From Candidatus Bathyarchaeia archaeon (lineage in GTDB: Archaea; Thermoproteota; Bathyarchaeia; 40CM-2-53-6): a stretch of 64,000 nt of DNA. The stretch covers positions 21,157-85,156 of the forward strand of contig JBEKSC010000009.1 of NCBI GenBank assembly GCA_049517415.1. Reading direction: 5' to 3'. A program made the translations under genes and the position numbers. Each line of letters starts with the position of its first letter. Position 1 is the stretch's first letter. Of the stretch, positions 1 to 64,000 are shown in pieces. Under the pieces are notes generated by a model. That model was not told where the DNA came from and did no database searches. It saw nothing but the letters and a program-made list of their open reading frames with translations.

Positions 1-683
1 ATTAGGAGGTTGAGTGCGATGGGGAGTTGGGATGAGCCTAGGATTAGGCCGCGTAGTCCGTCGACAGCATACGTGACTGGGTCGAGCATTGTGAAGATTA
101 CCAAGTATGGTGGCAGGTTCTTGAGTGGGAAGAGGGCGCCGCTGAAGAAGAACATTGGAAAGACCAGAAAGCTGACAATTAGCTGGAAGCCTTCCACGCT
201 CTCCATATTCGACCCTATGATCAAGCCCAGGCTTACGAGCGCGGACGCGAGAACGAACATGAATACAAACGAGAAGAGCACCGAGAGAAGCGTGTAGTTT
301 ATCCTTAGAAGTAATCCGAAGACGAGCATAGCGCAACCCTGAAGCAGCGCATCAATGCTTCCCCCAACCATCTTCCCAGCAAAGATAGTTGTCCGTGAGA
401 GTGGGGCGACGAGCACTTCCTTGAAGAAGTCGATCTTCCTATCCCACACAATGTACAGGCCGAAGAAGACGGAGGAGAAGAGAATCGACATGGCGAGGAT
501 CCCTGGAAAGATGAAGACTTGGTAGTTGACGCCACCCAACGAAACCGCGGACCCTAACCCACCCCCGAAGACCACAATCCAGAGCAGGGGGGTTATGAGG
601 GATGATACGATTCGTGACTTTTCCCGCGTAAACACCTTCATCTCCCGGTACCAGAGCGCGTAGAACCCCTCCAGCTCACCCAT
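1..683 (-). CDS. ABC-2 type exporter permease (runs off window start)
   Basis: Minus-strand frame begins MGELEGFYALWYREMKVFTREKSRIVSS, is hydrophobic, and its ATG overlaps the TAA of the upstream ABC ATPase. Confidence 0.85.
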   Translation of the reverse strand, partial: MGELEGFYALWYREMKVFTREKSRIVSSLITPLLWIVVFGGGLGSAVSLGGVNYQVFIFPGILAMSILFSSVFFGLYIVWDRKIDFFKEVLVAPLSRTTIFAGKMVGGSIDALLQGCAMLVFGLLLRINYTLLSVLFSFVFMFVLASALVSLGLIIGSNMESVEGFQLIVSFLVFPMFFFSGALFPLKNLPPYLVIFTMLDPVTYAVDGLRGLILGSSQLPIALNLL

Positions 684-1654
684 TAGTGCCCACTCCTCAC
701 CCGTGCGATTCGCTCGAACACGCCCCCCTCACCCGACTCCTCCCTAATCTCACGTCCCGTGTAATGCAGGAAAACATCGTTCAGCGTAGCCGTCCGAACC
801 TCCACAGAATCCACCGCACCAACCATCCCGAGAATTTCCTGCAAATGCACGCTCGCATCCTTCACCGTCAACCGCAGCGTACTCCCCGACTGGTCTAGGC
901 TCAACACATAATCCAAACTTTTCAGGCGTTCAATATTTGGCGACTGGACGCGGAGCTTTATGATCTCCCCACCCACCTTCGACTTCAACGCTCTCGGGCT
1001 ATCCAAAGCGGAAACCTGGCCGTGGTCGATTATGGCTACGCGGTTACAGAGCCTATCCGCTTCATCCATGTAATGCGTCGTAATTATGACAGTAACCTTC
1101 TCGGATTTGACAAGGTTCTCAATGTAAGCCCAAATGTGCTCCCGAGTCTGCGGGTCCAGTCCCAACGTCGGTTCGTCGAGAAAGAGGATTCTAGGGTTAT
1201 GCAATAGCCCCCGCGCCAGTTCCAGTCTTCTGCGCATTCCGCCGGAATATTTCTTCACAACATCGTTCGCTCGGTCCTGTAGGTCCACTAGGCTGAGGAC
1301 GTAATCTATGCGCTCCCGCCGCTCCCCCTTCGGGACGCCGAACATCAACGCATGCAGGTACAAGTTCTCCCGACCGGTTAGCACATCGTCGCTACTCGGG
1401 TCCTGGAATACGATACCAATAGAACGGCGTACGTCGGCGGGGTGGGATCGAATATCGTACCCGTTCACGCGTCCAGTCCCCGAGGTTGGCTTCACGAGCG
1501 TGGCGAGCATCGAAAGCGTCGTAGTCTTCCCCGCCCCATTCGGGCCGAGGAGACCAAAGATTTCACCCTCCTCAATGCTCAGGTTCAACGAATCAACAGC
1601 CAGCAAGTCCCCATACCGCTTCGTCAAACCCTCCGTCTCAACCGCATGAACCAA
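683..1654 (-). CDS. ABC transporter ATP-binding protein (DrrA-like)
   Basis: Walker A GPNGAGKT, signature YSGGM, Walker B LFLDEPT, H-loop TTHY. Confidence 0.95.
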   Translation of the reverse strand: MVHAVETEGLTKRYGDLLAVDSLNLSIEEGEIFGLLGPNGAGKTTTLSMLATLVKPTSGTGRVNGYDIRSHPADVRRSIGIVFQDPSSDDVLTGRENLYLHALMFGVPKGERRERIDYVLSLVDLQDRANDVVKKYSGGMRRRLELARGLLHNPRILFLDEPTLGLDPQTREHIWAYIENLVKSEKVTVIITTHYMDEADRLCNRVAIIDHGQVSALDSPRALKSKVGGEIIKLRVQSPNIERLKSLDYVLSLDQSGSTLRLTVKDASVHLQEILGMVGAVDSVEVRTATLNDVFLHYTGREIREESGEGGVFERIARVRSGH

Positions 1655-1694
1655 TGAGCATCAACCGGCCATGCAACGGACTAGGCTGCGTGCC

Positions 1695-1844
1695 TTAAAT
1701 TGACTGGCTGTGCGAGGGCGCTCGCACGACTCGCTCATCTTTGACTAATATGATATGGCTTCCTCTTTGCCGTGCTACGACAAATCCACTCTTACTCAAG
1801 GCCTTGATTACTTCACGCCATGAGAGCAGAGGGAGCTTCGACAA
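1695..1844 (-). pseudogene. hicA: HicA-family toxin, apparently C-terminally truncated
   Basis: LSWREVIKALSKSGFVVARQRGSHIIL matches the HicA GSH motif; the frame ends at 49 aa without the usual C-terminal helix. Confidence 0.65.
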
Positions 1845-2046
1845 TAACCTCGACTCTTTCACCTTTCGTCTGCTCCCTGAATCTCTCTGCCTTGACCTCA
1901 AGATAGCCTTCAATCGCTTCCTTGAGGTTAGAGAGAGCCTCTTCTTTCGATTCACCTTCTGTGGTGACAGGGAGTTCAACGCATTTTATCACAAACCCAC
2001 CCTCTTCGGCAGGTTCCAGTACTGCGGTGAATTTGATTGAGGCCAT
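1813..2046 (-). CDS. hicB: HicB-family antitoxin
   Basis: FTAVLEPAEEGGFVIKCVELPVTTEGESKEEALSNLKEAIEGYLE. Confidence 0.9.
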   Translation of the reverse strand: MASIKFTAVLEPAEEGGFVIKCVELPVTTEGESKEEALSNLKEAIEGYLEVKAERFREQTKGERVEVIVEAPSALMA

Positions 2047-2191
2047 TTCTATTCTGTCATGTGGCCTTGACCCATAAACAGCTGACTTACCGACGGCAAT
2101 GATGGTGTGGCTGGCGCTCAAATTACCAGTCTAGGGTGAAATCTGGGGGAACGCTAACACAATGAAGCTAGGGAGAGTGAATCCCTCGATG

Positions 2192-2566
2192 TCACTCTAT
2201 GTATTGCACGCCCGGAAGTTCTTTCAAGTCTTTGTCGCTTGTGATTAATTGAGCCGAGTACGCTCTGGCTGTAGAATAGACTATCGCGTCGGCCATAGCA
2301 AACCCTTTTTCCAAACTCGCATCGGCCGCTTTCAACGCCGATTGCTCGTCTAATGTTACAATTCTGGTTCGGGTGATCTGAGCGTAGGCCTCCAAGGCCA
2401 CTTGTTCGCCCTTTTCTTTCTTCAGCCTCTTGTAGACCTCATACACTACCACAGTCGGTGTGATTGTGTCATTCGCGTTTACGTTCTCGATGTAAGTGGC
2501 AAATTTCTTCGCCAACGGCCCATTCGCGAAGTACTCGATCCATCCGTACGAGTCGATTACTTTCAA
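2192..2566 (-). CDS. vapC: VapC PIN-domain toxin
   Basis: VIDSYGWIEY...E...ADAIVY...LITSD acidic PIN residues; overlaps the upstream antitoxin. Confidence 0.92.
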   Translation of the reverse strand: MKVIDSYGWIEYFANGPLAKKFATYIENVNANDTITPTVVVYEVYKRLKKEKGEQVALEAYAQITRTRIVTLDEQSALKAADASLEKGFAMADAIVYSTARAYSAQLITSDKDLKELPGVQYIE

Positions 2567-2772
2567 AACCTGTCCTGCTCATCCCGGATATTGCTTGTTC
2601 TCGTGCCGCTGGCAAGACCACGAGTATCCTTGATTGGCCTCAGAGGAATTAGATGAACAACACCATCCTTCTCCACGACTACTACCTTTTGCCCAGGTTG
2701 GAGCTTCAATCTTGACCTAACCTCCTCAGGAATGACCACTTGGAACTTGGAAGAGACCGTTACTGTAGCCAT
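2563..2772 (-). CDS. AbrB/MazE-family antitoxin
   Basis: VSSKFQVVIPEEVRSRLKLQPGQKV. Confidence 0.9.
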   Translation of the reverse strand: MATVTVSSKFQVVIPEEVRSRLKLQPGQKVVVVEKDGVVHLIPLRPIKDTRGLASGTRTSNIRDEQDRF

Positions 2773-3017
2773 CGTTAGCGTCACAGTAGAACGGCGCACC
2801 TATCGATACTTAAGGCTTCTTACGATGAGAGTCAGAGTGTCACAAGCCTACGGCAGGGTCGGAGGGGGGAATCACCCGCGGAAGGAATTTTGACACCGGG
2901 ATCAATGAGTCTGAGTTTAGTTACATCGCAACGTAGTGGACCCGCCTCAGTTTGTCGCCTTCAGGGCTCCAGCCAAGCTGCTTGTCTACCCGCAACTGCA
3001 TGAAGTTGACGACATTA

Positions 3018-3320
3018 TCAACGACTTTGTTTGGTCTGCTTCAGATTTAGGTGGTCGCCCCATGCTAGCAGTTCATGAAGGTCGTTCTCAACATCAAATC
3101 GGTAGGTCTGTGCATTGCTGATCTTCCTCGAACGCTTGACGAAACCATACTTGACTAATTTCCCAATTGCTTTTTGCACAGTCTTAAATGTCAAGCCAGT
3201 GGATTCAGCGAGCATTGGTACGGTTTGCTCCATGTTGCCAACTATTCGCGCCTGGTCTAGGACGCGTGCGACTGGGCCTCCGAATACTTGGGTGAATGGC
3301 CCCCCTTTCATATCTTTCAA
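3018..3320 (-). CDS. winged-helix DNA-binding protein
   Basis: LAESTGLTFKTVQKAIGKLVKYGFV HTH pattern followed by a wing. Confidence 0.7.
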   Translation of the reverse strand: MKDMKGGPFTQVFGGPVARVLDQARIVGNMEQTVPMLAESTGLTFKTVQKAIGKLVKYGFVKRSRKISNAQTYRFDVENDLHELLAWGDHLNLKQTKQSR

Positions 3321-3855
3321 CTCTCACACTCTCATGCGTGTCATCATCATGATAACGGCGTTATATTAAGCATTGTATAAGATTCCATAGATAATGGAAT
3401 GATTTTCAATGGTATTTAGGCTGGGTACCTTGCTGCATGCCAAGGGGAACCACCCGTTGAGCTATTACCGAAAGGATATCCTCCCAAGTATCGGCATTTA
3501 GTTATGGAAGCATTTGAGATCTTGAAATCTGAAAACCGATCGCCGATTCAAGTAGTCCAACATAGGACTGGGCGCGGTACCTCTCCGCACGTCTGCCTTG
3601 TTCCGACTCAACTCTCAAGTGTTAGAGGTCTGATGAATGGTTATAGGAAATCTGTAGGCCGTTAGCCTTACGGCAGAGACCTCAGAACTCTACTGCCCTT
3701 GAGGAAATAGACACGGTATGCAGCGGTTTCTTGCACCCAATCCTGTCCGACATCAACTTTTCAGGACCGCGCAAACTGCTATTTGTATTAGCTACTCCGC
3801 CTCAATCATCGGAGAGTAAATAAGAGAAATTCGCAGTAGAGACAATTGAGCTAAC

Positions 3856-4260
3856 ATGACGACCGACGAGGAGATCTTGGAAGAATTAAGGAAGATTCGT
3901 GAGGCGGTCACTCCGAAGCCCGCGCCACCCGAAGTGAAACCGAAGGGGCTCATCGCTGAGTTTATGGCCTTTATTGGGAAAGCTGGCGTCATTGGGTTGG
4001 CTGTCGGCTTCATTATGGGCACGTACATTGGGACCGTAGTTACAGCGCTCGTTCAAGACATCATCATGCCGATTCCAGGTGCCTTGATTTCTGGGGGCGA
4101 TTGGAGGAAAGCGGTTGTCACCTTGCCCATAGGCCAAGGCATGAATTTCGCGGTAGGAGACTTTGTCGGTGTTATCATTAATTTCATAATAGTCGCCGTC
4201 GTGGTCTTCTTCATAACCAAGTACGCTGGAAAAGCTATGGAGAAAGTCCCGCTGAAGTAG
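3856..4260 (+). CDS. mscL: large-conductance mechanosensitive channel family protein
   Basis: EFMAFI..VIGLAVGFIMG..VTALVQDIIMP..GDFVGVIINFIIVA. Confidence 0.9.
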   Translation: MTTDEEILEELRKIREAVTPKPAPPEVKPKGLIAEFMAFIGKAGVIGLAVGFIMGTYIGTVVTALVQDIIMPIPGALISGGDWRKAVVTLPIGQGMNFAVGDFVGVIINFIIVAVVVFFITKYAGKAMEKVPLK

Positions 4261-4296
4261 CAGCAACAGCCTCGAACCGCAAACTGCCCACTAGGT

Positions 4297-5463
4297 CTAC
4301 CGTATTTCTTCTTCTCCTTCAGTCACGGTTATCCCACGTTTTCCAGACACCAGTTCCTTCAGGAACTCGCTAGGCTCAACGCAAAGCTCAGGCGGCAGCG
4401 TGCCTCGTTTAGTTATTCTTCCCATTGCGAGCCACTGTGCGATTATGGAGGGGGGTGTTCCTGTGCCGACCGTCCCGCCGCCAACGTTCCACCGTTCGTT
4501 TGGAACGCTGACAGCGTCCACCCAAATCCTGACCCGCTTTCCATCACGCTTACCCAATCCCTCGACCCTCTGGCAATCAACATCTAATTCAACGTCCGTG
4601 GGTTTCGGGAGGGAGTCAATAACCGAAGTTAACATGTCGTAGGGGACGACGTCTTCGCCCCTGACCTTGATGGGCGTCTTCTTAGTCAAACCCAACTGGG
4701 CTAGGAGCACGATTGATTTTGTGAATTCGGGTGGGTAAGCGACTACGAAATCCATTTCCTTGATCCCTCTCCCAATGTTGAAGGGCATCGTCGCTAACTC
4801 AGAATGAATCGTGTAGTACCCCTCCACCTTACCAATGGGCTCGGGTAGAGTGAAAGATTCCTTTCCGGAAAGCGCCGGAATCTCTCGGATCCTCCCTTCG
4901 CGAAGTATGATCGGTGGGATTGTAAACTCATCTAGGACAGTTCGTATCGCGTAAGGGGCCTGAAATCCTCCGCCTCCTTTGACGACCGTGGAGCCGCTGC
5001 GCAGTTTCATCACCTCCACCTCATCCAGTTTTTCAGCGACGTAGGCTCCCATCACGTTCATTGTTCCAGGCGTACTACCCATCCCCAAAACGCAAGCGAC
5101 GTTCGCGTCCTTCGCAGCCTTGTCCAACTCCAGCTGCTTCATCGTCATATGGTAGAGTCCACCGAGGTCGAGGTAGTGTATGCCCGCCGAGATGGCTGCT
5201 TGCATGACTTGCTGGTTCAACTCGTACCAGGTCGAGTTAACCACCACATCCCAGTCTCTCATAATCCGGGTTAACTGTGCGTTTTCACGTGCATCTGCGG
5301 AAAGTGGGACGGCGCGTTCGTCTCCTAAACTTCTCGACGCCGCCTCGGCTCGTTCAAGGCACAGGTCAGCAACCCCTACTTTCTCCACTTTGCTGTTCCC
5401 TAGCATGTCCCTGATTGTGAACTGAGCCATAGCCCCGGCTCCGCCAAGAACTAAGATTCGCAA
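4297..5463 (-). CDS. saccharopine dehydrogenase-like oxidoreductase
   Basis: N-terminal VLGGAGAM Rossmann motif, HYLDLGG, GSTPG, HSE; TTG start inferred. Confidence 0.85.
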   Translation of the reverse strand: MRILVLGGAGAMAQFTIRDMLGNSKVEKVGVADLCLERAEAASRSLGDERAVPLSADARENAQLTRIMRDWDVVVNSTWYELNQQVMQAAISAGIHYLDLGGLYHMTMKQLELDKAAKDANVACVLGMGSTPGTMNVMGAYVAEKLDEVEVMKLRSGSTVVKGGGGFQAPYAIRTVLDEFTIPPIILREGRIREIPALSGKESFTLPEPIGKVEGYYTIHSELATMPFNIGRGIKEMDFVVAYPPEFTKSIVLLAQLGLTKKTPIKVRGEDVVPYDMLTSVIDSLPKPTDVELDVDCQRVEGLGKRDGKRVRIWVDAVSVPNERWNVGGGTVGTGTPPSIIAQWLAMGRITKRGTLPPELCVEPSEFLKELVSGKRGITVTEGEEEIR

Positions 5464-5558
5464 GTGAAATCGTCCCTCGTATGACCCAACGACGTATTCC
5501 ACCAGGTAGAAATACCCTTATCAGACTTTGTCCAATAACAACTAAGGCTTGATGAATA

Positions 5559-6152
5559 ATGAGTCTCCTTCGTTCGATCCTTACTGGTCTGCTCGTTCTT
5601 GTCGCCATTGTTTCAATTGCTTTCATAGGGTACACTAGCCTGAACCCTCCCCTAGTAACTGTGACCCAACAGCAGTTTCTAACAAACACTCAGAGCCTCT
5701 ACAGCACGCAAACGATGACCAGCCTTAGTATTGTAACGAGTTTCCGAACGGTCACAAGCGCAACTACGGCTGGGTTTGGAAATGGTTACCCTGGGTACGG
5801 GTATTATCAGAATTATCCGAATAACCCGAACTGTTCGTATTATGGATGTTACTACTCGCCCCCAGGCTTCGCTTCCCCAAGCGATCTCTGCACCACATCA
5901 GCTCAGAATGGTACGATTCAATGCTCCGGATACTTGCACGTGCCCTCGAGCACGTGCACGGAACTTGCAATTCCATACAACGCTCCAGCCCTTATGGAGT
6001 CCACGGGCTACCTGTACCTGACCTTGTTCAATTTACCATCAAACACTCCTCCGAGCGGCACATGGGTCACGGTGACAGGAACGCTAAACCAAGGCTACTC
6101 ATCCGGCGTGCTTTGCACAACTAACTACATCAACGTGGCTACAATATCCTAG
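5559..6152 (+). CDS. membrane-anchored Thr/Ser-rich, Cys-containing surface protein
   Basis: N-terminal TM helix, Thr-rich linker, Cys-containing C-terminal domain. Confidence 0.65.
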   Translation: MSLLRSILTGLLVLVAIVSIAFIGYTSLNPPLVTVTQQQFLTNTQSLYSTQTMTSLSIVTSFRTVTSATTAGFGNGYPGYGYYQNYPNNPNCSYYGCYYSPPGFASPSDLCTTSAQNGTIQCSGYLHVPSSTCTELAIPYNAPALMESTGYLYLTLFNLPSNTPPSGTWVTVTGTLNQGYSSGVLCTTNYINVATIS

Positions 6153-6220
6153 CAAAAAACCGGTAAGCCGACCAACTAACGGTTAAATTCGCGCGCACTA
6201 GGTTGCGCTCACGATTGCCT

Positions 6221-6598
6221 ATGAAATCTAAATTTACATACGTAGGAATCAGAGTCAAAGACCTAGAGAAATCCATCGACTTCTACACAAAATTACTGGG
6301 CATGAAAGTCAAGGGCAGAAACAAATTTGAGAGAACCAAGGGTGAAGTCGTCAACTTGGAAAGCGAAGGCGTCGCCTTCGAACTCGAACTGAACTACTAC
6401 GAGAAGGACAGCCCGTATTACTCGGAATACACGACCGGAGAAAGCCTCGACCATCTAGCCTTCGGCGTAGAAGACCTTCCGCGAGCTCTAGAAGAAGCTC
6501 GGAAGGGCGGCTACCGCGTCATCGCGGAAATGAAATCAGACGAAAGCCGCTGGGCCTACGTAGAGGATCCCAACGGAATCTGGATCGAACTTTTCTAG
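6221..6598 (+). CDS. VOC/glyoxalase family protein
   Basis: YVGIRVKDLEKSIDFY...HLAFGVED...DPNGIWIEL. Confidence 0.9.
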   Translation: MKSKFTYVGIRVKDLEKSIDFYTKLLGMKVKGRNKFERTKGEVVNLESEGVAFELELNYYEKDSPYYSEYTTGESLDHLAFGVEDLPRALEEARKGGYRVIAEMKSDESRWAYVEDPNGIWIELF

Positions 6599-6675
6599 TT
6601 TCCCTGAATCGTCAGCCTCGTCTAACGTGGCTTCGTTTTATATTCAACCTCAGTTAATGGGCGGGCGATGTCACT

Positions 6676-7053
6676 TTGTTTGCAGGTATCGGCGGCCTAA
6701 TTATTCAACTAATAATCGCTGGTATTATCGGCGGTATCTTCGTTTGGTTGGCGGGAAAGGCCCTAGGCGCACCCAGGGCTACCTATTGGCATGGGATTCT
6801 GATCGTTGTTTTAGCGATAATTGTCAGTGACATCATTGGTTATTTCTTGAGCGGCCTGGGCTGGATCAGAATCATCATAGAAATTATCGTAATCCTTCTG
6901 CTGATCAAGCACTTCTTCGCGGTCGGATGGGTAAAGGCGATCGTAATCGCAATCTTGGCTGTGGTCATAGCGATCATAGTCACCTTTGTCCTTGCTTTAA
7001 TCGGGCTTGCCTTCGCAGCCACAGCACTGAAGGGCCTAATCCCAGGACTATAA
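6676..7053 (+). CDS. small integral membrane protein (about 4 TM)
   Basis: Almost entirely hydrophobic ORF. Confidence 0.7.
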   Translation: MFAGIGGLIIQLIIAGIIGGIFVWLAGKALGAPRATYWHGILIVVLAIIVSDIIGYFLSGLGWIRIIIEIIVILLLIKHFFAVGWVKAIVIAILAVVIAIIVTFVLALIGLAFAATALKGLIPGL

Positions 7054-7243
7054 TCGTCTCGCCTTGCAGGGCGAGACTTCGTCACTATGTCTTGTACAAT
7101 ACGGTCGGGCTAACTGGGTAAGAGCGGCCCGTAACATTTGGGTTGGCAAGATAATCTCTACGATAAGGCAAAACCCTTATTATGGGTAGGATTGAGTTGA
7201 CCAGCTCAACTGCTTCTACATAAATCGCGAGACTTGGAAGATT

Positions 7244-8857
7244 ATGCTAGCTAGATCGAAGGTCGCAATCTTAATTGTGGTCGCTATCTCGTCTGTAACG
7301 CTTTTTCAGACTGTGGAAGGAGCTTGTGGTGTTCACGTAGGCGTACCAGGAGCGCCGATACAAGTTGGTTCACCCTTCGTGATCTCGTACTACACTGACG
7401 TAGGGTGCAACGGCATGACCACCGTTCTCGTTCGGCCGGCTCTCAGCGTTACGCCCATCTGGCAGGCAGGGCCGACTCACGTCAGCGGTGGGTTAGACTA
7501 CGAAGTAACTGCCCCTGGCATAAACACTCCAGGAGGTTACTTTGCGGAAGTCTCATTTGTGAAAACGGGCGGAAACACTGCTGTATTGGGAGAGAAACTC
7601 TTTCAAGTGGTTGGACCGGCCTCTGTATCAACAAACTGGGCGATCCAGTCAGTCTCACTAACTCCTTCTCCCCCTCAAGTTGGTGACCCAGTAACTTTCA
7701 GCGCGGTGTTGGTTGCGCTCTCGACATCGGGCTCATATCCGCAAAGTGTTGATGTGGAATGCACAATTGACGGCGCTTCATGCGGAGGCGGGTCCCTCTC
7801 CTACCCTGGACCAACTGGCAACCCCGCTACTGTGAACACGCAGACGCAGTGGATCGCAACGCCAGGAACACACACGTTAACTTGGTCGGTTTCGACGAAT
7901 AACGATCCAAACCCCGGCAATAACGTAATGAGCACCACGTTCATTGTTGGACAAGCAATACAAACGACAACGCAATTTGATTTTTCATTATCCGATTCAC
8001 CCACTCAGCAGAGCGCCACTCCTGGTGGGAGCGCAAGCTACACTGTCGCCGTGAACCCAGTAACAGGGCCACAGCAGAGTGTGGATCTCAGCGTGTCAGG
8101 ATTACCGAACGGTGTGTCCGCGTCATTTAACCCAACCTCAGGAACACCTCCATTTACTTCAACACTAAGCGTTACAGTGGCATCCTCAGTGTCCCCTGGA
8201 GCGTTAACGCTAACCATCGTTGGGAATGGAGGTGGGGTAACCCATACGGCCTCCGTCACTCTCATCGTCTCGGCTGCATCTGATTTTGCAATTGGCGTTA
8301 GCCCCGCCTCTCAGAGTGTGCTTCAGGGACAGACGGCATCGTATTCGGTGAATGTTTCCGCCCTCAATGGCTTCAACTCGCAGGTTTCATTGTCTGTCTC
8401 AGGATTACCTTCGGGTGCCGATGGGGTCTTCAGCAATCCCTCCGGAACTCCAAACTTTGCTTCGACGCTCACGGTCACATTATCAGGGGATGTTGCGCCT
8501 GCTTCGTATACGTTGACGGTGACCGGGAGCGGAGGGGGACTAAGCCACGTCGCCAACCTGGTTCTAACAGTTAATGCAGCCGTAGTAACGCAAAGCTCAA
8601 CGTCCTCAACTCAAGCATCAACTCAACCATCAAGCGACCTGATGAGCATGATCCAACAAAACCAACTCCTCATACTCGGAGGCATAATCTTGTTGGCCGT
8701 CTTGATTGCAGTCGCGTTGCGGAGTAGACGAAAACCAACCTCGACCCAACCTACGGGAAAGGGCGCCACAACTGGATTCGTTTACTGTGGAAAGTGTGGA
8801 ACCCAAAACCCAACCGCCAACAAGTTCTGCAAAGAATGCGGCACCGATCTAAAATAA
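7244..8857 (+). CDS. surface protein: signal peptide, CARDB/Ig-like repeats, TM helix, C-terminal zinc ribbon
   Basis: Two repeated DF.(L/I)..SP..QS...G..ASY.V modules; TM near residue 480; CGKCG...CKECG. Confidence 0.8.
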   Translation: MLARSKVAILIVVAISSVTLFQTVEGACGVHVGVPGAPIQVGSPFVISYYTDVGCNGMTTVLVRPALSVTPIWQAGPTHVSGGLDYEVTAPGINTPGGYFAEVSFVKTGGNTAVLGEKLFQVVGPASVSTNWAIQSVSLTPSPPQVGDPVTFSAVLVALSTSGSYPQSVDVECTIDGASCGGGSLSYPGPTGNPATVNTQTQWIATPGTHTLTWSVSTNNDPNPGNNVMSTTFIVGQAIQTTTQFDFSLSDSPTQQSATPGGSASYTVAVNPVTGPQQSVDLSVSGLPNGVSASFNPTSGTPPFTSTLSVTVASSVSPGALTLTIVGNGGGVTHTASVTLIVSAASDFAIGVSPASQSVLQGQTASYSVNVSALNGFNSQVSLSVSGLPSGADGVFSNPSGTPNFASTLTVTLSGDVAPASYTLTVTGSGGGLSHVANLVLTVNAAVVTQSSTSSTQASTQPSSDLMSMIQQNQLLILGGIILLAVLIAVALRSRRKPTSTQPTGKGATTGFVYCGKCGTQNPTANKFCKECGTDLK

Positions 8858-9199
8858 CATCAGATTGCCTCAGGTTGAATGGCCTTTCGAGGTTCGCCAT
8901 ATCGAGAATCGCCTTAATTCCTTATATGTTGAAATGTACTACACAACGACAGGTGCCATTAATTGAGCTTCGAATTTGATGGTTTGAATGAATTGTTCGA
9001 CAAAGGCGCATATCACAAGGCCGAATCCTTTGGGCAGAACGGCATCATGGCCGCTTTCAGACATCGCAATCTCGAGGCGCACATACCGCTCATAATCGCA
9101 TTTCTCTTCGTGCTCTCTGGCGATTACATATCCCTAATCCGCCATCTAAGAATGGTCATCTAGACGCTCAAGTCAATGCTTGACTTGCATAAGTCCCGC

Positions 9200-9445
9200 C
9201 TAACGGGGCACCGTTCCACCTCGTGAGCTCGTACCCTCTGAACGATGTACTTGGTCGCTGGTAATCATGTACATGGTTTGCGGCCATGCTACCTCAATCC
9301 CGTCTTCGGAAAGATGTACATACTCACTGGTGAACATGTACACGTTCAGGCGAAACTTCCGAGGGTCTCCGAAAACGCGCTTGCGCTGCTGAAAGCCCTC
9401 TATTGCGACTTTCCTTTTCCCGGCGCCATCCGAATAACAATTCAC
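9200..9445 (-). CDS. hypothetical protein
   Basis: GTGA overlap with the citrate synthase stop suggests translational coupling. Confidence 0.4.
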   Translation of the reverse strand: MNCYSDGAGKRKVAIEGFQQRKRVFGDPRKFRLNVYMFTSEYVHLSEDGIEVAWPQTMYMITSDQVHRSEGTSSRGGTVPR

Positions 9446-10566
9446 CGTTTGTCGATGGGCACCACTTTTCGGTCCCGCGGCCCGGTGTACTCAGTTTCAG
9501 GCCGGATAAGTCGGTTGTTGGCTACTTGTTCGAGGACGTTCGCGGACCATCCGACGCTTCGGCTCGCAGCGAAAGTTGCTGTGAAGAGGTCCGGTGGTAA
9601 GCCAACGGAATCCATCACAACCGCGGAATAGAATTCCACGTTGGTATACAGCTTCTTGCGAGACTTTTCCGTCTGCAGGATGCGGATGGCTGTTTCCTCA
9701 ACACTGCGGGCCAATTCGAAGAATCTCTTGTCCGCTGTCTTGTTTGCTATGTCACGGAGGATCTCGGCCCGCGGGTCCGTGGTCCTATAGACTCTGTGCC
9801 CAAAACCCATCAGCCTTCTCCCAGCCTTCAACTCATCCCTAATCCAAGGTTCAGCGCGTTCGGGGTTTCCAATGTCCTTCAGCATTTGAAGAACAGGGGC
9901 CGGGGCGCCGCCGTGAAGTGGTCCTTTTAGGGCTCCGATTGCGGCGGTTATGGCCGAGTACATATCAGACCATGTGGACGCCACAATTCTCGCAGTGAAG
10001 GTTGAGGAATTCATACCATGGTCCGCGAGAAGAATCAGGTATTTGTCGAGTGCGTCTACCTTGGCCTCTTCAGGTTCTTTTCCCGTAAGCATGTAAATGT
10101 AATTCGCAGCGTGCCCAAGCCCCGGTAGCGGGTCTAGGGGTTCTTGGCCGCGGCGGAGGCGGTCAAATGCAGCGTTGATCGTCGGCATCTTCGCAGTAAT
10201 TGCAATCGCGTCCGAGATATCGGGTTTCTTTAGGGGAATGCCCGTCCCGAGCGTTGAGATGGCGGTTCGAAGCACATCCAGAGTGTTCGAGGTGCGGGGA
10301 AGGTTACGGATGGTTGCCTTTAGGTCCGCAGGAATCGACCGTTCCATGATTAGGCGTTTATTCAGGTCGGCAAGCTGCGTCTTGGTCGGTAGGTTGCCAT
10401 TCCAAAGCAGGTAGGCGACTTCTTCGAAGGCGAGGTTGGCGGCAAGGTCGTGAATATCATACCCCCGGTAGATGAGGCGCCCCGCGTTTCCATCAATCAT
10501 GCAGATACTGCTATCGTCGATGATTACTCCTTCGAGTCCCTTCGCAATCGCCTTGGCAGCCGTCAA
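9442..10566 (-). CDS. citrate/2-methylcitrate synthase
   Basis: GLEGV, LIYRGY, DHGMNSSTF, GPLHGGA, GFGHRVY. Confidence 0.95.
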   Translation of the reverse strand: MTAAKAIAKGLEGVIIDDSSICMIDGNAGRLIYRGYDIHDLAANLAFEEVAYLLWNGNLPTKTQLADLNKRLIMERSIPADLKATIRNLPRTSNTLDVLRTAISTLGTGIPLKKPDISDAIAITAKMPTINAAFDRLRRGQEPLDPLPGLGHAANYIYMLTGKEPEEAKVDALDKYLILLADHGMNSSTFTARIVASTWSDMYSAITAAIGALKGPLHGGAPAPVLQMLKDIGNPERAEPWIRDELKAGRRLMGFGHRVYRTTDPRAEILRDIANKTADKRFFELARSVEETAIRILQTEKSRKKLYTNVEFYSAVVMDSVGLPPDLFTATFAASRSVGWSANVLEQVANNRLIRPETEYTGPRDRKVVPIDKR

Positions 10567-10692
10567 GTGCTAAGCCTATTCTTCAGCCACGCTCATCTCA
10601 CTTATTATCCAATCTCGTAACCGTTTGTGCCCGCCAGACTTGTGCAATCTTTCTTAAGGGAATCCACCTAACGTTATCCACAGGTTAGAAAC

Positions 10693-11718
10693 ATGACACA
10701 TGAGATTGGAGGGCGTGAGTCAGGAGTTGTCGCGTTTAAGGAAACCGATGAAGTACGGGTGAACGACGACGCCGTTCTCGCGCCGGAAGCTGTCCGCGGA
10801 GAAGTCGGAACCATTGTGAAGATCAACCGCTACTTGACTGAGCCGGCACAACTCTCTGAAAGGATGATCGCGGTGGACCGTTACCAGCAGTTGGTCAAAC
10901 AACCACGCGAAACTGAGATACTCGGCTTCGCCCTGCAAATCTTCCTTCCCAAGATTGGTGACTCGCTCCTCGTAGCCTCAAATGAGGTAACCCTACTTTC
11001 AAAATTCAGAGAAAGGATTGACAGGCTCGAAGGCAGGCTCATCGCTCACCTAACCGACCCACAACAATTCACTGTGCTAGGCGACGGCGGGCTCGATGTT
11101 CCATTCATCAATCAGAATTTTGATGCACAGTTCTTCGGCGACCTGGTGCGGTACGTGCTCAGGCCGAAGCTTGGCAGAACTTCAACCAAGGTCCTATCCC
11201 CTGAAGCCTCCGGCCCCCCTTTGGCGGCCGTCTACGCTAGTATGGCCGGTCTCAGCTTTGTACGCGCGGTGAAAGTGTACGATAAGGCGCGGCCGCAAGT
11301 CCCTGGCACTTGGCGGGGTACTGTGGTGGGAGATGTTAAGGTTCCTTCCGCTACGAAGAAGACCGAGCACTACTTCGCCATTCCCGAAGGCTCGATGATC
11401 GCGGGGGACCGTGTTGTCATCTTTGACGACGTCGGGTTTACTGGCCGTACTCGAAACGCCTGCATACAATTAATCGAAAAAGTGGGTGCAAAGGTCTCGG
11501 CTATCGTTAATGTTGTCGAAAAGTCGTACGGTGAACCTCGGAACGTAACCGTGAACTCGAAAGCTATCCTCGGGATAACCGGCTTCGAACCTGAAACGGA
11601 TAAGACTTGTAGGCTGAAGATTAATGAGCTTCTCTTGGAACCTCTGAAAACTCCTCGCATTGTCGGCGGCGTGAATTACGCTCCTAAGAGGTCTCTCTCA
11701 ACTCTCCGCGAGCAATAG
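10693..11718 (+). CDS. type I phosphoribosyltransferase (purine PRT-like) with N-terminal extension
   Basis: PRPP motif VVIFDDVGFTGRT; PEASG; xanthine-PRT-like LDVPFINQ. Confidence 0.75.
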   Translation: MTHEIGGRESGVVAFKETDEVRVNDDAVLAPEAVRGEVGTIVKINRYLTEPAQLSERMIAVDRYQQLVKQPRETEILGFALQIFLPKIGDSLLVASNEVTLLSKFRERIDRLEGRLIAHLTDPQQFTVLGDGGLDVPFINQNFDAQFFGDLVRYVLRPKLGRTSTKVLSPEASGPPLAAVYASMAGLSFVRAVKVYDKARPQVPGTWRGTVVGDVKVPSATKKTEHYFAIPEGSMIAGDRVVIFDDVGFTGRTRNACIQLIEKVGAKVSAIVNVVEKSYGEPRNVTVNSKAILGITGFEPETDKTCRLKINELLLEPLKTPRIVGGVNYAPKRSLSTLREQ

Positions 11719-11740
11719 TGCGGCCCAAGGAAAGTGCGAG

Positions 11741-12406
11741 TTGCAAATAGATCACTGTGATTTTCCGGAAGACGCACTCTACGACGTAGATAACAGAGTT
11801 TGGGTTAGGCTGCTGGGAAAGAACAGTGCCACCATCGGCATAACAAGCGTTCACTCCGCGTTAGCGGGAAGGCTGAACAAGGTGAACTTCAAGCCCGTCG
11901 GCACTGTCCTGCAGAAAGGGAAGAGCGTCGCAACCATTGAGAGTGTGAAATATTTCGGCGCAGTCCGAACTCCGCTCTCGGGCACTCTTATCGAAAGCAA
12001 CCTTGTTCTAACCGAACGACCGAAGTTAGCAAATGATTCGCCGTATGAATTAGGTTGGTTTGTGAAAGTTGAAGCCGCTTCTCTATCCGAGGAATTGAAG
12101 ACCCTAAGTGATCTGACGAGCGCTAGGGAATCACTGAAATCGCAAATCAGCCAGCTTCGAGTTAGGTGTTTCAAGGCCTATCCGGATTATGAAATGTGGG
12201 AAATAGGGGTGGAATGCGCCGCCGTCTTGGTTAGATTGAATGAGCTTATCGAGCGGTGCGCCTTGAATGATGTGGTTCACGTCGTTTCCGACGATCCAAC
12301 CGCTGATATCGAAATGGAGCGGTGGTCGGATGAAACAGGCCAGTTGGTGCTCGAGTCAAGGAAGGAAGGCAAGCTGATTCACTTCATCGTCAAGAAAGTG
12401 AAGTAG
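11741..12406 (+). CDS. GcvH-like lipoyl-carrier domain fused to a TusA/SirA-like domain
   Basis: ATIGIT..IESVK (lipoyl Lys)..NDSPYELGW, then EIGVEC..VVSDDPTA..ERWSDETG..IHFIVKK. Confidence 0.8.
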   Translation: MQIDHCDFPEDALYDVDNRVWVRLLGKNSATIGITSVHSALAGRLNKVNFKPVGTVLQKGKSVATIESVKYFGAVRTPLSGTLIESNLVLTERPKLANDSPYELGWFVKVEAASLSEELKTLSDLTSARESLKSQISQLRVRCFKAYPDYEMWEIGVECAAVLVRLNELIERCALNDVVHVVSDDPTADIEMERWSDETGQLVLESRKEGKLIHFIVKKVK

Positions 12407-12430
12407 GAAAGTAGGTTTTTTCCGAAGGTT

Positions 12431-13276
12431 TTACGGTTTCTGGATTGGGTTGCGGACCATGTTTCCCCACTCAGTCCAAGACCCGTCGTAGTTCCTTACG
12501 TTCGGGTAGCCGAGTAGGTATTTTAGAACGAACCATGAAAATGACGACCTCTCGCCGATCCTGCAGTATGTTATAATTTCCTTATCCGGTGTGATGCCTT
12601 TGCTTTGGTATAATTTGGCCAAGTCTTCTGCGTTTTTGAAGGTTCCATCCTCCTTCACAGCCTGAGACCATGGTATGCTCACGGCGCCAGGGATGTGCCC
12701 TCCCCGTTGCGCGTGTTCGTTCGGGTATTCAGGTGGGGCCGTTATTTCCCCAGTAAATTCAGCTGGGCTGCGAACATCGACGAGCGCTTTGTCCCTTTTT
12801 CCAAGTGATTTCTTTACGCCGTCCAAATAAATCCTGATTTCCTCGTTCGGGCCTTTGGCTTTGTAGACTGCGAGCGTGTGTGCGGGTAATTCCCTCGTTA
12901 CTTCCCGGTCCTCGGAGAGCCATTTCTTTCGCCCGCCGTTCATCAAAACGACTTTCTCAAAGCCATAGTACTTGAGTATCCAGAAAGCGAAAGCTGCAAA
13001 CCAGTTGTTGAAGTCGCCGTATAGAACAAGCGTCGTGTCTTTGTTTACGCCGGACCTGGAGAGTAAGTCCTCGAGCTGTTTTTGGTTGACTATGTCTCGG
13101 GATAGGGGATCGTTCATGTCAGCTTTCCAGTCGAAGAGTATTGCGCCGGGTATGTGGGCAAGGTTGTAGTTGGCGATGGGGTCATAGTCGACTTCGGCGA
13201 TGCGAACATTGCTATCTTTCAAGTGTTGGCTTACCCAGTCGCTTTCAACAAGAACTTCGGGATGTTTGTATGACAA
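12431..13276 (-). CDS. tandem-domain rhodanese / thiosulfate sulfurtransferase
   Basis: HIPGA twice, active-site YCRIGERS, YDGSWTEW. Confidence 0.95.
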   Translation of the reverse strand: MSYKHPEVLVESDWVSQHLKDSNVRIAEVDYDPIANYNLAHIPGAILFDWKADMNDPLSRDIVNQKQLEDLLSRSGVNKDTTLVLYGDFNNWFAAFAFWILKYYGFEKVVLMNGGRKKWLSEDREVTRELPAHTLAVYKAKGPNEEIRIYLDGVKKSLGKRDKALVDVRSPAEFTGEITAPPEYPNEHAQRGGHIPGAVSIPWSQAVKEDGTFKNAEDLAKLYQSKGITPDKEIITYCRIGERSSFSWFVLKYLLGYPNVRNYDGSWTEWGNMVRNPIQKP

Positions 13277-13504
13277 TTCGTAGCACGGCTCAAAACATGC
13301 CGTACGGCATATTTAACCTCACCTTAACGCCGCCTAACCATACGCGAACACGCGAAGGCCCAACCAAAGTTTAAATTCGAACACAAAACTCCGGAACAGT
13401 AACGGGCACATTATTGACGCCCGGTGAATCAGGAATTTTTCCGAGGCTTACTTGGCGATTCAAAACGCTGCTCGCTCCCAGTTCGAGAAATGAGTGAATG
13501 AATC

Positions 13505-14956
13505 TTGACAGAGAAGATTATTGACGGCTTGACCTTCGACGACGTTCTGCTAATCCCGAAGAAGTCCACTGTTCGTTCCCGAAAGGATGTGCACACCAGG
13601 ACGCGCCTCTCACGAAATATCGAGTTACGCATCCCGATGGTGAGCGCTCCGATGGACACTGTGACTGAACATTCGATGGCTGCCACAATGGCGCGCGCTG
13701 GCGGGATCGGCATCATACACCGTTTCATGACGATAAACCAGCAAGTCGAAGAAGTTCTGAAAGTGAAGCGCTCCGAGAGCATCGTTATAGAGCAACCCTA
13801 CAGCCTAACGGCTGATCTGAAGCTCAAGGACGCGAAACGCTTGATGTCCCAGAAGGGAGTATCTGGCCTGCTCGTCCTAGATGAGCGGGGGCACCTGCAG
13901 GGGATCCTAACGACGAGAGACATTCAATTCGAACGCGACGAGGAGAAAAGGGTTGGTGAAATGATGACTGGAATCAAGGACATGGTCACAGCCTCTGCCG
14001 GGATAACTCTAGAAGAGGCGGAACGGATTCTGCACAAAAACAAGCTCGAAAAACTTCCATTGACCGACAAGGACGGAAAACTGCGCGGCCTCATAACAAG
14101 CCGCGACATGCTCAGCCTCGAACAATATCCGGACGCTTCGAAGGACCAGAAAGGCCGCTTGTTGGTCGGTGCGGCTGTTGGCGTGAAGGCAGGTTACCTA
14201 GAGAGGTCCAGGGAGTTGTGTGAAGCTGGTGTTGACGTGCTCGTTCTCGACGTGGCCCACGCCCACTCCGACATTACACTCGAAGCCGTTCGCAACATCA
14301 AGAAGTCACTGCCAAAAGCTGAGTTGATTGTGGGCAACGTTGCGACCAAGGAGGGAACCGAGGACCTTATCGCTGCTGGAGCGGACGCCGTGAAGGTGGG
14401 AATTGGTTCCGGTTCGATATGCATCACCCGGATTGTGACAGGGGCAGGAGTCCCTCAGCTTACGGCTATCATCGAATGTACGAAGGTGGCCGACGAGAAT
14501 GGTGTGCCAATAATTGCTGATGGGGGGATACGCAACTCGGGCGATATTACGAAAGCCATCGCCGCAGGCGCTTCAACCGTGATGGTTGGAAGCCTTCTCG
14601 CGGGGGCGGAGGAAAGCCCGGGGATGACCGTGATGAGGGAGGGCAGGAAATTCAAGTTAGTGCGCGGAATGGCTTCAGTAGCTGCCTCCTACGACCGGAC
14701 ATCTCGAGAATCCGAACAGGCAGAAGAGGACGCTGCAGTCGACCTCTTAGACTACGTACCGGAAGGTGTGGAGGCGTTCGTAGAATACAAGGGCAACGCC
14801 TCAGAGTTAATTAGCCAACTCGTTGGGGGCCTGCGTTCTGGGATGAGTTACTGCGGCGCAACAGAAATTTCGCAATTCCGTGGTAAAGGTAATTTCGTCA
14901 AAATCTCACAAGCAGGTTTGAAGGAAAGCTACCCACACGACGTCGAAGTAATGTAA
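13505..14956 (+). CDS. guaB: IMP dehydrogenase
   Basis: [11 protein letters not shown] pair, [17 protein letters not shown]. Confidence 0.97.
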
Positions 14957-14997
14957 ACAGAACAAGCCTTACTCCTTCCACTAGTCGGCGTGCCTCA

Positions 14998-15510
14998 TTG
15001 GAAATCTTCACAATCGGTCATTCAACTAGAACCTTCGACGAACTCGTACGCTCCTTGTCGGCCCATGGTGTGAACATCTTAGTTGACGTGCGAAGTTTCC
15101 CCCGTTCGTTCAAGAATCCCCAATTCAACACCGAAGTGATAGAAACTGAACTCCCCAAACACAACATTCGTTACATCTGGTTGCAGAAGCTCGGCGGGCG
15201 GAGGAAAGGGTTCGGGCAAGAATCTAAGAACGCTTGTTGGAAGAACAAGTCGTTCAGGAATTATGCGGATTACATGGAGACCTCGGCCTTTACCGATGGC
15301 GCCGAGGAGCTTCTCAGGTTGTCAGGTGAGGGGGTCGTTGCCATAATGTGTGCTGAGGCCGTTTATTGGAGGTGCCACCGGTCAATGATATCCGATTACC
15401 TGAAATCGAATGGACTGCACGTCACACACATCTTCGATGAGACGCATAGCCGGGAGCATGAATACACTCAATGCGCGAAGGTTGTAGACGGAAAACTAAC
15501 CTACCATTGA
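14998..15510 (+). CDS. DUF488 family protein
   Basis: IFTIGHS, DVRSFP, MCAE..WRCHR. Confidence 0.9.
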   Translation: MEIFTIGHSTRTFDELVRSLSAHGVNILVDVRSFPRSFKNPQFNTEVIETELPKHNIRYIWLQKLGGRRKGFGQESKNACWKNKSFRNYADYMETSAFTDGAEELLRLSGEGVVAIMCAEAVYWRCHRSMISDYLKSNGLHVTHIFDETHSREHEYTQCAKVVDGKLTYH

Positions 15511-15530
15511 ACAGAACTAAATCCCGAGAG

Positions 15531-16010
15531 TTAGATGGTTTTCTTCGCAACTAGGTAGTATCCGCTTGCTTTGTCTTCCAGAGAGGTGACAGAGAATCCC
15601 ACTTTCTCCAATCTTTGCTTCAAGATGTCGGGTGTGAGGAAATTCACGTGAACCCTTCTTATCTTGCGTTCGATCCAGTCGATGATTTTCCATCGGCCTT
15701 CTGGCCTCAGTTCGTTTACGAACAGGCATCCAGTTGGCTTTAGAATTCTATTCAGCTCCCTCATTGCCTGATCTATGTCAGTCATATGATGAAGCGACTT
15801 CTTTGCGTAACCTTTTTCGAAGGAGGAATCTCGAAATGGAATTGCCTCTCCAACGGCTAGGATACAATCTAGGTTTGGATACGTGCGGTGCATGTGCTGC
15901 ACTTTCTTTTGAGCGGGCTCAATTGCAATTACCTCTTTGGATTGGTTGGCTACCTTACTTGCAACGTACCCGTAGCCTGCTCCAAGCTCTACAATCATAT
16001 CCGTACCCAA
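15531..16010 (-). CDS. class I SAM-dependent methyltransferase
   Basis: VELGAGYG, IPFRDSSF, SLHH, RILKPTG. Confidence 0.85.
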   Translation of the reverse strand: MGTDMIVELGAGYGYVASKVANQSKEVIAIEPAQKKVQHMHRTYPNLDCILAVGEAIPFRDSSFEKGYAKKSLHHMTDIDQAMRELNRILKPTGCLFVNELRPEGRWKIIDWIERKIRRVHVNFLTPDILKQRLEKVGFSVTSLEDKASGYYLVAKKTI

Positions 16011-16121
16011 CGGGTTCAGGAGAGTTACAATGTGGCTGGAATCTCGCCGGGCGGTCCAAGCTTCAAATGAAGTAAGAAGAGGCGCCGTAGGCTTTAGGAC
16101 ACTCCAACCCGATTTATGAGG

Positions 16122-16445
16122 CTATATTTCGATCATAACGTCGCTTCCTTGAACGGTAACCTTGTACGATTTTTCCGGCTGGATGCTATCCGCCGGTTCT
16201 TGGTCAGGCCCGATGAGAGGTTTTCCAGTTGTGACGTCGAACTGGGCTCCGTGCTCTGGGCAGGTTACAACATTATTCCTGAGTGCGCCCTCTGATAGGT
16301 TTCCTTGCTCATGCGTACACCAGTTATCCATCGCGTAGAAGTTTCCGCCGATATTGGCGAGGACAATATCCTTTCCGCCAGCGTTGACGAATTTGAGGCG
16401 GCCAGGGGGCACGTCGGATTTGCTGCACGCCTTAACTAGTGGCAT
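16122..16445 (-). CDS. Rieske [2Fe-2S] ferredoxin
   Basis: CTH...CPEHG. Confidence 0.92.
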   Translation of the reverse strand: MPLVKACSKSDVPPGRLKFVNAGGKDIVLANIGGNFYAMDNWCTHEQGNLSEGALRNNVVTCPEHGAQFDVTTGKPLIGPDQEPADSIQPEKSYKVTVQGSDVMIEI

Positions 16446-16492
16446 TGGGCATCTAAATTTCTGGGGATGTTCCTTAGGTTTTAAGTCCTTCG

Positions 16493-18340
16493 TTAGAGCG
16501 GTTTAGGGGTCGCTTTTAATCGGCGCAGCTCAGCGGTCAATAATGGGACGGCAGCGGCGTAGTCGGCTGCAATGCCATAATCGCAATTCTTGAAGATTAG
16601 TGCATTTGGATCGCTGTTGATTGCTACAACTATCCTCGCCCGGCCGATTCCGACCGTGTGGTTAAATGCGCCTCTCACGCCGATCGCTAAATACAGCTTC
16701 GGTCCCACGGATCTACCTGTTAGCCCAACCTGAAGCTGCCTGGGCAACCAGCCCATGTCCACAACCTTCCTAGTAGTCGCTATCGGCGCATCCAAGACCT
16801 CAGCCAATTCATTGATTACCTTCATATTACTAGGTCCGCCAACGCCAAATCCTACAGCCACAACGACGTCCGCATTGTCTAATCTCAACGCGTCTCGATC
16901 TGACTCGAACCTTTCCTCGACCACCCGGCCCATTGCCTTCAGACCCGTTGGGTGTACCTCAACCACACTACCACGTCTGGAAGGGTTCGCTACTGTTGCG
17001 GTCAGCATTCCGGGCCGAACCGTTGCCATCTGTGGAAATGTACGGCTGATGATGGGTGCTACAATGTTTCCGCCAAATGCCGGCTTCAATTGAACCAGTT
17101 GCCCTTGGTCGTTCAGCTCTAGTCCGATGCAGTCGCTTGTCATACCTAGCCCAAGCCGAGCGGCTACCCTTGGCATGAAATCTCTGCCGAGGGACGTGGC
17201 AGCTGCCACAACCGCGAAGGGCTGGTATTGATGACTCGTTTCAGCTAGGGCAGCGGCGTAAGCGTCGCTCGAGTAAGCCGACAATTGCTCATGCTTAACC
17301 AAGTAGACTCTGTCAGCTCCGTGCGCGATGAAGTCCTGGGCATGCTCCTCGGGGCTATCGCCTAGGGCGACGACGCACAGTTCGCTCTCCAATTTGGACG
17401 CAAGCTCGAGTCCCCGCCCAATCAATTCGTAACTTGCGCTCCTCACGCGGCCTTGCACCATCTCAGCGAAAACCCAAAACGGCTTACTCATTCCTAGGGC
17501 ACGAGACCCGGGGGGCATGGGTTTCTTTTCCTCAACCTCCTTCCATCCCGAGAACAGGCCGCTCGCGGCTAGGTTCTCTGCAAGTTTCTTCACTTTCTCT
17601 TCCAGCGTCGAGCCACCGACGATTTCGCATTTCCTCTTGGTTTCAATGGAGTAAATTTCGGAAACAGACGTTGGCGAGCCTTTGGACCCGAACAGTGAAG
17701 CGTCTTGGCTGAGTTCGGACGCTGTAACGGCCCTGTAGGGTTTTGATTTCGCGGCTTCCCGTTCCTCTTGGGTTGGGTTGTAGGGTTTGATTAATCGTTC
17801 AGCGGACGTTAGGAGAAGTGGTAATGGTGCTTCGATTCGTTGGAACCCGTAGTCCGTTTCGGCTTCGACTGTCGCTCTGTCGTGGCTGGCTGAGAGGTCA
17901 ACTTTGGTTGCACCGCTCACGTGGGGGATTCCAAGAAGTTCTGCGACCTCAGGGCCGACGTGGCCCGTTTCCGCGTCCACACTGTACTTTCCGCACAGGA
18001 TGATGTCGAAAGGTGTCTCTCTCTCAATCGCCATTGAGAGGGCACGTGATGTAGCTAGGGTGTCGGATCCAGCGAACGCTCTATCTAACAGGTGTAGGGC
18101 ACGATCGGCGCCCATCGCCATAGCCTCAGTCAGGGCTTCTTTAGCTTGGGGTGGTCCCATCGTCATAACAACCACCTCGCCGCCGTACTCTTCCTTAGCG
18201 GTGGCAGCGAAGGTTAGGGCCCTTCTATCAAACGGGTTAATCTCGTTGTGAACTCCTTCCCGGATAAGTGTCCTTTTCACGCTGTCAAACTTGAGCTCCG
18301 AAACCGCCGGAACTTGCTTGATGCACACGATAAACTTCAT
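16493..18340 (-). CDS. electron transfer flavoprotein beta-alpha fusion
   Basis: N-terminal IVCIKQVP/GSDTLATS (EtfB); C-terminal QVGLTG, GAFNH (EtfA). Confidence 0.92.
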   Translation of the reverse strand: MKFIVCIKQVPAVSELKFDSVKRTLIREGVHNEINPFDRRALTFAATAKEEYGGEVVVMTMGPPQAKEALTEAMAMGADRALHLLDRAFAGSDTLATSRALSMAIERETPFDIILCGKYSVDAETGHVGPEVAELLGIPHVSGATKVDLSASHDRATVEAETDYGFQRIEAPLPLLLTSAERLIKPYNPTQEEREAAKSKPYRAVTASELSQDASLFGSKGSPTSVSEIYSIETKRKCEIVGGSTLEEKVKKLAENLAASGLFSGWKEVEEKKPMPPGSRALGMSKPFWVFAEMVQGRVRSASYELIGRGLELASKLESELCVVALGDSPEEHAQDFIAHGADRVYLVKHEQLSAYSSDAYAAALAETSHQYQPFAVVAAATSLGRDFMPRVAARLGLGMTSDCIGLELNDQGQLVQLKPAFGGNIVAPIISRTFPQMATVRPGMLTATVANPSRRGSVVEVHPTGLKAMGRVVEERFESDRDALRLDNADVVVAVGFGVGGPSNMKVINELAEVLDAPIATTRKVVDMGWLPRQLQVGLTGRSVGPKLYLAIGVRGAFNHTVGIGRARIVVAINSDPNALIFKNCDYGIAADYAAAVPLLTAELRRLKATPKPL

Positions 18341-18542
18341 TGCAGAACCACTCCGACTCACTCGCTTGGCGCCGTATGGCATTTGGGTCGAAAAGTGGAA
18401 TCTTCTCCAAATCTAACTATTCCTCCACGCCATGATAAATATTCGCAGCGTAAGGCCAGAGCAAGCGTGCAAACTCTGAAAACAATATCACACCTCTCCC
18501 AGAGTTTAATTATATCCAGCCTCGAATTCTGGCTCGAGGCCG

Positions 18543-19097
18543 ATGCAAGCGCTCTCTTCCCTTAAATCAAAACTCGGAACCGTAGTGGACGATTTCCGAA
18601 AGAAGTACCCCTCGTTCGACGAATCTTTCAGCACATACATGGGGCAATATGGAGAGGGTGCTGTAAAGGTCTATGAGCCCTTTAAGGTCAGCGACACCAT
18701 CGATCCCGTCGTCATAATTCTCGGCCGAACTACGTCCCTTTTCTACAAAGATTCCCGTCGGCTCCTGTCCGGCAGCCTCAACTCAGTCCCTATTGAGAGC
18801 GGAAATGTCTATGTGATGGGTAGGCGCAAACGTCCCGATTCGAAACTAATCGTCTGGTCATCGAAGGAGGAGAGCGAGGTTGAACAGTATGACAGCCGCA
18901 TCCGAATAATTCCTTCACGAATTCACGCTGCGATCTTTGCCTTAGAAGACGGCACCGTCTTGTTCGCTGATCTGGGCAGCTCCTCGGGCTCAATTTTGGT
19001 AGGTGAAACCTCAAAGCCGGAACCATTCATCACACTCTACGCACCGCCTAGGGTCGACGTTCACAGAGTCCCAATTGAATCAAAGTACACGCGTTAA
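18543..19097 (+). CDS. FHA domain protein
   Basis: GR...SRIH...DLGSSSG pattern. Confidence 0.7.
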   Translation: MQALSSLKSKLGTVVDDFRKKYPSFDESFSTYMGQYGEGAVKVYEPFKVSDTIDPVVIILGRTTSLFYKDSRRLLSGSLNSVPIESGNVYVMGRRKRPDSKLIVWSSKEESEVEQYDSRIRIIPSRIHAAIFALEDGTVLFADLGSSSGSILVGETSKPEPFITLYAPPRVDVHRVPIESKYTR

Positions 19098-19311
19098 GGC
19101 CCGGATTGGATTCCTCGCCTGACGGGTGAGAAGTTGCTATCATCATTCAACCGGATCATTCTATCTTTCACTCCACACACGAAGCTAGATTGAGAGCCAG
19201 TCTCAATTAACTCCGCTAACCTACCAAGCGGAAGTTCGCCACCTAACCTCGGTACAGAATTCGCTAATTGAGAGTTAACCCTAAATTTCCCATTACTCTG
19301 TGCTTCGAATG

Positions 19312-19413
19312 AAGGTACCGGGGGAGCTGGGAAGGTCCCGGCTGAGAGGACGGCTCACGTCGCCGTCGACCCCGTGAACCTGATCCGGGTAATGCCGGCG
19401 TAGGGAGTGTGCT
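19312..19413 (+). ncRNA. TPP riboswitch aptamer
   Basis: GGGGAGC...GCTGAGA...GACCC.TGAACCTGATCCGGGTAATGCCGGCGTAGGGAG directly upstream of a thiamine transporter. Confidence 0.93.
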
Positions 19414-19513
19414 AAGTGAACGCAAGTCGCGCAACTTTCCGCAATCCATCCAAAGCGTTCCATATCGCTGTCCTCGGTAACCTTCAACCAAATCGTGGAG
19501 GTGAAATTGGACA

Positions 19514-20032
19514 GTGAAAATTCAAACAAAGATACTAACGGAAATCATCGCTATGGTCGCTCTGGCAGGAGTCCTTGAGTACGTTTCCGGATTTCTCCCG
19601 TTGCAGATGCCAGAAGGTGGCAGGGTGACCCTTGCCGCAATGGTCCCAATCTTCTTTGTTGCCGCACGAAGGGGTCCGCGGATTGGGATCTTGGCGGGAA
19701 TTGCTTTCGGTTTAGTGGTGCTCGTGGAAGAACCTTTCATATACCATCCAGTTCAAGTTCTGCTTGATTATCCACTGGCTTTCGGGGCACTCGGGTTAGC
19801 TGGTTTCTTCCGACACTCACCTGTGCTCGGCGTCGCGGTCGGCATAGGTGGAAGGTTCCTTTGCCATTTCACTTCAGGGCTCGTTTTCTTCGCAACGTAT
19901 GCACCAGCAGGAATGAATCCAGCACTTTATTCCGCAATATACAATGCATGGTATCTTGTTCCAGAACTCATCATCAGCTCTGTGTTCATGTTCATACTGC
20001 AAAAGAGGCATGTATTAGAAATCTATCTCTGA
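19514..20032 (+). CDS. thiT: ECF-type thiamine transporter S component
   Basis: MPEGG.VT, HPVQVLLDYPLAF, HFTSG.VFFA.YAP, YSAIYN; GGAGGTGA RBS. Confidence 0.9.
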   Translation: MKIQTKILTEIIAMVALAGVLEYVSGFLPLQMPEGGRVTLAAMVPIFFVAARRGPRIGILAGIAFGLVVLVEEPFIYHPVQVLLDYPLAFGALGLAGFFRHSPVLGVAVGIGGRFLCHFTSGLVFFATYAPAGMNPALYSAIYNAWYLVPELIISSVFMFILQKRHVLEIYL

Positions 20033-20086
20033 TTCACTACGTAGAATCGCGGAATAAAACCCCTTTTTTCTTCTCTTGTTCAACAT

Positions 20087-21166
20087 ATGAAGAGAATGGT
20101 CAGGCGAAAAATGTTGACTGGCTATCTTGGAAAAGTCAACCGAAACTACTTGGACAGAGTTATCTATCCTAGGCTCGGCGCCGTACGTCGAGAAATAATC
20201 GTTGGCCCAAGATTTGGCGTTGACAATGCAGTTGTCAGAGTTGGGGGAGGGAGAGTTCTGGTGGCAACAACCGACCCGCTGTCCTTCATCCCGGGCTTAC
20301 GCCCATCTGAATCGGCATGGCTCTCAGTCAACCTGTTAGCCTCCGATCTAACCACTTGCGGTTGCGCCCCACAGTACGGAATCTTCGACTTCAATCTGCC
20401 CCCGCAGATGAGTAATCACCAATTTGCCGAGTACTGGAAAGCTTTCCATTCTGAGTGCAAGAAGCTTGGGCTCGCAATCGTGGGGGGCCACACAGGAAAG
20501 TACCAAGGTTGCGGCTATTCGGTAATCGGGGGCGGCGTAATGTATACGGTCTGCCGTGAGGAGCGGTACCTGACGTCTGAAATGGCCGGAAGTGGCGACG
20601 ACGTCATCCTAACTAAAGGCGCAGCTGTTGAAACGACGGCAATTCTCACACGAGCATTCCCACGAAAAATCAAAAGTGTAATAGGGAGCAGGCTGTTCGA
20701 GAAGGCTCGGAATTACCTGTTCGAAGTATCGACTGTAAAAGACGCTCTCACAGCGGCTTCTGTTGGAATTCATCAGAATGGAGTAACAGCCATGCATGAC
20801 GCAACAGAGGGCGGCGTCATTGCCGCTGTCCTGGAACTTTCAAACGCATCGGGCCTCGGAGTAGAAATCGACTTGGACATTATTCCGGTATCCGAAGAGA
20901 CCCGGGAGATTTGTAAGTTCTTTCGAATCAACGCTTTGATATCCCTTAGCGAAGGGACTCTCATAATCGCGTGCCGCCCCAATAAAACTGCAAGAGTCTT
21001 GAACCAACTGAAGTCTAACGGGATCTCATCGCACGTGGTCGGCCGCTTGACAAAGACCCGATCAGCGCAGGCAACAACACGTCGAGGGCGGGTTCGTCTT
21101 ACTTATCCTAGTTTTGACCCGTATTGGAAGGCTTACCGGAAAGGAACAACGAAACGCTGGCAATGA
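20087..21166 (+). CDS. AIR synthase-like (PurM/HypE/ThiL superfamily) protein
   Basis: GVDNAV, TTDP, GGHT, MHDATEGG. Confidence 0.85.
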   Translation: MKRMVRRKMLTGYLGKVNRNYLDRVIYPRLGAVRREIIVGPRFGVDNAVVRVGGGRVLVATTDPLSFIPGLRPSESAWLSVNLLASDLTTCGCAPQYGIFDFNLPPQMSNHQFAEYWKAFHSECKKLGLAIVGGHTGKYQGCGYSVIGGGVMYTVCREERYLTSEMAGSGDDVILTKGAAVETTAILTRAFPRKIKSVIGSRLFEKARNYLFEVSTVKDALTAASVGIHQNGVTAMHDATEGGVIAAVLELSNASGLGVEIDLDIIPVSEETREICKFFRINALISLSEGTLIIACRPNKTARVLNQLKSNGISSHVVGRLTKTRSAQATTRRGRVRLTYPSFDPYWKAYRKGTTKRWQ

Positions 21167-21174
21167 ACTTCGGC

Positions 21175-21468
21175 TCAGGTTGCGGACCTAAACTTGAGGT
21201 AGCCAACTTTCTCGATGCAGTTCCTGCACCAGAACTGGTTTCGCTCCAAGGAATACTCAGCGTAGGCGTCCACAACAACCGTTCCGCAGTTCCAGCATCG
21301 GAGAAGGAGCATCCGCTTCATCTTATGATACTTCATCTCCTTCTGGTGTTCCAGCCAGATAGGGTCGCCATACTCGCAGACGACGTTGCAAACCTCGCAG
21401 AAGAAGAAATTGCCAACCACGGCTAACTCGCGTGACTCAAAGCTCGTACTTTCCGTGGTCTGGCTCAT
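21175..21468 (-). CDS. small Cys-rich zinc-finger protein
   Basis: Three CxxC motifs. Confidence 0.6.
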   Translation of the reverse strand: MSQTTESTSFESRELAVVGNFFFCEVCNVVCEYGDPIWLEHQKEMKYHKMKRMLLLRCWNCGTVVVDAYAEYSLERNQFWCRNCIEKVGYLKFRSAT

Positions 21469-21545
21469 GGCTTCTCGAATCTCGTGAGTTTTCCTCACAG
21501 AACCAATTGGACCGTACATATGCCTTTGGTTTAACCAGCCAAGAA

Positions 21546-22439
21546 TTAAGGCGAAGTTGGTTTCCAAAAATCGAGAAGGTATTCGAACGTTGTGCCCATG
21601 GTTATGTAGTTGGACGGCCAGCCGAAGATTCCTACTCTATTGACTATGTTGGTTCTGTCCCAGATGATTGTGTTCCGAAGCTCGTAACCCGCTTCAACTA
21701 AGGCATGGTGCACATGCATATGAAGTGGGACTCTCATTCCGTGTTTGTCATTCTTCCACCACATATCTGGCACATTGATGACCGCATGACCCTTGGGTTT
21801 CAGGATTGGAAGAAGACTTCTGAAAATGGTCCCCATTTGTTCCGTATATTTTTCGAAAGCTTGCGTTCCGAGATCTCTGTCGTCTTGGCTGTATTGTTCT
21901 ACCTTGAGGTACTGTTTGTTCCGCCTAAGTTCGCCTCTTCTGCTCTTGTTCGACCTCGGCCTGTTGAGGAGGTTCGCGTAGGGAGGAGAGGTGAAAATCA
22001 AACTGACTGTACCTTCTTCGAGGTATGCAGATATTCTTCGTGCATCGTCGCAGAGTACGATCTGCTGAGTTTCATGCTTCTGTCCGGCTATCTCCAGCCG
22101 CTGCCTCGCGGTAACGCAATATTGGGGGTTGATGTCAAAGCCAACCGCATTCCTCTCAATGTCCTGGCAGGCGAGTAGTGTCGTGCCGACTCCATTGAAA
22201 GGGTCTACTACAAGCTCGCCCGCGTGCGTGAATAACTCCACTGCCCTCTTGGCTAGGGCGAGGGGCATCACTGCGGGGTGTACTTCTTTGTCTCGGATGT
22301 CCCGTCTCTCGTAGAAGCATTTCCAGACTCCGATCTGTGCCTTGATCCATTCCTTAGGCGACATGCAGTTGAGGTGGTTCTCGGGGCAGTTGCATCGTCT
22401 AGCTGACGAGATTGAGACTTTGGCCGGCGTCTCTAGCAT
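21546..22439 (-). CDS. amino (N4-C/N6-A) DNA methyltransferase, orphan
   Basis: HPAVMP, DPFNGVGTT (motif I) preceding TSPPY (motif IV). Confidence 0.88.
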   Translation of the reverse strand: MLETPAKVSISSARRCNCPENHLNCMSPKEWIKAQIGVWKCFYERRDIRDKEVHPAVMPLALAKRAVELFTHAGELVVDPFNGVGTTLLACQDIERNAVGFDINPQYCVTARQRLEIAGQKHETQQIVLCDDARRISAYLEEGTVSLIFTSPPYANLLNRPRSNKSRRGELRRNKQYLKVEQYSQDDRDLGTQAFEKYTEQMGTIFRSLLPILKPKGHAVINVPDMWWKNDKHGMRVPLHMHVHHALVEAGYELRNTIIWDRTNIVNRVGIFGWPSNYITMGTTFEYLLDFWKPTSP

Positions 22440-22493
22440 AGTATTCGACCTAGGATAGTCGGATGAAGTAAAAAGCGCTCCTGAAGCTCCCCA

Positions 22494-22922
22494 CTAGATG
22501 TCAGCCGTACTCCAAACGACTACGCTAATCGGCTTGATTTTGATTAACGGCCGGTCTTCAAGATTCATCTGACGATACTGTTTGTATTTTTCCCGTAGCA
22601 GCATAACTGCTCGCTCATGAGTTCTTCCGTCGTGAATAATTTCTGCGGAGCCACGCACTATCACGTACTTCAGCTCGTTCCAATCTTCTTCGTAATGATC
22701 TACGACCAAACACACGTTGGGGTTCTCAGCAATATTCAGGACCCGCCGTAATTGGATCGGCTTTCTTCGCTTGGGCTTCTCGTCGATTGGAGTATAAATC
22801 GTGGCTCCATCGAGCACGTAACATATAGGAACAACGTGTGGTTGGCCACGCTTCGTTGAAGTAGCCAAATGTCCCAATCGGGATTCGATAAGAAGTTCGC
22901 GTGCCCATCCTTCTACTCTCAT
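22494..22922 (-). CDS. pyridoxamine 5'-phosphate oxidase-like (PPOX class) protein
   Basis: GHLAT..PHVVP..IDEKPK..NIAENP.V.LVVDHY.EDW. Confidence 0.85.
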   Translation of the reverse strand: MRVEGWARELLIESRLGHLATSTKRGQPHVVPICYVLDGATIYTPIDEKPKRRKPIQLRRVLNIAENPNVCLVVDHYEEDWNELKYVIVRGSAEIIHDGRTHERAVMLLREKYKQYRQMNLEDRPLIKIKPISVVVWSTADI

Positions 22923-22989
22923 GCCCGAACCCTTCTCATGGATGCAAAGCTCTTATTCTTCGCACGGAGATGTTGGAGGAGAATCAACT

Positions 22990-23388
22990 TTGCCCATCTT
23001 CTTCACCCCCAAGCAGGCTAATGAGTTCTTACCTCAGGTGAAGGAGACGGTCGAACGATCCATCGCAATCAAGAAAGAAGCTGACGCGTTAAAGGACGAC
23101 ACGGAGATGGCTGATGCCATGGAACGGCTCGGGAGGGAAATTCAGAAGCTTGAGGAACTCGGCTGCGTCCTGAAGGACCTGAACATCGGACTACTTGACT
23201 TCCCAGCAGTAAGGCTCGGCAAACGCGTTTGGCTCTGCTGGAAATTAGGCGAGGAGAACGTCGCCTTCTGGCATGAGCTGCATGAGGGCTACGCCGGAAG
23301 GAAGACGGCTAACGAGAAGGAATTCTACGAAGACGACGTTGCGATAAAATCGCTAACAGGCGAGGCTATCTCGAAACCGAACACTTAG
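22990..23388 (+). CDS. DUF2203 family protein
   Basis: FT..QAN..LP...KD...GL.DFP...LCWKLGE..WH...GYAGR. Confidence 0.85.
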   Translation: MPIFFTPKQANEFLPQVKETVERSIAIKKEADALKDDTEMADAMERLGREIQKLEELGCVLKDLNIGLLDFPAVRLGKRVWLCWKLGEENVAFWHELHEGYAGRKTANEKEFYEDDVAIKSLTGEAISKPNT

Positions 23389-23967
23389 CACCTGCAGCTC
23401 CTCAAAGAACAGTTGACGCTTCGCCATTACCTCGTATTGGAACTCAGGATTCACCTCAGAGATTAGAGACGCAGAATCATTCAAAGTACTGATCAAGAGT
23501 AAGGCGGTTCCATCGCAATTGAGATGCTCTCCAAGTCCGCCTAGGAACCGCTTTGACAGAGCTATGCCACCCGGTCCTCCATCGACGGTTCTGTCTTCAA
23601 CCGTTGAACTAGGCAGGTAGGGCGGGTTGAATGTGACCAGGTCGAACTTCCCTTGAACATTCGAGAACACGTCTGACAAGACTGTTTGGAGGCCTAGCGC
23701 CAGCACTCGAGCGGTCTTCTGTGCATATTCCAATGCTGACTGGTCAACATCTGTCACTGTGACATGGGCTCCACGGGATGCGCAAAATAACCCAAGAATG
23801 CCTGAGCCAGTCCCGATGTCAAGCACTTGCTTCCCTCCAACCGATATTTTCGCGATGGCGTCCAGCATTAGGAAAGTGTCGTCACTCGGGGAATAGACAT
23901 TCTTCGGCACATCTCCTATGGCATGAAGGATTTTTCTGAGAATTTCTTCGTTCTCGGCCTTTTGCAC
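23353..23967 (-). CDS. HemK2-like protein-glutamine N5 methyltransferase
   Basis: VYSPSDDTFL, DIGTGSG, FNPPYLP, DGG..G. Confidence 0.88.
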   Translation of the reverse strand: MQKAENEEILRKILHAIGDVPKNVYSPSDDTFLMLDAIAKISVGGKQVLDIGTGSGILGLFCASRGAHVTVTDVDQSALEYAQKTARVLALGLQTVLSDVFSNVQGKFDLVTFNPPYLPSSTVEDRTVDGGPGGIALSKRFLGGLGEHLNCDGTALLLISTLNDSASLISEVNPEFQYEVMAKRQLFFEELQVLSVRFRDSLAC

Positions 23968-23992
23968 GAGCCTGTTCTCTGCGCCTTTGGGC

Positions 23993-24607
23993 TTATGGTT
24001 CAGCCATGAACTTAATGAATTCTTCCCGTGTGCGCCTTTTCAATGTGTAATTGTTTCTGCGCTCGAACCCAATAGTTGAGGACGTTGTTTTTCCGTAGTC
24101 GTGGCCCGGGTAGACCTCTATTGTATCATCCAAGGGTAGGATCTTCTCTACTAGGCTATCGTACAGATCCCCAGAATTTCCGCCCGCCAAGTCTGTTCTG
24201 CCGCATTCACCAACGAACAAAGTGTCCCCTGTGAGTAGTTTTCCGTCTACGAGTAGGCAGATGTGGTCTGGGCAATGGCCTGGTGTGTGGAACACTTTCA
24301 GCTTCAACGATCCAACTTCTATAGTGTCGCCGTCCTTTACCGAAATATCCTTTCTCACGGGGGATTTCACGTGCATGACCACCTTTGCGCCTGTACGTTT
24401 AACGACGGCTTCGTTCCCTTCGATATGGTCGTGGTGGGAATGCGTATTGATGACTCGTGTAATTTTCAAACCCAATTCTTCGCATTGCGCCAGTAAATTG
24501 TCAACTTCCCAAGCAGGGTCGATCAGCGCAGCTGACTTGGTCTTCTCGTCTCCGATAATGTATGAAAAGTTCTGGAAGGTGCCAACGGGTACTTGCCTGA
24601 ATATCAT
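23993..24607 (-). CDS. metallo-beta-lactamase fold hydrolase (glyoxalase II-like)
   Basis: THSHHDH, TPGH, TGDTLF, PGHDY. Confidence 0.92.
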   Translation of the reverse strand: MIFRQVPVGTFQNFSYIIGDEKTKSAALIDPAWEVDNLLAQCEELGLKITRVINTHSHHDHIEGNEAVVKRTGAKVVMHVKSPVRKDISVKDGDTIEVGSLKLKVFHTPGHCPDHICLLVDGKLLTGDTLFVGECGRTDLAGGNSGDLYDSLVEKILPLDDTIEVYPGHDYGKTTSSTIGFERRNNYTLKRRTREEFIKFMAEP

Positions 24608-24697
24608 GGCTGCGTCGGGTAGAATGCCGGGCGAACTTTAATCAATTTCGTTTTCCTTAATTCTTGAGTGTGTACGCTTCGAGAAGGGCGTGATGCA

Positions 24698-25051
24698 ATG
24701 AGTCGACTAATTGTTTTCGAACCCGACCTCCTATTCTCATCAAGAATAGAGAGCGCCGCCGCGAAGGTTGGCTTCTCCGCAAAGGTTTTCGACAATTTAG
24801 ATGAATTTCTCCAAGAAGCCAAGCAATCGACGCCACAGGTCGCTCTCGTGAACCTTGATGTCGCAGTGGGAAAATTTGCGGTCCTGGAAGGCCTCGCCCG
24901 GAGTTCGTCTTGTAAGGTGGTCGGGTACTATTCGCACGTGAACAGCAGTTTAGCTGAAGAGGCGCAGCGCACTGGAATCAACGCCGTGTTTCCTCGAGGA
25001 GCATTCGCGAACAAACTCGAAGCGCTGTTGAGAGAGTTCTCATCAGGCTGA
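24698..25051 (+). CDS. atypical receiver-domain-like protein
   Basis: DLLFSSRI...GYYSHV beta/alpha pattern. Confidence 0.55.
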   Translation: MSRLIVFEPDLLFSSRIESAAAKVGFSAKVFDNLDEFLQEAKQSTPQVALVNLDVAVGKFAVLEGLARSSSCKVVGYYSHVNSSLAEEAQRTGINAVFPRGAFANKLEALLREFSSG

Positions 25052-25885
25052 CAGTTCCCTTACTCTTCGCATGTTCTCCTTCTCGTCGCCGCGTTCATCG
25101 ATGGGTGTTTCCATGATGAAGGGGAGGTTTCGAACCGCCTCGTGCTTGAAGAGCGCCCTGAAACCTTGTTCTCCAATGTATCCCAAGCCTATGTGCTCAT
25201 GCCTGTCCCTGCCGGAACCTAAACCGACCTGCGAATCATTCAGATGAATTACCTTCAATATGCTGAAACCCAGAATAGAATTGAATTTCCCGAGAGTGCC
25301 GTCAACGCCCCGTGGTGAGTGCAGGTCATAGCCGGCCGCGTACGCGTGCGCAGTATCGAAACAGATCCCAACGCGTTTTCTATTCTCGACTCGGTCCAAG
25401 ATTCTCTTAATGTCTTCGAAAGAGGAGCCCATGCTGTTCTTGGTTCCCGCGGTGTTTTCGAGGAGGAGCATGACGTCGTTCGGGTTCTCTGAAAGTGCGT
25501 GGTTTATTGCGTCCACAATTTTTTCTAAGCCTACGTCGGAGCCTTCACCGAGGTGGCTTCCCAGGTGTGTCACAATGTATGGGATTCCCAGCGTCCCGCA
25601 CCTATCAAGCTCGCCACTGAGCGATTTCACGGACTTGTTGTAAATTAGCTTCTTAGGCGAGGAAAGGTTCGGCAGGTAGGGCATGTGGGCTACGACGGGA
25701 GTTAGGTTGTACGACCCGACCTTCCTTTTGAATTCTGCAACTTCTCCGCGGTCAAGCTTCTTGTATTTCCAGCCCCTCGGGTTCCTGGTAAACATTTGAA
25801 ACGTGTCACAGCCTAGTTCGCGGGCGCGGTCAGCCGCTTGATCGATTGTCCCCGAAATTGAAACATGCATCCCAAGTCTGATCAA
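25043..25885 (-). CDS. nfo: endonuclease IV
   Basis: GMHVS, HMPYLPNL, LENTAG, DTAH, HLNDS, DRHEH, ETP. Confidence 0.95.
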   Translation of the reverse strand: MIRLGMHVSISGTIDQAADRARELGCDTFQMFTRNPRGWKYKKLDRGEVAEFKRKVGSYNLTPVVAHMPYLPNLSSPKKLIYNKSVKSLSGELDRCGTLGIPYIVTHLGSHLGEGSDVGLEKIVDAINHALSENPNDVMLLLENTAGTKNSMGSSFEDIKRILDRVENRKRVGICFDTAHAYAAGYDLHSPRGVDGTLGKFNSILGFSILKVIHLNDSQVGLGSGRDRHEHIGLGYIGEQGFRALFKHEAVRNLPFIMETPIDERGDEKENMRRVRELSA

Positions 25886-26019
25886 AAACCAATCTCCCCA
25901 GCGAACAATGACCAGGTTTAGAAAGAAAAGGCGTTCGATTCGCAGCGGCCTCGGATGAACCCTCAACTTTGGCAGCTTGGAAAAGTTGATATGAGAACAG
26001 ACCTCCACGGACACGCGAT

Positions 26020-26133
26020 GGCCGCCGTAGCGTAGAGGAGTCCTAAACTCCGCGAACCTTGGTAGCGTATAGACCCACTTAGGGATACAAGGCTGTGGAC
26101 CCTACGGGGCGAGTTCAAATCTCGCCGGCGGCC
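26020..26133 (+). tRNA. tRNA-His(GUG) with encoded G-1 and two non-canonical introns (~26036-26056 at 15/16; 26073-26090 at 29/30)
   Basis: Acceptor GCCGCCG/CGGCGGC plus C; after splicing the anticodon arm is TAGGG-CTGTGGA-CCCTA; T arm GCGAG-TTCAAAT-CTCGC. Confidence 0.9.
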
Positions 26134-26140
26134 CTCACCA

Positions 26141-27085
26141 TTAAGACTCCGTCGTCCTCAATTCAACGATTTTAGGGAGCTCCCTCACAAGACTTCGAAG
26201 CCGTAGATTGACTTCTTGAATTCGCTCGATAGTGCGAGGCGCGTTTAGAACAGGTGACCCGAATTCTCGCCTCATTCTGGAGATTGCGGACTCAAAAGCG
26301 GACTCCGGAATAGCTCCTGAAACCTTCAGCGTGGACATGCAGCCAGTGAGAAATGACAGACGGTCGAGCACGCTAGTTCTAGGCGGACATTCTCCAAGCT
26401 CTTCGAAGACCATCATGCGTGAGATGTGAGATGGGTTCGAGAAACCAATTTCCTTTCTCCAGAGATCGATGTCGGCAGAACCATTGATCTGTGCGATGTG
26501 GCGTGGGCGTCTTCCAAATCCACCCGGCTCGGCATTCAATCTGCAAGAAACATTGACGCCGAGTTCTCTCCCGAGAAATTTTGCCAATTCCTCAATTACC
26601 GCTCGTGCAGTCATCTTGATTTGGATCCTAGGATATTTGTGAGGCTGGGTTTTTGAGGCGTTGTAAAATCCTAGGACCCCGTCTGTGGCAAGGATTTCTC
26701 GCACGAAATACTTCATCAGACGAGCGTCGTCAAGAATGGCGGAGGGTATTGAGGGACTAATCTTTCGTCCATTAGGAAGGCCAAGGACCCTGTGCTTGAA
26801 GAGTGCAACGTTCTTGCTTTGAAATACGATGGACATCCAAGTCCTTCCAGGGTCGAGATAAACTCCAAACTTGTGGAGGTCGTATGCCGATTCGATGGTC
26901 GGAATAACATGACTTAGAAGATAGAGCTGGTCTTCCAGAGCGTTCCCTGTGATATCGTAGCAATAATTAGTGTTGGTTCCGTTTTGTCTGATGAATAGGT
27001 GACCGTCTCCAAGGTGAATGCCAGTATCGGCTGCGACCTCAGGTGTCATCGAGAACATTGCACTGTAATGTGAATCAAGATTCAT
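26141..27085 (-). CDS. free-standing double-motif LAGLIDADG endonuclease
   Basis: AADTGIHLGDGHL and FVREILATDGVL; C-terminal IGFSNP. Confidence 0.82.
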   Translation of the reverse strand: MNLDSHYSAMFSMTPEVAADTGIHLGDGHLFIRQNGTNTNYCYDITGNALEDQLYLLSHVIPTIESAYDLHKFGVYLDPGRTWMSIVFQSKNVALFKHRVLGLPNGRKISPSIPSAILDDARLMKYFVREILATDGVLGFYNASKTQPHKYPRIQIKMTARAVIEELAKFLGRELGVNVSCRLNAEPGGFGRRPRHIAQINGSADIDLWRKEIGFSNPSHISRMMVFEELGECPPRTSVLDRLSFLTGCMSTLKVSGAIPESAFESAISRMRREFGSPVLNAPRTIERIQEVNLRLRSLVRELPKIVELRTTES

Positions 27086-27141
27086 ATTCTGGGTTGGAGG
27101 TGCAGAGGATGCAAGAGTACTGTGAAACTAAGACGACCCCA

Positions 27142-27189
27142 AGGGGTTCAAAGCGTCGTTCTCGCGACGTGAAAGTCCCCTCGGCGGCC
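27142..27189 (+). pseudogene. orphan tRNA 3' portion (T arm with BHB intron plus acceptor 3' strand, His-type)
   Basis: AGGGG-TTCA-AAG-CGTCG..CGACG-TGAA-AGT-CCCCT-CGGCGGC-C; splicing would give AGGGG TTCAAAT CCCCT. Confidence 0.75.
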
Positions 27190-27265
27190 CTCAACAATTC
27201 ATTTTTGAGGCGGGAGGCGTAAATTCCTACGATAATCAGGGTGGTGGGTTAGAATCATCGATCGG

Positions 27266-27487
27266 ATGCTGAGGCGAAGCGGGCCTGGTACGTGTGAAGT
27301 CTGCGAGAGGAAACCTGCAACAAGGAAAGCGAAGTTTACTGCACAATCTCTTCAATCTACTTCTATGCCTTTGTTTGACGAGGAGTCGCTCGTTGCAGGG
27401 GAATTTGAGAAGAGGGTATGTGAAGAATGCCTAACCTTCTTGCAGAACGCGAAGAACGTAACGGACCTCACCTTCGAACGATTGTGA
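27266..27487 (+). CDS. small zinc-finger protein
   Basis: CEVC...CEEC. Confidence 0.6.
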   Translation: MLRRSGPGTCEVCERKPATRKAKFTAQSLQSTSMPLFDEESLVAGEFEKRVCEECLTFLQNAKNVTDLTFERL

Positions 27488-27599
27488 GCAAGTTTAACTC
27501 AACCTCGGACGTCGTGTTCGACAACCACTGAGAAAGAATTCTCGCTCATCCGGTCTGCGCGGAAGGGTTAAAGGTTTGAGTCAGAACGTGTAAGCAAGT

Positions 27600-27715
27600 G
27601 GGCCGGTAGTTCAGCCTGGTATGCCAAGTGTTCGCTGGGCCAAAGAACGTCCGGTTTGCAAGTTCTTCACCAAGCTTCCGGAAGGTCGCGGGTCCGAATC
27701 CCGCCCGGTCCACCA
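27600..27715 (+). tRNA. tRNA-Ala(UGC) with two introns (D loop 27623-27644; canonical 37/38 at 27661-27676) and encoded CCA
   Basis: GGGCCGG/CCGGTCC acceptor with G3:U70, both introns fold as BHB, TTAAA box about 30 nt upstream. Confidence 0.92.
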
Positions 27716-27919
27716 ATTTTAAGCCTTGCTTTTCCCGAGTTCTGACCGTTTCTTGCCCGAACGGTTCGGATTTGGGCCAGTTGGTTTTTCGGTGCTACGA
27801 GATTTCCTAATGGGTAGAAGCCCGCATAATTCTTTGATTCCAGTCCCGAGGAGCCAATTATCATCATTCAAATGTCTCAAGCAGTAAATCTACTACTGCA
27901 AAATCAATTTAACAAGTTG

Positions 27920-29179
27920 CTATGAATCCAACTTCGTCCTTGCAATTGTACTATTAATGCTCTTTCTCGTCGTATCCCATCCAAACTTACGCAGCATCAA
28001 AAGGAATACGTTCAGACGCGTTCCATCGGGAGATAACTTCTCGTAGGAACCGCCATCTTTCGATGGAAAACCTCTAACGATGAGACTGGCCAGGTGGGCC
28101 GGTTCCAAGGGAATTAGTCCAAGTCTGTTAGATTCCTTACTGTCCTCAGAAAAGGGCCAATTGGATTTGACGTCAGCGGAGGTCAGATGGGTGTCGTGAT
28201 GAGCATGGACAGAGAATTCCAAATCATCATATTCTCCAGCAAAAGCCGCCATTTTTATCCTCTTTCTAGAGGCAGCTATTCCAAGCTCTTCTCTTAGACC
28301 GCGAACCGCCGCGGCCTCAAAGTCCTTATCAGCACCTCCTCGATATGAAATATCTCCATTCATAGATTCGTCAGTTGACATGCTCCACTTGTTACCGTAA
28401 AACTCTGTTCGAGCGGATCGACGTAAGAGTACAAGCTTCTTGTCCGAGGTGGTTACACTCACATGCACGCCTACCCCTCCACCAACGAAGATGTTTCGGT
28501 AAGATCGAACCTTATTCGACCGCTTGAGAACGTGATTCCTGAAGTTTACCGGCACCCCATTTACTTCGACATGGTCCGCTTCCAGTGCATTACGGATCGC
28601 GAGAATTACACTAAATTTAACGCGTCCCAATCTAATCTTCGGGGGATTCGAAGGATCGAAGGAATCAAGTATCGGAGGAGGGTCCATTCGGTCGACGTAG
28701 AGCTTATCGCGATCTGGGCTTGGTTTCCCGTCGAGGACACGCATTCCGCCCTTAAATTTCACCATGCCCACCTCGTTCCGCTCACTGACTCTACCGTACT
28801 TGTCCGCAAGTTCATTCAGATTCGCCTCTGTAAGGCCAAATAATTTTGCAAATCTCCTGCGTCCATTACCCGCGTCAATCGACTCATCGACCGCGACGTC
28901 ATAATGGGGGGTCTTCTCATAGATGAAATGGCAGTCGGGGAAGACTGCATGTTCATCAATCGCTATCGTGTCACTCCACTTGGATTCCGGAGCTTGTCGA
29001 TTCAAGAACATCATTAAATCAGATGATGCCTGCAGGCGTGCCTTACGCAAAAGCGAAACCAACTCCACATCTCCGGCAGACGAGCGGGTCAGAGGTTTGG
29101 ATCCTCGCGTCCTCCTCTGTTCTCTAGGCCGATTGCTCCAAAAGCGTCTAAGGCCCTTCCAAGTAGAACTCAAAGGCAA
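27920..29179 (-). CDS. protein with C-terminal NUDIX-like domain
   Basis: LVLLRRS...WS....ES...AAVRGLREELGI. Confidence 0.65.
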   Translation of the reverse strand: MPLSSTWKGLRRFWSNRPREQRRTRGSKPLTRSSAGDVELVSLLRKARLQASSDLMMFLNRQAPESKWSDTIAIDEHAVFPDCHFIYEKTPHYDVAVDESIDAGNGRRRFAKLFGLTEANLNELADKYGRVSERNEVGMVKFKGGMRVLDGKPSPDRDKLYVDRMDPPPILDSFDPSNPPKIRLGRVKFSVILAIRNALEADHVEVNGVPVNFRNHVLKRSNKVRSYRNIFVGGGVGVHVSVTTSDKKLVLLRRSARTEFYGNKWSMSTDESMNGDISYRGGADKDFEAAAVRGLREELGIAASRKRIKMAAFAGEYDDLEFSVHAHHDTHLTSADVKSNWPFSEDSKESNRLGLIPLEPAHLASLIVRGFPSKDGGSYEKLSPDGTRLNVFLLMLRKFGWDTTRKSINSTIARTKLDS

Positions 29180-29329
29180 TACGAGGCATCAATCTGAAAG
29201 AATCACCTTATTATGTTTGATTTTTCATCTCTCAGGATTGTTCCCTGTCTCACTGAGCTGAGCTATTGTTCTGCGCGAAAACGCGCAAGTTAAAGCTACA
29301 TTGGCCGTTCACCTAGGTGGAAATCCATC

Positions 29330-29647
29330 TTGCCGAGACTAACCGAACGAGCCCTCTCACCAATCGTGAATGCCTCAAGGCCCGCCCTCCTTGCAGGGTT
29401 AAGCTTAACAGCCATCCAACTCGCGCAACGGAGCTTAGTACTAAGGTCTGCGCTTGTAGCCTCAACGATCTTCTACATGATAAGTTCAATCTCTTTATTC
29501 TTTTATGACGTGACACCGGAAGAGAGATCGCACAAACAAACGACGTTCAAGTCTTGGCTAACATTTCTTTGGCATGCAGCCAGTGTGACTTTCTTCTTGG
29601 GTTTGTTGCTAACGGTAGTCTCCGCCTTTCTCCTAATTCTAGTATAA
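29330..29647 (+). CDS. small membrane protein (about 3 TM)
   Basis: Hydrophobic segments; start uncertain. Confidence 0.5.
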   Translation: MPRLTERALSPIVNASRPALLAGLSLTAIQLAQRSLVLRSALVASTIFYMISSISLFFYDVTPEERSHKQTTFKSWLTFLWHAASVTFFLGLLLTVVSAFLLILV

Positions 29648-29722
29648 CCGCTTTCCTCCTCAGATATGGGGTAATTCTAATTCAGCACTATCTTAGGTGA
29701 TGAAGTAGTTGGGAACCGTAGA

Positions 29723-31558
29723 CTAGACGAAATCTGAGAGCTTGGTTGAATTCATTTTCAATTTAATGCGCATGGGTTCGAATGCTTGTGAGAGTGAGGC
29801 GTGTAGACTGAGGACGTAGTCATCGACGTCGATCTCGTTCGAGTTTGCTTGTGAGGTTGGTTTGACGGTGAATTGCCTTCCCTGTAACCTGAACGGGAGC
29901 ACCTTCACAAATCCAATCGTGTCCCCACGATCGGGCCGCCTTCCCTGCCGCTCGAGCAGCCAAGCCGCTTGGTAGGGCTGCGCAAGTCTCTTCGACCGTA
30001 CCTTCTCCGCTGGCTCTTCCCTAAGTTCAACTCGATATTCTAAGCCACCCAGACTCACGGATCTGCTACGAAGCCGGTGAGTCGCTTCGGCAACTATGTC
30101 GGTCAGCTGCTGTTTGGCAGTTTCGAATTCGGTGGGTGAGCGACGTCCTTCGGCCAGTTGAGTTAGGCATTGTTGGAAGGTTTCCTGGAAGAATCGTGGT
30201 GAGTTGGATTTGGCGATGGCTAAACCTTTGATTTCTGGTTCTCCGTTGGGTAGGATACCGAAGTAGGCTTTGATAGTGCTGAGAACACAGACCGAATAGA
30301 CGCGATCATAAGCCAATTGAAGTCTGAACTTGCTACCAACCTCTTGAATGAGCTTCCACGTCTCCTCCTCAGTTGGGTTGTCTAGGAATAGCGAATCCGT
30401 GTCGCTGTACTTCGGTCTGAGATCCATCCTCTTCGCCAAATCCCATGTGGATTGAAGGACGTATCTTCCGTAAGCTGTGATCGCCTCGCCCAGAAGTGGA
30501 CTGGCTAAGCCATGAATTCGAATTGTAACTCCGTAACAGGAGACGAGAAATAGCTTCAAAATTCGCGATGCGGCCACAACGTTACCCTCCGTCTCATCTG
30601 CTGTTTTCGTCTGGGGTTTGTAGACCTGTAGACGCAGATCACGGAGAGCGCCTACGAGAACGGAGTAGATTCCGCGTCTTTTCGTGCAAACGTGTAACTG
30701 TGGTTGGCCGGGCACCCGGTTACTTCGACATTCTGGGTGGGGGCATTGGATAGTCTCGTATGAGAGGTTGAATACGTCTATACAACCCGGGTAAAGAGAT
30801 TCGAAATCCAGGACGTGCATGTTGAAGTAAGTACCCGGCTCCGGCCCGATTGCTAAGGCACCCGTTACCTGCTTTCTCGTGTCTCCGAGGTTGAGTTCTT
30901 CAGGGTTGGGAATGAGGATGTTATGGGAGCGGTAGTAGGTGTTGAGCATTGAACGTATCCAGTCGGAGACGGAATAGTTTCTGTATGTTCGGTTTATGGG
31001 GAGGTTCGCTAAGCGGCTGAGGAGAAAGGCATTATAGTAATCTTCCTCAGAGCCAACTCCACGGATATCGAGTTTCTCTTCAGGAATCTTGGGTACGGGC
31101 TGGCTGACGTAGGCGTATGCCTCCTGCAGCGAAGCATACTTGAGTCGGTCGCTTCGGCTGATTCTTCCGAACAATTTCTCAAAGCGAGAACCATCCTCGC
31201 CGCCTAAGGAGGCATCAGGAACCCAACCGTTTTCGCTGAAACGGTGAAGGATGCCGAACCGCAGTCCCTTATCATACGCGTAGCTGAGCGCCGGATCAAT
31301 GTCCAGCTCCCAAGCTTTCGTGTCCTTCGAAGGTTTCCCTGTGTAGGTGACCTTGTTTAGTGTCAACTCGTTTCCCGTGAAGAGGTCAATTTTCTTGACG
31401 GGTTCGCCCTGTTTCTGTGTAGTGAGGTAGTATGGTTGAAAATCTCTTTCAATCCATTCAATCGATTCCAAGCCGGGCGATGTGATCAGCCTGAGAGTGA
31501 CTAACCCCGTCTTGTAGGTGGCTCCTACAAGCCACGCAGATTGACCCTCGGGAATCAA
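29723..31558 (-). CDS. family B DNA polymerase (PolB1-like) lacking the 3'-5' exonuclease domain
   Basis: Motif A VLDFESLYP, motif B KLFLVSCYG, motif C YSDTDSLF, IKGL; only 611 aa with no ExoI-III motifs. Confidence 0.88.
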   Translation of the reverse strand: MIPEGQSAWLVGATYKTGLVTLRLITSPGLESIEWIERDFQPYYLTTQKQGEPVKKIDLFTGNELTLNKVTYTGKPSKDTKAWELDIDPALSYAYDKGLRFGILHRFSENGWVPDASLGGEDGSRFEKLFGRISRSDRLKYASLQEAYAYVSQPVPKIPEEKLDIRGVGSEEDYYNAFLLSRLANLPINRTYRNYSVSDWIRSMLNTYYRSHNILIPNPEELNLGDTRKQVTGALAIGPEPGTYFNMHVLDFESLYPGCIDVFNLSYETIQCPHPECRSNRVPGQPQLHVCTKRRGIYSVLVGALRDLRLQVYKPQTKTADETEGNVVAASRILKLFLVSCYGVTIRIHGLASPLLGEAITAYGRYVLQSTWDLAKRMDLRPKYSDTDSLFLDNPTEEETWKLIQEVGSKFRLQLAYDRVYSVCVLSTIKAYFGILPNGEPEIKGLAIAKSNSPRFFQETFQQCLTQLAEGRRSPTEFETAKQQLTDIVAEATHRLRSRSVSLGGLEYRVELREEPAEKVRSKRLAQPYQAAWLLERQGRRPDRGDTIGFVKVLPFRLQGRQFTVKPTSQANSNEIDVDDYVLSLHASLSQAFEPMRIKLKMNSTKLSDFV

Positions 31559-31651
31559 GAGCGCACCTGGCTTCTAGTCTGACGAGTAATCGGTTCTCTT
31601 TAGGCTTGGAGGAAGCGACGTTCCACGCCGGAATAGTTGGAGATTGTGACT

Positions 31652-31900
31652 TCAAAAGTCTGAGGGGAGGGATTCTTCATACGTTTCTACCATTAGGCCA
31701 CCGCAATATCGGCCGCTTTCAGCTGTGAATACGATTGGAATTCTATCGATGATCTTCTCGTTGGGGTGGTTCTTAATCCAATCCCGTATCTTCTGGTCGA
31801 CTTCCAACCAGATGCGCCCGCAGATTATGACTCCAACTCGTTTCCTAGCCTTAGCTTGCATATTTTGACCATCAGAGCGAATGGGGTGAATTTTCGTCAA
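31652..31900 (-). CDS. hypothetical protein
   Basis: ATGA overlap with the upstream ORF. Confidence 0.5.
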   Translation of the reverse strand: MTKIHPIRSDGQNMQAKARKRVGVIICGRIWLEVDQKIRDWIKNHPNEKIIDRIPIVFTAESGRYCGGLMVETYEESLPSDF

Positions 31901-32424
31901 TCATATGGTCTGGGACCTCCGGCAAAAGCGCGCTGTCTTTCTCTCTTCCGCAAAATTGCCACATCGCGAGGCTCAGGTTTAGGGGGGACGGCTGCGGGTC
32001 TCTTGTAGCCGGCGCGTTGCACCTTCATGAGTTCATCGGCTGTGATGAAACCTGTCTCCTGCTGCTTCCACTGTATCGCGCGCATTTCACCCATGTCAAA
32101 GTCCGGGAGCCGGACGCGGAACACAAGCTCATCTGCCCTTCCTTCAATTTCCAACCCCAAGAGATCATAGTCGTCTGAGAGGGACAGAAAGCGGCGAATT
32201 ATCTTAACCCGGTCTGATGGCAAGGCAACTTCCTTGGATTCTACCTCCGCTTGGTCGCACCATTGGCAGATCCACGTGACATTCCTTATCAGAACGCTAG
32301 GAACCTTGAGTTTCTCGGGAGTGGAGTAGCGGCAGCCGCAGGAAATCTGTGGAGTTCTGGCCTTACAGGCTCTACACCATCGCTCCGTGCGGATAGTGTA
32401 GTTACTGCTTCCACTGAATGGCAT
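31897..32424 (-). CDS. zinc-finger hypothetical protein
   Basis: CRAC, CGC, CQWC; overlapping operon. Confidence 0.6.
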   Translation of the reverse strand: MPFSGSSNYTIRTERWCRACKARTPQISCGCRYSTPEKLKVPSVLIRNVTWICQWCDQAEVESKEVALPSDRVKIIRRFLSLSDDYDLLGLEIEGRADELVFRVRLPDFDMGEMRAIQWKQQETGFITADELMKVQRAGYKRPAAVPPKPEPRDVAILRKRERQRAFAGGPRPYD

Positions 32425-32803
32425 AGTAGTCTCTCATCTTAGGCTTAAGTTGCATAGGTTCCTCACTTCTCGGTACGAGTTCGCCGCTCTTCACCGAGTA
32501 TCTTTCATGACACCACTCGCAGGTAAGAAAGACATCGAGTGGTCCACCACAATGAGGACAACGCCGGTTCCGGACCGTGTCGATTTCTGCCTGGTGCATA
32601 ACGATGCGTTCGGCGACTGGGTCCGGCTCGGTCTTCAGCTCCTTTAGCCTGCCCTCTCTGAATCGAAACTCACGTTTGCATGAGTCGCAGCGGAAGCCCA
32701 ACTCATCAACATCGCGGCCTTGAAGTAACCGCTTACTTCGGTTTATCCAAACCAATGGCTTGTGGCAATCGAGGCAATCGGTCGAGTTAGAGTCAATTTC
32801 CAA
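32402..32803 (-). CDS. double zinc-ribbon protein
   Basis: Four CxxC motifs. Confidence 0.65.
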   Translation of the reverse strand: MEIDSNSTDCLDCHKPLVWINRSKRLLQGRDVDELGFRCDSCKREFRFREGRLKELKTEPDPVAERIVMHQAEIDTVRNRRCPHCGGPLDVFLTCEWCHERYSVKSGELVPRSEEPMQLKPKMRDYYAIQWKQ

Positions 32804-33098
32804 ATATGTTGCAACTCAGCGCCGCAAATACAGTGGGTCGACCCGTAACGGCACAAGCTCATCATTCTCTAGTTCAAACCAGAGGTTGCATTGGTCACAA
32901 CGTTTCAAGGGATAGTTCTCTTGGCCTAGAAGTTCAATTTGACAGGACGGACATTTCAAACCAGATCACAATATTTGCCGTAAACAATGCTACCGGATAA
33001 ACTCAGAAATCACTGCAAGGCTAGGAGTCAGTGATTAATGAAAATGAAATCGGGACTAACAGAGTGAAGGATGAAACTGTAAACTCTTTGCAGCATAG

Positions 33099-33308
33099 TC
33101 ATTCTTGGCTCGTCTCCTTCTCCAAGAGCCTTAATCTCGCACGTCTGAACTGTTGTTCGTCCAGTTTGTTGAAATATTCTGTTAGCGCTTGTCTTATAGC
33201 CTCAGGCTTTGATCCAACAAATCCTTTCTGGATTATCTCGTCCAGTCGCCTAGCCAATTCACCCGTGAGATCGAAATCTATTCTTGTACTATAACGGTCG
33301 TTCTGCAT
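33099..33308 (-). CDS. ribbon-helix-helix (CopG-like) protein
   Basis: RIDFDL..ELARRLDEII.KG...SK.EAIRQAL.EY. Confidence 0.8.
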   Translation of the reverse strand: MQNDRYSTRIDFDLTGELARRLDEIIQKGFVGSKPEAIRQALTEYFNKLDEQQFRRARLRLLEKETSQE

Positions 33309-33729
33309 TCTCTACCTTCTCCGCTCTTGACTCACTTCCGAGATTCGCATTCTGCCCAGCGTCAGGCCGCGAAATTCTCTCATCGTCGCCTTGACCAACC
33401 GCTCGACTCTGAATCATGGCTTCCCTTAACACGTCCGGGAGGCCGGCCGCCTGTTCTAGTTTCGTCACATTGAAAATAACAACGTATTCTTTTCTGCAGT
33501 GTTTTGTCAGCCACATTATCCTTCCGTCATTGTAAATCTTCATGTCGTTGACAATAGTGATGGGAAGACCGCACCAGATGCAGAAGACTCCGGCTGTGCT
33601 GTGAAGCTGATACTCAATTCCTGCAGAGCTGAGTTGCTTCTCGACCTCGCGTTGAGTGGTGAAGTCTTTCGGTGCTATCGAGATTATACATGCAGGGCTT
33701 TTGGTAGGTCTATAATGCAGATTCTGCAT
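33289..33729 (-). CDS. hypothetical protein
   Basis: Overlapping operon member with CIWC. Confidence 0.55.
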   Translation of the reverse strand: MQNLHYRPTKSPACIISIAPKDFTTQREVEKQLSSAGIEYQLHSTAGVFCIWCGLPITIVNDMKIYNDGRIMWLTKHCRKEYVVIFNVTKLEQAAGLPDVLREAMIQSRAVGQGDDERISRPDAGQNANLGSESRAEKVENAERPL

Positions 33730-34048
33730 TCTCAACTTTCTGCTCCTTTTGGTCTACGTTCGTCTCGAGTGGTGTGGCATCTAACTCAGCAAGAAGCAAA
33801 TCGCCATCGCTTGCAGGGGGCTCGTACGCTTCGTGAAGCTCTGATTCCATGACCGCCTCGGACAGTATTCGAGCCTCAAGTTCGCCCTTTTCAATTGAGC
33901 GTGACAACGCTTCTCTGAGATTCCACAATAGTTCTGAGTCTTGTCGTGTTCCCTCCCAATCTGCTCCTTCGAATTCGCGCAGTTCCATAGAATGTTCTTT
34001 CAGTTCATTCATGCGGTCGCTTCGTTCCAATGATTTGCCCGTGACCAT
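33710..34048 (-). CDS. acidic hypothetical protein
   Basis: Operon member with an upstream GGTGAGG RBS. Confidence 0.55.
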   Translation of the reverse strand: MVTGKSLERSDRMNELKEHSMELREFEGADWEGTRQDSELLWNLREALSRSIEKGELEARILSEAVMESELHEAYEPPASDGDLLLAELDATPLETNVDQKEQKVENAESAL

Positions 34049-34050
34049 TA

Positions 34051-34659
34051 TTATTCCCTCACCGGTTCGGCCTCGATATTCCTCTCTGGCTGAACTTCAA
34101 GCTGGTTAGAGTCTAATTCGACAAGCAGAAGCTCTAGGTCAGCGACAGGAACGTCATATAGTTCTGGACCTTTGTCGATGATGGCCTGTTGCGAGACTTC
34201 CACCAAGGGTTCAGTTAGATCAATTTCAGGTTCTTTCTGCTCGATTGTGGCTGGCCCCGTTTCCACAAATCGATTCGCTTCGAGGCCTACCTCTTGCAAG
34301 TTAGGTGGAGTCTCCGAAACGAGGTCTGTCTCAGTCTGAGATTCTTGCTTCTGGTCTGAGTCATTGCGAAGATACTTCTCCATAGCACGCCCAACAGCCT
34401 TCTCCATCAAAGCTTGATCCGGCTCAGGGCGATAGAACGTAGGCTGACGATAGCTTTCGGTAGATGGCCTTTCGATAACTTCGTAACGGGTTTCCGTCTT
34501 TGGAAGTTTTGCAGGTGATTCTTTTTCGTATCTAAAATCATGCGTTCGGAAATAGTTCCTCGGCCCTCCGTAGCCGCCTCCTCCAAGATTCGGAATGTAG
34601 GGTCGTCTCTTTGTATCGGATCTCCCAACTCGTTTACGTTTCCGCCTATAGTCTCCCAT
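34051..34659 (-). CDS. hypothetical protein with basic N-terminus and acidic C-terminus
   Basis: Abuts the ATPase stop codon. Confidence 0.6.
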   Translation of the reverse strand: MGDYRRKRKRVGRSDTKRRPYIPNLGGGGYGGPRNYFRTHDFRYEKESPAKLPKTETRYEVIERPSTESYRQPTFYRPEPDQALMEKAVGRAMEKYLRNDSDQKQESQTETDLVSETPPNLQEVGLEANRFVETGPATIEQKEPEIDLTEPLVEVSQQAIIDKGPELYDVPVADLELLLVELDSNQLEVQPERNIEAEPVRE

Positions 34660-36765
34660 TCACTGCACCTTCATTCCAGAATCGTCATGATTCGGGTTTG
34701 TTCCGCTAAATGACCGCTGATGTCCGACGCCCGACTGGCTATTTCTAGTACTATTTTCACGTAGGAATTCGCTTATTTTCTGTACAGTTACTTTCTCGAT
34801 TGCGGGACGGGCGTTCAGGAACATTACTCCGTCCCGCAGACTTTCATCATCTTTAACAAGTATGACTAGGCTGTCAAGCTCGTCTATTCCCTCAACTTTT
34901 TCCTCAATATTTGTGGTTGTTAATTCTATTTCTATTCCAGTCTTACTCTTGCCGTCGTAACAGTAGACGTCAAGCCTTCTCCCAGAAGCCAGCTTCTTCT
35001 CTATCGTCGCTTCGTAGCCTTTCTTTCTAAAAGAATAGGCGATAAGCACCTGGTAGAGTGAATGCTCGAATCCGACATTCCCGATTTTCTTCCATAGGCT
35101 CGAGTCGTAGCCGAAATCTCTGAGAAGATTCAGAGCGTCATCCGTCGGAAGTAGGAACTTCACAGGCCTGAATCTTCCCAACGGAATCTCTAAACTCACG
35201 ATTAGGTGTCGGTTGGCTAGTTCTTGGATTGCCGATTCGATTCTTCTGCCAGAGACTTTCAGAGCGTAGCATCTAGATCTGATGCCAAGAAATGGATGCT
35301 GGCAAACGTTTGCGAGTACGCCCCACGCGTCTGCAGTTAGCTGACTCTTGATTAGCCTCGGTACTTGCTCTGCATTCTGTACGCGGCCAATTGCTTCCTT
35401 TCGCTCTTCAATTTCGAGTTCAGGGAGCAATTTCCGCAACCTCTCAGCGACCGCTTGGTCAGAAATGTGCTTGTCGACCGGATAGTCAGCGGTGACAATC
35501 ATGAAAGGCTCAGTGTACTGATCCGAGAGTTTGACTAGCCATTCTCCTCGCTTGAGCTTGTGGATTACGTCTCGTTCGTCATCGTCGAGGCCCATTGCTT
35601 CGGAGATTGAATTGATGTCGGTTCCGTTTCCTAAGTTGCCTACTATTTTAACCAAAGTGTTTGCGTGTACGGAATTTGTCATCTTGTTTGGTTCTTGCGA
35701 CGTTAAGATCAAAGCTGTCCCGAAATCCCTGAACTGGGTGGGGAATAGATTGATTGTCGGCATTCCCATTTCTCTTGTAGTGTCTCTCCATTCCTTGTTG
35801 GCATCCCAGATTCTGTGTGCTTCATCGCAGATTATCACCTGTCTCAGTTGTTCGCCGCGGTGTTGCTCTGTCATTCGATAGGCGTAGAGCCACGTTAGCA
35901 TGACCTCAATGAGCCAATTCTGCTCTTCAGCCCTCAGCTGATCGAGTTCAAAGACTACAAAACGGTCCACAAGGTCTTCGAGTTTCAGGCCGCTATTCGA
36001 ATTCAGTACGCTGCCAAGAATGCTGCCCAGTGTGCGAGTGCGATTGTACATAACGTCGTAGTACTCAAGCCGCTTCCGACTTGTCTCCTGACTAGCAACC
36101 ATCAACCTATGCAAGTCCCCAAGCGTTGGAAAAACGCTAGTCTTTTGGTAATCTTCGTACAGCTGGTCCAGGTACTCAAGAAGATAATTGATTCCAGCGT
36201 GATAGACTCCCCAAGCGTGGCCACAGACTTCTGAAAACAGTTGCCACCATAGTTTCACGTCCATTTTTGGTGGCGGTCTCAAAGGATTCCAGCGCAATTT
36301 CTGCCATGGAATGACTGCCAATTGCTCATGACGCAAGAGGAGAGCACGGCCGTCTTGCTTAACATCAAAGAACCAGAAGCCGACGTTGTTCTTGATCAAC
36401 TGGTCCGTGAGATTGTAGAGTAGAACGGATTTCCCGTGGCCAGACTGGGCAAAGATCCCGACGTGTCTACATAGGTCAGACCTTCGTAATGCAAATTTCC
36501 CAACACGTTTGTTCCCTTGGACTACTGTGCCAAACAGAATTTCACCGTTGAACTCTGGAGGTACGGGCAGATAGGAATTTTCTGAATCAAGCAACAGCTG
36601 CAGCCCAGGCCCAAGAATTGTTTCAACGTCTTGCCTGATGCTTTGTTTGTCTTCTTCGCTATCCGTTATGACGTACAAGTCCAGCAGCGTCTTCAGACTA
36701 TCAGCGTTGACATGTTGCGAGAGTTTCTCGATCGTTTCTTTTGTTTCCTCAACCCATTCATCCAA
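34660..36765 (-). CDS. HerA/VirD4-like ATPase fused to wHTH and PD-(D/E)xK-like domains
   Basis: Walker A AQSGHGKS, Walker B IICDEAH; C-terminal EH...RLDV...GIEIELT. Confidence 0.8.
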   Translation of the reverse strand: MDEWVEETKETIEKLSQHVNADSLKTLLDLYVITDSEEDKQSIRQDVETILGPGLQLLLDSENSYLPVPPEFNGEILFGTVVQGNKRVGKFALRRSDLCRHVGIFAQSGHGKSVLLYNLTDQLIKNNVGFWFFDVKQDGRALLLRHEQLAVIPWQKLRWNPLRPPPKMDVKLWWQLFSEVCGHAWGVYHAGINYLLEYLDQLYEDYQKTSVFPTLGDLHRLMVASQETSRKRLEYYDVMYNRTRTLGSILGSVLNSNSGLKLEDLVDRFVVFELDQLRAEEQNWLIEVMLTWLYAYRMTEQHRGEQLRQVIICDEAHRIWDANKEWRDTTREMGMPTINLFPTQFRDFGTALILTSQEPNKMTNSVHANTLVKIVGNLGNGTDINSISEAMGLDDDERDVIHKLKRGEWLVKLSDQYTEPFMIVTADYPVDKHISDQAVAERLRKLLPELEIEERKEAIGRVQNAEQVPRLIKSQLTADAWGVLANVCQHPFLGIRSRCYALKVSGRRIESAIQELANRHLIVSLEIPLGRFRPVKFLLPTDDALNLLRDFGYDSSLWKKIGNVGFEHSLYQVLIAYSFRKKGYEATIEKKLASGRRLDVYCYDGKSKTGIEIELTTTNIEEKVEGIDELDSLVILVKDDESLRDGVMFLNARPAIEKVTVQKISEFLRENSTRNSQSGVGHQRSFSGTNPNHDDSGMKVQ

Positions 36766-36771
36766 TCATAA

Positions 36772-36975
36772 TCACTCCTTCACGAATATCTTGCCGCCAA
36801 GAACAACGAAGACCAGCATCAGCACGCCGAAGACGATAATGTAAGCGGCGCTGGGCATTCCCCACTCACTGAGCTTTGCGTAAGCCCACGATAGAATGCC
36901 GTACCAGATGATGAGAATCGACGTCAAGATCAAGCCAGAGACGAAAGCTGTCTTAAGTTCCATCGTTGTCTTCAC
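36772..36975 (-). CDS. small 2-TM membrane protein
   Basis: Two hydrophobic segments. Confidence 0.65.
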   Translation of the reverse strand: MKTTMELKTAFVSGLILTSILIIWYGILSWAYAKLSEWGMPSAAYIIVFGVLMLVFVVLGGKIFVKE

Positions 36976-37522
36976 CAGTCTCTTCTTCCAGCCTGTTCTT
37001 CACGTCGGCCACATCTTCGTCTGCATCGAAAATCTTGGAGTAGACTGAGAGGACTCTGATTCCGTCGCCGGTGATTTTTCTTGAAAGGAACGATAGCATT
37101 CCAGATTCTGTGATGTACTTTAATTCTCTAAGAACCGCCAGAGAACTTTTCACATCGTCCTTATCCAGTCGACATATTTTGGATATTTGCGGAACCGATT
37201 CGATTTCATTGTTAATGCAAAGGAGAATTTTAAATCCGTGACGAGTGAGAGGCGCGACCAGCGCTAGATGTGGCCTGCAATAGGGCACTCCGTCCACCTT
37301 CGTGGAACATCCCGTACAAAGTTTTGATCCACACGTTCGACACAGAAGGAAGTTCTCCAGCGGATATTTACCGCAAAAGTCGCATGCCATCAAGAAGGTA
37401 GTTCGATTAATTTTTCCAGCATTAGTTTCTATCTTCTTGCCTCCGAGGAGACCACGGTTCTCGATCACTGCGTGTTCTTCGAATGACGTGTCAGACAAAA
37501 TCATCATCCGCGCAGAATTCAT
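36953..37522 (-). CDS. B-box-like zinc finger plus wHTH protein
   Basis: CDFC..CRTC...CTGC...CRPH followed by an HTH. Confidence 0.65.
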   Translation of the reverse strand: MNSARMMILSDTSFEEHAVIENRGLLGGKKIETNAGKINRTTFLMACDFCGKYPLENFLLCRTCGSKLCTGCSTKVDGVPYCRPHLALVAPLTRHGFKILLCINNEIESVPQISKICRLDKDDVKSSLAVLRELKYITESGMLSFLSRKITGDGIRVLSVYSKIFDADEDVADVKNRLEEETGEDNDGT

Positions 37523-37640
37523 TTCGCCATCTTTGCAGAGTCCTTACGGCAAATACGACGACAAGTCCCATGAAAAGAAAGGGAAAGATGAGAAGAGCAA
37601 ACATACCTAATGCAATTGCTACGAGCAGCTCTTTCTTCAA
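37491..37640 (-). CDS. small membrane peptide (49 aa, below the ORF track cutoff)
   Basis: TTG start overlapping the upstream stop; MKKELLVAIALGMFALLIFPFLFMGLVVVFAVR. Confidence 0.55.
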   Translation of the reverse strand: MKKELLVAIALGMFALLIFPFLFMGLVVVFAVRTLQRWRNEFCADDDFV

Positions 37641-37921
37641 TCGAAATCATCCTCGAACCGTCTTTTGAAATTACTAGGCCGTTCAATGTGGACGATTCGC
37701 GTATGTGTCACTGTGTGTGTTCGTCGGGGCTCATGATAGTCCCAGTCTCCTGATTCCTCCATGAGCAGGCCAAGTATGGTAAGGCCGCCGACTCCTGTGA
37801 TCATAATGAGAACCCAAATGGCTGCGTTGTAGCCGTTGACAAAGCCCAGCACTGCACCCCAAAGTATCACGAAAGCCATCGCAAAACCAAAAGTGATGGG
37901 GAGAGTTGGGAGGATTTCCAA
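37637..37921 (-). CDS. 2-TM membrane protein
   Basis: Two TM segments; GGAGG RBS. Confidence 0.6.
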   Translation of the reverse strand: MEILPTLPITFGFAMAFVILWGAVLGFVNGYNAAIWVLIMITGVGGLTILGLLMEESGDWDYHEPRRTHTVTHTRIVHIERPSNFKRRFEDDFD

Positions 37922-37922
37922 T

Positions 37923-38078
37923 TTAGTAATCCTCCACTTTCCCGCTCGGGTAGTGCGTTAGCACCGTTGTCCGTTCAGTGACGTCGTGACTTGTGGGTTC
38001 GGATGGTATGTCGTCACCATCACTGAGGGCCTTCCCCAAACCCGCGCCGATTGCAGCTAGTATGATGAACCAGATCAA
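37923..38078 (-). CDS. small membrane-anchored peptide (51 aa)
   Basis: GGAGGTGA RBS, TTG start, MIWFIILAAIGAGLGKALSD. Confidence 0.55.
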   Translation of the reverse strand: MIWFIILAAIGAGLGKALSDGDDIPSEPTSHDVTERTTVLTHYPSGKVEDY

Positions 38079-38283
38079 ACAATCACCTCCTCAACAGTAC
38101 GCAAGGACCTCGCGTACGTAGTCTTCTGTTTCCCTGTAGCTTTTGGAATAGCTGCCGTAGAGTTTGTAGTCCCATCGTTCGCGGATGATAACAGTGCAGA
38201 CGTGTTGATCGAGTTTGTCTCCGAACAGCTGTCTCCAAGCGATCTCATTATGAGAGTTGGCAAGCAACGCAGGCAGGCATGCT

Positions 38284-39114
38284 ATGACCGTACCAGGATT
38301 TCCCAAGGCCCTGTGTCAGGTTACACTCTCAGGCCTTGATTATGAACGGATAGAATACTCAATCAATAGGTTACCCTGTTACAAAATATGGATTGTTGAA
38401 AACGATGCAAGCATAGCCAAGGCCGACAAAGCGCTAATCGTCGAAATTCATAACGATCTCGAAAGAAGACTGCGAAATCGATTTCAAAAAAACCTGCAGT
38501 TTTGTCAAGTGAACTTCCAAAATCCGAGAGAGGCAACACTTGGAATGTATGCGGTCATTTTGCGAGAACAAAGAAGAGGCTTCGATGTCTTTGTGAATAT
38601 AAGCACCGGAACCAAGCCGATGGCAGTCGCAGCAACAGTCGCCGCGGCCCTTGCGGGGTGCAGTGTGGTTTACTTCCGGGCCAAGGAATACTCGCGCCTC
38701 AAAGACAAGGACGAAGTTGTTGCCAAAGGGGTCAAGGCTGACCCATCTCCAATAGAAATACCGATATTTCATCTGCTCAGACCTGCCACGCAAATGAGAG
38801 AAGAGAGACTTGAGGTCTTAACCGAGCTTGTCAGGGTTGGTAAAATCTCGAATGTAAAGGACTTGACGCTAAACAGAAAAAGGAATCTAAGAGGCGCAAG
38901 TTTGGACGCTGAACACGCAAGACTGTTGTATCACCTGCACGAACTTGAGAAGGACGCATTGGTGAAAGTCGAACGACAAATAGAAAGTAAATCAAACGGG
39001 AAGCCGACAAAATTGAAGGAGGAGACTAAGCCGACCGATCTGGGCAAGTTTATTGTGGAACTCAAGCGAATAGAGAACGAAGTAAATCGGGAACCTGTCC
39101 CGAATCCAGACTAG
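38284..39114 (+). CDS. CARF-like domain plus wHTH regulator (Csa3/DUF6293-like)
   Basis: VFVNISTGTKPM motif; C-terminal YHLHELEKDALV...PTDLGK. Confidence 0.75.
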   Translation: MTVPGFPKALCQVTLSGLDYERIEYSINRLPCYKIWIVENDASIAKADKALIVEIHNDLERRLRNRFQKNLQFCQVNFQNPREATLGMYAVILREQRRGFDVFVNISTGTKPMAVAATVAAALAGCSVVYFRAKEYSRLKDKDEVVAKGVKADPSPIEIPIFHLLRPATQMREERLEVLTELVRVGKISNVKDLTLNRKRNLRGASLDAEHARLLYHLHELEKDALVKVERQIESKSNGKPTKLKEETKPTDLGKFIVELKRIENEVNREPVPNPD

Positions 39115-39150
39115 CTCAATGACTTCAGATTACGTTCTCGGAAAAATGGA

Positions 39151-39178
39151 AGAAGGGAGCGGTATGCTCCCAGCTTCT
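39151..39178. terminator. hairpin between convergent genes
   Basis: GGGAGC-GGTAT-GCTCCC flanked by AGAAG/CTTCT. Confidence 0.4.
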
Positions 39179-39534
39179 TACAAAGTCACGACTTGAATTC
39201 CGTCTACGAGTTTTCCTGCGAAGTTCTTCTTCACGACGATCAGGCTAATCTGCTTACCCGTCCATAGATCAGTGTCGTCTCCATATTTCTCTGCGATTAT
39301 CTTGCTGTTCGTGCTGTTCAACGCAAGCTGCTTGGAGGTCTCGTTAAAGGAAAGAACGACCTTGTTCCTTGCATCTTCTCCTTGACCTAACTTCTTGACT
39401 TCTGCGGTCCTTATCGTTAGCATTGTGTTGTTGAGGTTCTCCGAAACAATATTCGTGGAGTTGAGATAGTTCCAGTTATCTCCAGCGTATGCGTTCTCTT
39501 CGTATTGACGATATACTTCCATTACATTGGCCAT
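39178..39534 (-). CDS. virus-type small protein, possibly ssDNA-binding
   Basis: LNSTN...IAEKYGDDTDLWTGKQISL resembles a recurrent phage motif. Confidence 0.55.
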   Translation of the reverse strand: MANVMEVYRQYEENAYAGDNWNYLNSTNIVSENLNNTMLTIRTAEVKKLGQGEDARNKVVLSFNETSKQLALNSTNSKIIAEKYGDDTDLWTGKQISLIVVKKNFAGKLVDGIQVVTL

Positions 39535-39588
39535 GTTTTCACACTCCTTGGGCTCTGTTTGCTTTGACCCATCAGAACCCATACCAAC

Positions 39589-39771
39589 TCAGCAAGCCCT
39601 CTTGCTGAAGCTGTCTATCGGCCTCACTTTCTTCAGCGTCTTCTTGTCTCGAAGCAACGATGATAATTTCGCGTTAAGTTCCTTCCTTAGTATCGACCGT
39701 TGCTCTTCCAAGTCCCTAATCTGTATCTGAATCTCTATTATCTCGTCTTGAAGTCTCTGTAGTTTGCTCAT
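39589..39771 (-). CDS. small coiled-coil protein
   Basis: Heptad pattern; GAGG upstream. Confidence 0.45.
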   Translation of the reverse strand: MSKLQRLQDEIIEIQIQIRDLEEQRSILRKELNAKLSSLLRDKKTLKKVRPIDSFSKRAC

Positions 39772-40299
39772 CGTCTCACATCCTCTCGAGTTAATAACGG
39801 GAGGCGAGTCTTCTTCGTTTCAGCGAAGCGTGGTCGAAGACCGAAAGGAAGAAAGAACGAGCCGACTCCGCGGATCGGGATTCTGTTTTGAATTGCGCTT
39901 TGCCCGTCAGAATATAGGTCCGATGGAATTCATGCGACAAAACTCATCAATGTTCTCGAAACCACACATTACATCATAGAAATCAATAAGCAAACATGTT
40001 CACAGAATTATCAACATCTCTCTAACTCCACGCGATGAAGGACGAAAGCCCTGAGCGCCTTCACATATTTTCCTACAAACCTGAAAAGTGAGACTTCGTT
40101 CTGCCAAGTGAGGAGATCGCATAAATGGCATTACACGCCCTCCGAACCTTTTGCAATCTGGCAGCATCTTCCGACAAAGACGGCTAAAGGAAGTATTTGA
40201 CCCCCACTTCGCTCAGCAAGGCAGAATCATGCGACCAGCCCGAATTGTAGTCTTAAGTTGTCTTCTCAGCTATGGATTGCGGACAGCGAGCAAAGTGAG

Positions 40300-40770
40300 T
40301 TAAGAAATATGCTCAGCTGGCGCAGATTCATTATAGAACAATCCGAAAATACTCAAGACCATCGGCCCTCGTAATTCATTTTTCGCGAGAAACATTTCCC
40401 AGTGCTTCTCAGGCTCATACTTGGGGTCGGGTTCTGTGTGAGGCCAGCTGACTATCTTGCCCAAGTATCGGCAGAGGTCTACGTGAAGGCGGAGAACAAC
40501 TTCATCGCCCCAGCGGGACAGCGGAACTCGGTATTCAGGAAAATTATGTGGAAACCCGACCGGTTTCGCCGTCGTTGGACCCTTGTGCGTGGGATTTTGC
40601 AGGATCGCTGTCGTATTCCATTCGAGGGCTTCGTAGGTTTTTCTGATGTCAGGTAGTCGAGTCAGTCGATGAATGAATATCTCATCAGACCGCAGATCAG
40701 ACCTCTCTGGAAGGTTGTCCCAGCCAATCGTTCGAGGCTGAATCTCTTGTTGCCCAACTTCTCCAGCCAA
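40300..40770 (-). CDS. hypothetical protein
   Basis: 156-aa ORF with GAGGAG RBS. Confidence 0.5.
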   Translation of the reverse strand: MAGEVGQQEIQPRTIGWDNLPERSDLRSDEIFIHRLTRLPDIRKTYEALEWNTTAILQNPTHKGPTTAKPVGFPHNFPEYRVPLSRWGDEVVLRLHVDLCRYLGKIVSWPHTEPDPKYEPEKHWEMFLAKNELRGPMVLSIFGLFYNESAPAEHIS

Positions 40771-40838
40771 TCCTGCTCCTCGAAGGGTTTTCGCATTGCC
40801 TTGAAATAAGGTTTCGACGTTCCACTCGTTTCATTTTG

Positions 40839-40870
40839 TATACCGGACGATTAGTCATCTATACCGGACG
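40839..40870 (+). repeat. 11-bp direct repeat TATACCGGACG x2 with 21-bp period
   Basis: 40839-40849 and 40860-40870, between divergent genes. Confidence 0.75.
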
Positions 40871-40920
40871 GGTGCGGGCACAATGGCTCAACTATAAGCG
40901 CTCTCGAAACCAAATAATGA

Positions 40921-41565
40921 ATGATGGCATTTTGGAATCGATGGTTCAGAAAAGAAGAATCGAAAGTTGAAACGACACAACCTGTTGCAAGTGACCGGGA
41001 GCTGGTCATGCAATGGGTTCAGAGCGTCAATGATTCACTCATAGGTATCGGAGAAGAACTGAGAAAGGTGCCTTCTGAAACGGCGGCCATCTACAATCAG
41101 AGTCTCGAAAACAGCAACCGAGACGTTCTAAGAAAGTTGGACGAGCTGCCTGATAAGATAACAGGGCCCTTGAAGGAGATGATCGCCATCTCGAAGCAGG
41201 AAATCTTGGCCGAACTAGTTCGCATCAGTTCGCACTATAATGCGCATCATTCGCATGATTCGGATAGTGCGCAGATTCTAAAACCCGTTCAAGAGATAAC
41301 GAATGGTTTGACGGGTAAGCAAAGGAAGCTTCTGGCTATACTCCTGGGTTCAGGGTTCCTCTCATACGCTGAGATCGGAGAGAAGCTTGGAATAACCCAC
41401 GAATCAGCAAAGAATCTTGTGAATAGGCTTCTAAAGGACAAAGAGAAGGCGAGGCTATTCTCAAAACAGGAGACCGATAGAGGCGTTATAGTGGGTGTGT
41501 CGAGCGAAGCTCAGGATGAGATATTAGAGAAAAAGTACCGAACTACAGCGAACGATTCGACATGA
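40921..41565 (+). CDS. coiled-coil plus wHTH protein
   Basis: LTGKQRKLL...LSYAEIGEKLGITHESAKNLVNRL. Confidence 0.75.
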   Translation: MMAFWNRWFRKEESKVETTQPVASDRELVMQWVQSVNDSLIGIGEELRKVPSETAAIYNQSLENSNRDVLRKLDELPDKITGPLKEMIAISKQEILAELVRISSHYNAHHSHDSDSAQILKPVQEITNGLTGKQRKLLAILLGSGFLSYAEIGEKLGITHESAKNLVNRLLKDKEKARLFSKQETDRGVIVGVSSEAQDEILEKKYRTTANDST

Positions 41566-41719
41566 TTCGACGAATGATTCGAACGATTCGCACGATGCGG
41601 ATAATTCGGCAGCGATTACTTTTGGACGTCTGAGGCTCATTGTTATTTATTGCCTTACGTGGCCGCTGAACAAGACCACCAGAAGATTCGTAAAGAACTT
41701 CCATCTCAGTGAATCCCCC

Positions 41720-42943
41720 TTGGTTAAGGGCATGTCATCTGAGACTGAACTTGCTGCAGTTACTGAGTCCCCTTCATCAGTAAATCGAACTATTGCAATT
41801 GTTAAAACGAATAAAGACTTGCTGCACAGATTCGTGTCATACGGTGAGTTTCTAGGAATCATCGTAGACGTATTCTACGATCTCGGTCACAGTCGAAAGA
41901 GAATAGCGATAAAGAATCTAGTAAAACGCAACTCTAGCGAGACCGTTGAGCCGGTGAGAGATGCCCCGTCTCCTGATCTCAATGTTAATCTCGCTTCGGC
42001 TGTTGACCTGAGGAAGTTTTTCCCAACAAAGCCTTTTCCGAATCATGGATACATTGGCACTGTAAGGGGCACAGATTATCCGGTTCCCATTGACCTAGAA
42101 AAACTCTGCTACCGAAATGCAGCAGTACTTGCTGGCACTGGTCACGGAAAATCGACGTTAGCTGCACTTCTCGCTTGCGAGCTATATGCATCCGGAAAGA
42201 GAATTGTTGTAATCGACCCTACTGGCGAGTGGAAACGAATTGTGAGGCAACTTGCTCCATCTCTCAGCATTCCCGAGGGCAGCATAAAGTGCGATGTAAT
42301 CCCCCCTATAGGAGACAATGATACACTTCTCTACGAGACGTCCAGAAGAATTCTAATCGCTGCCCTCAGACCAAATAGTGATTTGTTTGAGATTGTTGAT
42401 GTCTCATTTCCGGACTGGATTGGTTCAATCCTTGCCAAGAAGAAGAAACAACGCATGATGGCATGGCGTATTGAGGAGGATCTGATTAGCCAGGCATCAT
42501 CACATTTCGCGGAAACAGAAAAGACGTATGACTTCAAAACGTGCGTCATTCTTGAGGAGGCGCATGATTTTGTTCCGGCGAAACCGATGCACGATGACCA
42601 AGAGGCACTCACTGAAACGTTCGCGGTAGCAACCAAAGAGTTCAGGAAGCATGGTCTCGGACACATCTTTATCGACCAAAGCCTAAGAACAATTTCACCG
42701 GAATTGCAAATCCAAACATTCCTATTTGGGTCAACTAATGCCCCTGCAGACCTACTTTTTCTGAGAAAACAGCTTGGGGAGGACATTGCTTCAGCGATAC
42801 AGCGCACAAGTGCCACATTGACGAGAACATGGGTTGCTTTTGGAGAAGCTACCCCTGTGCCCAACATACCTTGGGAATTAGAGATGCCGAATAGCTCGAG
42901 AATTCCCGAACTCCTAAAAACTACAAGCCAAGTGACTCAATGA
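41720..42943 (+). CDS. HerA/DUF87 ATPase
   Basis: AGTGHGKS, IDPTGE, ILEEAH, EFRKHG...IDQ; start uncertain. Confidence 0.85.
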   Translation: MVKGMSSETELAAVTESPSSVNRTIAIVKTNKDLLHRFVSYGEFLGIIVDVFYDLGHSRKRIAIKNLVKRNSSETVEPVRDAPSPDLNVNLASAVDLRKFFPTKPFPNHGYIGTVRGTDYPVPIDLEKLCYRNAAVLAGTGHGKSTLAALLACELYASGKRIVVIDPTGEWKRIVRQLAPSLSIPEGSIKCDVIPPIGDNDTLLYETSRRILIAALRPNSDLFEIVDVSFPDWIGSILAKKKKQRMMAWRIEEDLISQASSHFAETEKTYDFKTCVILEEAHDFVPAKPMHDDQEALTETFAVATKEFRKHGLGHIFIDQSLRTISPELQIQTFLFGSTNAPADLLFLRKQLGEDIASAIQRTSATLTRTWVAFGEATPVPNIPWELEMPNSSRIPELLKTTSQVTQ

Positions 42944-43071
42944 ATTTGACTGACGGAATGTGTGTCTTGTGGCGTGGTACTGATGGTGGGTACACACGCA
43001 ATCGCCCGATTGATGATTGACGAGTATACAGGAGTGTTGGAACACAGAGAGAAACTCTTCGTGGTTTAACC

Positions 43072-44322
43072 ATGCCGACTTCATATCGAACGTACGCAGG
43101 TAGCGGAATCGTTACGTTTAGAGACGGATACGCAGTGGACGCTCCCTTTTCGATTGAATGTAGAACAAATGCGCAAATGGAAATTACGATAATTGTACAA
43201 GACCTGCAAACAGCGGTCAACGTTCACAGACGAATGTTACAATCCGCGAGCCTCCGAGGTCAGGGCGGGACTCCACCGGCTCGCATTACAGTCTCATCAC
43301 TCACACTATATGGTGTAACTAAGTCCTCAGGCGAGGCAAGCCGGTTCCGGTTTTTACCGAGCGATAACGGAGAACTGAGAATAACAGGTCAAAGCCTGCC
43401 ACGGACAGGCGTCGTCACCGCCAAGTTCGGATTGATCAATTTTCTCTTGCCAAATTCAATACATGCAAGGTTATCGGGGCGCTTTTTCAATTTTGACCCA
43501 TTAGGAAATTACTCGATGTTTGAGCAGAAATTGTCTACAGGAGAACCAGAAGTGACCACGGAGGTTACAATCGTCTGTACTCCTTCGGACCTCAAGAGTC
43601 TCGACCGCACCATGAGAGACGTTACGCTCCTTCTCTCTTTTGCAGCAGGTACTTACATATCGATCGCTTATGCAGACGTCCTGCTGAACAACGTAGTTAT
43701 TGCAACCGTAATACGTCATGAGAAGTTCCTCGATTATTATGATAGGGTACCGGTAATCGACATAAGAATTCACCCAGGTCACCTACAATTTTTCCTTCAA
43801 GGTAGCTTTGACCATTACCAAACACTGAAAAAGAAACTAAGACTGGATTTGGCGTTGGAATATTGTATTATGGCGAAATCTGCAACCTATCTGGACATAA
43901 AATTCGTCGTGATTTTTATAGCGTTAGAGTCACTATTGACGCGGCTTCAGAATCATATCCCTAGGAAGGAAACGGGATGGATCGAGACATTCTTTACTAG
44001 GCTAAAACGTGCTTGGACTTTCTTGGGCAAAGAAAAACCTCAATCATTGGTATTGGTAAGACTACAAAAGGCCCTCGAGTACTACTCACTCAATGACAGG
44101 TCCGGGGTATCTGCCGCTTCACCTTCAAATGGTAGTCCCAATTACGCTAAGATTAGGAACTGGCTGGTGCATGGTGGAAAGTTCCCTAAGAACGTGAATC
44201 CACTTCAGGTAACTTATTCAGCTCTAGACACCTATCAACGACTTTTGCTTGCAATCTTGGGTTACAGAGACTTCTATATTGACTGCTCTGTACAACCTTT
44301 CGCCACACGCATTGTCGACTAG
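43072..44322 (+). CDS. ApeA-like HEPN domain protein
   Basis: FIALESL and C-terminal RNWLVH (RxxxxH); beta-rich N-terminus. Confidence 0.7.
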   Translation: MPTSYRTYAGSGIVTFRDGYAVDAPFSIECRTNAQMEITIIVQDLQTAVNVHRRMLQSASLRGQGGTPPARITVSSLTLYGVTKSSGEASRFRFLPSDNGELRITGQSLPRTGVVTAKFGLINFLLPNSIHARLSGRFFNFDPLGNYSMFEQKLSTGEPEVTTEVTIVCTPSDLKSLDRTMRDVTLLLSFAAGTYISIAYADVLLNNVVIATVIRHEKFLDYYDRVPVIDIRIHPGHLQFFLQGSFDHYQTLKKKLRLDLALEYCIMAKSATYLDIKFVVIFIALESLLTRLQNHIPRKETGWIETFFTRLKRAWTFLGKEKPQSLVLVRLQKALEYYSLNDRSGVSAASPSNGSPNYAKIRNWLVHGGKFPKNVNPLQVTYSALDTYQRLLLAILGYRDFYIDCSVQPFATRIVD

Positions 44323-44467
44323 TCATTGTTTGAATCATCGACAATTCGAGGTTTATGCCGAGACGTTCCTTTCAGTTGCCAAAGTATTTCTTTGTCCACT
44401 TAAGTGTGCGTTCTAATGCTGCAAGCAGGCGAATTTGAACTATAGATTTGAATGACGAATATATGGA

Positions 44468-44731
44468 CTAAAACAAAACTTTCTCTCTAACAATTGGATT
44501 CTTTGAGTATGTCACGATTCCAGACGGGTCTTCGTATCTGAATATCATCTGCTCAACGGTCATCTGTTCTAAGTACTTGTGAACGGTTTCCCATCTGAGA
44601 TGAGGTGTCTGTAGCAGCTGTCTCAATCTGAGAGTTACTGTCCAGGCTCTAAGGTCAGCCCCTGCGTCCTCCAAGACTTGCAGTATGTTTGGTTTCAGCA
44701 TTCCCCCAATCGGCTTCGGGCCGGTCTTCAT
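44468..44731 (-). CDS. small wHTH protein
   Basis: WETVHKYLEQM helix followed by a wing. Confidence 0.55.
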   Translation of the reverse strand: MKTGPKPIGGMLKPNILQVLEDAGADLRAWTVTLRLRQLLQTPHLRWETVHKYLEQMTVEQMIFRYEDPSGIVTYSKNPIVREKVLF

Positions 44732-44998
44732 ATCAATTACTTGATTTTTCAAAAATAAATAGACGAAAACAGTCGAAATGCGTAACAAATCATCGAAGAT
44801 ATGCGAAATGGATAACGGAATTGTGAAGGATACGATGAGAAGGCGCTCCACAACGACGAGAGGATACCGAGAATCTGTATGTGAATATTTTTGTTAGTAC
44901 GGTATAGTACTAATAGTAGTTTTGTTGGCAAATATAGGTAGTAGTAGGCTCTTCCTGAGAACAGTACGTCGTAACGATAACATTTCTGTTAACCGTTT

Positions 44999-45346
44999 CT
45001 ATAATTTCATGAACTCTTCAGTGTTCTTGAAGTAAACTATCTTCTTAACGAGCCCTTCCTGGCCCTTGGCGATTTCGTAGAATGCTGGGTTTGTTTTAGG
45101 GAGTTTCTTTAGTATTCCGAGAGCAGCAAGTTTTCCGAGTCGCCGACAGATCGTCATCTTCGAGACCTTGATGCCCCTCAGCGTGAACAGCAGCCATATC
45201 GAATGCAATGACTGCGTGGTTGTGTCAAGCGGATAGTCAAGCTTCGTCAAAAAGGAGCTGAGTATCTTGAAGTCATGCCAGTCAAACTGGCTGCAGAACT
45301 GTTCAAATGATGACTGCCCCTCGAGGAGCTCTTCTGTGAGATTCAC
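44999..45346 (-). CDS. wHTH protein
   Basis: VSKMTICRRLGKLAALGIL...TNPAFY. Confidence 0.6.
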   Translation of the reverse strand: MNLTEELLEGQSSFEQFCSQFDWHDFKILSSFLTKLDYPLDTTTQSLHSIWLLFTLRGIKVSKMTICRRLGKLAALGILKKLPKTNPAFYEIAKGQEGLVKKIVYFKNTEEFMKL

Positions 45347-45449
45347 TGTTAATTCTTGGCTGGCATAGCATAAATAATCGCATGGTCGAGGCTGCTCAAT
45401 CTATTTGAATTCTGAAAGCCAATTCAATAATTGAAAACTAGGTGCTGGC

Positions 45450-46922
45450 GTGAATGAAGTCCTTGAGAAAGTTGAACTGAACAGAATTCGTAGAGTCGCT
45501 GCTCGCAAGAGCGACCCCAGTCTTGACGAACTCACTAAATCAATTCAAGAAACAGGAATTCTGGAACCGCTACTCGTAAGAAAGAAAGGCTCATTTTATG
45601 AACTTCTAGCTGGCTCAAGACGGCTGCAGGCGGCGGAGAAAGCAGGCCTGAAGACCGTTCCCGTCATTGTCATGAACGTTTCCGAGGAAAAAGCCTTCGA
45701 GATCTCGCTTACGGAGAATCTGCAGCGAGAGAACCTATCACCGTTAGAGGTTGGAACGGCTCTGAGCGAGGGCATCAAACGGTTCAATTTGAGTCAGAGA
45801 GAGCTAGCCAGAAAACTCGGCAAAGATGTGGCCTGGGTCAACCGACACGTTCAGTTGCTCAACCTCCCAAAGCAAGTCAGAGAATCGTTGACACGTGTCA
45901 ACGGCTTAACCGAAGGTCATGCAAGGCACCTGCTAGGGCTAGATCCGAAAGAACAGGTTCGCATCGCGCGCCTTGCGGTCGAACAGAATTTAACAACCCG
46001 TGAGACCGAAATGGTCGTCCGACGGGCACGGATACCTGTTGTATCTCGCAGGTCCGACTCGGTCTCCTCTGAAAGGAATTCCAATTATAACGATAAATGG
46101 CGGGAAATCAACGACCTCGATCCTAGTCGTTGGAAGGAGTACGCTGACAAGCTATCGTTTCAGTTTCATTCTGTCTGGCCCATGAGCAGGCGCCATGACC
46201 CGTTTTATGGTGTGAATGGAACAATCTATCCTGGCACGTTTCCGATGATGGTCCCCCTCAATTGCATTACGAGATACTCTCAAGAAGGAGAACTTGTTCT
46301 CGACCCAATGGCTGGCAGCGGGACCACTCTCGTAGCTTGTGCAATGCTGAATCGCCTTGGATTAGGAATCGATCTGAACCCAGAGGCTGAGCGAGCAAAG
46401 GAAAAGCGCTTCGAAATAGTCGCACTGAAGGAACCGAAACTTAAGCCCAAACTTCAACAGCAGAGGTTCATCCTAGGAGACGCAAGAGACCTCAAGTTCC
46501 TTGAGGATAATTCGGTTGACCTGATAATCGGCCACCCACCATATCTCGACATGATGGACTACGGTCAAGGGGCTACATTCAAGGATGTTACAAGTTATCA
46601 TAGATTCTTATGGGAAATACTGTCAGAATCCTATCGTGTGCTGAAGCCCGGAAGATTTTGCTGTTTCCAAATAGCCCCATTTGCGGCACGAAATCTGCCT
46701 CTCCACCATTATCTTCTGCAAAGCGCGTTGGAGCTTGGTTTCGAGTTTGAAGATGAAATCGTCCTTGCATTCTTGGCTGATTATGTGGGCTACTCTTCTT
46801 CAGTTTCGGGAAGGGACACTGGCATAATGCATAAGCAAGCTTTCGCGAGCTGGTTCAGTATCAAACATAATACCTACAACCACAACCACGAATATCTCAT
46901 CATACTGAGGAAGAGGCACTAA
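45450..46922 (+). CDS. ParB/Spo0J domain fused to an amino DNA methyltransferase
   Basis: GILEPLLVR, AGSRR, ENLQRENL, HTH; then DPMAGSGTT and HPPY. Confidence 0.9.
   Translation: MNEVLEKVELNRIRRVAARKSDPSLDELTKSIQETGILEPLLVRKKGSFYELLAGSRRLQAAEKAGLKTVPVIVMNVSEEKAFEISLTENLQRENLSPLEVGTALSEGIKRFNLSQRELARKLGKDVAWVNRHVQLLNLPKQVRESLTRVNGLTEGHARHLLGLDPKEQVRIARLAVEQNLTTRETEMVVRRARIPVVSRRSDSVSSERNSNYNDKWREINDLDPSRWKEYADKLSFQFHSVWPMSRRHDPFYGVNGTIYPGTFPMMVPLNCITRYSQEGELVLDPMAGSGTTLVACAMLNRLGLGIDLNPEAERAKEKRFEIVALKEPKLKPKLQQQRFILGDARDLKFLEDNSVDLIIGHPPYLDMMDYGQGATFKDVTSYHRFLWEILSESYRVLKPGRFCCFQIAPFAARNLPLHHYLLQSALELGFEFEDEIVLAFLADYVGYSSSVSGRDTGIMHKQAFASWFSIKHNTYNHNHEYLIILRKRH
45886..45903. promoter_or_regulatory. 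perfect 18-bp palindrome CGTTGACACGTGTCAACG, parS-like, inside parB
   Basis: Perfect inverted repeat with a CACGTG core just after the HTH codons. Confidence 0.55.
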
Positions 46923-48711
46923 CCCTTGAGATGCTGGCAAGCCTGCTTTGGGCGATCTTGACATATTCGGGATTCAACTCTATCCCAACGAAATCTCTAC
47001 CCAGCTTCTTGGCTACAACAAGTGTGGTCCCGCTTCCTGCAAACATGTCCAGGACGATGCCAGGTCGAAAACCTTGTCCGCATTCACATTTTTTGACAGT
47101 TGGAAGCTGAGGCATACCGCATTTCGTGCACACCTTTTCAGGACAGCTTGACAGAATCGGCCTAACGCAGATCTCTTCTGGATATACAGCAAAGTGTGCG
47201 AATGGATGTGGCTTGCTATTGATTTTCCATAGATCACCGGGATTCTTGCCGAGAGGATGGTCATGTCTTACAGTCTTGCCAGTATGCCCACCATGTGCAA
47301 TACCCATGGACAGAAGCTGGAAGTGCCGCGGTTCGTGTGGAGGATACTTGGGGTAATTCTTCTCATCGTATGCTTTTGCTTCACGTTCTGAGGCATGTGC
47401 AAGAACGCCCCATTTTTGTTTCAGTCTGCCTTTCTGAGCGTCACGAACTCTAATGTTGAAGGGCTTGGCTGCGAATTTGTGCGGCACACGGATTGCATCA
47501 AGGTTGTAGTAGTACTTCCTCGATTTGACGAAGTGGAAAACGTGCTCGTACGTATTACTTAGTCTGTCTTTCACACTCGCAGGCATCGAGTTTGGCTTGT
47601 GCCAAACAATTGCGTTGCGTAAGATCCACCGCTGCGGCTTAATTAGTTGGAAGTATTGGAGAAGGTATGCTGGGATGTCTGCTTTTCTGAGTGTGACTCG
47701 ATTTCGGCGTGAGGACAAATTCCGTACTTCCCGATTGCAAAATTGCAATTCATGCAAAGCACTCTGAAGCCTTCTGGATAATTTGCATGTTTCAGCCATT
47801 CGTAAATTGAGCCGTATCTCTTTATTTCCTTCCTGTGCTGGGTGCCATTCCCGTTCACATGATCTATAGTTAAGAAGGGAAGTCTTGTTTCTCGACAACA
47901 TGCACATGTCGGCGGATTGTTTCCATAACGAATCAGAGCCTCGAATCTGAGTTTGTGGTGCCGTTTCGCATTGCCTCTTATCTTCCTTAAGATCTCCTGT
48001 TCGCGGTGCGTCCAGTAGTATTTCTCGCTGTACTTCTTGGTCTTCTCTGGATTCCTTTTCCTCCATTCGGCCGTTCTTCTTCTGTATTGTTCTCTGTGTT
48101 CTGTTCTCCATTTCTTCCCGTAGATCCGGAAGTATTCTCTCTGTTTGTCTGGGTTCTTGTACGGGATAATTATCTGAGTTTTCTTGGTTTTGAAGGAATT
48201 TATTCTTGAGAAGCATATCCAAAAGATTTGCTCGCTCTTGCGGTGTCAAATCGTCTCTCAATTCGTAAACGTCATTACGGTTGTCATCGATGAGACCTAT
48301 TGCGAGGCGCCATGGAATTCCTATCATGGATTTTGCCGGAATAACGTCCGTGATTGAAGCTTGAGGACTTGTATCAGGAAAGCCCTCTTTCATGCCATCT
48401 TGCTTTCCCCAAGTTTCGACTCCGCCCAGTTTTGAATGGGAACCGCCGCCAGAATACGTGTCGCCCATGTTGAGATAGAAACTCCCAGTTCTTTTCAGAA
48501 CACGCTTCAACTCATCGAATATCTTCAATAGCTTGGATATGTATTCGCGGAAATCTGGTTCAAGTCCGAGTTGTTCTCTAATTCCGTAATCTCTGAGCGC
48601 CCAGTAGGGCGGCGAGGTCATGCAGAAATCGATACTCTCGTCTGGGAGTTTTCGGAGTTCTTCGAGGGCATCTCCACATATGATCTCGTTTACTGAAAGT
48701 TCATTCTCTAT
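46900..48711 (-). CDS. beta-class DNA methyltransferase with a ~218-codon insertion
   Basis: ICGDALEEL..TSPPY..WILRNAIVWHKPN..HFAVYP..DMFAGSGTT; the frame extends 30 codons above the listed ATG to a possible ATA start at 48711. Confidence 0.85.
   Translation of the reverse strand: MENELSVNEIICGDALEELRKLPDESIDFCMTSPPYWALRDYGIREQLGLEPDFREYISKLLKIFDELKRVLKRTGSFYLNMGDTYSGGGSHSKLGGVETWGKQDGMKEGFPDTSPQASITDVIPAKSMIGIPWRLAIGLIDDNRNDVYELRDDLTPQERANLLDMLLKNKFLQNQENSDNYPVQEPRQTERILPDLREEMENRTQRTIQKKNGRMEEKESREDQEVQREILLDAPRTGDLKEDKRQCETAPQTQIRGSDSLWKQSADMCMLSRNKTSLLNYRSCEREWHPAQEGNKEIRLNLRMAETCKLSRRLQSALHELQFCNREVRNLSSRRNRVTLRKADIPAYLLQYFQLIKPQRWILRNAIVWHKPNSMPASVKDRLSNTYEHVFHFVKSRKYYYNLDAIRVPHKFAAKPFNIRVRDAQKGRLKQKWGVLAHASEREAKAYDEKNYPKYPPHEPRHFQLLSMGIAHGGHTGKTVRHDHPLGKNPGDLWKINSKPHPFAHFAVYPEEICVRPILSSCPEKVCTKCGMPQLPTVKKCECGQGFRPGIVLDMFAGSGTTLVVAKKLGRDFVGIELNPEYVKIAQSRLASISRVSASSSV
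47643..48167 (-). CDS. HNH endonuclease nested in the +1 frame of the MTase
   Basis: IPYKNPDKQREY...CACC...LTIDHVNGNG...LCMNCN...CPH; no ATG (ATA/ATT/ATC at 48173-48165). Confidence 0.75.
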   Translation of the reverse strand: MPYKNPDKQREYFRIYGKKWRTEHREQYRRRTAEWRKRNPEKTKKYSEKYYWTHREQEILRKIRGNAKRHHKLRFEALIRYGNNPPTCACCRETRLPFLTIDHVNGNGTQHRKEIKRYGSIYEWLKHANYPEGFRVLCMNCNFAIGKYGICPHAEIESHSEKQTSQHTFSNTSN

Positions 48712-49121
48712 GGTCTCACGTTATTTTTCGTTCAGTCTTTTCATCTAAAGTAATGTTGGTTTTCTATTGTCAAATAGATTAGCTGTTAACAAAGCAACAG
48801 CAACAGAATTCACCCTCGACCATTTATAACATCGACACTGAATTAATTTCAGTTGCCTGACGATTCGCCATTTGCGTACGAAGAAGTATTCATTCTATCT
48901 CTGACGCAGCAGGTCCTAGAGGACAAAGAGGAGAGAACCAGAAGGCAGGAAACCATAGAAAACTACTTCATCAGCTTGACAAAGTGGGCCTTAGGCGAAT
49001 ATGAATTCTCACGTCGTATGGGTTTCGAAGGCAACGGTTGAGGGTTCTAAAGACGTTGTTTACTTTCGGGGAGTCGCTTAATGTCGGTGAGTCGTAAAAG
49101 CGCTAATTAGATATCAGCGCG

Positions 49122-49265
49122 AGTTGCGTATGCGCAACTAGGGACAGATAGACCTCCCAGTAGTTTAGCCGGTTAAACTCGACCTGCAGCTTTCACCCGG
49201 GTGAAGGTCGACTCGCAGTTTCCGCGCGGAAACCAGGGACTGCACGAGCCTTTCGCCGGCGAAAC
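49122..49265. repeat. cluster of five 14-18 bp palindromes
   Basis: AGTTGCGTATGCGCAACT, AGTTTAGCCGGTTAAACT, TTCACCCGGGTGAA, GTTTCCGCGCGGAAAC, TTTCGCCGGCGAAA. Confidence 0.8.
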
Positions 49266-49367
49266 ACAGGAGATCAGGGCTTAGCCTAGGGCATGGCTTC
49301 CCATAATCAAAGCTGTTTTATTGCTATTTGTAGCATTGCTGTTGGCTGTTATTCCAAGGCCTTGATC

Positions 49368-50237
49368 ATGCGCTACCTCCTGGCATATTTCCTTGTGCTA
49401 GTTGCATGTCTTGTTGCGAACGCCCCTCAGGTGAACGCGCAAACAACCTCCGTCATAGTTCTAACTGCTCCATCACAAGTACCCATAGGGTCGGATGGTA
49501 CAGCGAGCTTTGATGCCACAGCCAAGGTTACTTACACCGGGCTTCCCTACGCTGCAACCTCCCAGCAAACAGGCCCGTTCGACATGCTGTTAGTTGGCGC
49601 GGTTTACTACGGCACTGCCAATTCGCCAACCGGAAGTGCCTTCTCGACTCCCGACTCATGCCTCCCGAACCCACAGTCTGGGCTTAAACCAGGATACGCG
49701 AATTGCGCGATCTTCCTAGCATGCCCCTTTGTATCTCCACCATGTGCCTCCGAAACAAATACGGTTACTTTCCATGTTGAACTCCAGAACGCCGCACTAC
49801 AAATTTACCACTTTCAAATCATCGCTGGCGTTGTCGCGGTCAGCCCTAAGGCCATCACGCCCATAGAAAGTTCAACTAGTCGAGCAGACTTCTACGTCAC
49901 CGTAACGCCACAAGAATCCACGTCATCAACTGCAGCCACCTCAAGCGTGAATCTAACAAATCCGACCTTCACCTCCAACTCGCCCAGCTTTCCATCTCTT
50001 GAGGCGGTGGGTGCTGTGGGTCTCATAATCCTGGTCGCAGCGGGTCTACTTGCATATCGTCGAGTTCGCTCATCTCGGACTCTCCCGGAAAAGGCCGCGG
50101 CAGCCGAGTCGAGCCCGCCACAAGTTGCGAAAGGCGTGAATAAATCTGGCAACGCAGATATGTTCTGTTCCCAGTGTGGTGCCCGAATACCTTGCAACAG
50201 TAAGTTCTGCAAAGAATGCGGCACGAATCTTACTTGA
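49368..50237 (+). CDS. surface protein with signal peptide, TM helix and C-terminal zinc ribbon
   Basis: Signal peptide, TM, CSQCG..CKECG. Confidence 0.75.
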   Translation: MRYLLAYFLVLVACLVANAPQVNAQTTSVIVLTAPSQVPIGSDGTASFDATAKVTYTGLPYAATSQQTGPFDMLLVGAVYYGTANSPTGSAFSTPDSCLPNPQSGLKPGYANCAIFLACPFVSPPCASETNTVTFHVELQNAALQIYHFQIIAGVVAVSPKAITPIESSTSRADFYVTVTPQESTSSTAATSSVNLTNPTFTSNSPSFPSLEAVGAVGLIILVAAGLLAYRRVRSSRTLPEKAAAAESSPPQVAKGVNKSGNADMFCSQCGARIPCNSKFCKECGTNLT

Positions 50238-50780
50238 ACAAACCAGAGTAGGCCCGTCAAGTGGAGGCCGCGAAAAATGGGACTGTAGGACGATCCCCAA
50301 GTCCCTGATTACGGGACAGGGAGGCGGAAACGGAGAAACGGAACCAGGGAAGAGAAAGGGAAAAAAGCCTAGGCAAGAATTTTTTCTGTTCTATGCCTTC
50401 GGCTCCTAAGGCGTTGCTGATCGATTCTAATGTCTAGCACTCGTCACGCATAGCAAGGCGGATTTCGTCTGCGCAAGCGTCGTCTTCTAAGCAGGGCATT
50501 TGCAATTTCCCAAAGTCTATCTGCGACCGGGAGAAGCAATGCTAGAGCTGCCAGAAGATTGCACGCGTCAGACAAGCCGGACCGTTTCGCAACGGTCCAA
50601 GCAAGACGCCATCAGGTACAAACCTGTGACATACCTCCGGACCTGTATCTCAGACCCTGAAGCGAAGAAGTCATTCTGACGTCGCCCTTGCAGCAGGGTC
50701 TGCGGCAATAGGAATGCGCGTCGTCGAATAAGAATGTTAGTTAACTCTCAGCTTTAAGCTCTCACAAATCCAAATAATTT

Positions 50781-51161
50781 GTGTGGGATCCACTATCCAG
50801 CATATTTGGTTTAATTACCAGCCTTGTAGGTCAGCCGGCAACAGCTTCAGCCATTCCGTTCTTTGACCCGCTCTATAATCTGACTGTTCTTGTTTGGATG
50901 GGCGCAATAGCAGCCATAATTGTTTCACCTTTTTCGAAGAGGTTTAGAGGGTTCGCTGCTTTCCTGACATGGATCGCCCTGTTCCTGACTTTCGTTGGGA
51001 GAGGATCATCCTCGCAAGGTGAACAAATCTCAGTTCTTTCAACACTATTCAATATCTCCTCGTCTGTGGTCTTCCTAATTGTCTTCGTATTGCTGTCAGT
51101 CTGGATTTTTGGCCGACTACTGGGCAGAAAGAAGATCGTGCCAACTCCGGTGAGCAAGTGA
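50781..51161 (+). CDS. membrane protein (3-4 TM)
   Basis: Hydrophobic; GTGA overlap with the next gene. Confidence 0.7.
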   Translation: MWDPLSSIFGLITSLVGQPATASAIPFFDPLYNLTVLVWMGAIAAIIVSPFSKRFRGFAAFLTWIALFLTFVGRGSSSQGEQISVLSTLFNISSSVVFLIVFVLLSVWIFGRLLGRKKIVPTPVSK

Positions 51162-52507
51162 CTAGCCGTATCCTTCGCATACTAGCCAAGTCTGCGTTTG
51201 TTTTTGTCTTCGAAGTAGGAGCGCTAGTACTTTCCTATTATGCCTATCTTGCGTGGATTGGCGTATCGGTGACCGGTAGCGTATTTGGCGATTTACTTCT
51301 GCCTGTATCTTTGGTCATGCTGTTCGGACTCAATGTTACCGCAGTCTCAAGATGGCCATCAAAAGAAACTGACGAAACTGCTCTTTCTCCGGATACCTCA
51401 GCGACCACAGGAGGGACAAAGAAGGAACAGGCTCTGAAGTTTCTCAAAGTCTTGGGCAGTCTCAGCTCAAATCAGCTTGCAGCTCTACTTGAGATAGACG
51501 TACGTAATCTTTCGAAATTCATCAACCCCTTCATCCAAACCGGCATAATTGCGGCCAAGAAAGAGGGCAAGACCTACATCTACAGCCTCAAGAACCCGCA
51601 TAATCTTCTGCTTACACATAATCGTCATACTCCTCAGGAAGAAACTGAGTACGCAAGTCAAGTCACGCTACCAAAATCGAATGTGCAGCTACCGTCTGAG
51701 GGCAATGTGTTAGGCCGAGTTGCCCTTGACGATTGGAAGCTGGGAGACTTCGTCTATCTCCCGCTCAGAAAATATGCTCAAAAAGGTATCCTGGTCTCAG
51801 GCTCCAGCGGAAGCGGAAAAACAATAGCAGCCAAGGTTATCGTCGAAGAGCTTCTCCAAGAACGTATTCCTGTATTGATTTTTGATTACACGAAACAGTG
51901 GGAACGCCTCTTTCAGAGGAACAGCGATCAGGCCATGCTGGAGAAATACAGGTTCTTTGGGATGCGGAGCCCAAGAGCTTTCAAGGGCCATATCGTAACA
52001 GAGCTTCCAGAGATCTCCGAGACACTGCGTATTGGCGAAGGTACTGTCGTAGACCTCTCCTCAGTGTCAGAGACGGATGAACGAGTTGGGAAAGTGGCCA
52101 AGGCTCTGGACCAGATTCTAGAGCATTTTCAGGGTGAAGCAGATTCAGAGGATCTGAGGCTCTTCCTAGTAATTGAAGAGGCGCATCTATGGACCTCGAA
52201 AGATGTGCCAAAAGAAGCCTCGAACTTCCTGGACAGAGTGGTTAGGCTCCTTAGAAAGAAAGGAGTTGGAGTGATGCTTGTATCTCACAAGATTAGCGAT
52301 TTCGACTCGGCTATGCGTTCTTCAATGAACATTAGCATCCTGTTCAGAACCAAATATGAAGGCGACCTTGACAGTATCGGCCGAACCCTTGGTAGTGACT
52401 TTGCTAAGATTGTGCCTTCACTGCCCATCGGAAACTCAATTTTCCATTCAGCCGATCTTGGCACTCCCTTCGTGATGGCTTGGCGACCGCTTTACTCGCA
52501 ATCATAG
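51158..52507 (+). CDS. TM + HTH + HerA/VirD4-like ATPase
   Basis: Two N-terminal TM, HTH, GSSGSGKT, IEEAH, RKKG. Confidence 0.82.
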   Translation: MTSRILRILAKSAFVFVFEVGALVLSYYAYLAWIGVSVTGSVFGDLLLPVSLVMLFGLNVTAVSRWPSKETDETALSPDTSATTGGTKKEQALKFLKVLGSLSSNQLAALLEIDVRNLSKFINPFIQTGIIAAKKEGKTYIYSLKNPHNLLLTHNRHTPQEETEYASQVTLPKSNVQLPSEGNVLGRVALDDWKLGDFVYLPLRKYAQKGILVSGSSGSGKTIAAKVIVEELLQERIPVLIFDYTKQWERLFQRNSDQAMLEKYRFFGMRSPRAFKGHIVTELPEISETLRIGEGTVVDLSSVSETDERVGKVAKALDQILEHFQGEADSEDLRLFLVIEEAHLWTSKDVPKEASNFLDRVVRLLRKKGVGVMLVSHKISDFDSAMRSSMNISILFRTKYEGDLDSIGRTLGSDFAKIVPSLPIGNSIFHSADLGTPFVMAWRPLYSQS

Positions 52508-52724
52508 TCAGAAAGGTCAGCAGATTTATCCAATGCGTTATGCCTTCCCGATAATTAGGACACACCCACAGTCAGGGTTCATACGTCAGGGGCAGTCGGG
52601 CCTAGCAGTGGGACTTGGACTGCAAGGAGTCCAGAATTCACGGGCAGGTCGCCCCCCCACCCCCCGCGCGGCCGGACTACAATGACCTTCACTATTAATA
52701 ACTCCCAACTGGAAACGATCCCCC

Positions 52725-52877
52725 ATGAGCGAGGAAGAAAAGAAAGAGGTCAAAATCAAGGAGTACTTCCAAGTTTTCCAAGGCGAAAGGCGCGACCTCG
52801 CAACAACGGTTAGCGCAGCTCCTCCGCCTGTCCCTCAGCCTGAGTCCATCAAGAAGGAAGCAAAGAAGCAGCAGTAG
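52725..52877 (+). CDS. small Pro-rich peptide (50 aa)
   Basis: MSEEEKKEVKIKEYFQVFQGERRDLATTVSAAPPPVPQP; TATTAATA box upstream; ends 8 nt before the next gene. Confidence 0.5.
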   Translation: MSEEEKKEVKIKEYFQVFQGERRDLATTVSAAPPPVPQPESIKKEAKKQQ

Positions 52878-52885
52878 CGAAGATC

Positions 52886-53464
52886 ATGGCCTTCGACATC
52901 CTTTCGATAGCGGACGCTCTTGTCGTGGTCATCCTGCTCGTCCCGGGCTTCGTTGCTGCCAAGCTATTTGCGCGGATAACCGCCCTTGACAGAAAGCTCT
53001 CGGACTTCGAAATGACCGTGCTCAGCTTCGCGCTCAGCCTCGTTACGTACGTCCCGTTCTCGTACTTGACCTCGGTCGACAGCCTCGACAAGGTCAGGCA
53101 AGCCGCGCTGATGCCTCAGACCATCATACTGCTCCTCTCACTCTCCGTTGCGATCGGACTCTTCCCCGGACTGGTCGTGAAAAGACTGTACAGACGCGGA
53201 TATCATCCAGGAACCGTGTGGGATTCAGTCGTGCGCAGCATCAACCCGAAGGAACCAGTCTTCGTTCTGGTACACACGGCGCTGGGACAGGAAATAATGG
53301 ACCAACTGGACTCCGTCGGGACTGGCGACACCGCCAAGGAGTTGCGCCTGCTCCAGCCCAAAATGATCATTCGCGGCAAAAACTACGAAGCCAGAAAGCA
53401 GCTGCGGCTCGGCAAGCAAATGTTCATCGCAGAGAAGGACATCCAAAGCATAGCCTTCCTCTAG
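52886..53464 (+). CDS. DUF6338-like membrane protein
   Basis: LLVPGF, three TM, TVWD, Sm-like beta C-terminus. Confidence 0.65.
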   Translation: MAFDILSIADALVVVILLVPGFVAAKLFARITALDRKLSDFEMTVLSFALSLVTYVPFSYLTSVDSLDKVRQAALMPQTIILLLSLSVAIGLFPGLVVKRLYRRGYHPGTVWDSVVRSINPKEPVFVLVHTALGQEIMDQLDSVGTGDTAKELRLLQPKMIIRGKNYEARKQLRLGKQMFIAEKDIQSIAFL

Positions 53465-53479
53465 CTGTCTCTCTCCATG

Positions 53480-53510
53480 AGTCTGCAAAATTTGCAGACT
53501 TTGCAGACTC
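53480..53510. terminator. hairpin between convergent genes
   Basis: AGTCTGCAAA-A-TTTGCAGACT with a duplicated right arm. Confidence 0.4.
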
Positions 53511-53680
53511 GTCGATTCTTGGACGGTACCGGACGATTGGAGGATCAAGATGACATAGCGCGACTAGCGCTTGACCTTAAGGGATGGATCAAGCAGATTT
53601 CGCGCTGGACTAAGAAGAGCAGCATATGAATTCTCTAGTTCTATCGAGCATTATTATGCCTGAAATTGGGAGCATCTTAA

Positions 53681-54073
53681 CTAATCTGGAATCGCTTCTA
53701 GTTCTCCTTTCAGTTGGCGTCCGTATTTCATTAGTAAGTTCTGTCCCGTCTCGTAGCTTGGATAAATGGCTTCCAAGATTTTCCAGAATCTCTTGGTGTG
53801 GCTTTTCGTGAGCGTGTGGGCGATTTCATGAGCGATTATGTATCTCAAGGCGCTCTTCGGTAGACGTCTTGCATTCACCTGCACCAGTATCTTGTTTCCT
53901 TTCAGCTTGGCTATTCTGTGTTTCTTGCCATCTATGCTTTTCACGACTTCGAAATCAAGCATCCCGAAAACTTCGACCCTCCTTTCTCTTCTAATCTGCT
54001 CGTAGATGCTGGAGAGTCTCGAATAGAACGCCTCTACTTGACTGTCATCGGTGGCTTGGATTGTCCTGCTCAT
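53681..54073 (-). CDS. M48/YgjP-like metal-dependent hydrolase
   Basis: YIIAHEIAH...H..RFW; typical position after hsdR. Confidence 0.85.
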   Translation of the reverse strand: MSRTIQATDDSQVEAFYSRLSSIYEQIRRERRVEVFGMLDFEVVKSIDGKKHRIAKLKGNKILVQVNARRLPKSALRYIIAHEIAHTLTKSHTKRFWKILEAIYPSYETGQNLLMKYGRQLKGELEAIPD

Positions 54074-57000
54074 TGCATTTCCTCCATCGCTCCGAATAGT
54101 TGCTCGGTGAGTTCGTCTACCTTGTCGCGGTGTTCCTTGTAGTCGGACAGGAGGAGGAACCTTGTCTCGGATTTCACTTTCCTGCGCACATCTCTCTGCA
54201 GTTGCCAGCCTTCGAAGAGCAAACCCAGTTTTTGCAGGTGCTCCGTGAGATGGTTGATGAATGAGACTGCCTTCTGTTTTTCGATGTCAGGCAGTACTGT
54301 CTTCATGGCCTCGTAGAGTGGATATTTGTCCTTCCCTATCTCGTTCTCTTCTCTCCTCCACTCGGCGATTTTCTCGGAGAAATCAATCGCCTTGTGTACG
54401 GCCTCCTCTATGTCGATCTTTCTCGTCCTGAGCTCCTCGTAAGTCGTCTCGATCTCTCTGCTCAGGTTGAGGAAGAAGGGCGAACTCGAATGGATGCTTG
54501 CCTCGTGCCTGATGTTAGCAATAACGTCGATTGCAGCGCCCACGGTTTTGGGCTTCGATTTCTTGAGCGCCTCCACGTATTGCGCGTCGATGCTTAGAGT
54601 TGGGTATGCATCTTCGATTTCTCTTACGTCAATAGTCTGCTGTATGAGCTGATATGTCTTCTTCGATAATTCCTGTATCTTGAGCTCATCTACGTCCTTC
54701 TTCTTGAAGCGCTTGTTATAGGCTACGAGCATCTTGGTGAGCCAAGTGTAGTCCGACAGGTATGGGGCTAGAAACGCCTCGCCTCTGAGCATTTCATAGG
54801 ATTTCATTAGCGACCGCATGACCGCTTCAAATTGCTTGGCTGTCTCCGGATTGACCAGGATGCTCATGGCACTCTCTAAGCTTTCGCGGGTGTCCTCTTT
54901 CTTGACCGATTCGAAAATTCCCAGCGCCTTCTGAAGGAGACTCTTGAATTCTTCCTTTTCCTTGTCGAGCTGCCTTATGACAACACGCAGGTCTTTCGCG
55001 TCGCTTGCCTCGAACTTCTGAACCGCTTTCTGAAGTTCGGACAGGACGCCGATATAATCTACAATCAAACCGAATTTCTTGTTCAAGAACGGTCTGTTCG
55101 TTCTTGCTATGGCTTGGAGGACTCTGTGCTCCTTCAGCGGCTTGTCAAGGTACATGGTCCAGAGGACAGGGGCATCAAAACCGGTTATGAGCATGTCAGT
55201 GACGATGAGGATTTTTGGCTGTTTGCCCGTTTTGAAGCCCTCAATAATCTTGTCGTGAATATCCTTCACGTCTTTGGTGCCGTACTTCTTACAGAGTCTG
55301 TCATAGTATGCTCTGATGTCTTCCTTGTCGTCAGGAGTGAATGTCATCACTATCTCGGAGGCATCCGGCGGAAGGATCTTGTCTAGAGCGGTCTTGTATT
55401 GGACGCATGCATCCCTATCGATGGTGACAACCATGGCCTTGAGATCCGTGGGTTCGACGACGTCTTTGAAATGCCGGGCTATGTCAGCGGTGATTGCACT
55501 CACCCGGTCCGGCTTCTTTACAAAGGCAGTGATTACCCTGATTTTCTTTCTGAGTTCCTTCTGCTCTGCTTTGGACAGAGTCTTGATTTCTTCCTCCTCG
55601 AACTTGACAAACTGCTTGTACTGCCTTTCATTCAGGTGATACTCAGGGAGCTTTGGCTGATAGGAAAGCTCGACAGTGAAACCGTCCTTGAGAGCGTCGA
55701 GCATTGAGTACCTGTCGAGGTAGAGCTCTCCTCTAGGGCAGAATTTCGAGAAGGTGTTGCGCTCTACCTTCGAGAGAGGCGTTCCGGTGAAGCCGAAGAT
55801 GAACGCCTTCTTGAAAATGTGCCTCATCAGCGTCGAGAACTTGCCGTACTGTGTCCTGTGCACTTCGTCGGCGAGGACTATTACATTCTCTCGCTTGATT
55901 TCTATCTCGCCGCTCTCTTTCGCAAGCTCCTTGAATTCCTTGGGACTGAATTTCTCTATCGTTACGAGGAATACTCCTCTCTTCCCTTCCTTGCCATGCT
56001 TCAAAACTTCGACGAGTTCCCTAATGGAATGGATTCTCTCCAACGGCACCTCGATGAAGCCGAAATCCTTCTCGATCTGCTCCTCCAGGTCTTTCCTGTC
56101 GACAAGCACAAAGATGCTCGGCCTTTCTGTTGCGGAGGAAAAGTAGAGTTTCCAGGCAGAGAACGCCATGGTGTAAGTCTTGCCAGAACCCTGCCAGTGC
56201 CATATCAGACCGAACTTGTTGTTTTCCTTGCCTTTCAGAGTTCGGATTACTCTCTGGCAGATTTTCTCAGTTGCCCTGAACTGCATATAGCGGGTCATTA
56301 TCTTGGTGGACTTGTCCGTCTCCTTCCTGATGAAAGTGAAATTCTCTATGAGGTCAAGGAGGTTCGACTTCGAGAGAAGGCCGTACACGTTGATTTTCAA
56401 CATGTCATCTTTGAACTCTGACGCTTTGAACGGGTGCGGGTCCTTCCATTCGCTGATGAAATCCTTGTTCTCCTCGTTGAAGCCGTTTGGGAAATATTTC
56501 GTCTTCATGCCATCGGTTGCAATCGAATACTGGACGTACTTGAAGAGTTCAGGTGCGTCTCGCTCGTACCTCTTTATCTTCGTGTAACCGGTTGTCCAAT
56601 CGACATTCTCTTGAGTGGGGCTCTTGCATTCGATGCAGACCAGAGAGATGCCGTTAACCAGAAGGATGATATCTGCTCTGATGTTCGCCTTCGAGCCTTC
56701 GAGCTTGAATTGATTCGTCACAACGAACTCGTTATTGTCAATGCTAGCTAGGTCGAAAAGTCTGACGACTTTCTCCTTGTTCTCCCTCTGTATCGGGACG
56801 ACGATGCCGTTTCGGAAAATGTCAAGAAATCTCCTGATTCCTTCGAGGTTCGATGGTATCGTCCTAAGGGAGACAGCGACAAAATCAAAGTCGGCATCGG
56901 TGAAATCGATATCCGGATTTAGCTTTCTAATGGAATTCCTAAGGTCCTCTAGAACGAGCGGTTCATCAAGCCTGCCCTTCCGCTTTGCCTCCATTTCCTT

Positions 57001-57081
57001 CTGAGTCTGGAACTTCCATCCGAGTTTCTGAAGCTCTTGGATGATGAAATCCTCAACTGTGCCCTTTTCGCTGTAAGTCAT
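54070..57081 (-). CDS. hsdR: type I restriction enzyme R subunit
   Basis: RADIILLVNG..IECK, HWQGSGKT, DEVHR, FTGTP, TGFD, QAIARTNR. Confidence 0.97.
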   Translation of the reverse strand: MTYSEKGTVEDFIIQELQKLGWKFQTQKEMEAKRKGRLDEPLVLEDLRNSIRKLNPDIDFTDADFDFVAVSLRTIPSNLEGIRRFLDIFRNGIVVPIQRENKEKVVRLFDLASIDNNEFVVTNQFKLEGSKANIRADIILLVNGISLVCIECKSPTQENVDWTTGYTKIKRYERDAPELFKYVQYSIATDGMKTKYFPNGFNEENKDFISEWKDPHPFKASEFKDDMLKINVYGLLSKSNLLDLIENFTFIRKETDKSTKIMTRYMQFRATEKICQRVIRTLKGKENNKFGLIWHWQGSGKTYTMAFSAWKLYFSSATERPSIFVLVDRKDLEEQIEKDFGFIEVPLERIHSIRELVEVLKHGKEGKRGVFLVTIEKFSPKEFKELAKESGEIEIKRENVIVLADEVHRTQYGKFSTLMRHIFKKAFIFGFTGTPLSKVERNTFSKFCPRGELYLDRYSMLDALKDGFTVELSYQPKLPEYHLNERQYKQFVKFEEEEIKTLSKAEQKELRKKIRVITAFVKKPDRVSAITADIARHFKDVVEPTDLKAMVVTIDRDACVQYKTALDKILPPDASEIVMTFTPDDKEDIRAYYDRLCKKYGTKDVKDIHDKIIEGFKTGKQPKILIVTDMLITGFDAPVLWTMYLDKPLKEHRVLQAIARTNRPFLNKKFGLIVDYIGVLSELQKAVQKFEASDAKDLRVVIRQLDKEKEEFKSLLQKALGIFESVKKEDTRESLESAMSILVNPETAKQFEAVMRSLMKSYEMLRGEAFLAPYLSDYTWLTKMLVAYNKRFKKKDVDELKIQELSKKTYQLIQQTIDVREIEDAYPTLSIDAQYVEALKKSKPKTVGAAIDVIANIRHEASIHSSSPFFLNLSREIETTYEELRTRKIDIEEAVHKAIDFSEKIAEWRREENEIGKDKYPLYEAMKTVLPDIEKQKAVSFINHLTEHLQKLGLLFEGWQLQRDVRRKVKSETRFLLLSDYKEHRDKVDELTEQLFGAMEEMQ

Positions 57082-58383
57082 TCAATCTACCTTGATTCTG
57101 ATTTTCCCTGCAAGAAGTAAATTCATTAGTCCCTGCTTGGCCTTTTCCACCTTCGCCTTTTCTTTTCTTTCAAGGTCTAGTTTCCTTTCAACTGATTCAA
57201 GAATTTCGGTAATTCTCTTCTGTTCTTCGAACGGCGGGAGTGCGACTGCAATAGAACGCACGAGCGACAGGTTTAGATTTAGTTGGTTGGCGCCTTGCCC
57301 GAGATTCCTGATCTTTTCGTAATTGAACTGACACCAATTATACAAAAATGGGATATGGGTTTCGTCCACATCTTTGGGGAGTATCGCCGCACAAGCTTGG
57401 TTTATTGCAGCCTCTATACCCAAAATAGCGCATCTTCCGCGAGTGACTCCCTGGCCATACATAGCAATTACTAAAGTGCCAACGGGGTAAACCTTCGCAT
57501 TCGAATTCCGCAAACCAAGCGATGAAATGCTTTCCTCACTCCTTGTTATCATACCATAGTCTATTTCCGTAGACTTGACCCACGGCATGTCGCCATCAAA
57601 ATACTCGGGATGTTTCCTACTAGGAGTCCCACCTGTACCAACTGAGCAATAATCACTGATTCTGCCAATTTTCCATTTCATCGGAATCTCAGTTCCGAGT
57701 TCTTCACTGTACTTGAACTCCTTGTGGCCTATTCCTCTGGTCAGAAGCTTCTGCAACAGGCCTTTTCTGAGGCGTTCAATATTCGAGATGATTTGGTTGG
57801 TTTTCCGAATTGCTTCGTCAGTATGTGAAAGTATTTCGCCAATCTTCTTCTGTTCCACTTTGCTCGGTAGACAAATAGCCAGATTCCTGACAGTGCCTCG
57901 TGAAACTTCTTTGTATGTGCTTCCTGCGCCTAGACTCTCAAGTTTTGTCCTGAGGGACCTCACTAGGTGAAGAAGCCAGACATTGTGAACTCTATCTTTG
58001 CAGATTAGGTTTACAAAGCCTTGATTCGTGGCCACCGGCACCTCGCTAATGACAGCGTATCCTATCGTTGCCCTGCTGGTAACCAGTACCGAGCCAACGG
58101 GCAATAGATGAGTCGAACTATTCTTGAGGCCTTGATCAGTGATATGGCTCTTCGTATTGTTGAGGAAATTTACATTCTGATCTTCCAGCCCAGTCACATC
58201 AGTGGGCGTGGCAAATGGTATATCTCCGTTCCAGTATTCCTTAATGCTGGTCGACGGAGTTCCTCCGCCTAAAACCTCGCATACATCCTCAAGTCTGACA
58301 ACATCCCAGTTGCTCGGGATAGGTCCGATTGCCGATTGCTTGAAGTCAGATTCTTTGTAGAACTGCCCAGTATCCATAATCAC
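57082..58383 (-). CDS. hsdS: type I R-M specificity subunit
   Basis: Two TRDs (GGTPS) with conserved LP...EQ..I..IL helices. Confidence 0.95.
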   Translation of the reverse strand: MIMDTGQFYKESDFKQSAIGPIPSNWDVVRLEDVCEVLGGGTPSTSIKEYWNGDIPFATPTDVTGLEDQNVNFLNNTKSHITDQGLKNSSTHLLPVGSVLVTSRATIGYAVISEVPVATNQGFVNLICKDRVHNVWLLHLVRSLRTKLESLGAGSTYKEVSRGTVRNLAICLPSKVEQKKIGEILSHTDEAIRKTNQIISNIERLRKGLLQKLLTRGIGHKEFKYSEELGTEIPMKWKIGRISDYCSVGTGGTPSRKHPEYFDGDMPWVKSTEIDYGMITRSEESISSLGLRNSNAKVYPVGTLVIAMYGQGVTRGRCAILGIEAAINQACAAILPKDVDETHIPFLYNWCQFNYEKIRNLGQGANQLNLNLSLVRSIAVALPPFEEQKRITEILESVERKLDLERKEKAKVEKAKQGLMNLLLAGKIRIKVD

Positions 58384-58940
58384 ACCGCCTCCAGAACATC
58401 CCTTATGAAGGCGTTACGTGACTGTTCATTTTGAATGTCGTAACTGTACAATATGTCACTGATTTTCTTAATCAAGGTAGAATCATCGGACAGGAAATAG
58501 GTGGCGTTGTTCGTCAGCGCAGCTGCAACAATAAGGGCGTCTTGTGACTCTAGCTGATTTCTGAAAATCAGTTCGTAGAGTCGGTCACATTCTTCGACTT
58601 CAGGAGGAACTGAGTATAGCGCCACTCCGTTTTTGTAAGCAAAAGCTTGGATTTTCTCCTTCACGTTGTTATCCTTTGTAACATCAGCAAATAATTCCCA
58701 GTTTTTTCTTTTCTTCCGAATCTCATCGAAAGCGAACTTCTGACCAAGACCCCACTTGCCAAAGTGTAGATCAAACTCGTTGTAAATGGACTCTGCAATA
58801 TTCAAGACCGAGGTCGCTAAGACAACTCTGCCATTCTTGTGCAGGTCGATAAGGCGCTCTACTATCGCTTTTACTTCTTTGTCTCTGCCCTCCAAATAGT
58901 CTAATATCACGTTGGTATCAAGAAAGACCACTTGGACCAT
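58380..58940 (-). CDS. PIN domain protein within the hsd operon
   Basis: VFLDTNV...E...DALIVA...FLSDD. Confidence 0.85.
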   Translation of the reverse strand: MVQVVFLDTNVILDYLEGRDKEVKAIVERLIDLHKNGRVVLATSVLNIAESIYNEFDLHFGKWGLGQKFAFDEIRKKRKNWELFADVTKDNNVKEKIQAFAYKNGVALYSVPPEVEECDRLYELIFRNQLESQDALIVAAALTNNATYFLSDDSTLIKKISDILYSYDIQNEQSRNAFIRDVLEAV

Positions 58941-58941
58941 G

Positions 58942-60480
58942 TTACTCTAACTCTGCTACTTGACTCAGCACCCCTTCGAGTTGCTTGTTGATCCTGTTTC
59001 TCTCATCTTCCAACTTTTTCAAGTCCGAGTATACCTGCGTGATACTGATTTTCTCTGCTTCTTCGATGGGCATTACGTAGAGAGATACGTTCAGATTGTA
59101 ATCATTTTTAGTGATCTCCTTAACGTCAACAGCGCGCGAGAAGCCAGACACTTCAGAGAACTTGTTGTATGCTTCGACTATCTTTTTTGTGTTATCTCCA
59201 GATAGTGTGTTTAACCTTCTAATCGATGGATGCTGTATGAACTCATTCGAGGCGTTGATAAAGAGAATTTTGTTCTTTCTTCTCTCTGGCTTGTTCCTGT
59301 TGAATACAATGATTGCCCCAGGAGCTCCAGTATTGTAGAATATTTTCTCTGGCAAAAGAATAAGGCATTCAACCCAATCCTTTTCGATTGCTTTGCTTCT
59401 TACAATTTTTTCCTGGCTGCCTCTAAACAGACAACCGTTATCCACCACCACCGCAACTCTTCCCCGCTCCTTCGCCGATGCGAGCATGTGCTGAACCCAA
59501 GCCCAATCTGCGCTGCTTTGAGGAGGATAACCGAACGGAAACCTCTCTCGGAAATTTACCGCCTTGAGTCTGCCCTCATTGTAACCGTCTTGATTCCACG
59601 GAATATTCGCGATTACGACATCGAACTGTTTCAGTTTTCCATTGTCCCTGAATCTTGGATTCTCAAGCGTATCACCATTCTCAAGGTGTGCGTTCTTGAT
59701 ATCGTGAAGTAGTAGGTTCATTTCGCCTACAGCATAAATCTCCGGATTCCTTTCCTGCCCGTACAAGAACAATTTTCGGGCTTCTTTCTCTCCGTATTTT
59801 GGATTTTGAGCCAAGTGCAAATAGGAGATTATCAGCATGCCACCGGAACCACAGCACGGATCATACACGCTTTCCTTGGGTTTCGGGTCCAGAACCTCGA
59901 CCATCAGTTTGATGACTTCTCTCGGTGTGTAGATTTCCCCCTCTTTGGCACGGTCAGGTGCGAACTTCATGAGTATGTGCTCGTATGCATCGCCGAGAAC
60001 GTCCGGAGAAACTTCCTCGCCAGCCAGATCGTATTTGTTGAAAAGTTCAACCAGTTGCCGTAGGAGGTCTCTGTTCTCCTGATTCCTTGCGAATTCTAGA
60101 AAGTCGACCCTGTTGATTACGCCTTGGAGCTCGGTGTTCAGTTTTGCGATTTCACCGATAGCGGTGGCCAGCTTCTCAGGTAATGTCCTGACATCTTTCG
60201 TTATTTCATCCCAAAGAAACTGTCTTGGGATATTGAAGGTGTATTCGAATTTCTCGGCCTCTTGCTCAGCTTCCTTCTGAGATAATTTCGTCTCGCTTAG
60301 CAGCCGTTCTATCTTCTCTTTCCTTTCATTCTTCCAAAGGTCGTTTACTCTCTTGAGGAAGAGAAGAACAAGAATGAACTTGTAGTCGACAGCTGTCCTG
60401 ATTAGGTCTGCTGCTCTGTCGACGAGCGAATTCAACTCGTCCCGTGTAACCTTCTTCGGCACCAGTTCGCGTTGAGTCAA
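58942..60480 (-). CDS. hsdM: type I R-M methyltransferase subunit
   Basis: GEIYTP, YDPCCGSGG, ANIPW. Confidence 0.96.
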   Translation of the reverse strand: MTQRELVPKKVTRDELNSLVDRAADLIRTAVDYKFILVLLFLKRVNDLWKNERKEKIERLLSETKLSQKEAEQEAEKFEYTFNIPRQFLWDEITKDVRTLPEKLATAIGEIAKLNTELQGVINRVDFLEFARNQENRDLLRQLVELFNKYDLAGEEVSPDVLGDAYEHILMKFAPDRAKEGEIYTPREVIKLMVEVLDPKPKESVYDPCCGSGGMLIISYLHLAQNPKYGEKEARKLFLYGQERNPEIYAVGEMNLLLHDIKNAHLENGDTLENPRFRDNGKLKQFDVVIANIPWNQDGYNEGRLKAVNFRERFPFGYPPQSSADWAWVQHMLASAKERGRVAVVVDNGCLFRGSQEKIVRSKAIEKDWVECLILLPEKIFYNTGAPGAIIVFNRNKPERRKNKILFINASNEFIQHPSIRRLNTLSGDNTKKIVEAYNKFSEVSGFSRAVDVKEITKNDYNLNVSLYVMPIEEAEKISITQVYSDLKKLEDERNRINKQLEGVLSQVAELE

Positions 60481-60563
60481 TTTCCCAATCTCACAAGGAA
60501 TTTCTACTTAATAACTCGTAGAGTGCCAATAAATTGATTGTAACGAGACCTCGCAAAAAGGAA

Positions 60564-61016
60564 TCACTGCCTTTCGACTATCTCCCGCCAAATCTGGTCC
60601 TTCACTCTGTAGCAATCGCTGAAAATGTCCTCCGCATACGACAATGCTGTCTTTGACTCAAGCTCCGTGAAAATAGAAGCGACTCCCAGCTCTTCGTCGC
60701 CGTAGAATGATTTCTCTCGCCACAGGCCAAGAGTCCGGTTCCTGTGGACTATCTGAGCGACCTTTAGTGCAGAGAAGTCGTATTTCTTCAGAGCATCAAA
60801 CACCGCATAGATTTCTTTGGCGACGTCGTGTTTCTGCGGATATTCTCGTCCGATGAACTTGAACATGGTTTTCAGAAATAGTTCGAACGCTTCCTGCGAC
60901 CGCCTCACGCACAAGTCGTATTCAATCTTCTTGGAGTGGTCTCTTGCTTCTCCGAGTATCGAATCGGCTTTGCTGTAGAACTTATCGATTTCCCAGTACT
61001 GCTCCTGCGTCAACAC
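60564..61016 (-). CDS. HEPN domain protein (MNT-associated type)
   Basis: SQEAFELFLK...P.KHD...REKSFYG. Confidence 0.8.
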   Translation of the reverse strand: MLTQEQYWEIDKFYSKADSILGEARDHSKKIEYDLCVRRSQEAFELFLKTMFKFIGREYPQKHDVAKEIYAVFDALKKYDFSALKVAQIVHRNRTLGLWREKSFYGDEELGVASIFTELESKTALSYAEDIFSDCYRVKDQIWREIVERQ

Positions 61017-61028
61017 CTGAGGAACCTT

Positions 61029-61175
61029 CTATTTGTGCCTCTGAAGATATTCCTCAACGGCTCTCTCGATTGCCTGACTCACTTTTCTCGGAGAGCCCCA
61101 ATTCTGAGTAACATGAATCACAAGGTCCTTCCACAATTGCTCCTCTATGAGCACGGTCGTCTTTCGCTTCGGCAT
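61029..61175 (-). CDS. small RHH/CopG-like protein (48 aa)
   Basis: MPKRKTTVLIEEQLWKDL...RKVSQAIERAVEEYL. Confidence 0.7.
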   Translation of the reverse strand: MPKRKTTVLIEEQLWKDLVIHVTQNWGSPRKVSQAIERAVEEYLQRHK

Positions 61176-61437
61176 TTAAACCATCTAACCGTATAGCCGT
61201 AAACTCTATAGCTTTTGCTTTATGAAAGGAGTCTGACCAAAAAACAAGGTGCGCTAGTATAGCACACTTGAGTGCGTCTTCCGCTTTGACCGGCTGGAAA
61301 TCATGCTCGTCCTCCTTGAAGGTAAATCAGTAGATCACTCCTTTCTCCTCCTTCCAAGCCGGAATCCGAGGCATTGAAGCGCGGGCTCGCTGCTCTAGCC
61401 TATTCAAATCTGTGGAATGCCGTCCTAGATTGGTGAA

Positions 61438-61734
61438 TTAACTGAACGTGAAGTACTTGTTTCTTCTCTGCAATTGAACTTTGACGGGCATCTGATTCTT
61501 AATTCTGGCAAGTTGATCGATTATCACTCTTGAGCTGGTCGTGGTCACAGCTTGCTTGTCGCTGCGCTGAATTAAGATGACCGCAAACTCATCACAGTCC
61601 TCGAACTTGGACGGGAACGTTTCATAGTCAAGAACAACAAAGCTCTTGTCCACTAGGTCACCGAACGTAACCTTCTCCTCCACATTGAACTTCTTCTTCT
61701 CTGGAACAATTTCACCGAAAGTTTTCGCTTCCAT
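61438..61734 (-). CDS. small virus-type beta-rich protein, possible SSB
   Basis: GGGGTGA RBS; T.SS.VIIDQL...P.KV......KYFTF. Confidence 0.5.
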   Translation of the reverse strand: MEAKTFGEIVPEKKKFNVEEKVTFGDLVDKSFVVLDYETFPSKFEDCDEFAVILIQRSDKQAVTTTSSRVIIDQLARIKNQMPVKVQLQRRNKYFTFS

Positions 61735-61843
61735 ATCTTCACCCCAATTCGAAATTAGAAAACTGCGTTTAAGCCGATTTCCGTGCTGGAACCTATGTCT
61801 TATTGCACATAGATTCGCGAGAGATCCGCCTTTCATTTTTTCA

Positions 61844-63454
61844 TTAAGAGTTAGTGGCAATTACTAATCGAGGAGGAATAGGATGTTCCTGCTCCTGAAG
61901 CGATTTTTCAAACTCAAAGAGGCCTGAATTCTTAACTGCCAGCTGATCTATCAGTTCCCTGGAAATCGCCGAGTTGCTCCATATTTTATCGCATACCTCT
62001 CGGACTTCAGTCTCATTGCGTGCTCTTGAGCATATTTTCTGCACAGTTACACGTTTTTCGACACCCCGTTGACGAAGCATTTCGTTTAGGTCAACTGCTT
62101 TCAGAAGCTGAATATTCACCCTTGCAGCGTACCGTGCTAATGATAGCGTTTCGTTCCCCACGGCTACCTTTTCTTCAGGATTGAATGCGGTTCCGGCAAA
62201 GATGCCAATGATACCCTGTCTGATTGTCCTGCCTTCGGGCGTGTCAACGCCAAAGTCATAACTCCATTTCAGGACGCTGAGGAATCCCTCCAGTTCTTTC
62301 TTCCTTACGAGCCCCCACTTACATTCCAATACGTACGTGATTGGTTGGCTGATGGGGCTCGGGCGGATCGTCCAAACTCTGTCGACCTCGGCAAACATCT
62401 TCCGCTCACCCACTGGCTTTAGGAGTTTGAGCGTGATTCGGCGTTTGTCCATCCTTGAACGATGCGTTTGTTCTAAGAACTCCGCCCCTCTTGTTAGCTT
62501 GTCAACGAAGAATTCTACGCAGGCTTCCCAATTGTGGCCTATGCGGTTATCTTTGCCCTTTACTCTTCGTATGTAGTCTTTCTTGTCTTCAATGGCTATC
62601 CTGAGATCCTCTTCGCTCAGGCTTGAATGGTAAACGTATGGGAAGTTGAAGATCTTCAGTTCCTTGATTTCATCCTTGTAGAGTTGCATGGCTCTGTCAA
62701 GCGCAAGCCGAATCTGATCCTCGTTGCAGCGAAGCTTTTGCTTCAGAAAACCAAAGCTAACAATCTCCTTGAGCTCCTTGGCTTTGAGAATCTCGTCTCT
62801 AATGAGCCGGATTCTTTCAGCCAAGGGATTGACATGAGAACCGCCTTCGAGGAGTGAGTCTGTTCGTTGCATGGCTTCGGCGATTGCCTGACTGCGGGAT
62901 TTTGAAGCGTCCAGGTAGGTTACGATGTATCCAGCCGCAAACGGGGTTTCATGCTCTGCGCTCCTGTAGCCGCGGAAAAACACTTGGCCTTTCCTCTCGT
63001 ACCTGCGAAGGTTAGCCGCGACATCGCGGATGGTAATACCTTGGTCCTTGAGCAGCTTAGCAATCTCGCTAGTGTAGAAAGCCCTGTCAACGTTGTCTCG
63101 GAGAAACCTGAGAATCAGCTGCGACTTGTTTGGCTTGGTGATTCTCGGTGTCTTTGCAAAACTGAGATATGCTAGGTTCTCAACTTCCATTTCGACTGAG
63201 CCATTTTGGAGAATGAAGAGGTAGTATGAGCGTGTATTGTATCGGTGGCCTGCTCTACCGGCGAATGAGCTATTCCTTTCACGAATTGGCTTCGCTGATC
63301 TCAGCAAAAGCCCTGCTTTCCAACAACGATAGCAAACTGATTCGGCCGCTCGATCGGTGAAAGACAGTTGGTTGGCAACGTCTCTGCTGCTTCTTGGTTT
63401 TCCATCACTCATTAAGTCGAGAAGTTTGTCTCTCGAACCATACGGGCGACCCAT
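61844..63454 (-). CDS. multi-wHTH protein with C-terminal PD-(D/E)xK (Mrr-like) nuclease domain
   Basis: Two or more HTH segments; GHNWE...EVD...VLECKW. Confidence 0.7.
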   Translation of the reverse strand: MGRPYGSRDKLLDLMSDGKPRSSRDVANQLSFTDRAAESVCYRCWKAGLLLRSAKPIRERNSSFAGRAGHRYNTRSYYLFILQNGSVEMEVENLAYLSFAKTPRITKPNKSQLILRFLRDNVDRAFYTSEIAKLLKDQGITIRDVAANLRRYERKGQVFFRGYRSAEHETPFAAGYIVTYLDASKSRSQAIAEAMQRTDSLLEGGSHVNPLAERIRLIRDEILKAKELKEIVSFGFLKQKLRCNEDQIRLALDRAMQLYKDEIKELKIFNFPYVYHSSLSEEDLRIAIEDKKDYIRRVKGKDNRIGHNWEACVEFFVDKLTRGAEFLEQTHRSRMDKRRITLKLLKPVGERKMFAEVDRVWTIRPSPISQPITYVLECKWGLVRKKELEGFLSVLKWSYDFGVDTPEGRTIRQGIIGIFAGTAFNPEEKVAVGNETLSLARYAARVNIQLLKAVDLNEMLRQRGVEKRVTVQKICSRARNETEVREVCDKIWSNSAISRELIDQLAVKNSGLFEFEKSLQEQEHPIPPRLVIATNS

Positions 63455-63848
63455 GTTTGGAACTTCATCGTCGCTGAGGCTCTTAACCCGCTAACCCGAC
63501 TCAAACCCGATTGAATCTGGGAATTCTCGGTTGCGGGCTTAGACGCCACACTAGATATAGCCCGGTCCACCATTTGATGGACCCGGTACAGTCTTCTTTT
63601 TCATTGAACCCTAACTCCTTTTTGGCAAATTGCCTGGCAATCTCGTAGAACTTCGTAGCCGTGTCATCATTCCTCGTAACGTAACAACGAGAGCTAGAAA
63701 ATTCAGTGCCCCCGACCGTTTGTGAATCGCCCTGTAACAAACCAGTTGGTGGCTCGGTACGGTTACCAAAGGAAAAAGATAGTAGAGAGGGCGACGCGCC
63801 CTTTCGTTACGGGTTACCGCTCAATCTAGAATGGCAACGACGGCATTG

Positions 63849-63990
63849 TACCTGCATGGAGTAGGTAGCTAACGTATCCTTGCCATCCGATACCTGCATG
63901 GAGTAGGTAGCTAACGTATCCTTGCCATCCGATACCTGCATGGAGTAGGTAGCTAACGTATCCTTGCCATCCGATACCTGCATGGAGTAG
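63849..63990. repeat. perfect 42-bp tandem repeat x3.4
   Basis: TACCTGCATGGAGTAGGTAGCTAACGTATCCTTGCCATCCGA at 63849, 63891, 63933 and a partial copy at 63975. Confidence 0.95.
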
Positions 63991-64000
63991 CATAACGAAT

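Follow-up and report, generated by a model that had tools for sequence, protein, structure and literature searches.

Homing endonucleases are usually harmless to their hosts because their genes hide in self-splicing introns or inteins. The genes of the archaeal enzymes I-DmoI and I-Tsp061I lie inside BHB introns of rRNA genes. Elements of the integrase type carry a copy of the 3' end of the tRNA gene that they enter; with it they rebuild the gene, and the host 3' end is left at the far junction. In fungal mitochondria, mORFs make hybrid genes, among them atp6 of Allomyces macrogynus and atp6, atp9, cox2 and nad3 of Glomus (PMC3630166), and in Endoconidiophora C-terminal duplications of cob and atp6 occur with endonuclease ORFs (PMC6279837). 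As presented in these accounts, the mORF endonucleases are of the LAGLIDADG or GIY-YIG type and their horizontal origin is deduced from the divergence between the two gene ends. The SegB protein of phage T4 is a GIY-YIG homing endonuclease with a free-standing gene among clustered tRNA genes. The site that it recognizes takes in a motif conserved in tRNA genes, the T-psi-C stem-loop; its cleavage activity was demonstrated and its gene was co-inherited with the flanking tRNA markers (PMC2330249). In Caldiarchaeum subterraneum, heterogeneity of the tRNA-Thr(GGU) locus was put forward as a way in which disrupted tRNA genes could arise (PMC3293823).

The window analyzed here, a stretch of 64,000 nucleotides from the genome of a peat-soil archaeon in the Bathyarchaeia, contains an intact two-intron tRNA-His(GUG) gene followed by an antisense ORF of 314 amino acids and then by an orphan T arm and acceptor strand of tRNA-His. 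This arrangement is probably a homing-endonuclease cassette of about 1.03 kb lodged in the tRNA-His gene and composed of a replacement 3' end, an antisense LAGLIDADG gene and an orphan 3' fragment. The nearest known parallels are the fungal mORFs and SegB of phage T4. As in the published mORF descriptions, a foreign 3' end is attached to a resident 5' part, an endonuclease ORF is present and a second, unused 3' end lies about 1 kb downstream. Unlike the mORFs of those reports, which reside in organellar protein genes, the cassette sits in a tRNA gene of an archaeal chromosome and the endonuclease gene is antisense to, and out of phase with, the host gene. Moreover, the unused end does not appear to be the native one; it resembles that of distant congeners, whereas the native end in the fungal accounts clusters with close relatives. 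The locus shares with SegB a free-standing endonuclease gene beside tRNA genes, but the enzyme family is different, SegB belongs to a phage while the predicted nuclease is encoded in a cellular chromosome, and the abstract of the SegB report mentions no duplicated gene end. The C. subterraneum locus, as outlined in its report, likewise combines a tRNA gene with a 1-2 kb insert and a tRNA fragment left stranded, but there a DNA recombinase accompanies a 5' fragment, while here only a homing endonuclease accompanies a 3' fragment. Supplying the invaded gene with a spare end is documented for fungal mitochondrial protein genes; a literature search did not find this device in print for archaeal tRNA genes, nor any paper pairing the terms LAGLIDADG and Bathyarchaeia.

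The window has just two exact copies of the sequence CGGCGGCCCTCA, one at 26126 and one at 27182, which bracket the antisense ORF as the preliminary description had stated. In shuffled sequences, with up to one mismatch allowed, the mean was 0.23 matches, and two or more matches were obtained in 3 of 100 shuffles. The arrangement is not an assembly artifact. In each of three sequencing runs a single contig covered 26027-27271 and in a fourth run one contig of 8452 nt covered that entire stretch, some of these runs possibly being the source of the assembly itself. The left host flank is the endonuclease IV gene, nfo (25043..26014, reverse strand; Pfam AP_endonuc_2, E 5.9e-52), which served as the host marker for comparison with the endonuclease gene. 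The right flank is a small cysteine-rich ORF of 73 residues (27266..27487, forward strand), syntenic in cassette-free relatives. Both products are 95% identical in amino acid sequence to their counterparts in one relative without the ORF (L013), and the synteny of nfo is also kept in relatives.

The functional tRNA-His(GUG) gene occupies 26020..26133 on the forward strand, with G-1 at 26020. Its three exons (26020-26035, 26058-26072 and 26091-26133) are separated by an intron in the D loop (26036-26057) and another in the anticodon stem (26073-26090), whose edges, placed by comparison with one relative lacking the D-loop intron (L004) and one lacking the anticodon-stem intron (L027), may slide by one or two bases. 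The assignment draws on Rfam, on relatives and on ARAGORN applied to the spliced form. ARAGORN called no tRNA in the window and so missed this gene; since the program fails on the multi-intron tRNA-His, Rfam and manual comparison were used. The Rfam tRNA match covered 26021-26133 with a score of 29.9 bits (gathering threshold 29) and two insertions of 29 nt. When both introns were removed in silico, ARAGORN reported tRNA-His(gtg), as it did for a control with a mismatched T stem, so that this check cannot judge the integrity of the T stem.

The 5' part of the gene, with both introns, is like that of other genes of the same genus (93% identity to L012 over 112 nt). The match to same-genus tRNA-His genes without the ORF ended at TTCAAA, where those genes continue into an intron. 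The cassette-borne replacement 3' end (26109..26137, forward strand) comprises an intron-less T arm, GCGAG/TTCAAAT/CTCGC, with the arm read directly at 26109-26125, the acceptor strand CGGCGGC, the discriminator C and the trailer CTCA. The GCGAG arm recurs beside related endonuclease genes at many loci. By sequence comparison, the working gene reads as a chimera of a resident two-intron 5' part and the intron-less T arm of the cassette, with the left crossover within 26091-26109, a stretch over which the donor and the resident are identical in sequence. The earlier proposal that the element supplies a recoded 3' part is supported by this foreign, intron-less end.

The endonuclease gene (26141..27085, reverse strand) is free-standing and is the single ORF of the insert. 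It lies outside the tRNA gene, starting 7 nt past the last base of the latter; the two genes are convergent, with the stop codon 7 nt from the discriminator base, and the ORF is not of the type encoded in a BHB intron. A giant T-loop intron (26120-27175) containing the ORF was considered and rejected, as GCGAG and CCCCT cannot form a stem. The AlphaFold2 model of the 314-residue protein (pLDDT 92.2, pTM 0.90) gave 144 Foldseek matches in the PDB at E ≤ 0.001, the top matches among those listed being LAGLIDADG enzymes. The best compact structural matches were I-DmoI (2vs8, TMt 0.76) and I-Tsp061I (2dch, TMt 0.74), which are likewise archaeal with two LAGLIDADG motifs per chain. In the model, domain 1 is formed by helix 15-27, strands 28-35 and 38-48, helix 53-68 and strands 74-77 and 83-88, and domain 2 by helix 121-135, strands 136-142 and 150-158, helix 161-175 and strands 179-188 and 191-201. 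The two alpha-beta-beta-alpha-beta-beta-alpha domains are packed against each other through the two LAGLIDADG helices. Each of these helices, 15-27 and 121-135, is closed by an aspartate, D27 (G-D-G), at least 90% conserved, and D135 (T-D-G), invariant among 46 sequences. The protein differs from I-DmoI and I-Tsp061I in its sequence (18-19% identity), in a helical C-terminal extension of about 80 residues (approximately 218-297) and in the location of its gene, outside the tRNA gene and on the opposite strand.

Pfam returned no family for the ORF at E values up to 10, a precomputed match to PF14528 was found in only 1 of 106 homologues, and NCBIfam gave weak matches to intein-bearing DnaB and IF-2 models (E 0.016 and 0.18). 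The best phmmer matches among PDB sequences, ene-reductases with E of 0.05 or weaker, were rejected as chance. A tblastn search of its own genome with the ORF detected no paralogue. The dN/dS ratio of the endonuclease was 0.157, 0.151, 0.117, 0.114 and 0.079 in the five of eight comparisons with unsaturated dS; the gene is under purifying selection. The product is a predicted monomeric double-LAGLIDADG homing endonuclease; the double-LAGLIDADG assignment made at the outset holds for the modelled fold and has no counterpart in Pfam. The region between the gene and the orphan (27086..27141, reverse strand), delimited by sequence comparison as the endonuclease upstream region and the right end of the cassette, presumably holds the putative endonuclease promoter, and a GAAACT-type motif recurs in the pre-orphan stretch of the related loci compared (G000, L039, L042, L058 and L091).

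The orphan tRNA-His 3' fragment (27142..27193, forward strand), delimited by sequence, fold and relatives, begins with a T stem (AGGGG at 27142-27146, CCCCT at 27177-27181) that differs from the GCGAG/CTCGC stem of the working gene, as originally noticed. Its T loop (27147-27152 plus 27176) is interrupted by a BHB intron (27153-27175), and the acceptor strand (27182-27188), discriminator (27189) and trailer CTCA (27190-27193) follow. The intron, also part of the first account, can be given a structure with a central 4-bp helix, a 3-nt bulge on either side of it and an outer helix beyond each bulge, at a free energy of -14.7 kcal/mol (MFE -18.7), and an identical intron occupies the identical position in the functional tRNA-His genes of relatives. 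The T arm and intron of the orphan were identical at 39 of 40 positions to the functional alleles of three distant congeners (L019, L020 and L021; nfo 72-78%) and at only 30-31 of 40-41 positions to those of the four closest relatives (nfo 87-95%). On this comparison the orphan probably entered together with the cassette instead of being the displaced end of this genome's own gene, contrary to the original suggestion that the element had displaced the resident 3' part.

The closest relatives lacked the ORF. They had one tRNA-His gene with a T-loop intron, the GCGAG arm and the orphan both being absent from the locus, and this gene ran straight into the flank found after the orphan in the window. 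The empty site of L013 aligned with 25000-26126 (90.9%) and 27144-27716 (89.6%), 17 nt of its T arm being used twice. In peat metagenomes, three of four runs had a contig that joined 26119 to 27165 through the T-loop intron of a relative, these contigs representing a relative diverged by about 8% and not polymorphism within a single population. Of 60 relatives searched, four (G015, G023, G024 and G028) had a member of the endonuclease clade, and the G015 copy was broken by a TAA codon. Such presence and absence, with empty sites that are precise in close relatives, is the pattern of a mobile element. The comparison with relatives that the initial account offered as its check favors its interpretation, and the integrase-free cassette architecture put forward there is supported.

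Genome and metagenome scans yielded 86 homologous loci, grouped into 52 clusters at 97% nucleotide identity. All 42 clusters in which 150 nt or more were available had a tRNA-His 3' end adjoining the endonuclease C-terminus, as recognized with a tRNA-end profile trained on the endonuclease-adjacent ends themselves, and the 5' acceptor motif was also present in 40 of the 42. An orphan 3' fragment lay beyond the endonuclease N-terminus in 24 of the 44 clusters with at least 250 nt of room; all these counts include the cluster of the window's own sequence. No orphan was detected at E < 1e-3 in the other 20, so the orphan is either not obligatory or decays. Rfam, applied to nine homologue loci, gave only sub-threshold, tmRNA-like matches over the intron-bearing tRNAs.

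These results bear on the possibility that the insert is a relic or non-autonomous derivative of an integrase-type element, with the endonuclease as cargo and the recombinase elsewhere or lost. The topology, a chimeric gene, an insert and an orphan 3' end, is that of attL and attR at a tRNA gene, and an archaeal precedent, as reported, combines a tRNA fragment, a 1.8-kb recombinase-bearing insert and a tRNA gene (Sugahara et al. 2012, PMC3293823). However, no integrase or recombinase Pfam family was matched by the ORFs of at least 110 residues scanned over 16.5-36.8 kb, about 9 kb on each side; the scan comprised 19 of the 29 ORFs of this size listed for 17000-36000, spanning 16493-36765, plus the 73-residue ORF at 27266-27487, and it agrees with the absence of an integrase reported at first. 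Moreover, the insert is one gene, kept under purifying selection and adjoining tRNA-His in every cluster with room, and the orphan begins at different points in different loci, anywhere from the variable loop to a position within the intron, and not at one fixed crossover. Such a derivation is unlikely.

A homing cassette that moves horizontally accounts for further comparisons, judged from pairwise identities. Four relatives with nfo 87-95% identical lacked the endonuclease gene, and the endonuclease was 57% identical in L056, where nfo is 87% identical, and 85% identical in L044, where nfo is 77% identical. Between L039 and L041 the flanks were 90% identical in nucleotide sequence and the endonuclease genes 69%. 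Because the relationships of the endonuclease and of the host flanks disagree, the unit appears to move horizontally, and the mobility of the cassette is supported by its patchy distribution, this discordance and its recurrence in 42 of 42 clusters. The same comparisons weigh against an immobile local accident, in which the tRNA-His 3' end was duplicated beside a long-resident, possibly domesticated LAGLIDADG gene that was inherited vertically and mostly lost. The linkage of the endonuclease gene to the tRNA is indeed old, having been kept across at least three genera, and the 20 clusters without a detectable orphan would fit such a history. Nevertheless, the clean empty sites in the closest relatives, the different allele types of the working and orphan arms, the endonuclease divergence far above that of the flanks in L039 and L041 and the discordant nfo and endonuclease identities make this account quite improbable.

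According to the cassette model, the endonuclease would cut tRNA-His genes that lack the cassette, at a site within or close to the DNA of the T arm, and the cassette-bearing allele would serve as the template for repair of the break, with the anticodon-to-variable region of the tRNA as the left homology and the acceptor strand of the orphan as the right. As conserved tRNA sequence would provide the homology on both sides, the cassette could spread whatever the neighboring genes. Because it brings a spare tRNA-His 3' end, the gene would work on after insertion, the tRNA remaining functional with no need to splice out the element. We infer the cleavage, the position of the cut, the resistance of the carried arm and the use of the orphan as a homology arm from this arrangement. 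It is possible, and suggested here only tentatively, that the cassette is a self-contained unit with a working arm spared by the enzyme and a fossil orphan as the right homology arm, which hops between the tRNA-His genes of different genera by using only tRNA sequence on both sides and without dependence on neighboring genes.

The T arms of the working gene and the orphan differed at every locus where both were readable; the working arms paired at 5 of 5 positions and many orphan arms did not. Among 48 parsed tRNA genes linked to an endonuclease, 33 retained the T-loop intron and 15 were intron-less, so intron loss is not a general protective change. Some arms linked to an endonuclease, among them AGGGG in L041 and GTGGG in L056, occur at other loci as orphaned or uninvaded arms. 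The alleles yielded neither one resistant arm sequence nor a consensus of sensitive and resistant targets. The orphan of L056 has a stem of the resident type, in contrast to that of the window. In L039 and L041 the T arms of the working gene and of the orphan have traded places: GCGAG appears to have displaced AGGGG in G000 and L039, and AGGGG a CTCGC-type arm in L041. These reciprocal arms suggest an arms race in which T stems are recoded, T-loop introns are gained or lost and orphan tRNA pieces are shed.

Such an arms race, if true, would be a concrete route to mosaic, intron-rich and fragmented archaeal tRNA genes. The locus links selfish nucleases to three old puzzles of these genes, their non-canonical introns, mosaic genes and stray fragments. 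The harmlessness that endonucleases gain by hiding in introns or inteins seems to be attained at this locus of a cellular chromosome in another way, through the spare end brought for an essential tRNA gene. The family comprises about 100 uncharacterized predicted nucleases, unrecognized by Pfam, likely with targets of the 20-bp class in a universally conserved gene.

The alternative first offered for 27142-27193 is that the tRNA-His is split and this fragment is a 3' half, to which a 5' half from another locus would be joined in trans. It could appeal to the intact T stem and the well-formed BHB intron but is extremely improbable. No tRNA-His 5' half lies upstream of the fragment. With as many as 3 mismatches allowed in 16 nt, the 2.65-Mb assembly, 100% complete by marker genes, showed a single tRNA-His 5' end, which already has its own 3' end. 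In equivalent fragments elsewhere the T stem is often broken or the start of the T loop is absent, and cassette-free relatives have no such fragment. The giant introns that ARAGORN reported elsewhere in the genome (C4, C57 and C58) were false joins with ordinary genes inside. A genome-wide look for further repeated tRNA 3' ends returned mostly paralogous protein genes.

The source assembly comprised 2.65 Mb in 59 contigs, with the window at positions 21157-85156 of contig C9. Between 25700 and 27500 the order was nfo, encoding endonuclease IV (25043-26014, minus strand; Pfam AP_endonuc_2, E 5.9e-52), the working tRNA-His gene (26020-26133, plus strand; identified by Rfam and by comparison with relatives), an open reading frame of 314 amino acids (26141-27085, minus strand; by ORF reading) and a second T arm and acceptor strand, designated the orphan (27142-27193, plus strand; read from the sequence). 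The preliminary description of the locus was confirmed: the 12-nt repeat had exactly two copies in the window, at 26126 and 27182, the T arms differed (GCGAG/CTCGC in the working gene, AGGGG/CCCCT in the orphan) and the intron at 27153-27175 within the orphan T arm could be drawn as a canonical bulge-helix-bulge (-14.7 kcal/mol). ARAGORN called no tRNA in the whole window, while Rfam matched 26021-26133 at 29.9 bits (gathering threshold 29) with two 29-nt insertions. Relatives without one or the other insertion placed a 22-nt intron in the D loop (26036-26057) and an 18-nt intron in the anticodon stem (26073-26090). The gene spliced in silico was called tRNA-His(gtg) by ARAGORN, but a control whose T stem was mismatched was called likewise, so this check says little about the stems. 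The layout was not a misjoin, because in each of three runs one metagenome contig spanned 26027-27271 and a fourth run had one that spanned the whole stretch; some of these runs may themselves be the source of the assembly. Runs containing the cassette stretch came from peat, wetland and soil.

The 314-residue protein is a LAGLIDADG enzyme by its predicted fold, not by profile. Pfam returned no family even at E 10, NCBIfam gave only faint matches to DnaB and IF-2 models, in their intein regions, and phmmer matches to PDB sequences were at chance level. There were 106 homologues among 5.8 billion proteins, every named one of which was annotated as hypothetical, and a precomputed LAGLIDADG_3 match was present in one of the 106; the named carriers were all soil 'Candidatus Bathyarchaeota/Bathyarchaeia' bins except one labelled Crenarchaeota archaeon. 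The AlphaFold2 model, built from an alignment of 46 homologues (pLDDT 92.2, pTM 0.90), had two predicted alpha-beta-beta-alpha-beta-beta-alpha halves and a helical C-terminal extension. Foldseek found 144 PDB matches at E <= 0.001; the top ones among those listed were LAGLIDADG endonucleases or maturases, with the archaeal enzymes I-DmoI (TMt 0.76) and I-Tsp061I (TMt 0.74) as the best of the compact matches. In the model and the 46-sequence alignment, Asp27, conserved in at least 90%, closes helix 15-27 and the invariant Asp135 closes helix 121-135. The dN/dS ratio was 0.157, 0.151, 0.117, 0.114 and 0.079 in five of eight homologue comparisons, dS being saturated in the other three, values that indicate a protein maintained by selection.

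Empty sites were sought with tRNA-His DNA as the query against 61 genomes, the window's own (G000) and 60 relatives. It matched 39, and in most of those of the same genus the match ended at the T-loop TTCAAA because the tRNA-His genes there are interrupted in the T loop by a third intron, one of the orphan's kind. At four compared loci (L012-L015), the DNA after the tRNA-His gene was that found after the orphan in the window. One of these, L013, aligned to 25000-26126 (90.9%) and 27144-27716 (89.6%) with 17 nt of its T arm used twice; relative to it the window thus has an extra 1.03 kb, approximately, consisting of a new T arm and acceptor strand, the ORF and the region upstream of the ORF. 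A short contig joining 26119 to 27165 through 12 nt of a relative's intron was present in three of four peat runs; since its flanks differ by about 8%, it comes from a co-occurring relative rather than from a cassette-free form of the same strain.

Close homologues of the endonuclease (53-64% identity) were present in four of the 60 relatives (G015, G023, G024 and G028) and more distant ones (26-33%) in seven further genomes. The G015 gene (G015:C35:845-1766), which in the searched genomes was the sole close homologue from the window's own genus, was interrupted by TAA with the orphan fragment still there, a decay stage expected of a homing endonuclease gene. A further 86 loci came from scans of genome and metagenome collections and formed 52 clusters at 97% nucleotide identity. 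With a profile built from the endonuclease-adjacent tRNA ends themselves, and with the window's own sequence as one cluster in each count, the C-terminal end of the gene abutted a tRNA-His 3' end on the opposite strand in all 42 clusters that offered at least 150 nt of room, 40 of which also had the 5' acceptor motif; of the 44 clusters with 250 nt or more, 24 had an orphan 3' fragment within 500 nt past the N-terminal end. Most orphans started in the 5' T-stem strand (profile positions 13-15), others in the variable loop or within the intron. The working T stems paired at 5/5 positions where parsed, while many orphan stems did not; the T loops of 48 parsed working genes were intron-less in 15 and kept an insert in 33.

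Movement between hosts was assessed by identity comparisons, not by tree tests, with nfo identity to G000 as the host marker. The endonuclease gene was absent from the four closest relatives (nfo 95, 90, 89 and 87%). At locus L056, nfo was 87% and the endonuclease 57% identical to those of the window, while at L044 the values were 77% and 85%. Two metagenome contigs, L039 and L041, had flanks of 90% nucleotide identity over 537 nt and endonuclease genes of 69%, with the arms exchanged: in L039 the GCGAG arm was working and the CCCCT arm orphaned, in L041 AGGGG/CCCCT was working and a CTCGC-type arm orphaned.

This comparative evidence supports the earlier proposal of a homing cassette, cleavage by the enzyme, its target and the resistance of the new arm being putative. 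Integration of an integrase-type element into a tRNA gene would yield the same topology. However, the ORFs examined from 16.5 to 36.8 kb (19 of 29 of at least 110 aa, plus one of 73 aa) had no match to an integrase or recombinase family, in line with the integrase-free character first proposed, the insert holds one gene, and the boundaries of the orphans vary. The orphan had alternatively been regarded as a piece of a trans-spliced split tRNA, which would need a second 5' half, but a search allowing up to 3 mismatches in 16 nt found none in the assembly, whose completeness is rated at 100%. Inheritance of the cassette by descent, as a vertical relic, is contradicted by the empty sites in relatives and by the discordance of nfo or flank identity with endonuclease identity. 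A giant T-loop intron was rejected because GCGAG cannot pair with CCCCT.

The part of the proposal that found no support was that the orphan is the displaced original 3' end; it is probably a passenger. Among cassette-free genomes of the genus, the T-stem type tracked nfo identity to G000: GTGGG at 87-95%, GCGGG at 80-81%, AGGGG at 72-78%, CCGGG at 75-76% and CGGGG at 69-71%, with one exception (L017; 71%, GTGGG). The T arm and intron of the window's orphan (40 nt) were identical at 39 of 40 positions to the AGGGG alleles of L019, L020 and L021, but at only 30-31 of 40-41 to those of the four closest relatives, while the DNA just past the orphan trailer was of the closest relatives' type. On balance, these matches are most simply read as a block of new arm, endonuclease gene and orphan arm having entered this lineage from a genome of the AGGGG group; the resident GTGGG arm would then have been lost. 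The left crossover would lie within conserved tRNA sequence at 26091-26109 and the right one within the conserved acceptor strand and trailer at 27182-27193. Alternatively, an AGGGG allele may already have been present in the window's lineage. The orphan of L056, a close relative that another endonuclease lineage has invaded, does have a stem of the resident type.

The closest known kind of system is the fungal mitochondrial mORF, in which, according to two reports (PMC3630166; PMC6279837), an endonuclease ORF lies between a foreign C-terminal gene end and the native one, the latter about 1 kb downstream; the mobility of the Allomyces mORF is reportedly driven by the endonuclease. Other reports describe the free-standing phage T4 endonuclease SegB, which has the T-psi-C stem-loop motif of tRNA genes within its site (PMC2330249), and an archaeal tRNA-Thr locus where a 5' fragment is stranded and the insert encodes a recombinase (PMC3293823). 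No report of an endonuclease cassette replacing an archaeal tRNA gene end was found in the literature searched, most subscription journals lying outside it.

Several related loci were observed. L044 has an intron-less orphan about 330 nt past the endonuclease start, fused to the apparent start of the small ORF found downstream; a complete copy of that ORF is located more than 1 kb farther along, so the history of this locus is more complex. In L006 and L007 (G011:C4 and G004:C42; ~1287-2534) the layout recurs at another tRNA, with acceptor CCCGCGG...: a complete multi-intron tRNA is followed by an antisense endonuclease of 282 aa (31% identical) and an orphan extending back as far as the anticodon region, with an additional insert in its T arm. 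In L008 and L009 (G001:C5 and G021:C184) another multi-intron tRNA is preceded, on its own strand, by the gene for a homologue of 366-368 aa (28% identical); L009 also has an orphan 3' piece of this tRNA directly after the homologue gene and a short repeat of the tRNA's 5' acceptor strand before it. Intron positions in tRNA-His differ between genera: at L003, L029 and other sister-genus loci the intron is within the anticodon itself (CTG, intron, TGGA), in the window's genus it is in the anticodon stem instead.

Elsewhere in G000, C11:14678-15969 contains a tRNA-like gene (Pro by ARAGORN), an ORF for an HtrA-like protease and an exact 29-nt repeat of the T arm, acceptor strand and CCA of that gene, with no second 5' acceptor strand nearby; the repeat is a further orphan 3' end of a tRNA, here with a different gene lying between. 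On the minus strand of C39, a repeat of about 95 nt with CACACAC runs and a T-loop-like motif occurs at ~11125 and ~15292, 4167 nt apart, with related pieces on C8 at ~18875 and ~20621; these may be the ends of another element. Synteny of the window with its closest relative, L013, ends at 27716, and the minus strand beyond encodes a NUDIX-domain protein (27920-29179), a family-B DNA polymerase ORF of 611 aa (29723-31558) and a HerA/TraG-like ATPase (34660-36765). The region from 27717 on may represent a separate insertion that has nothing to do with the tRNA. A Thia_YuaJ thiamine transporter gene (19514-20032, plus strand) has a TPP riboswitch (19310-19424, plus strand; 70.9 bits, gathering threshold 54.3) directly upstream, an ordinary pairing.
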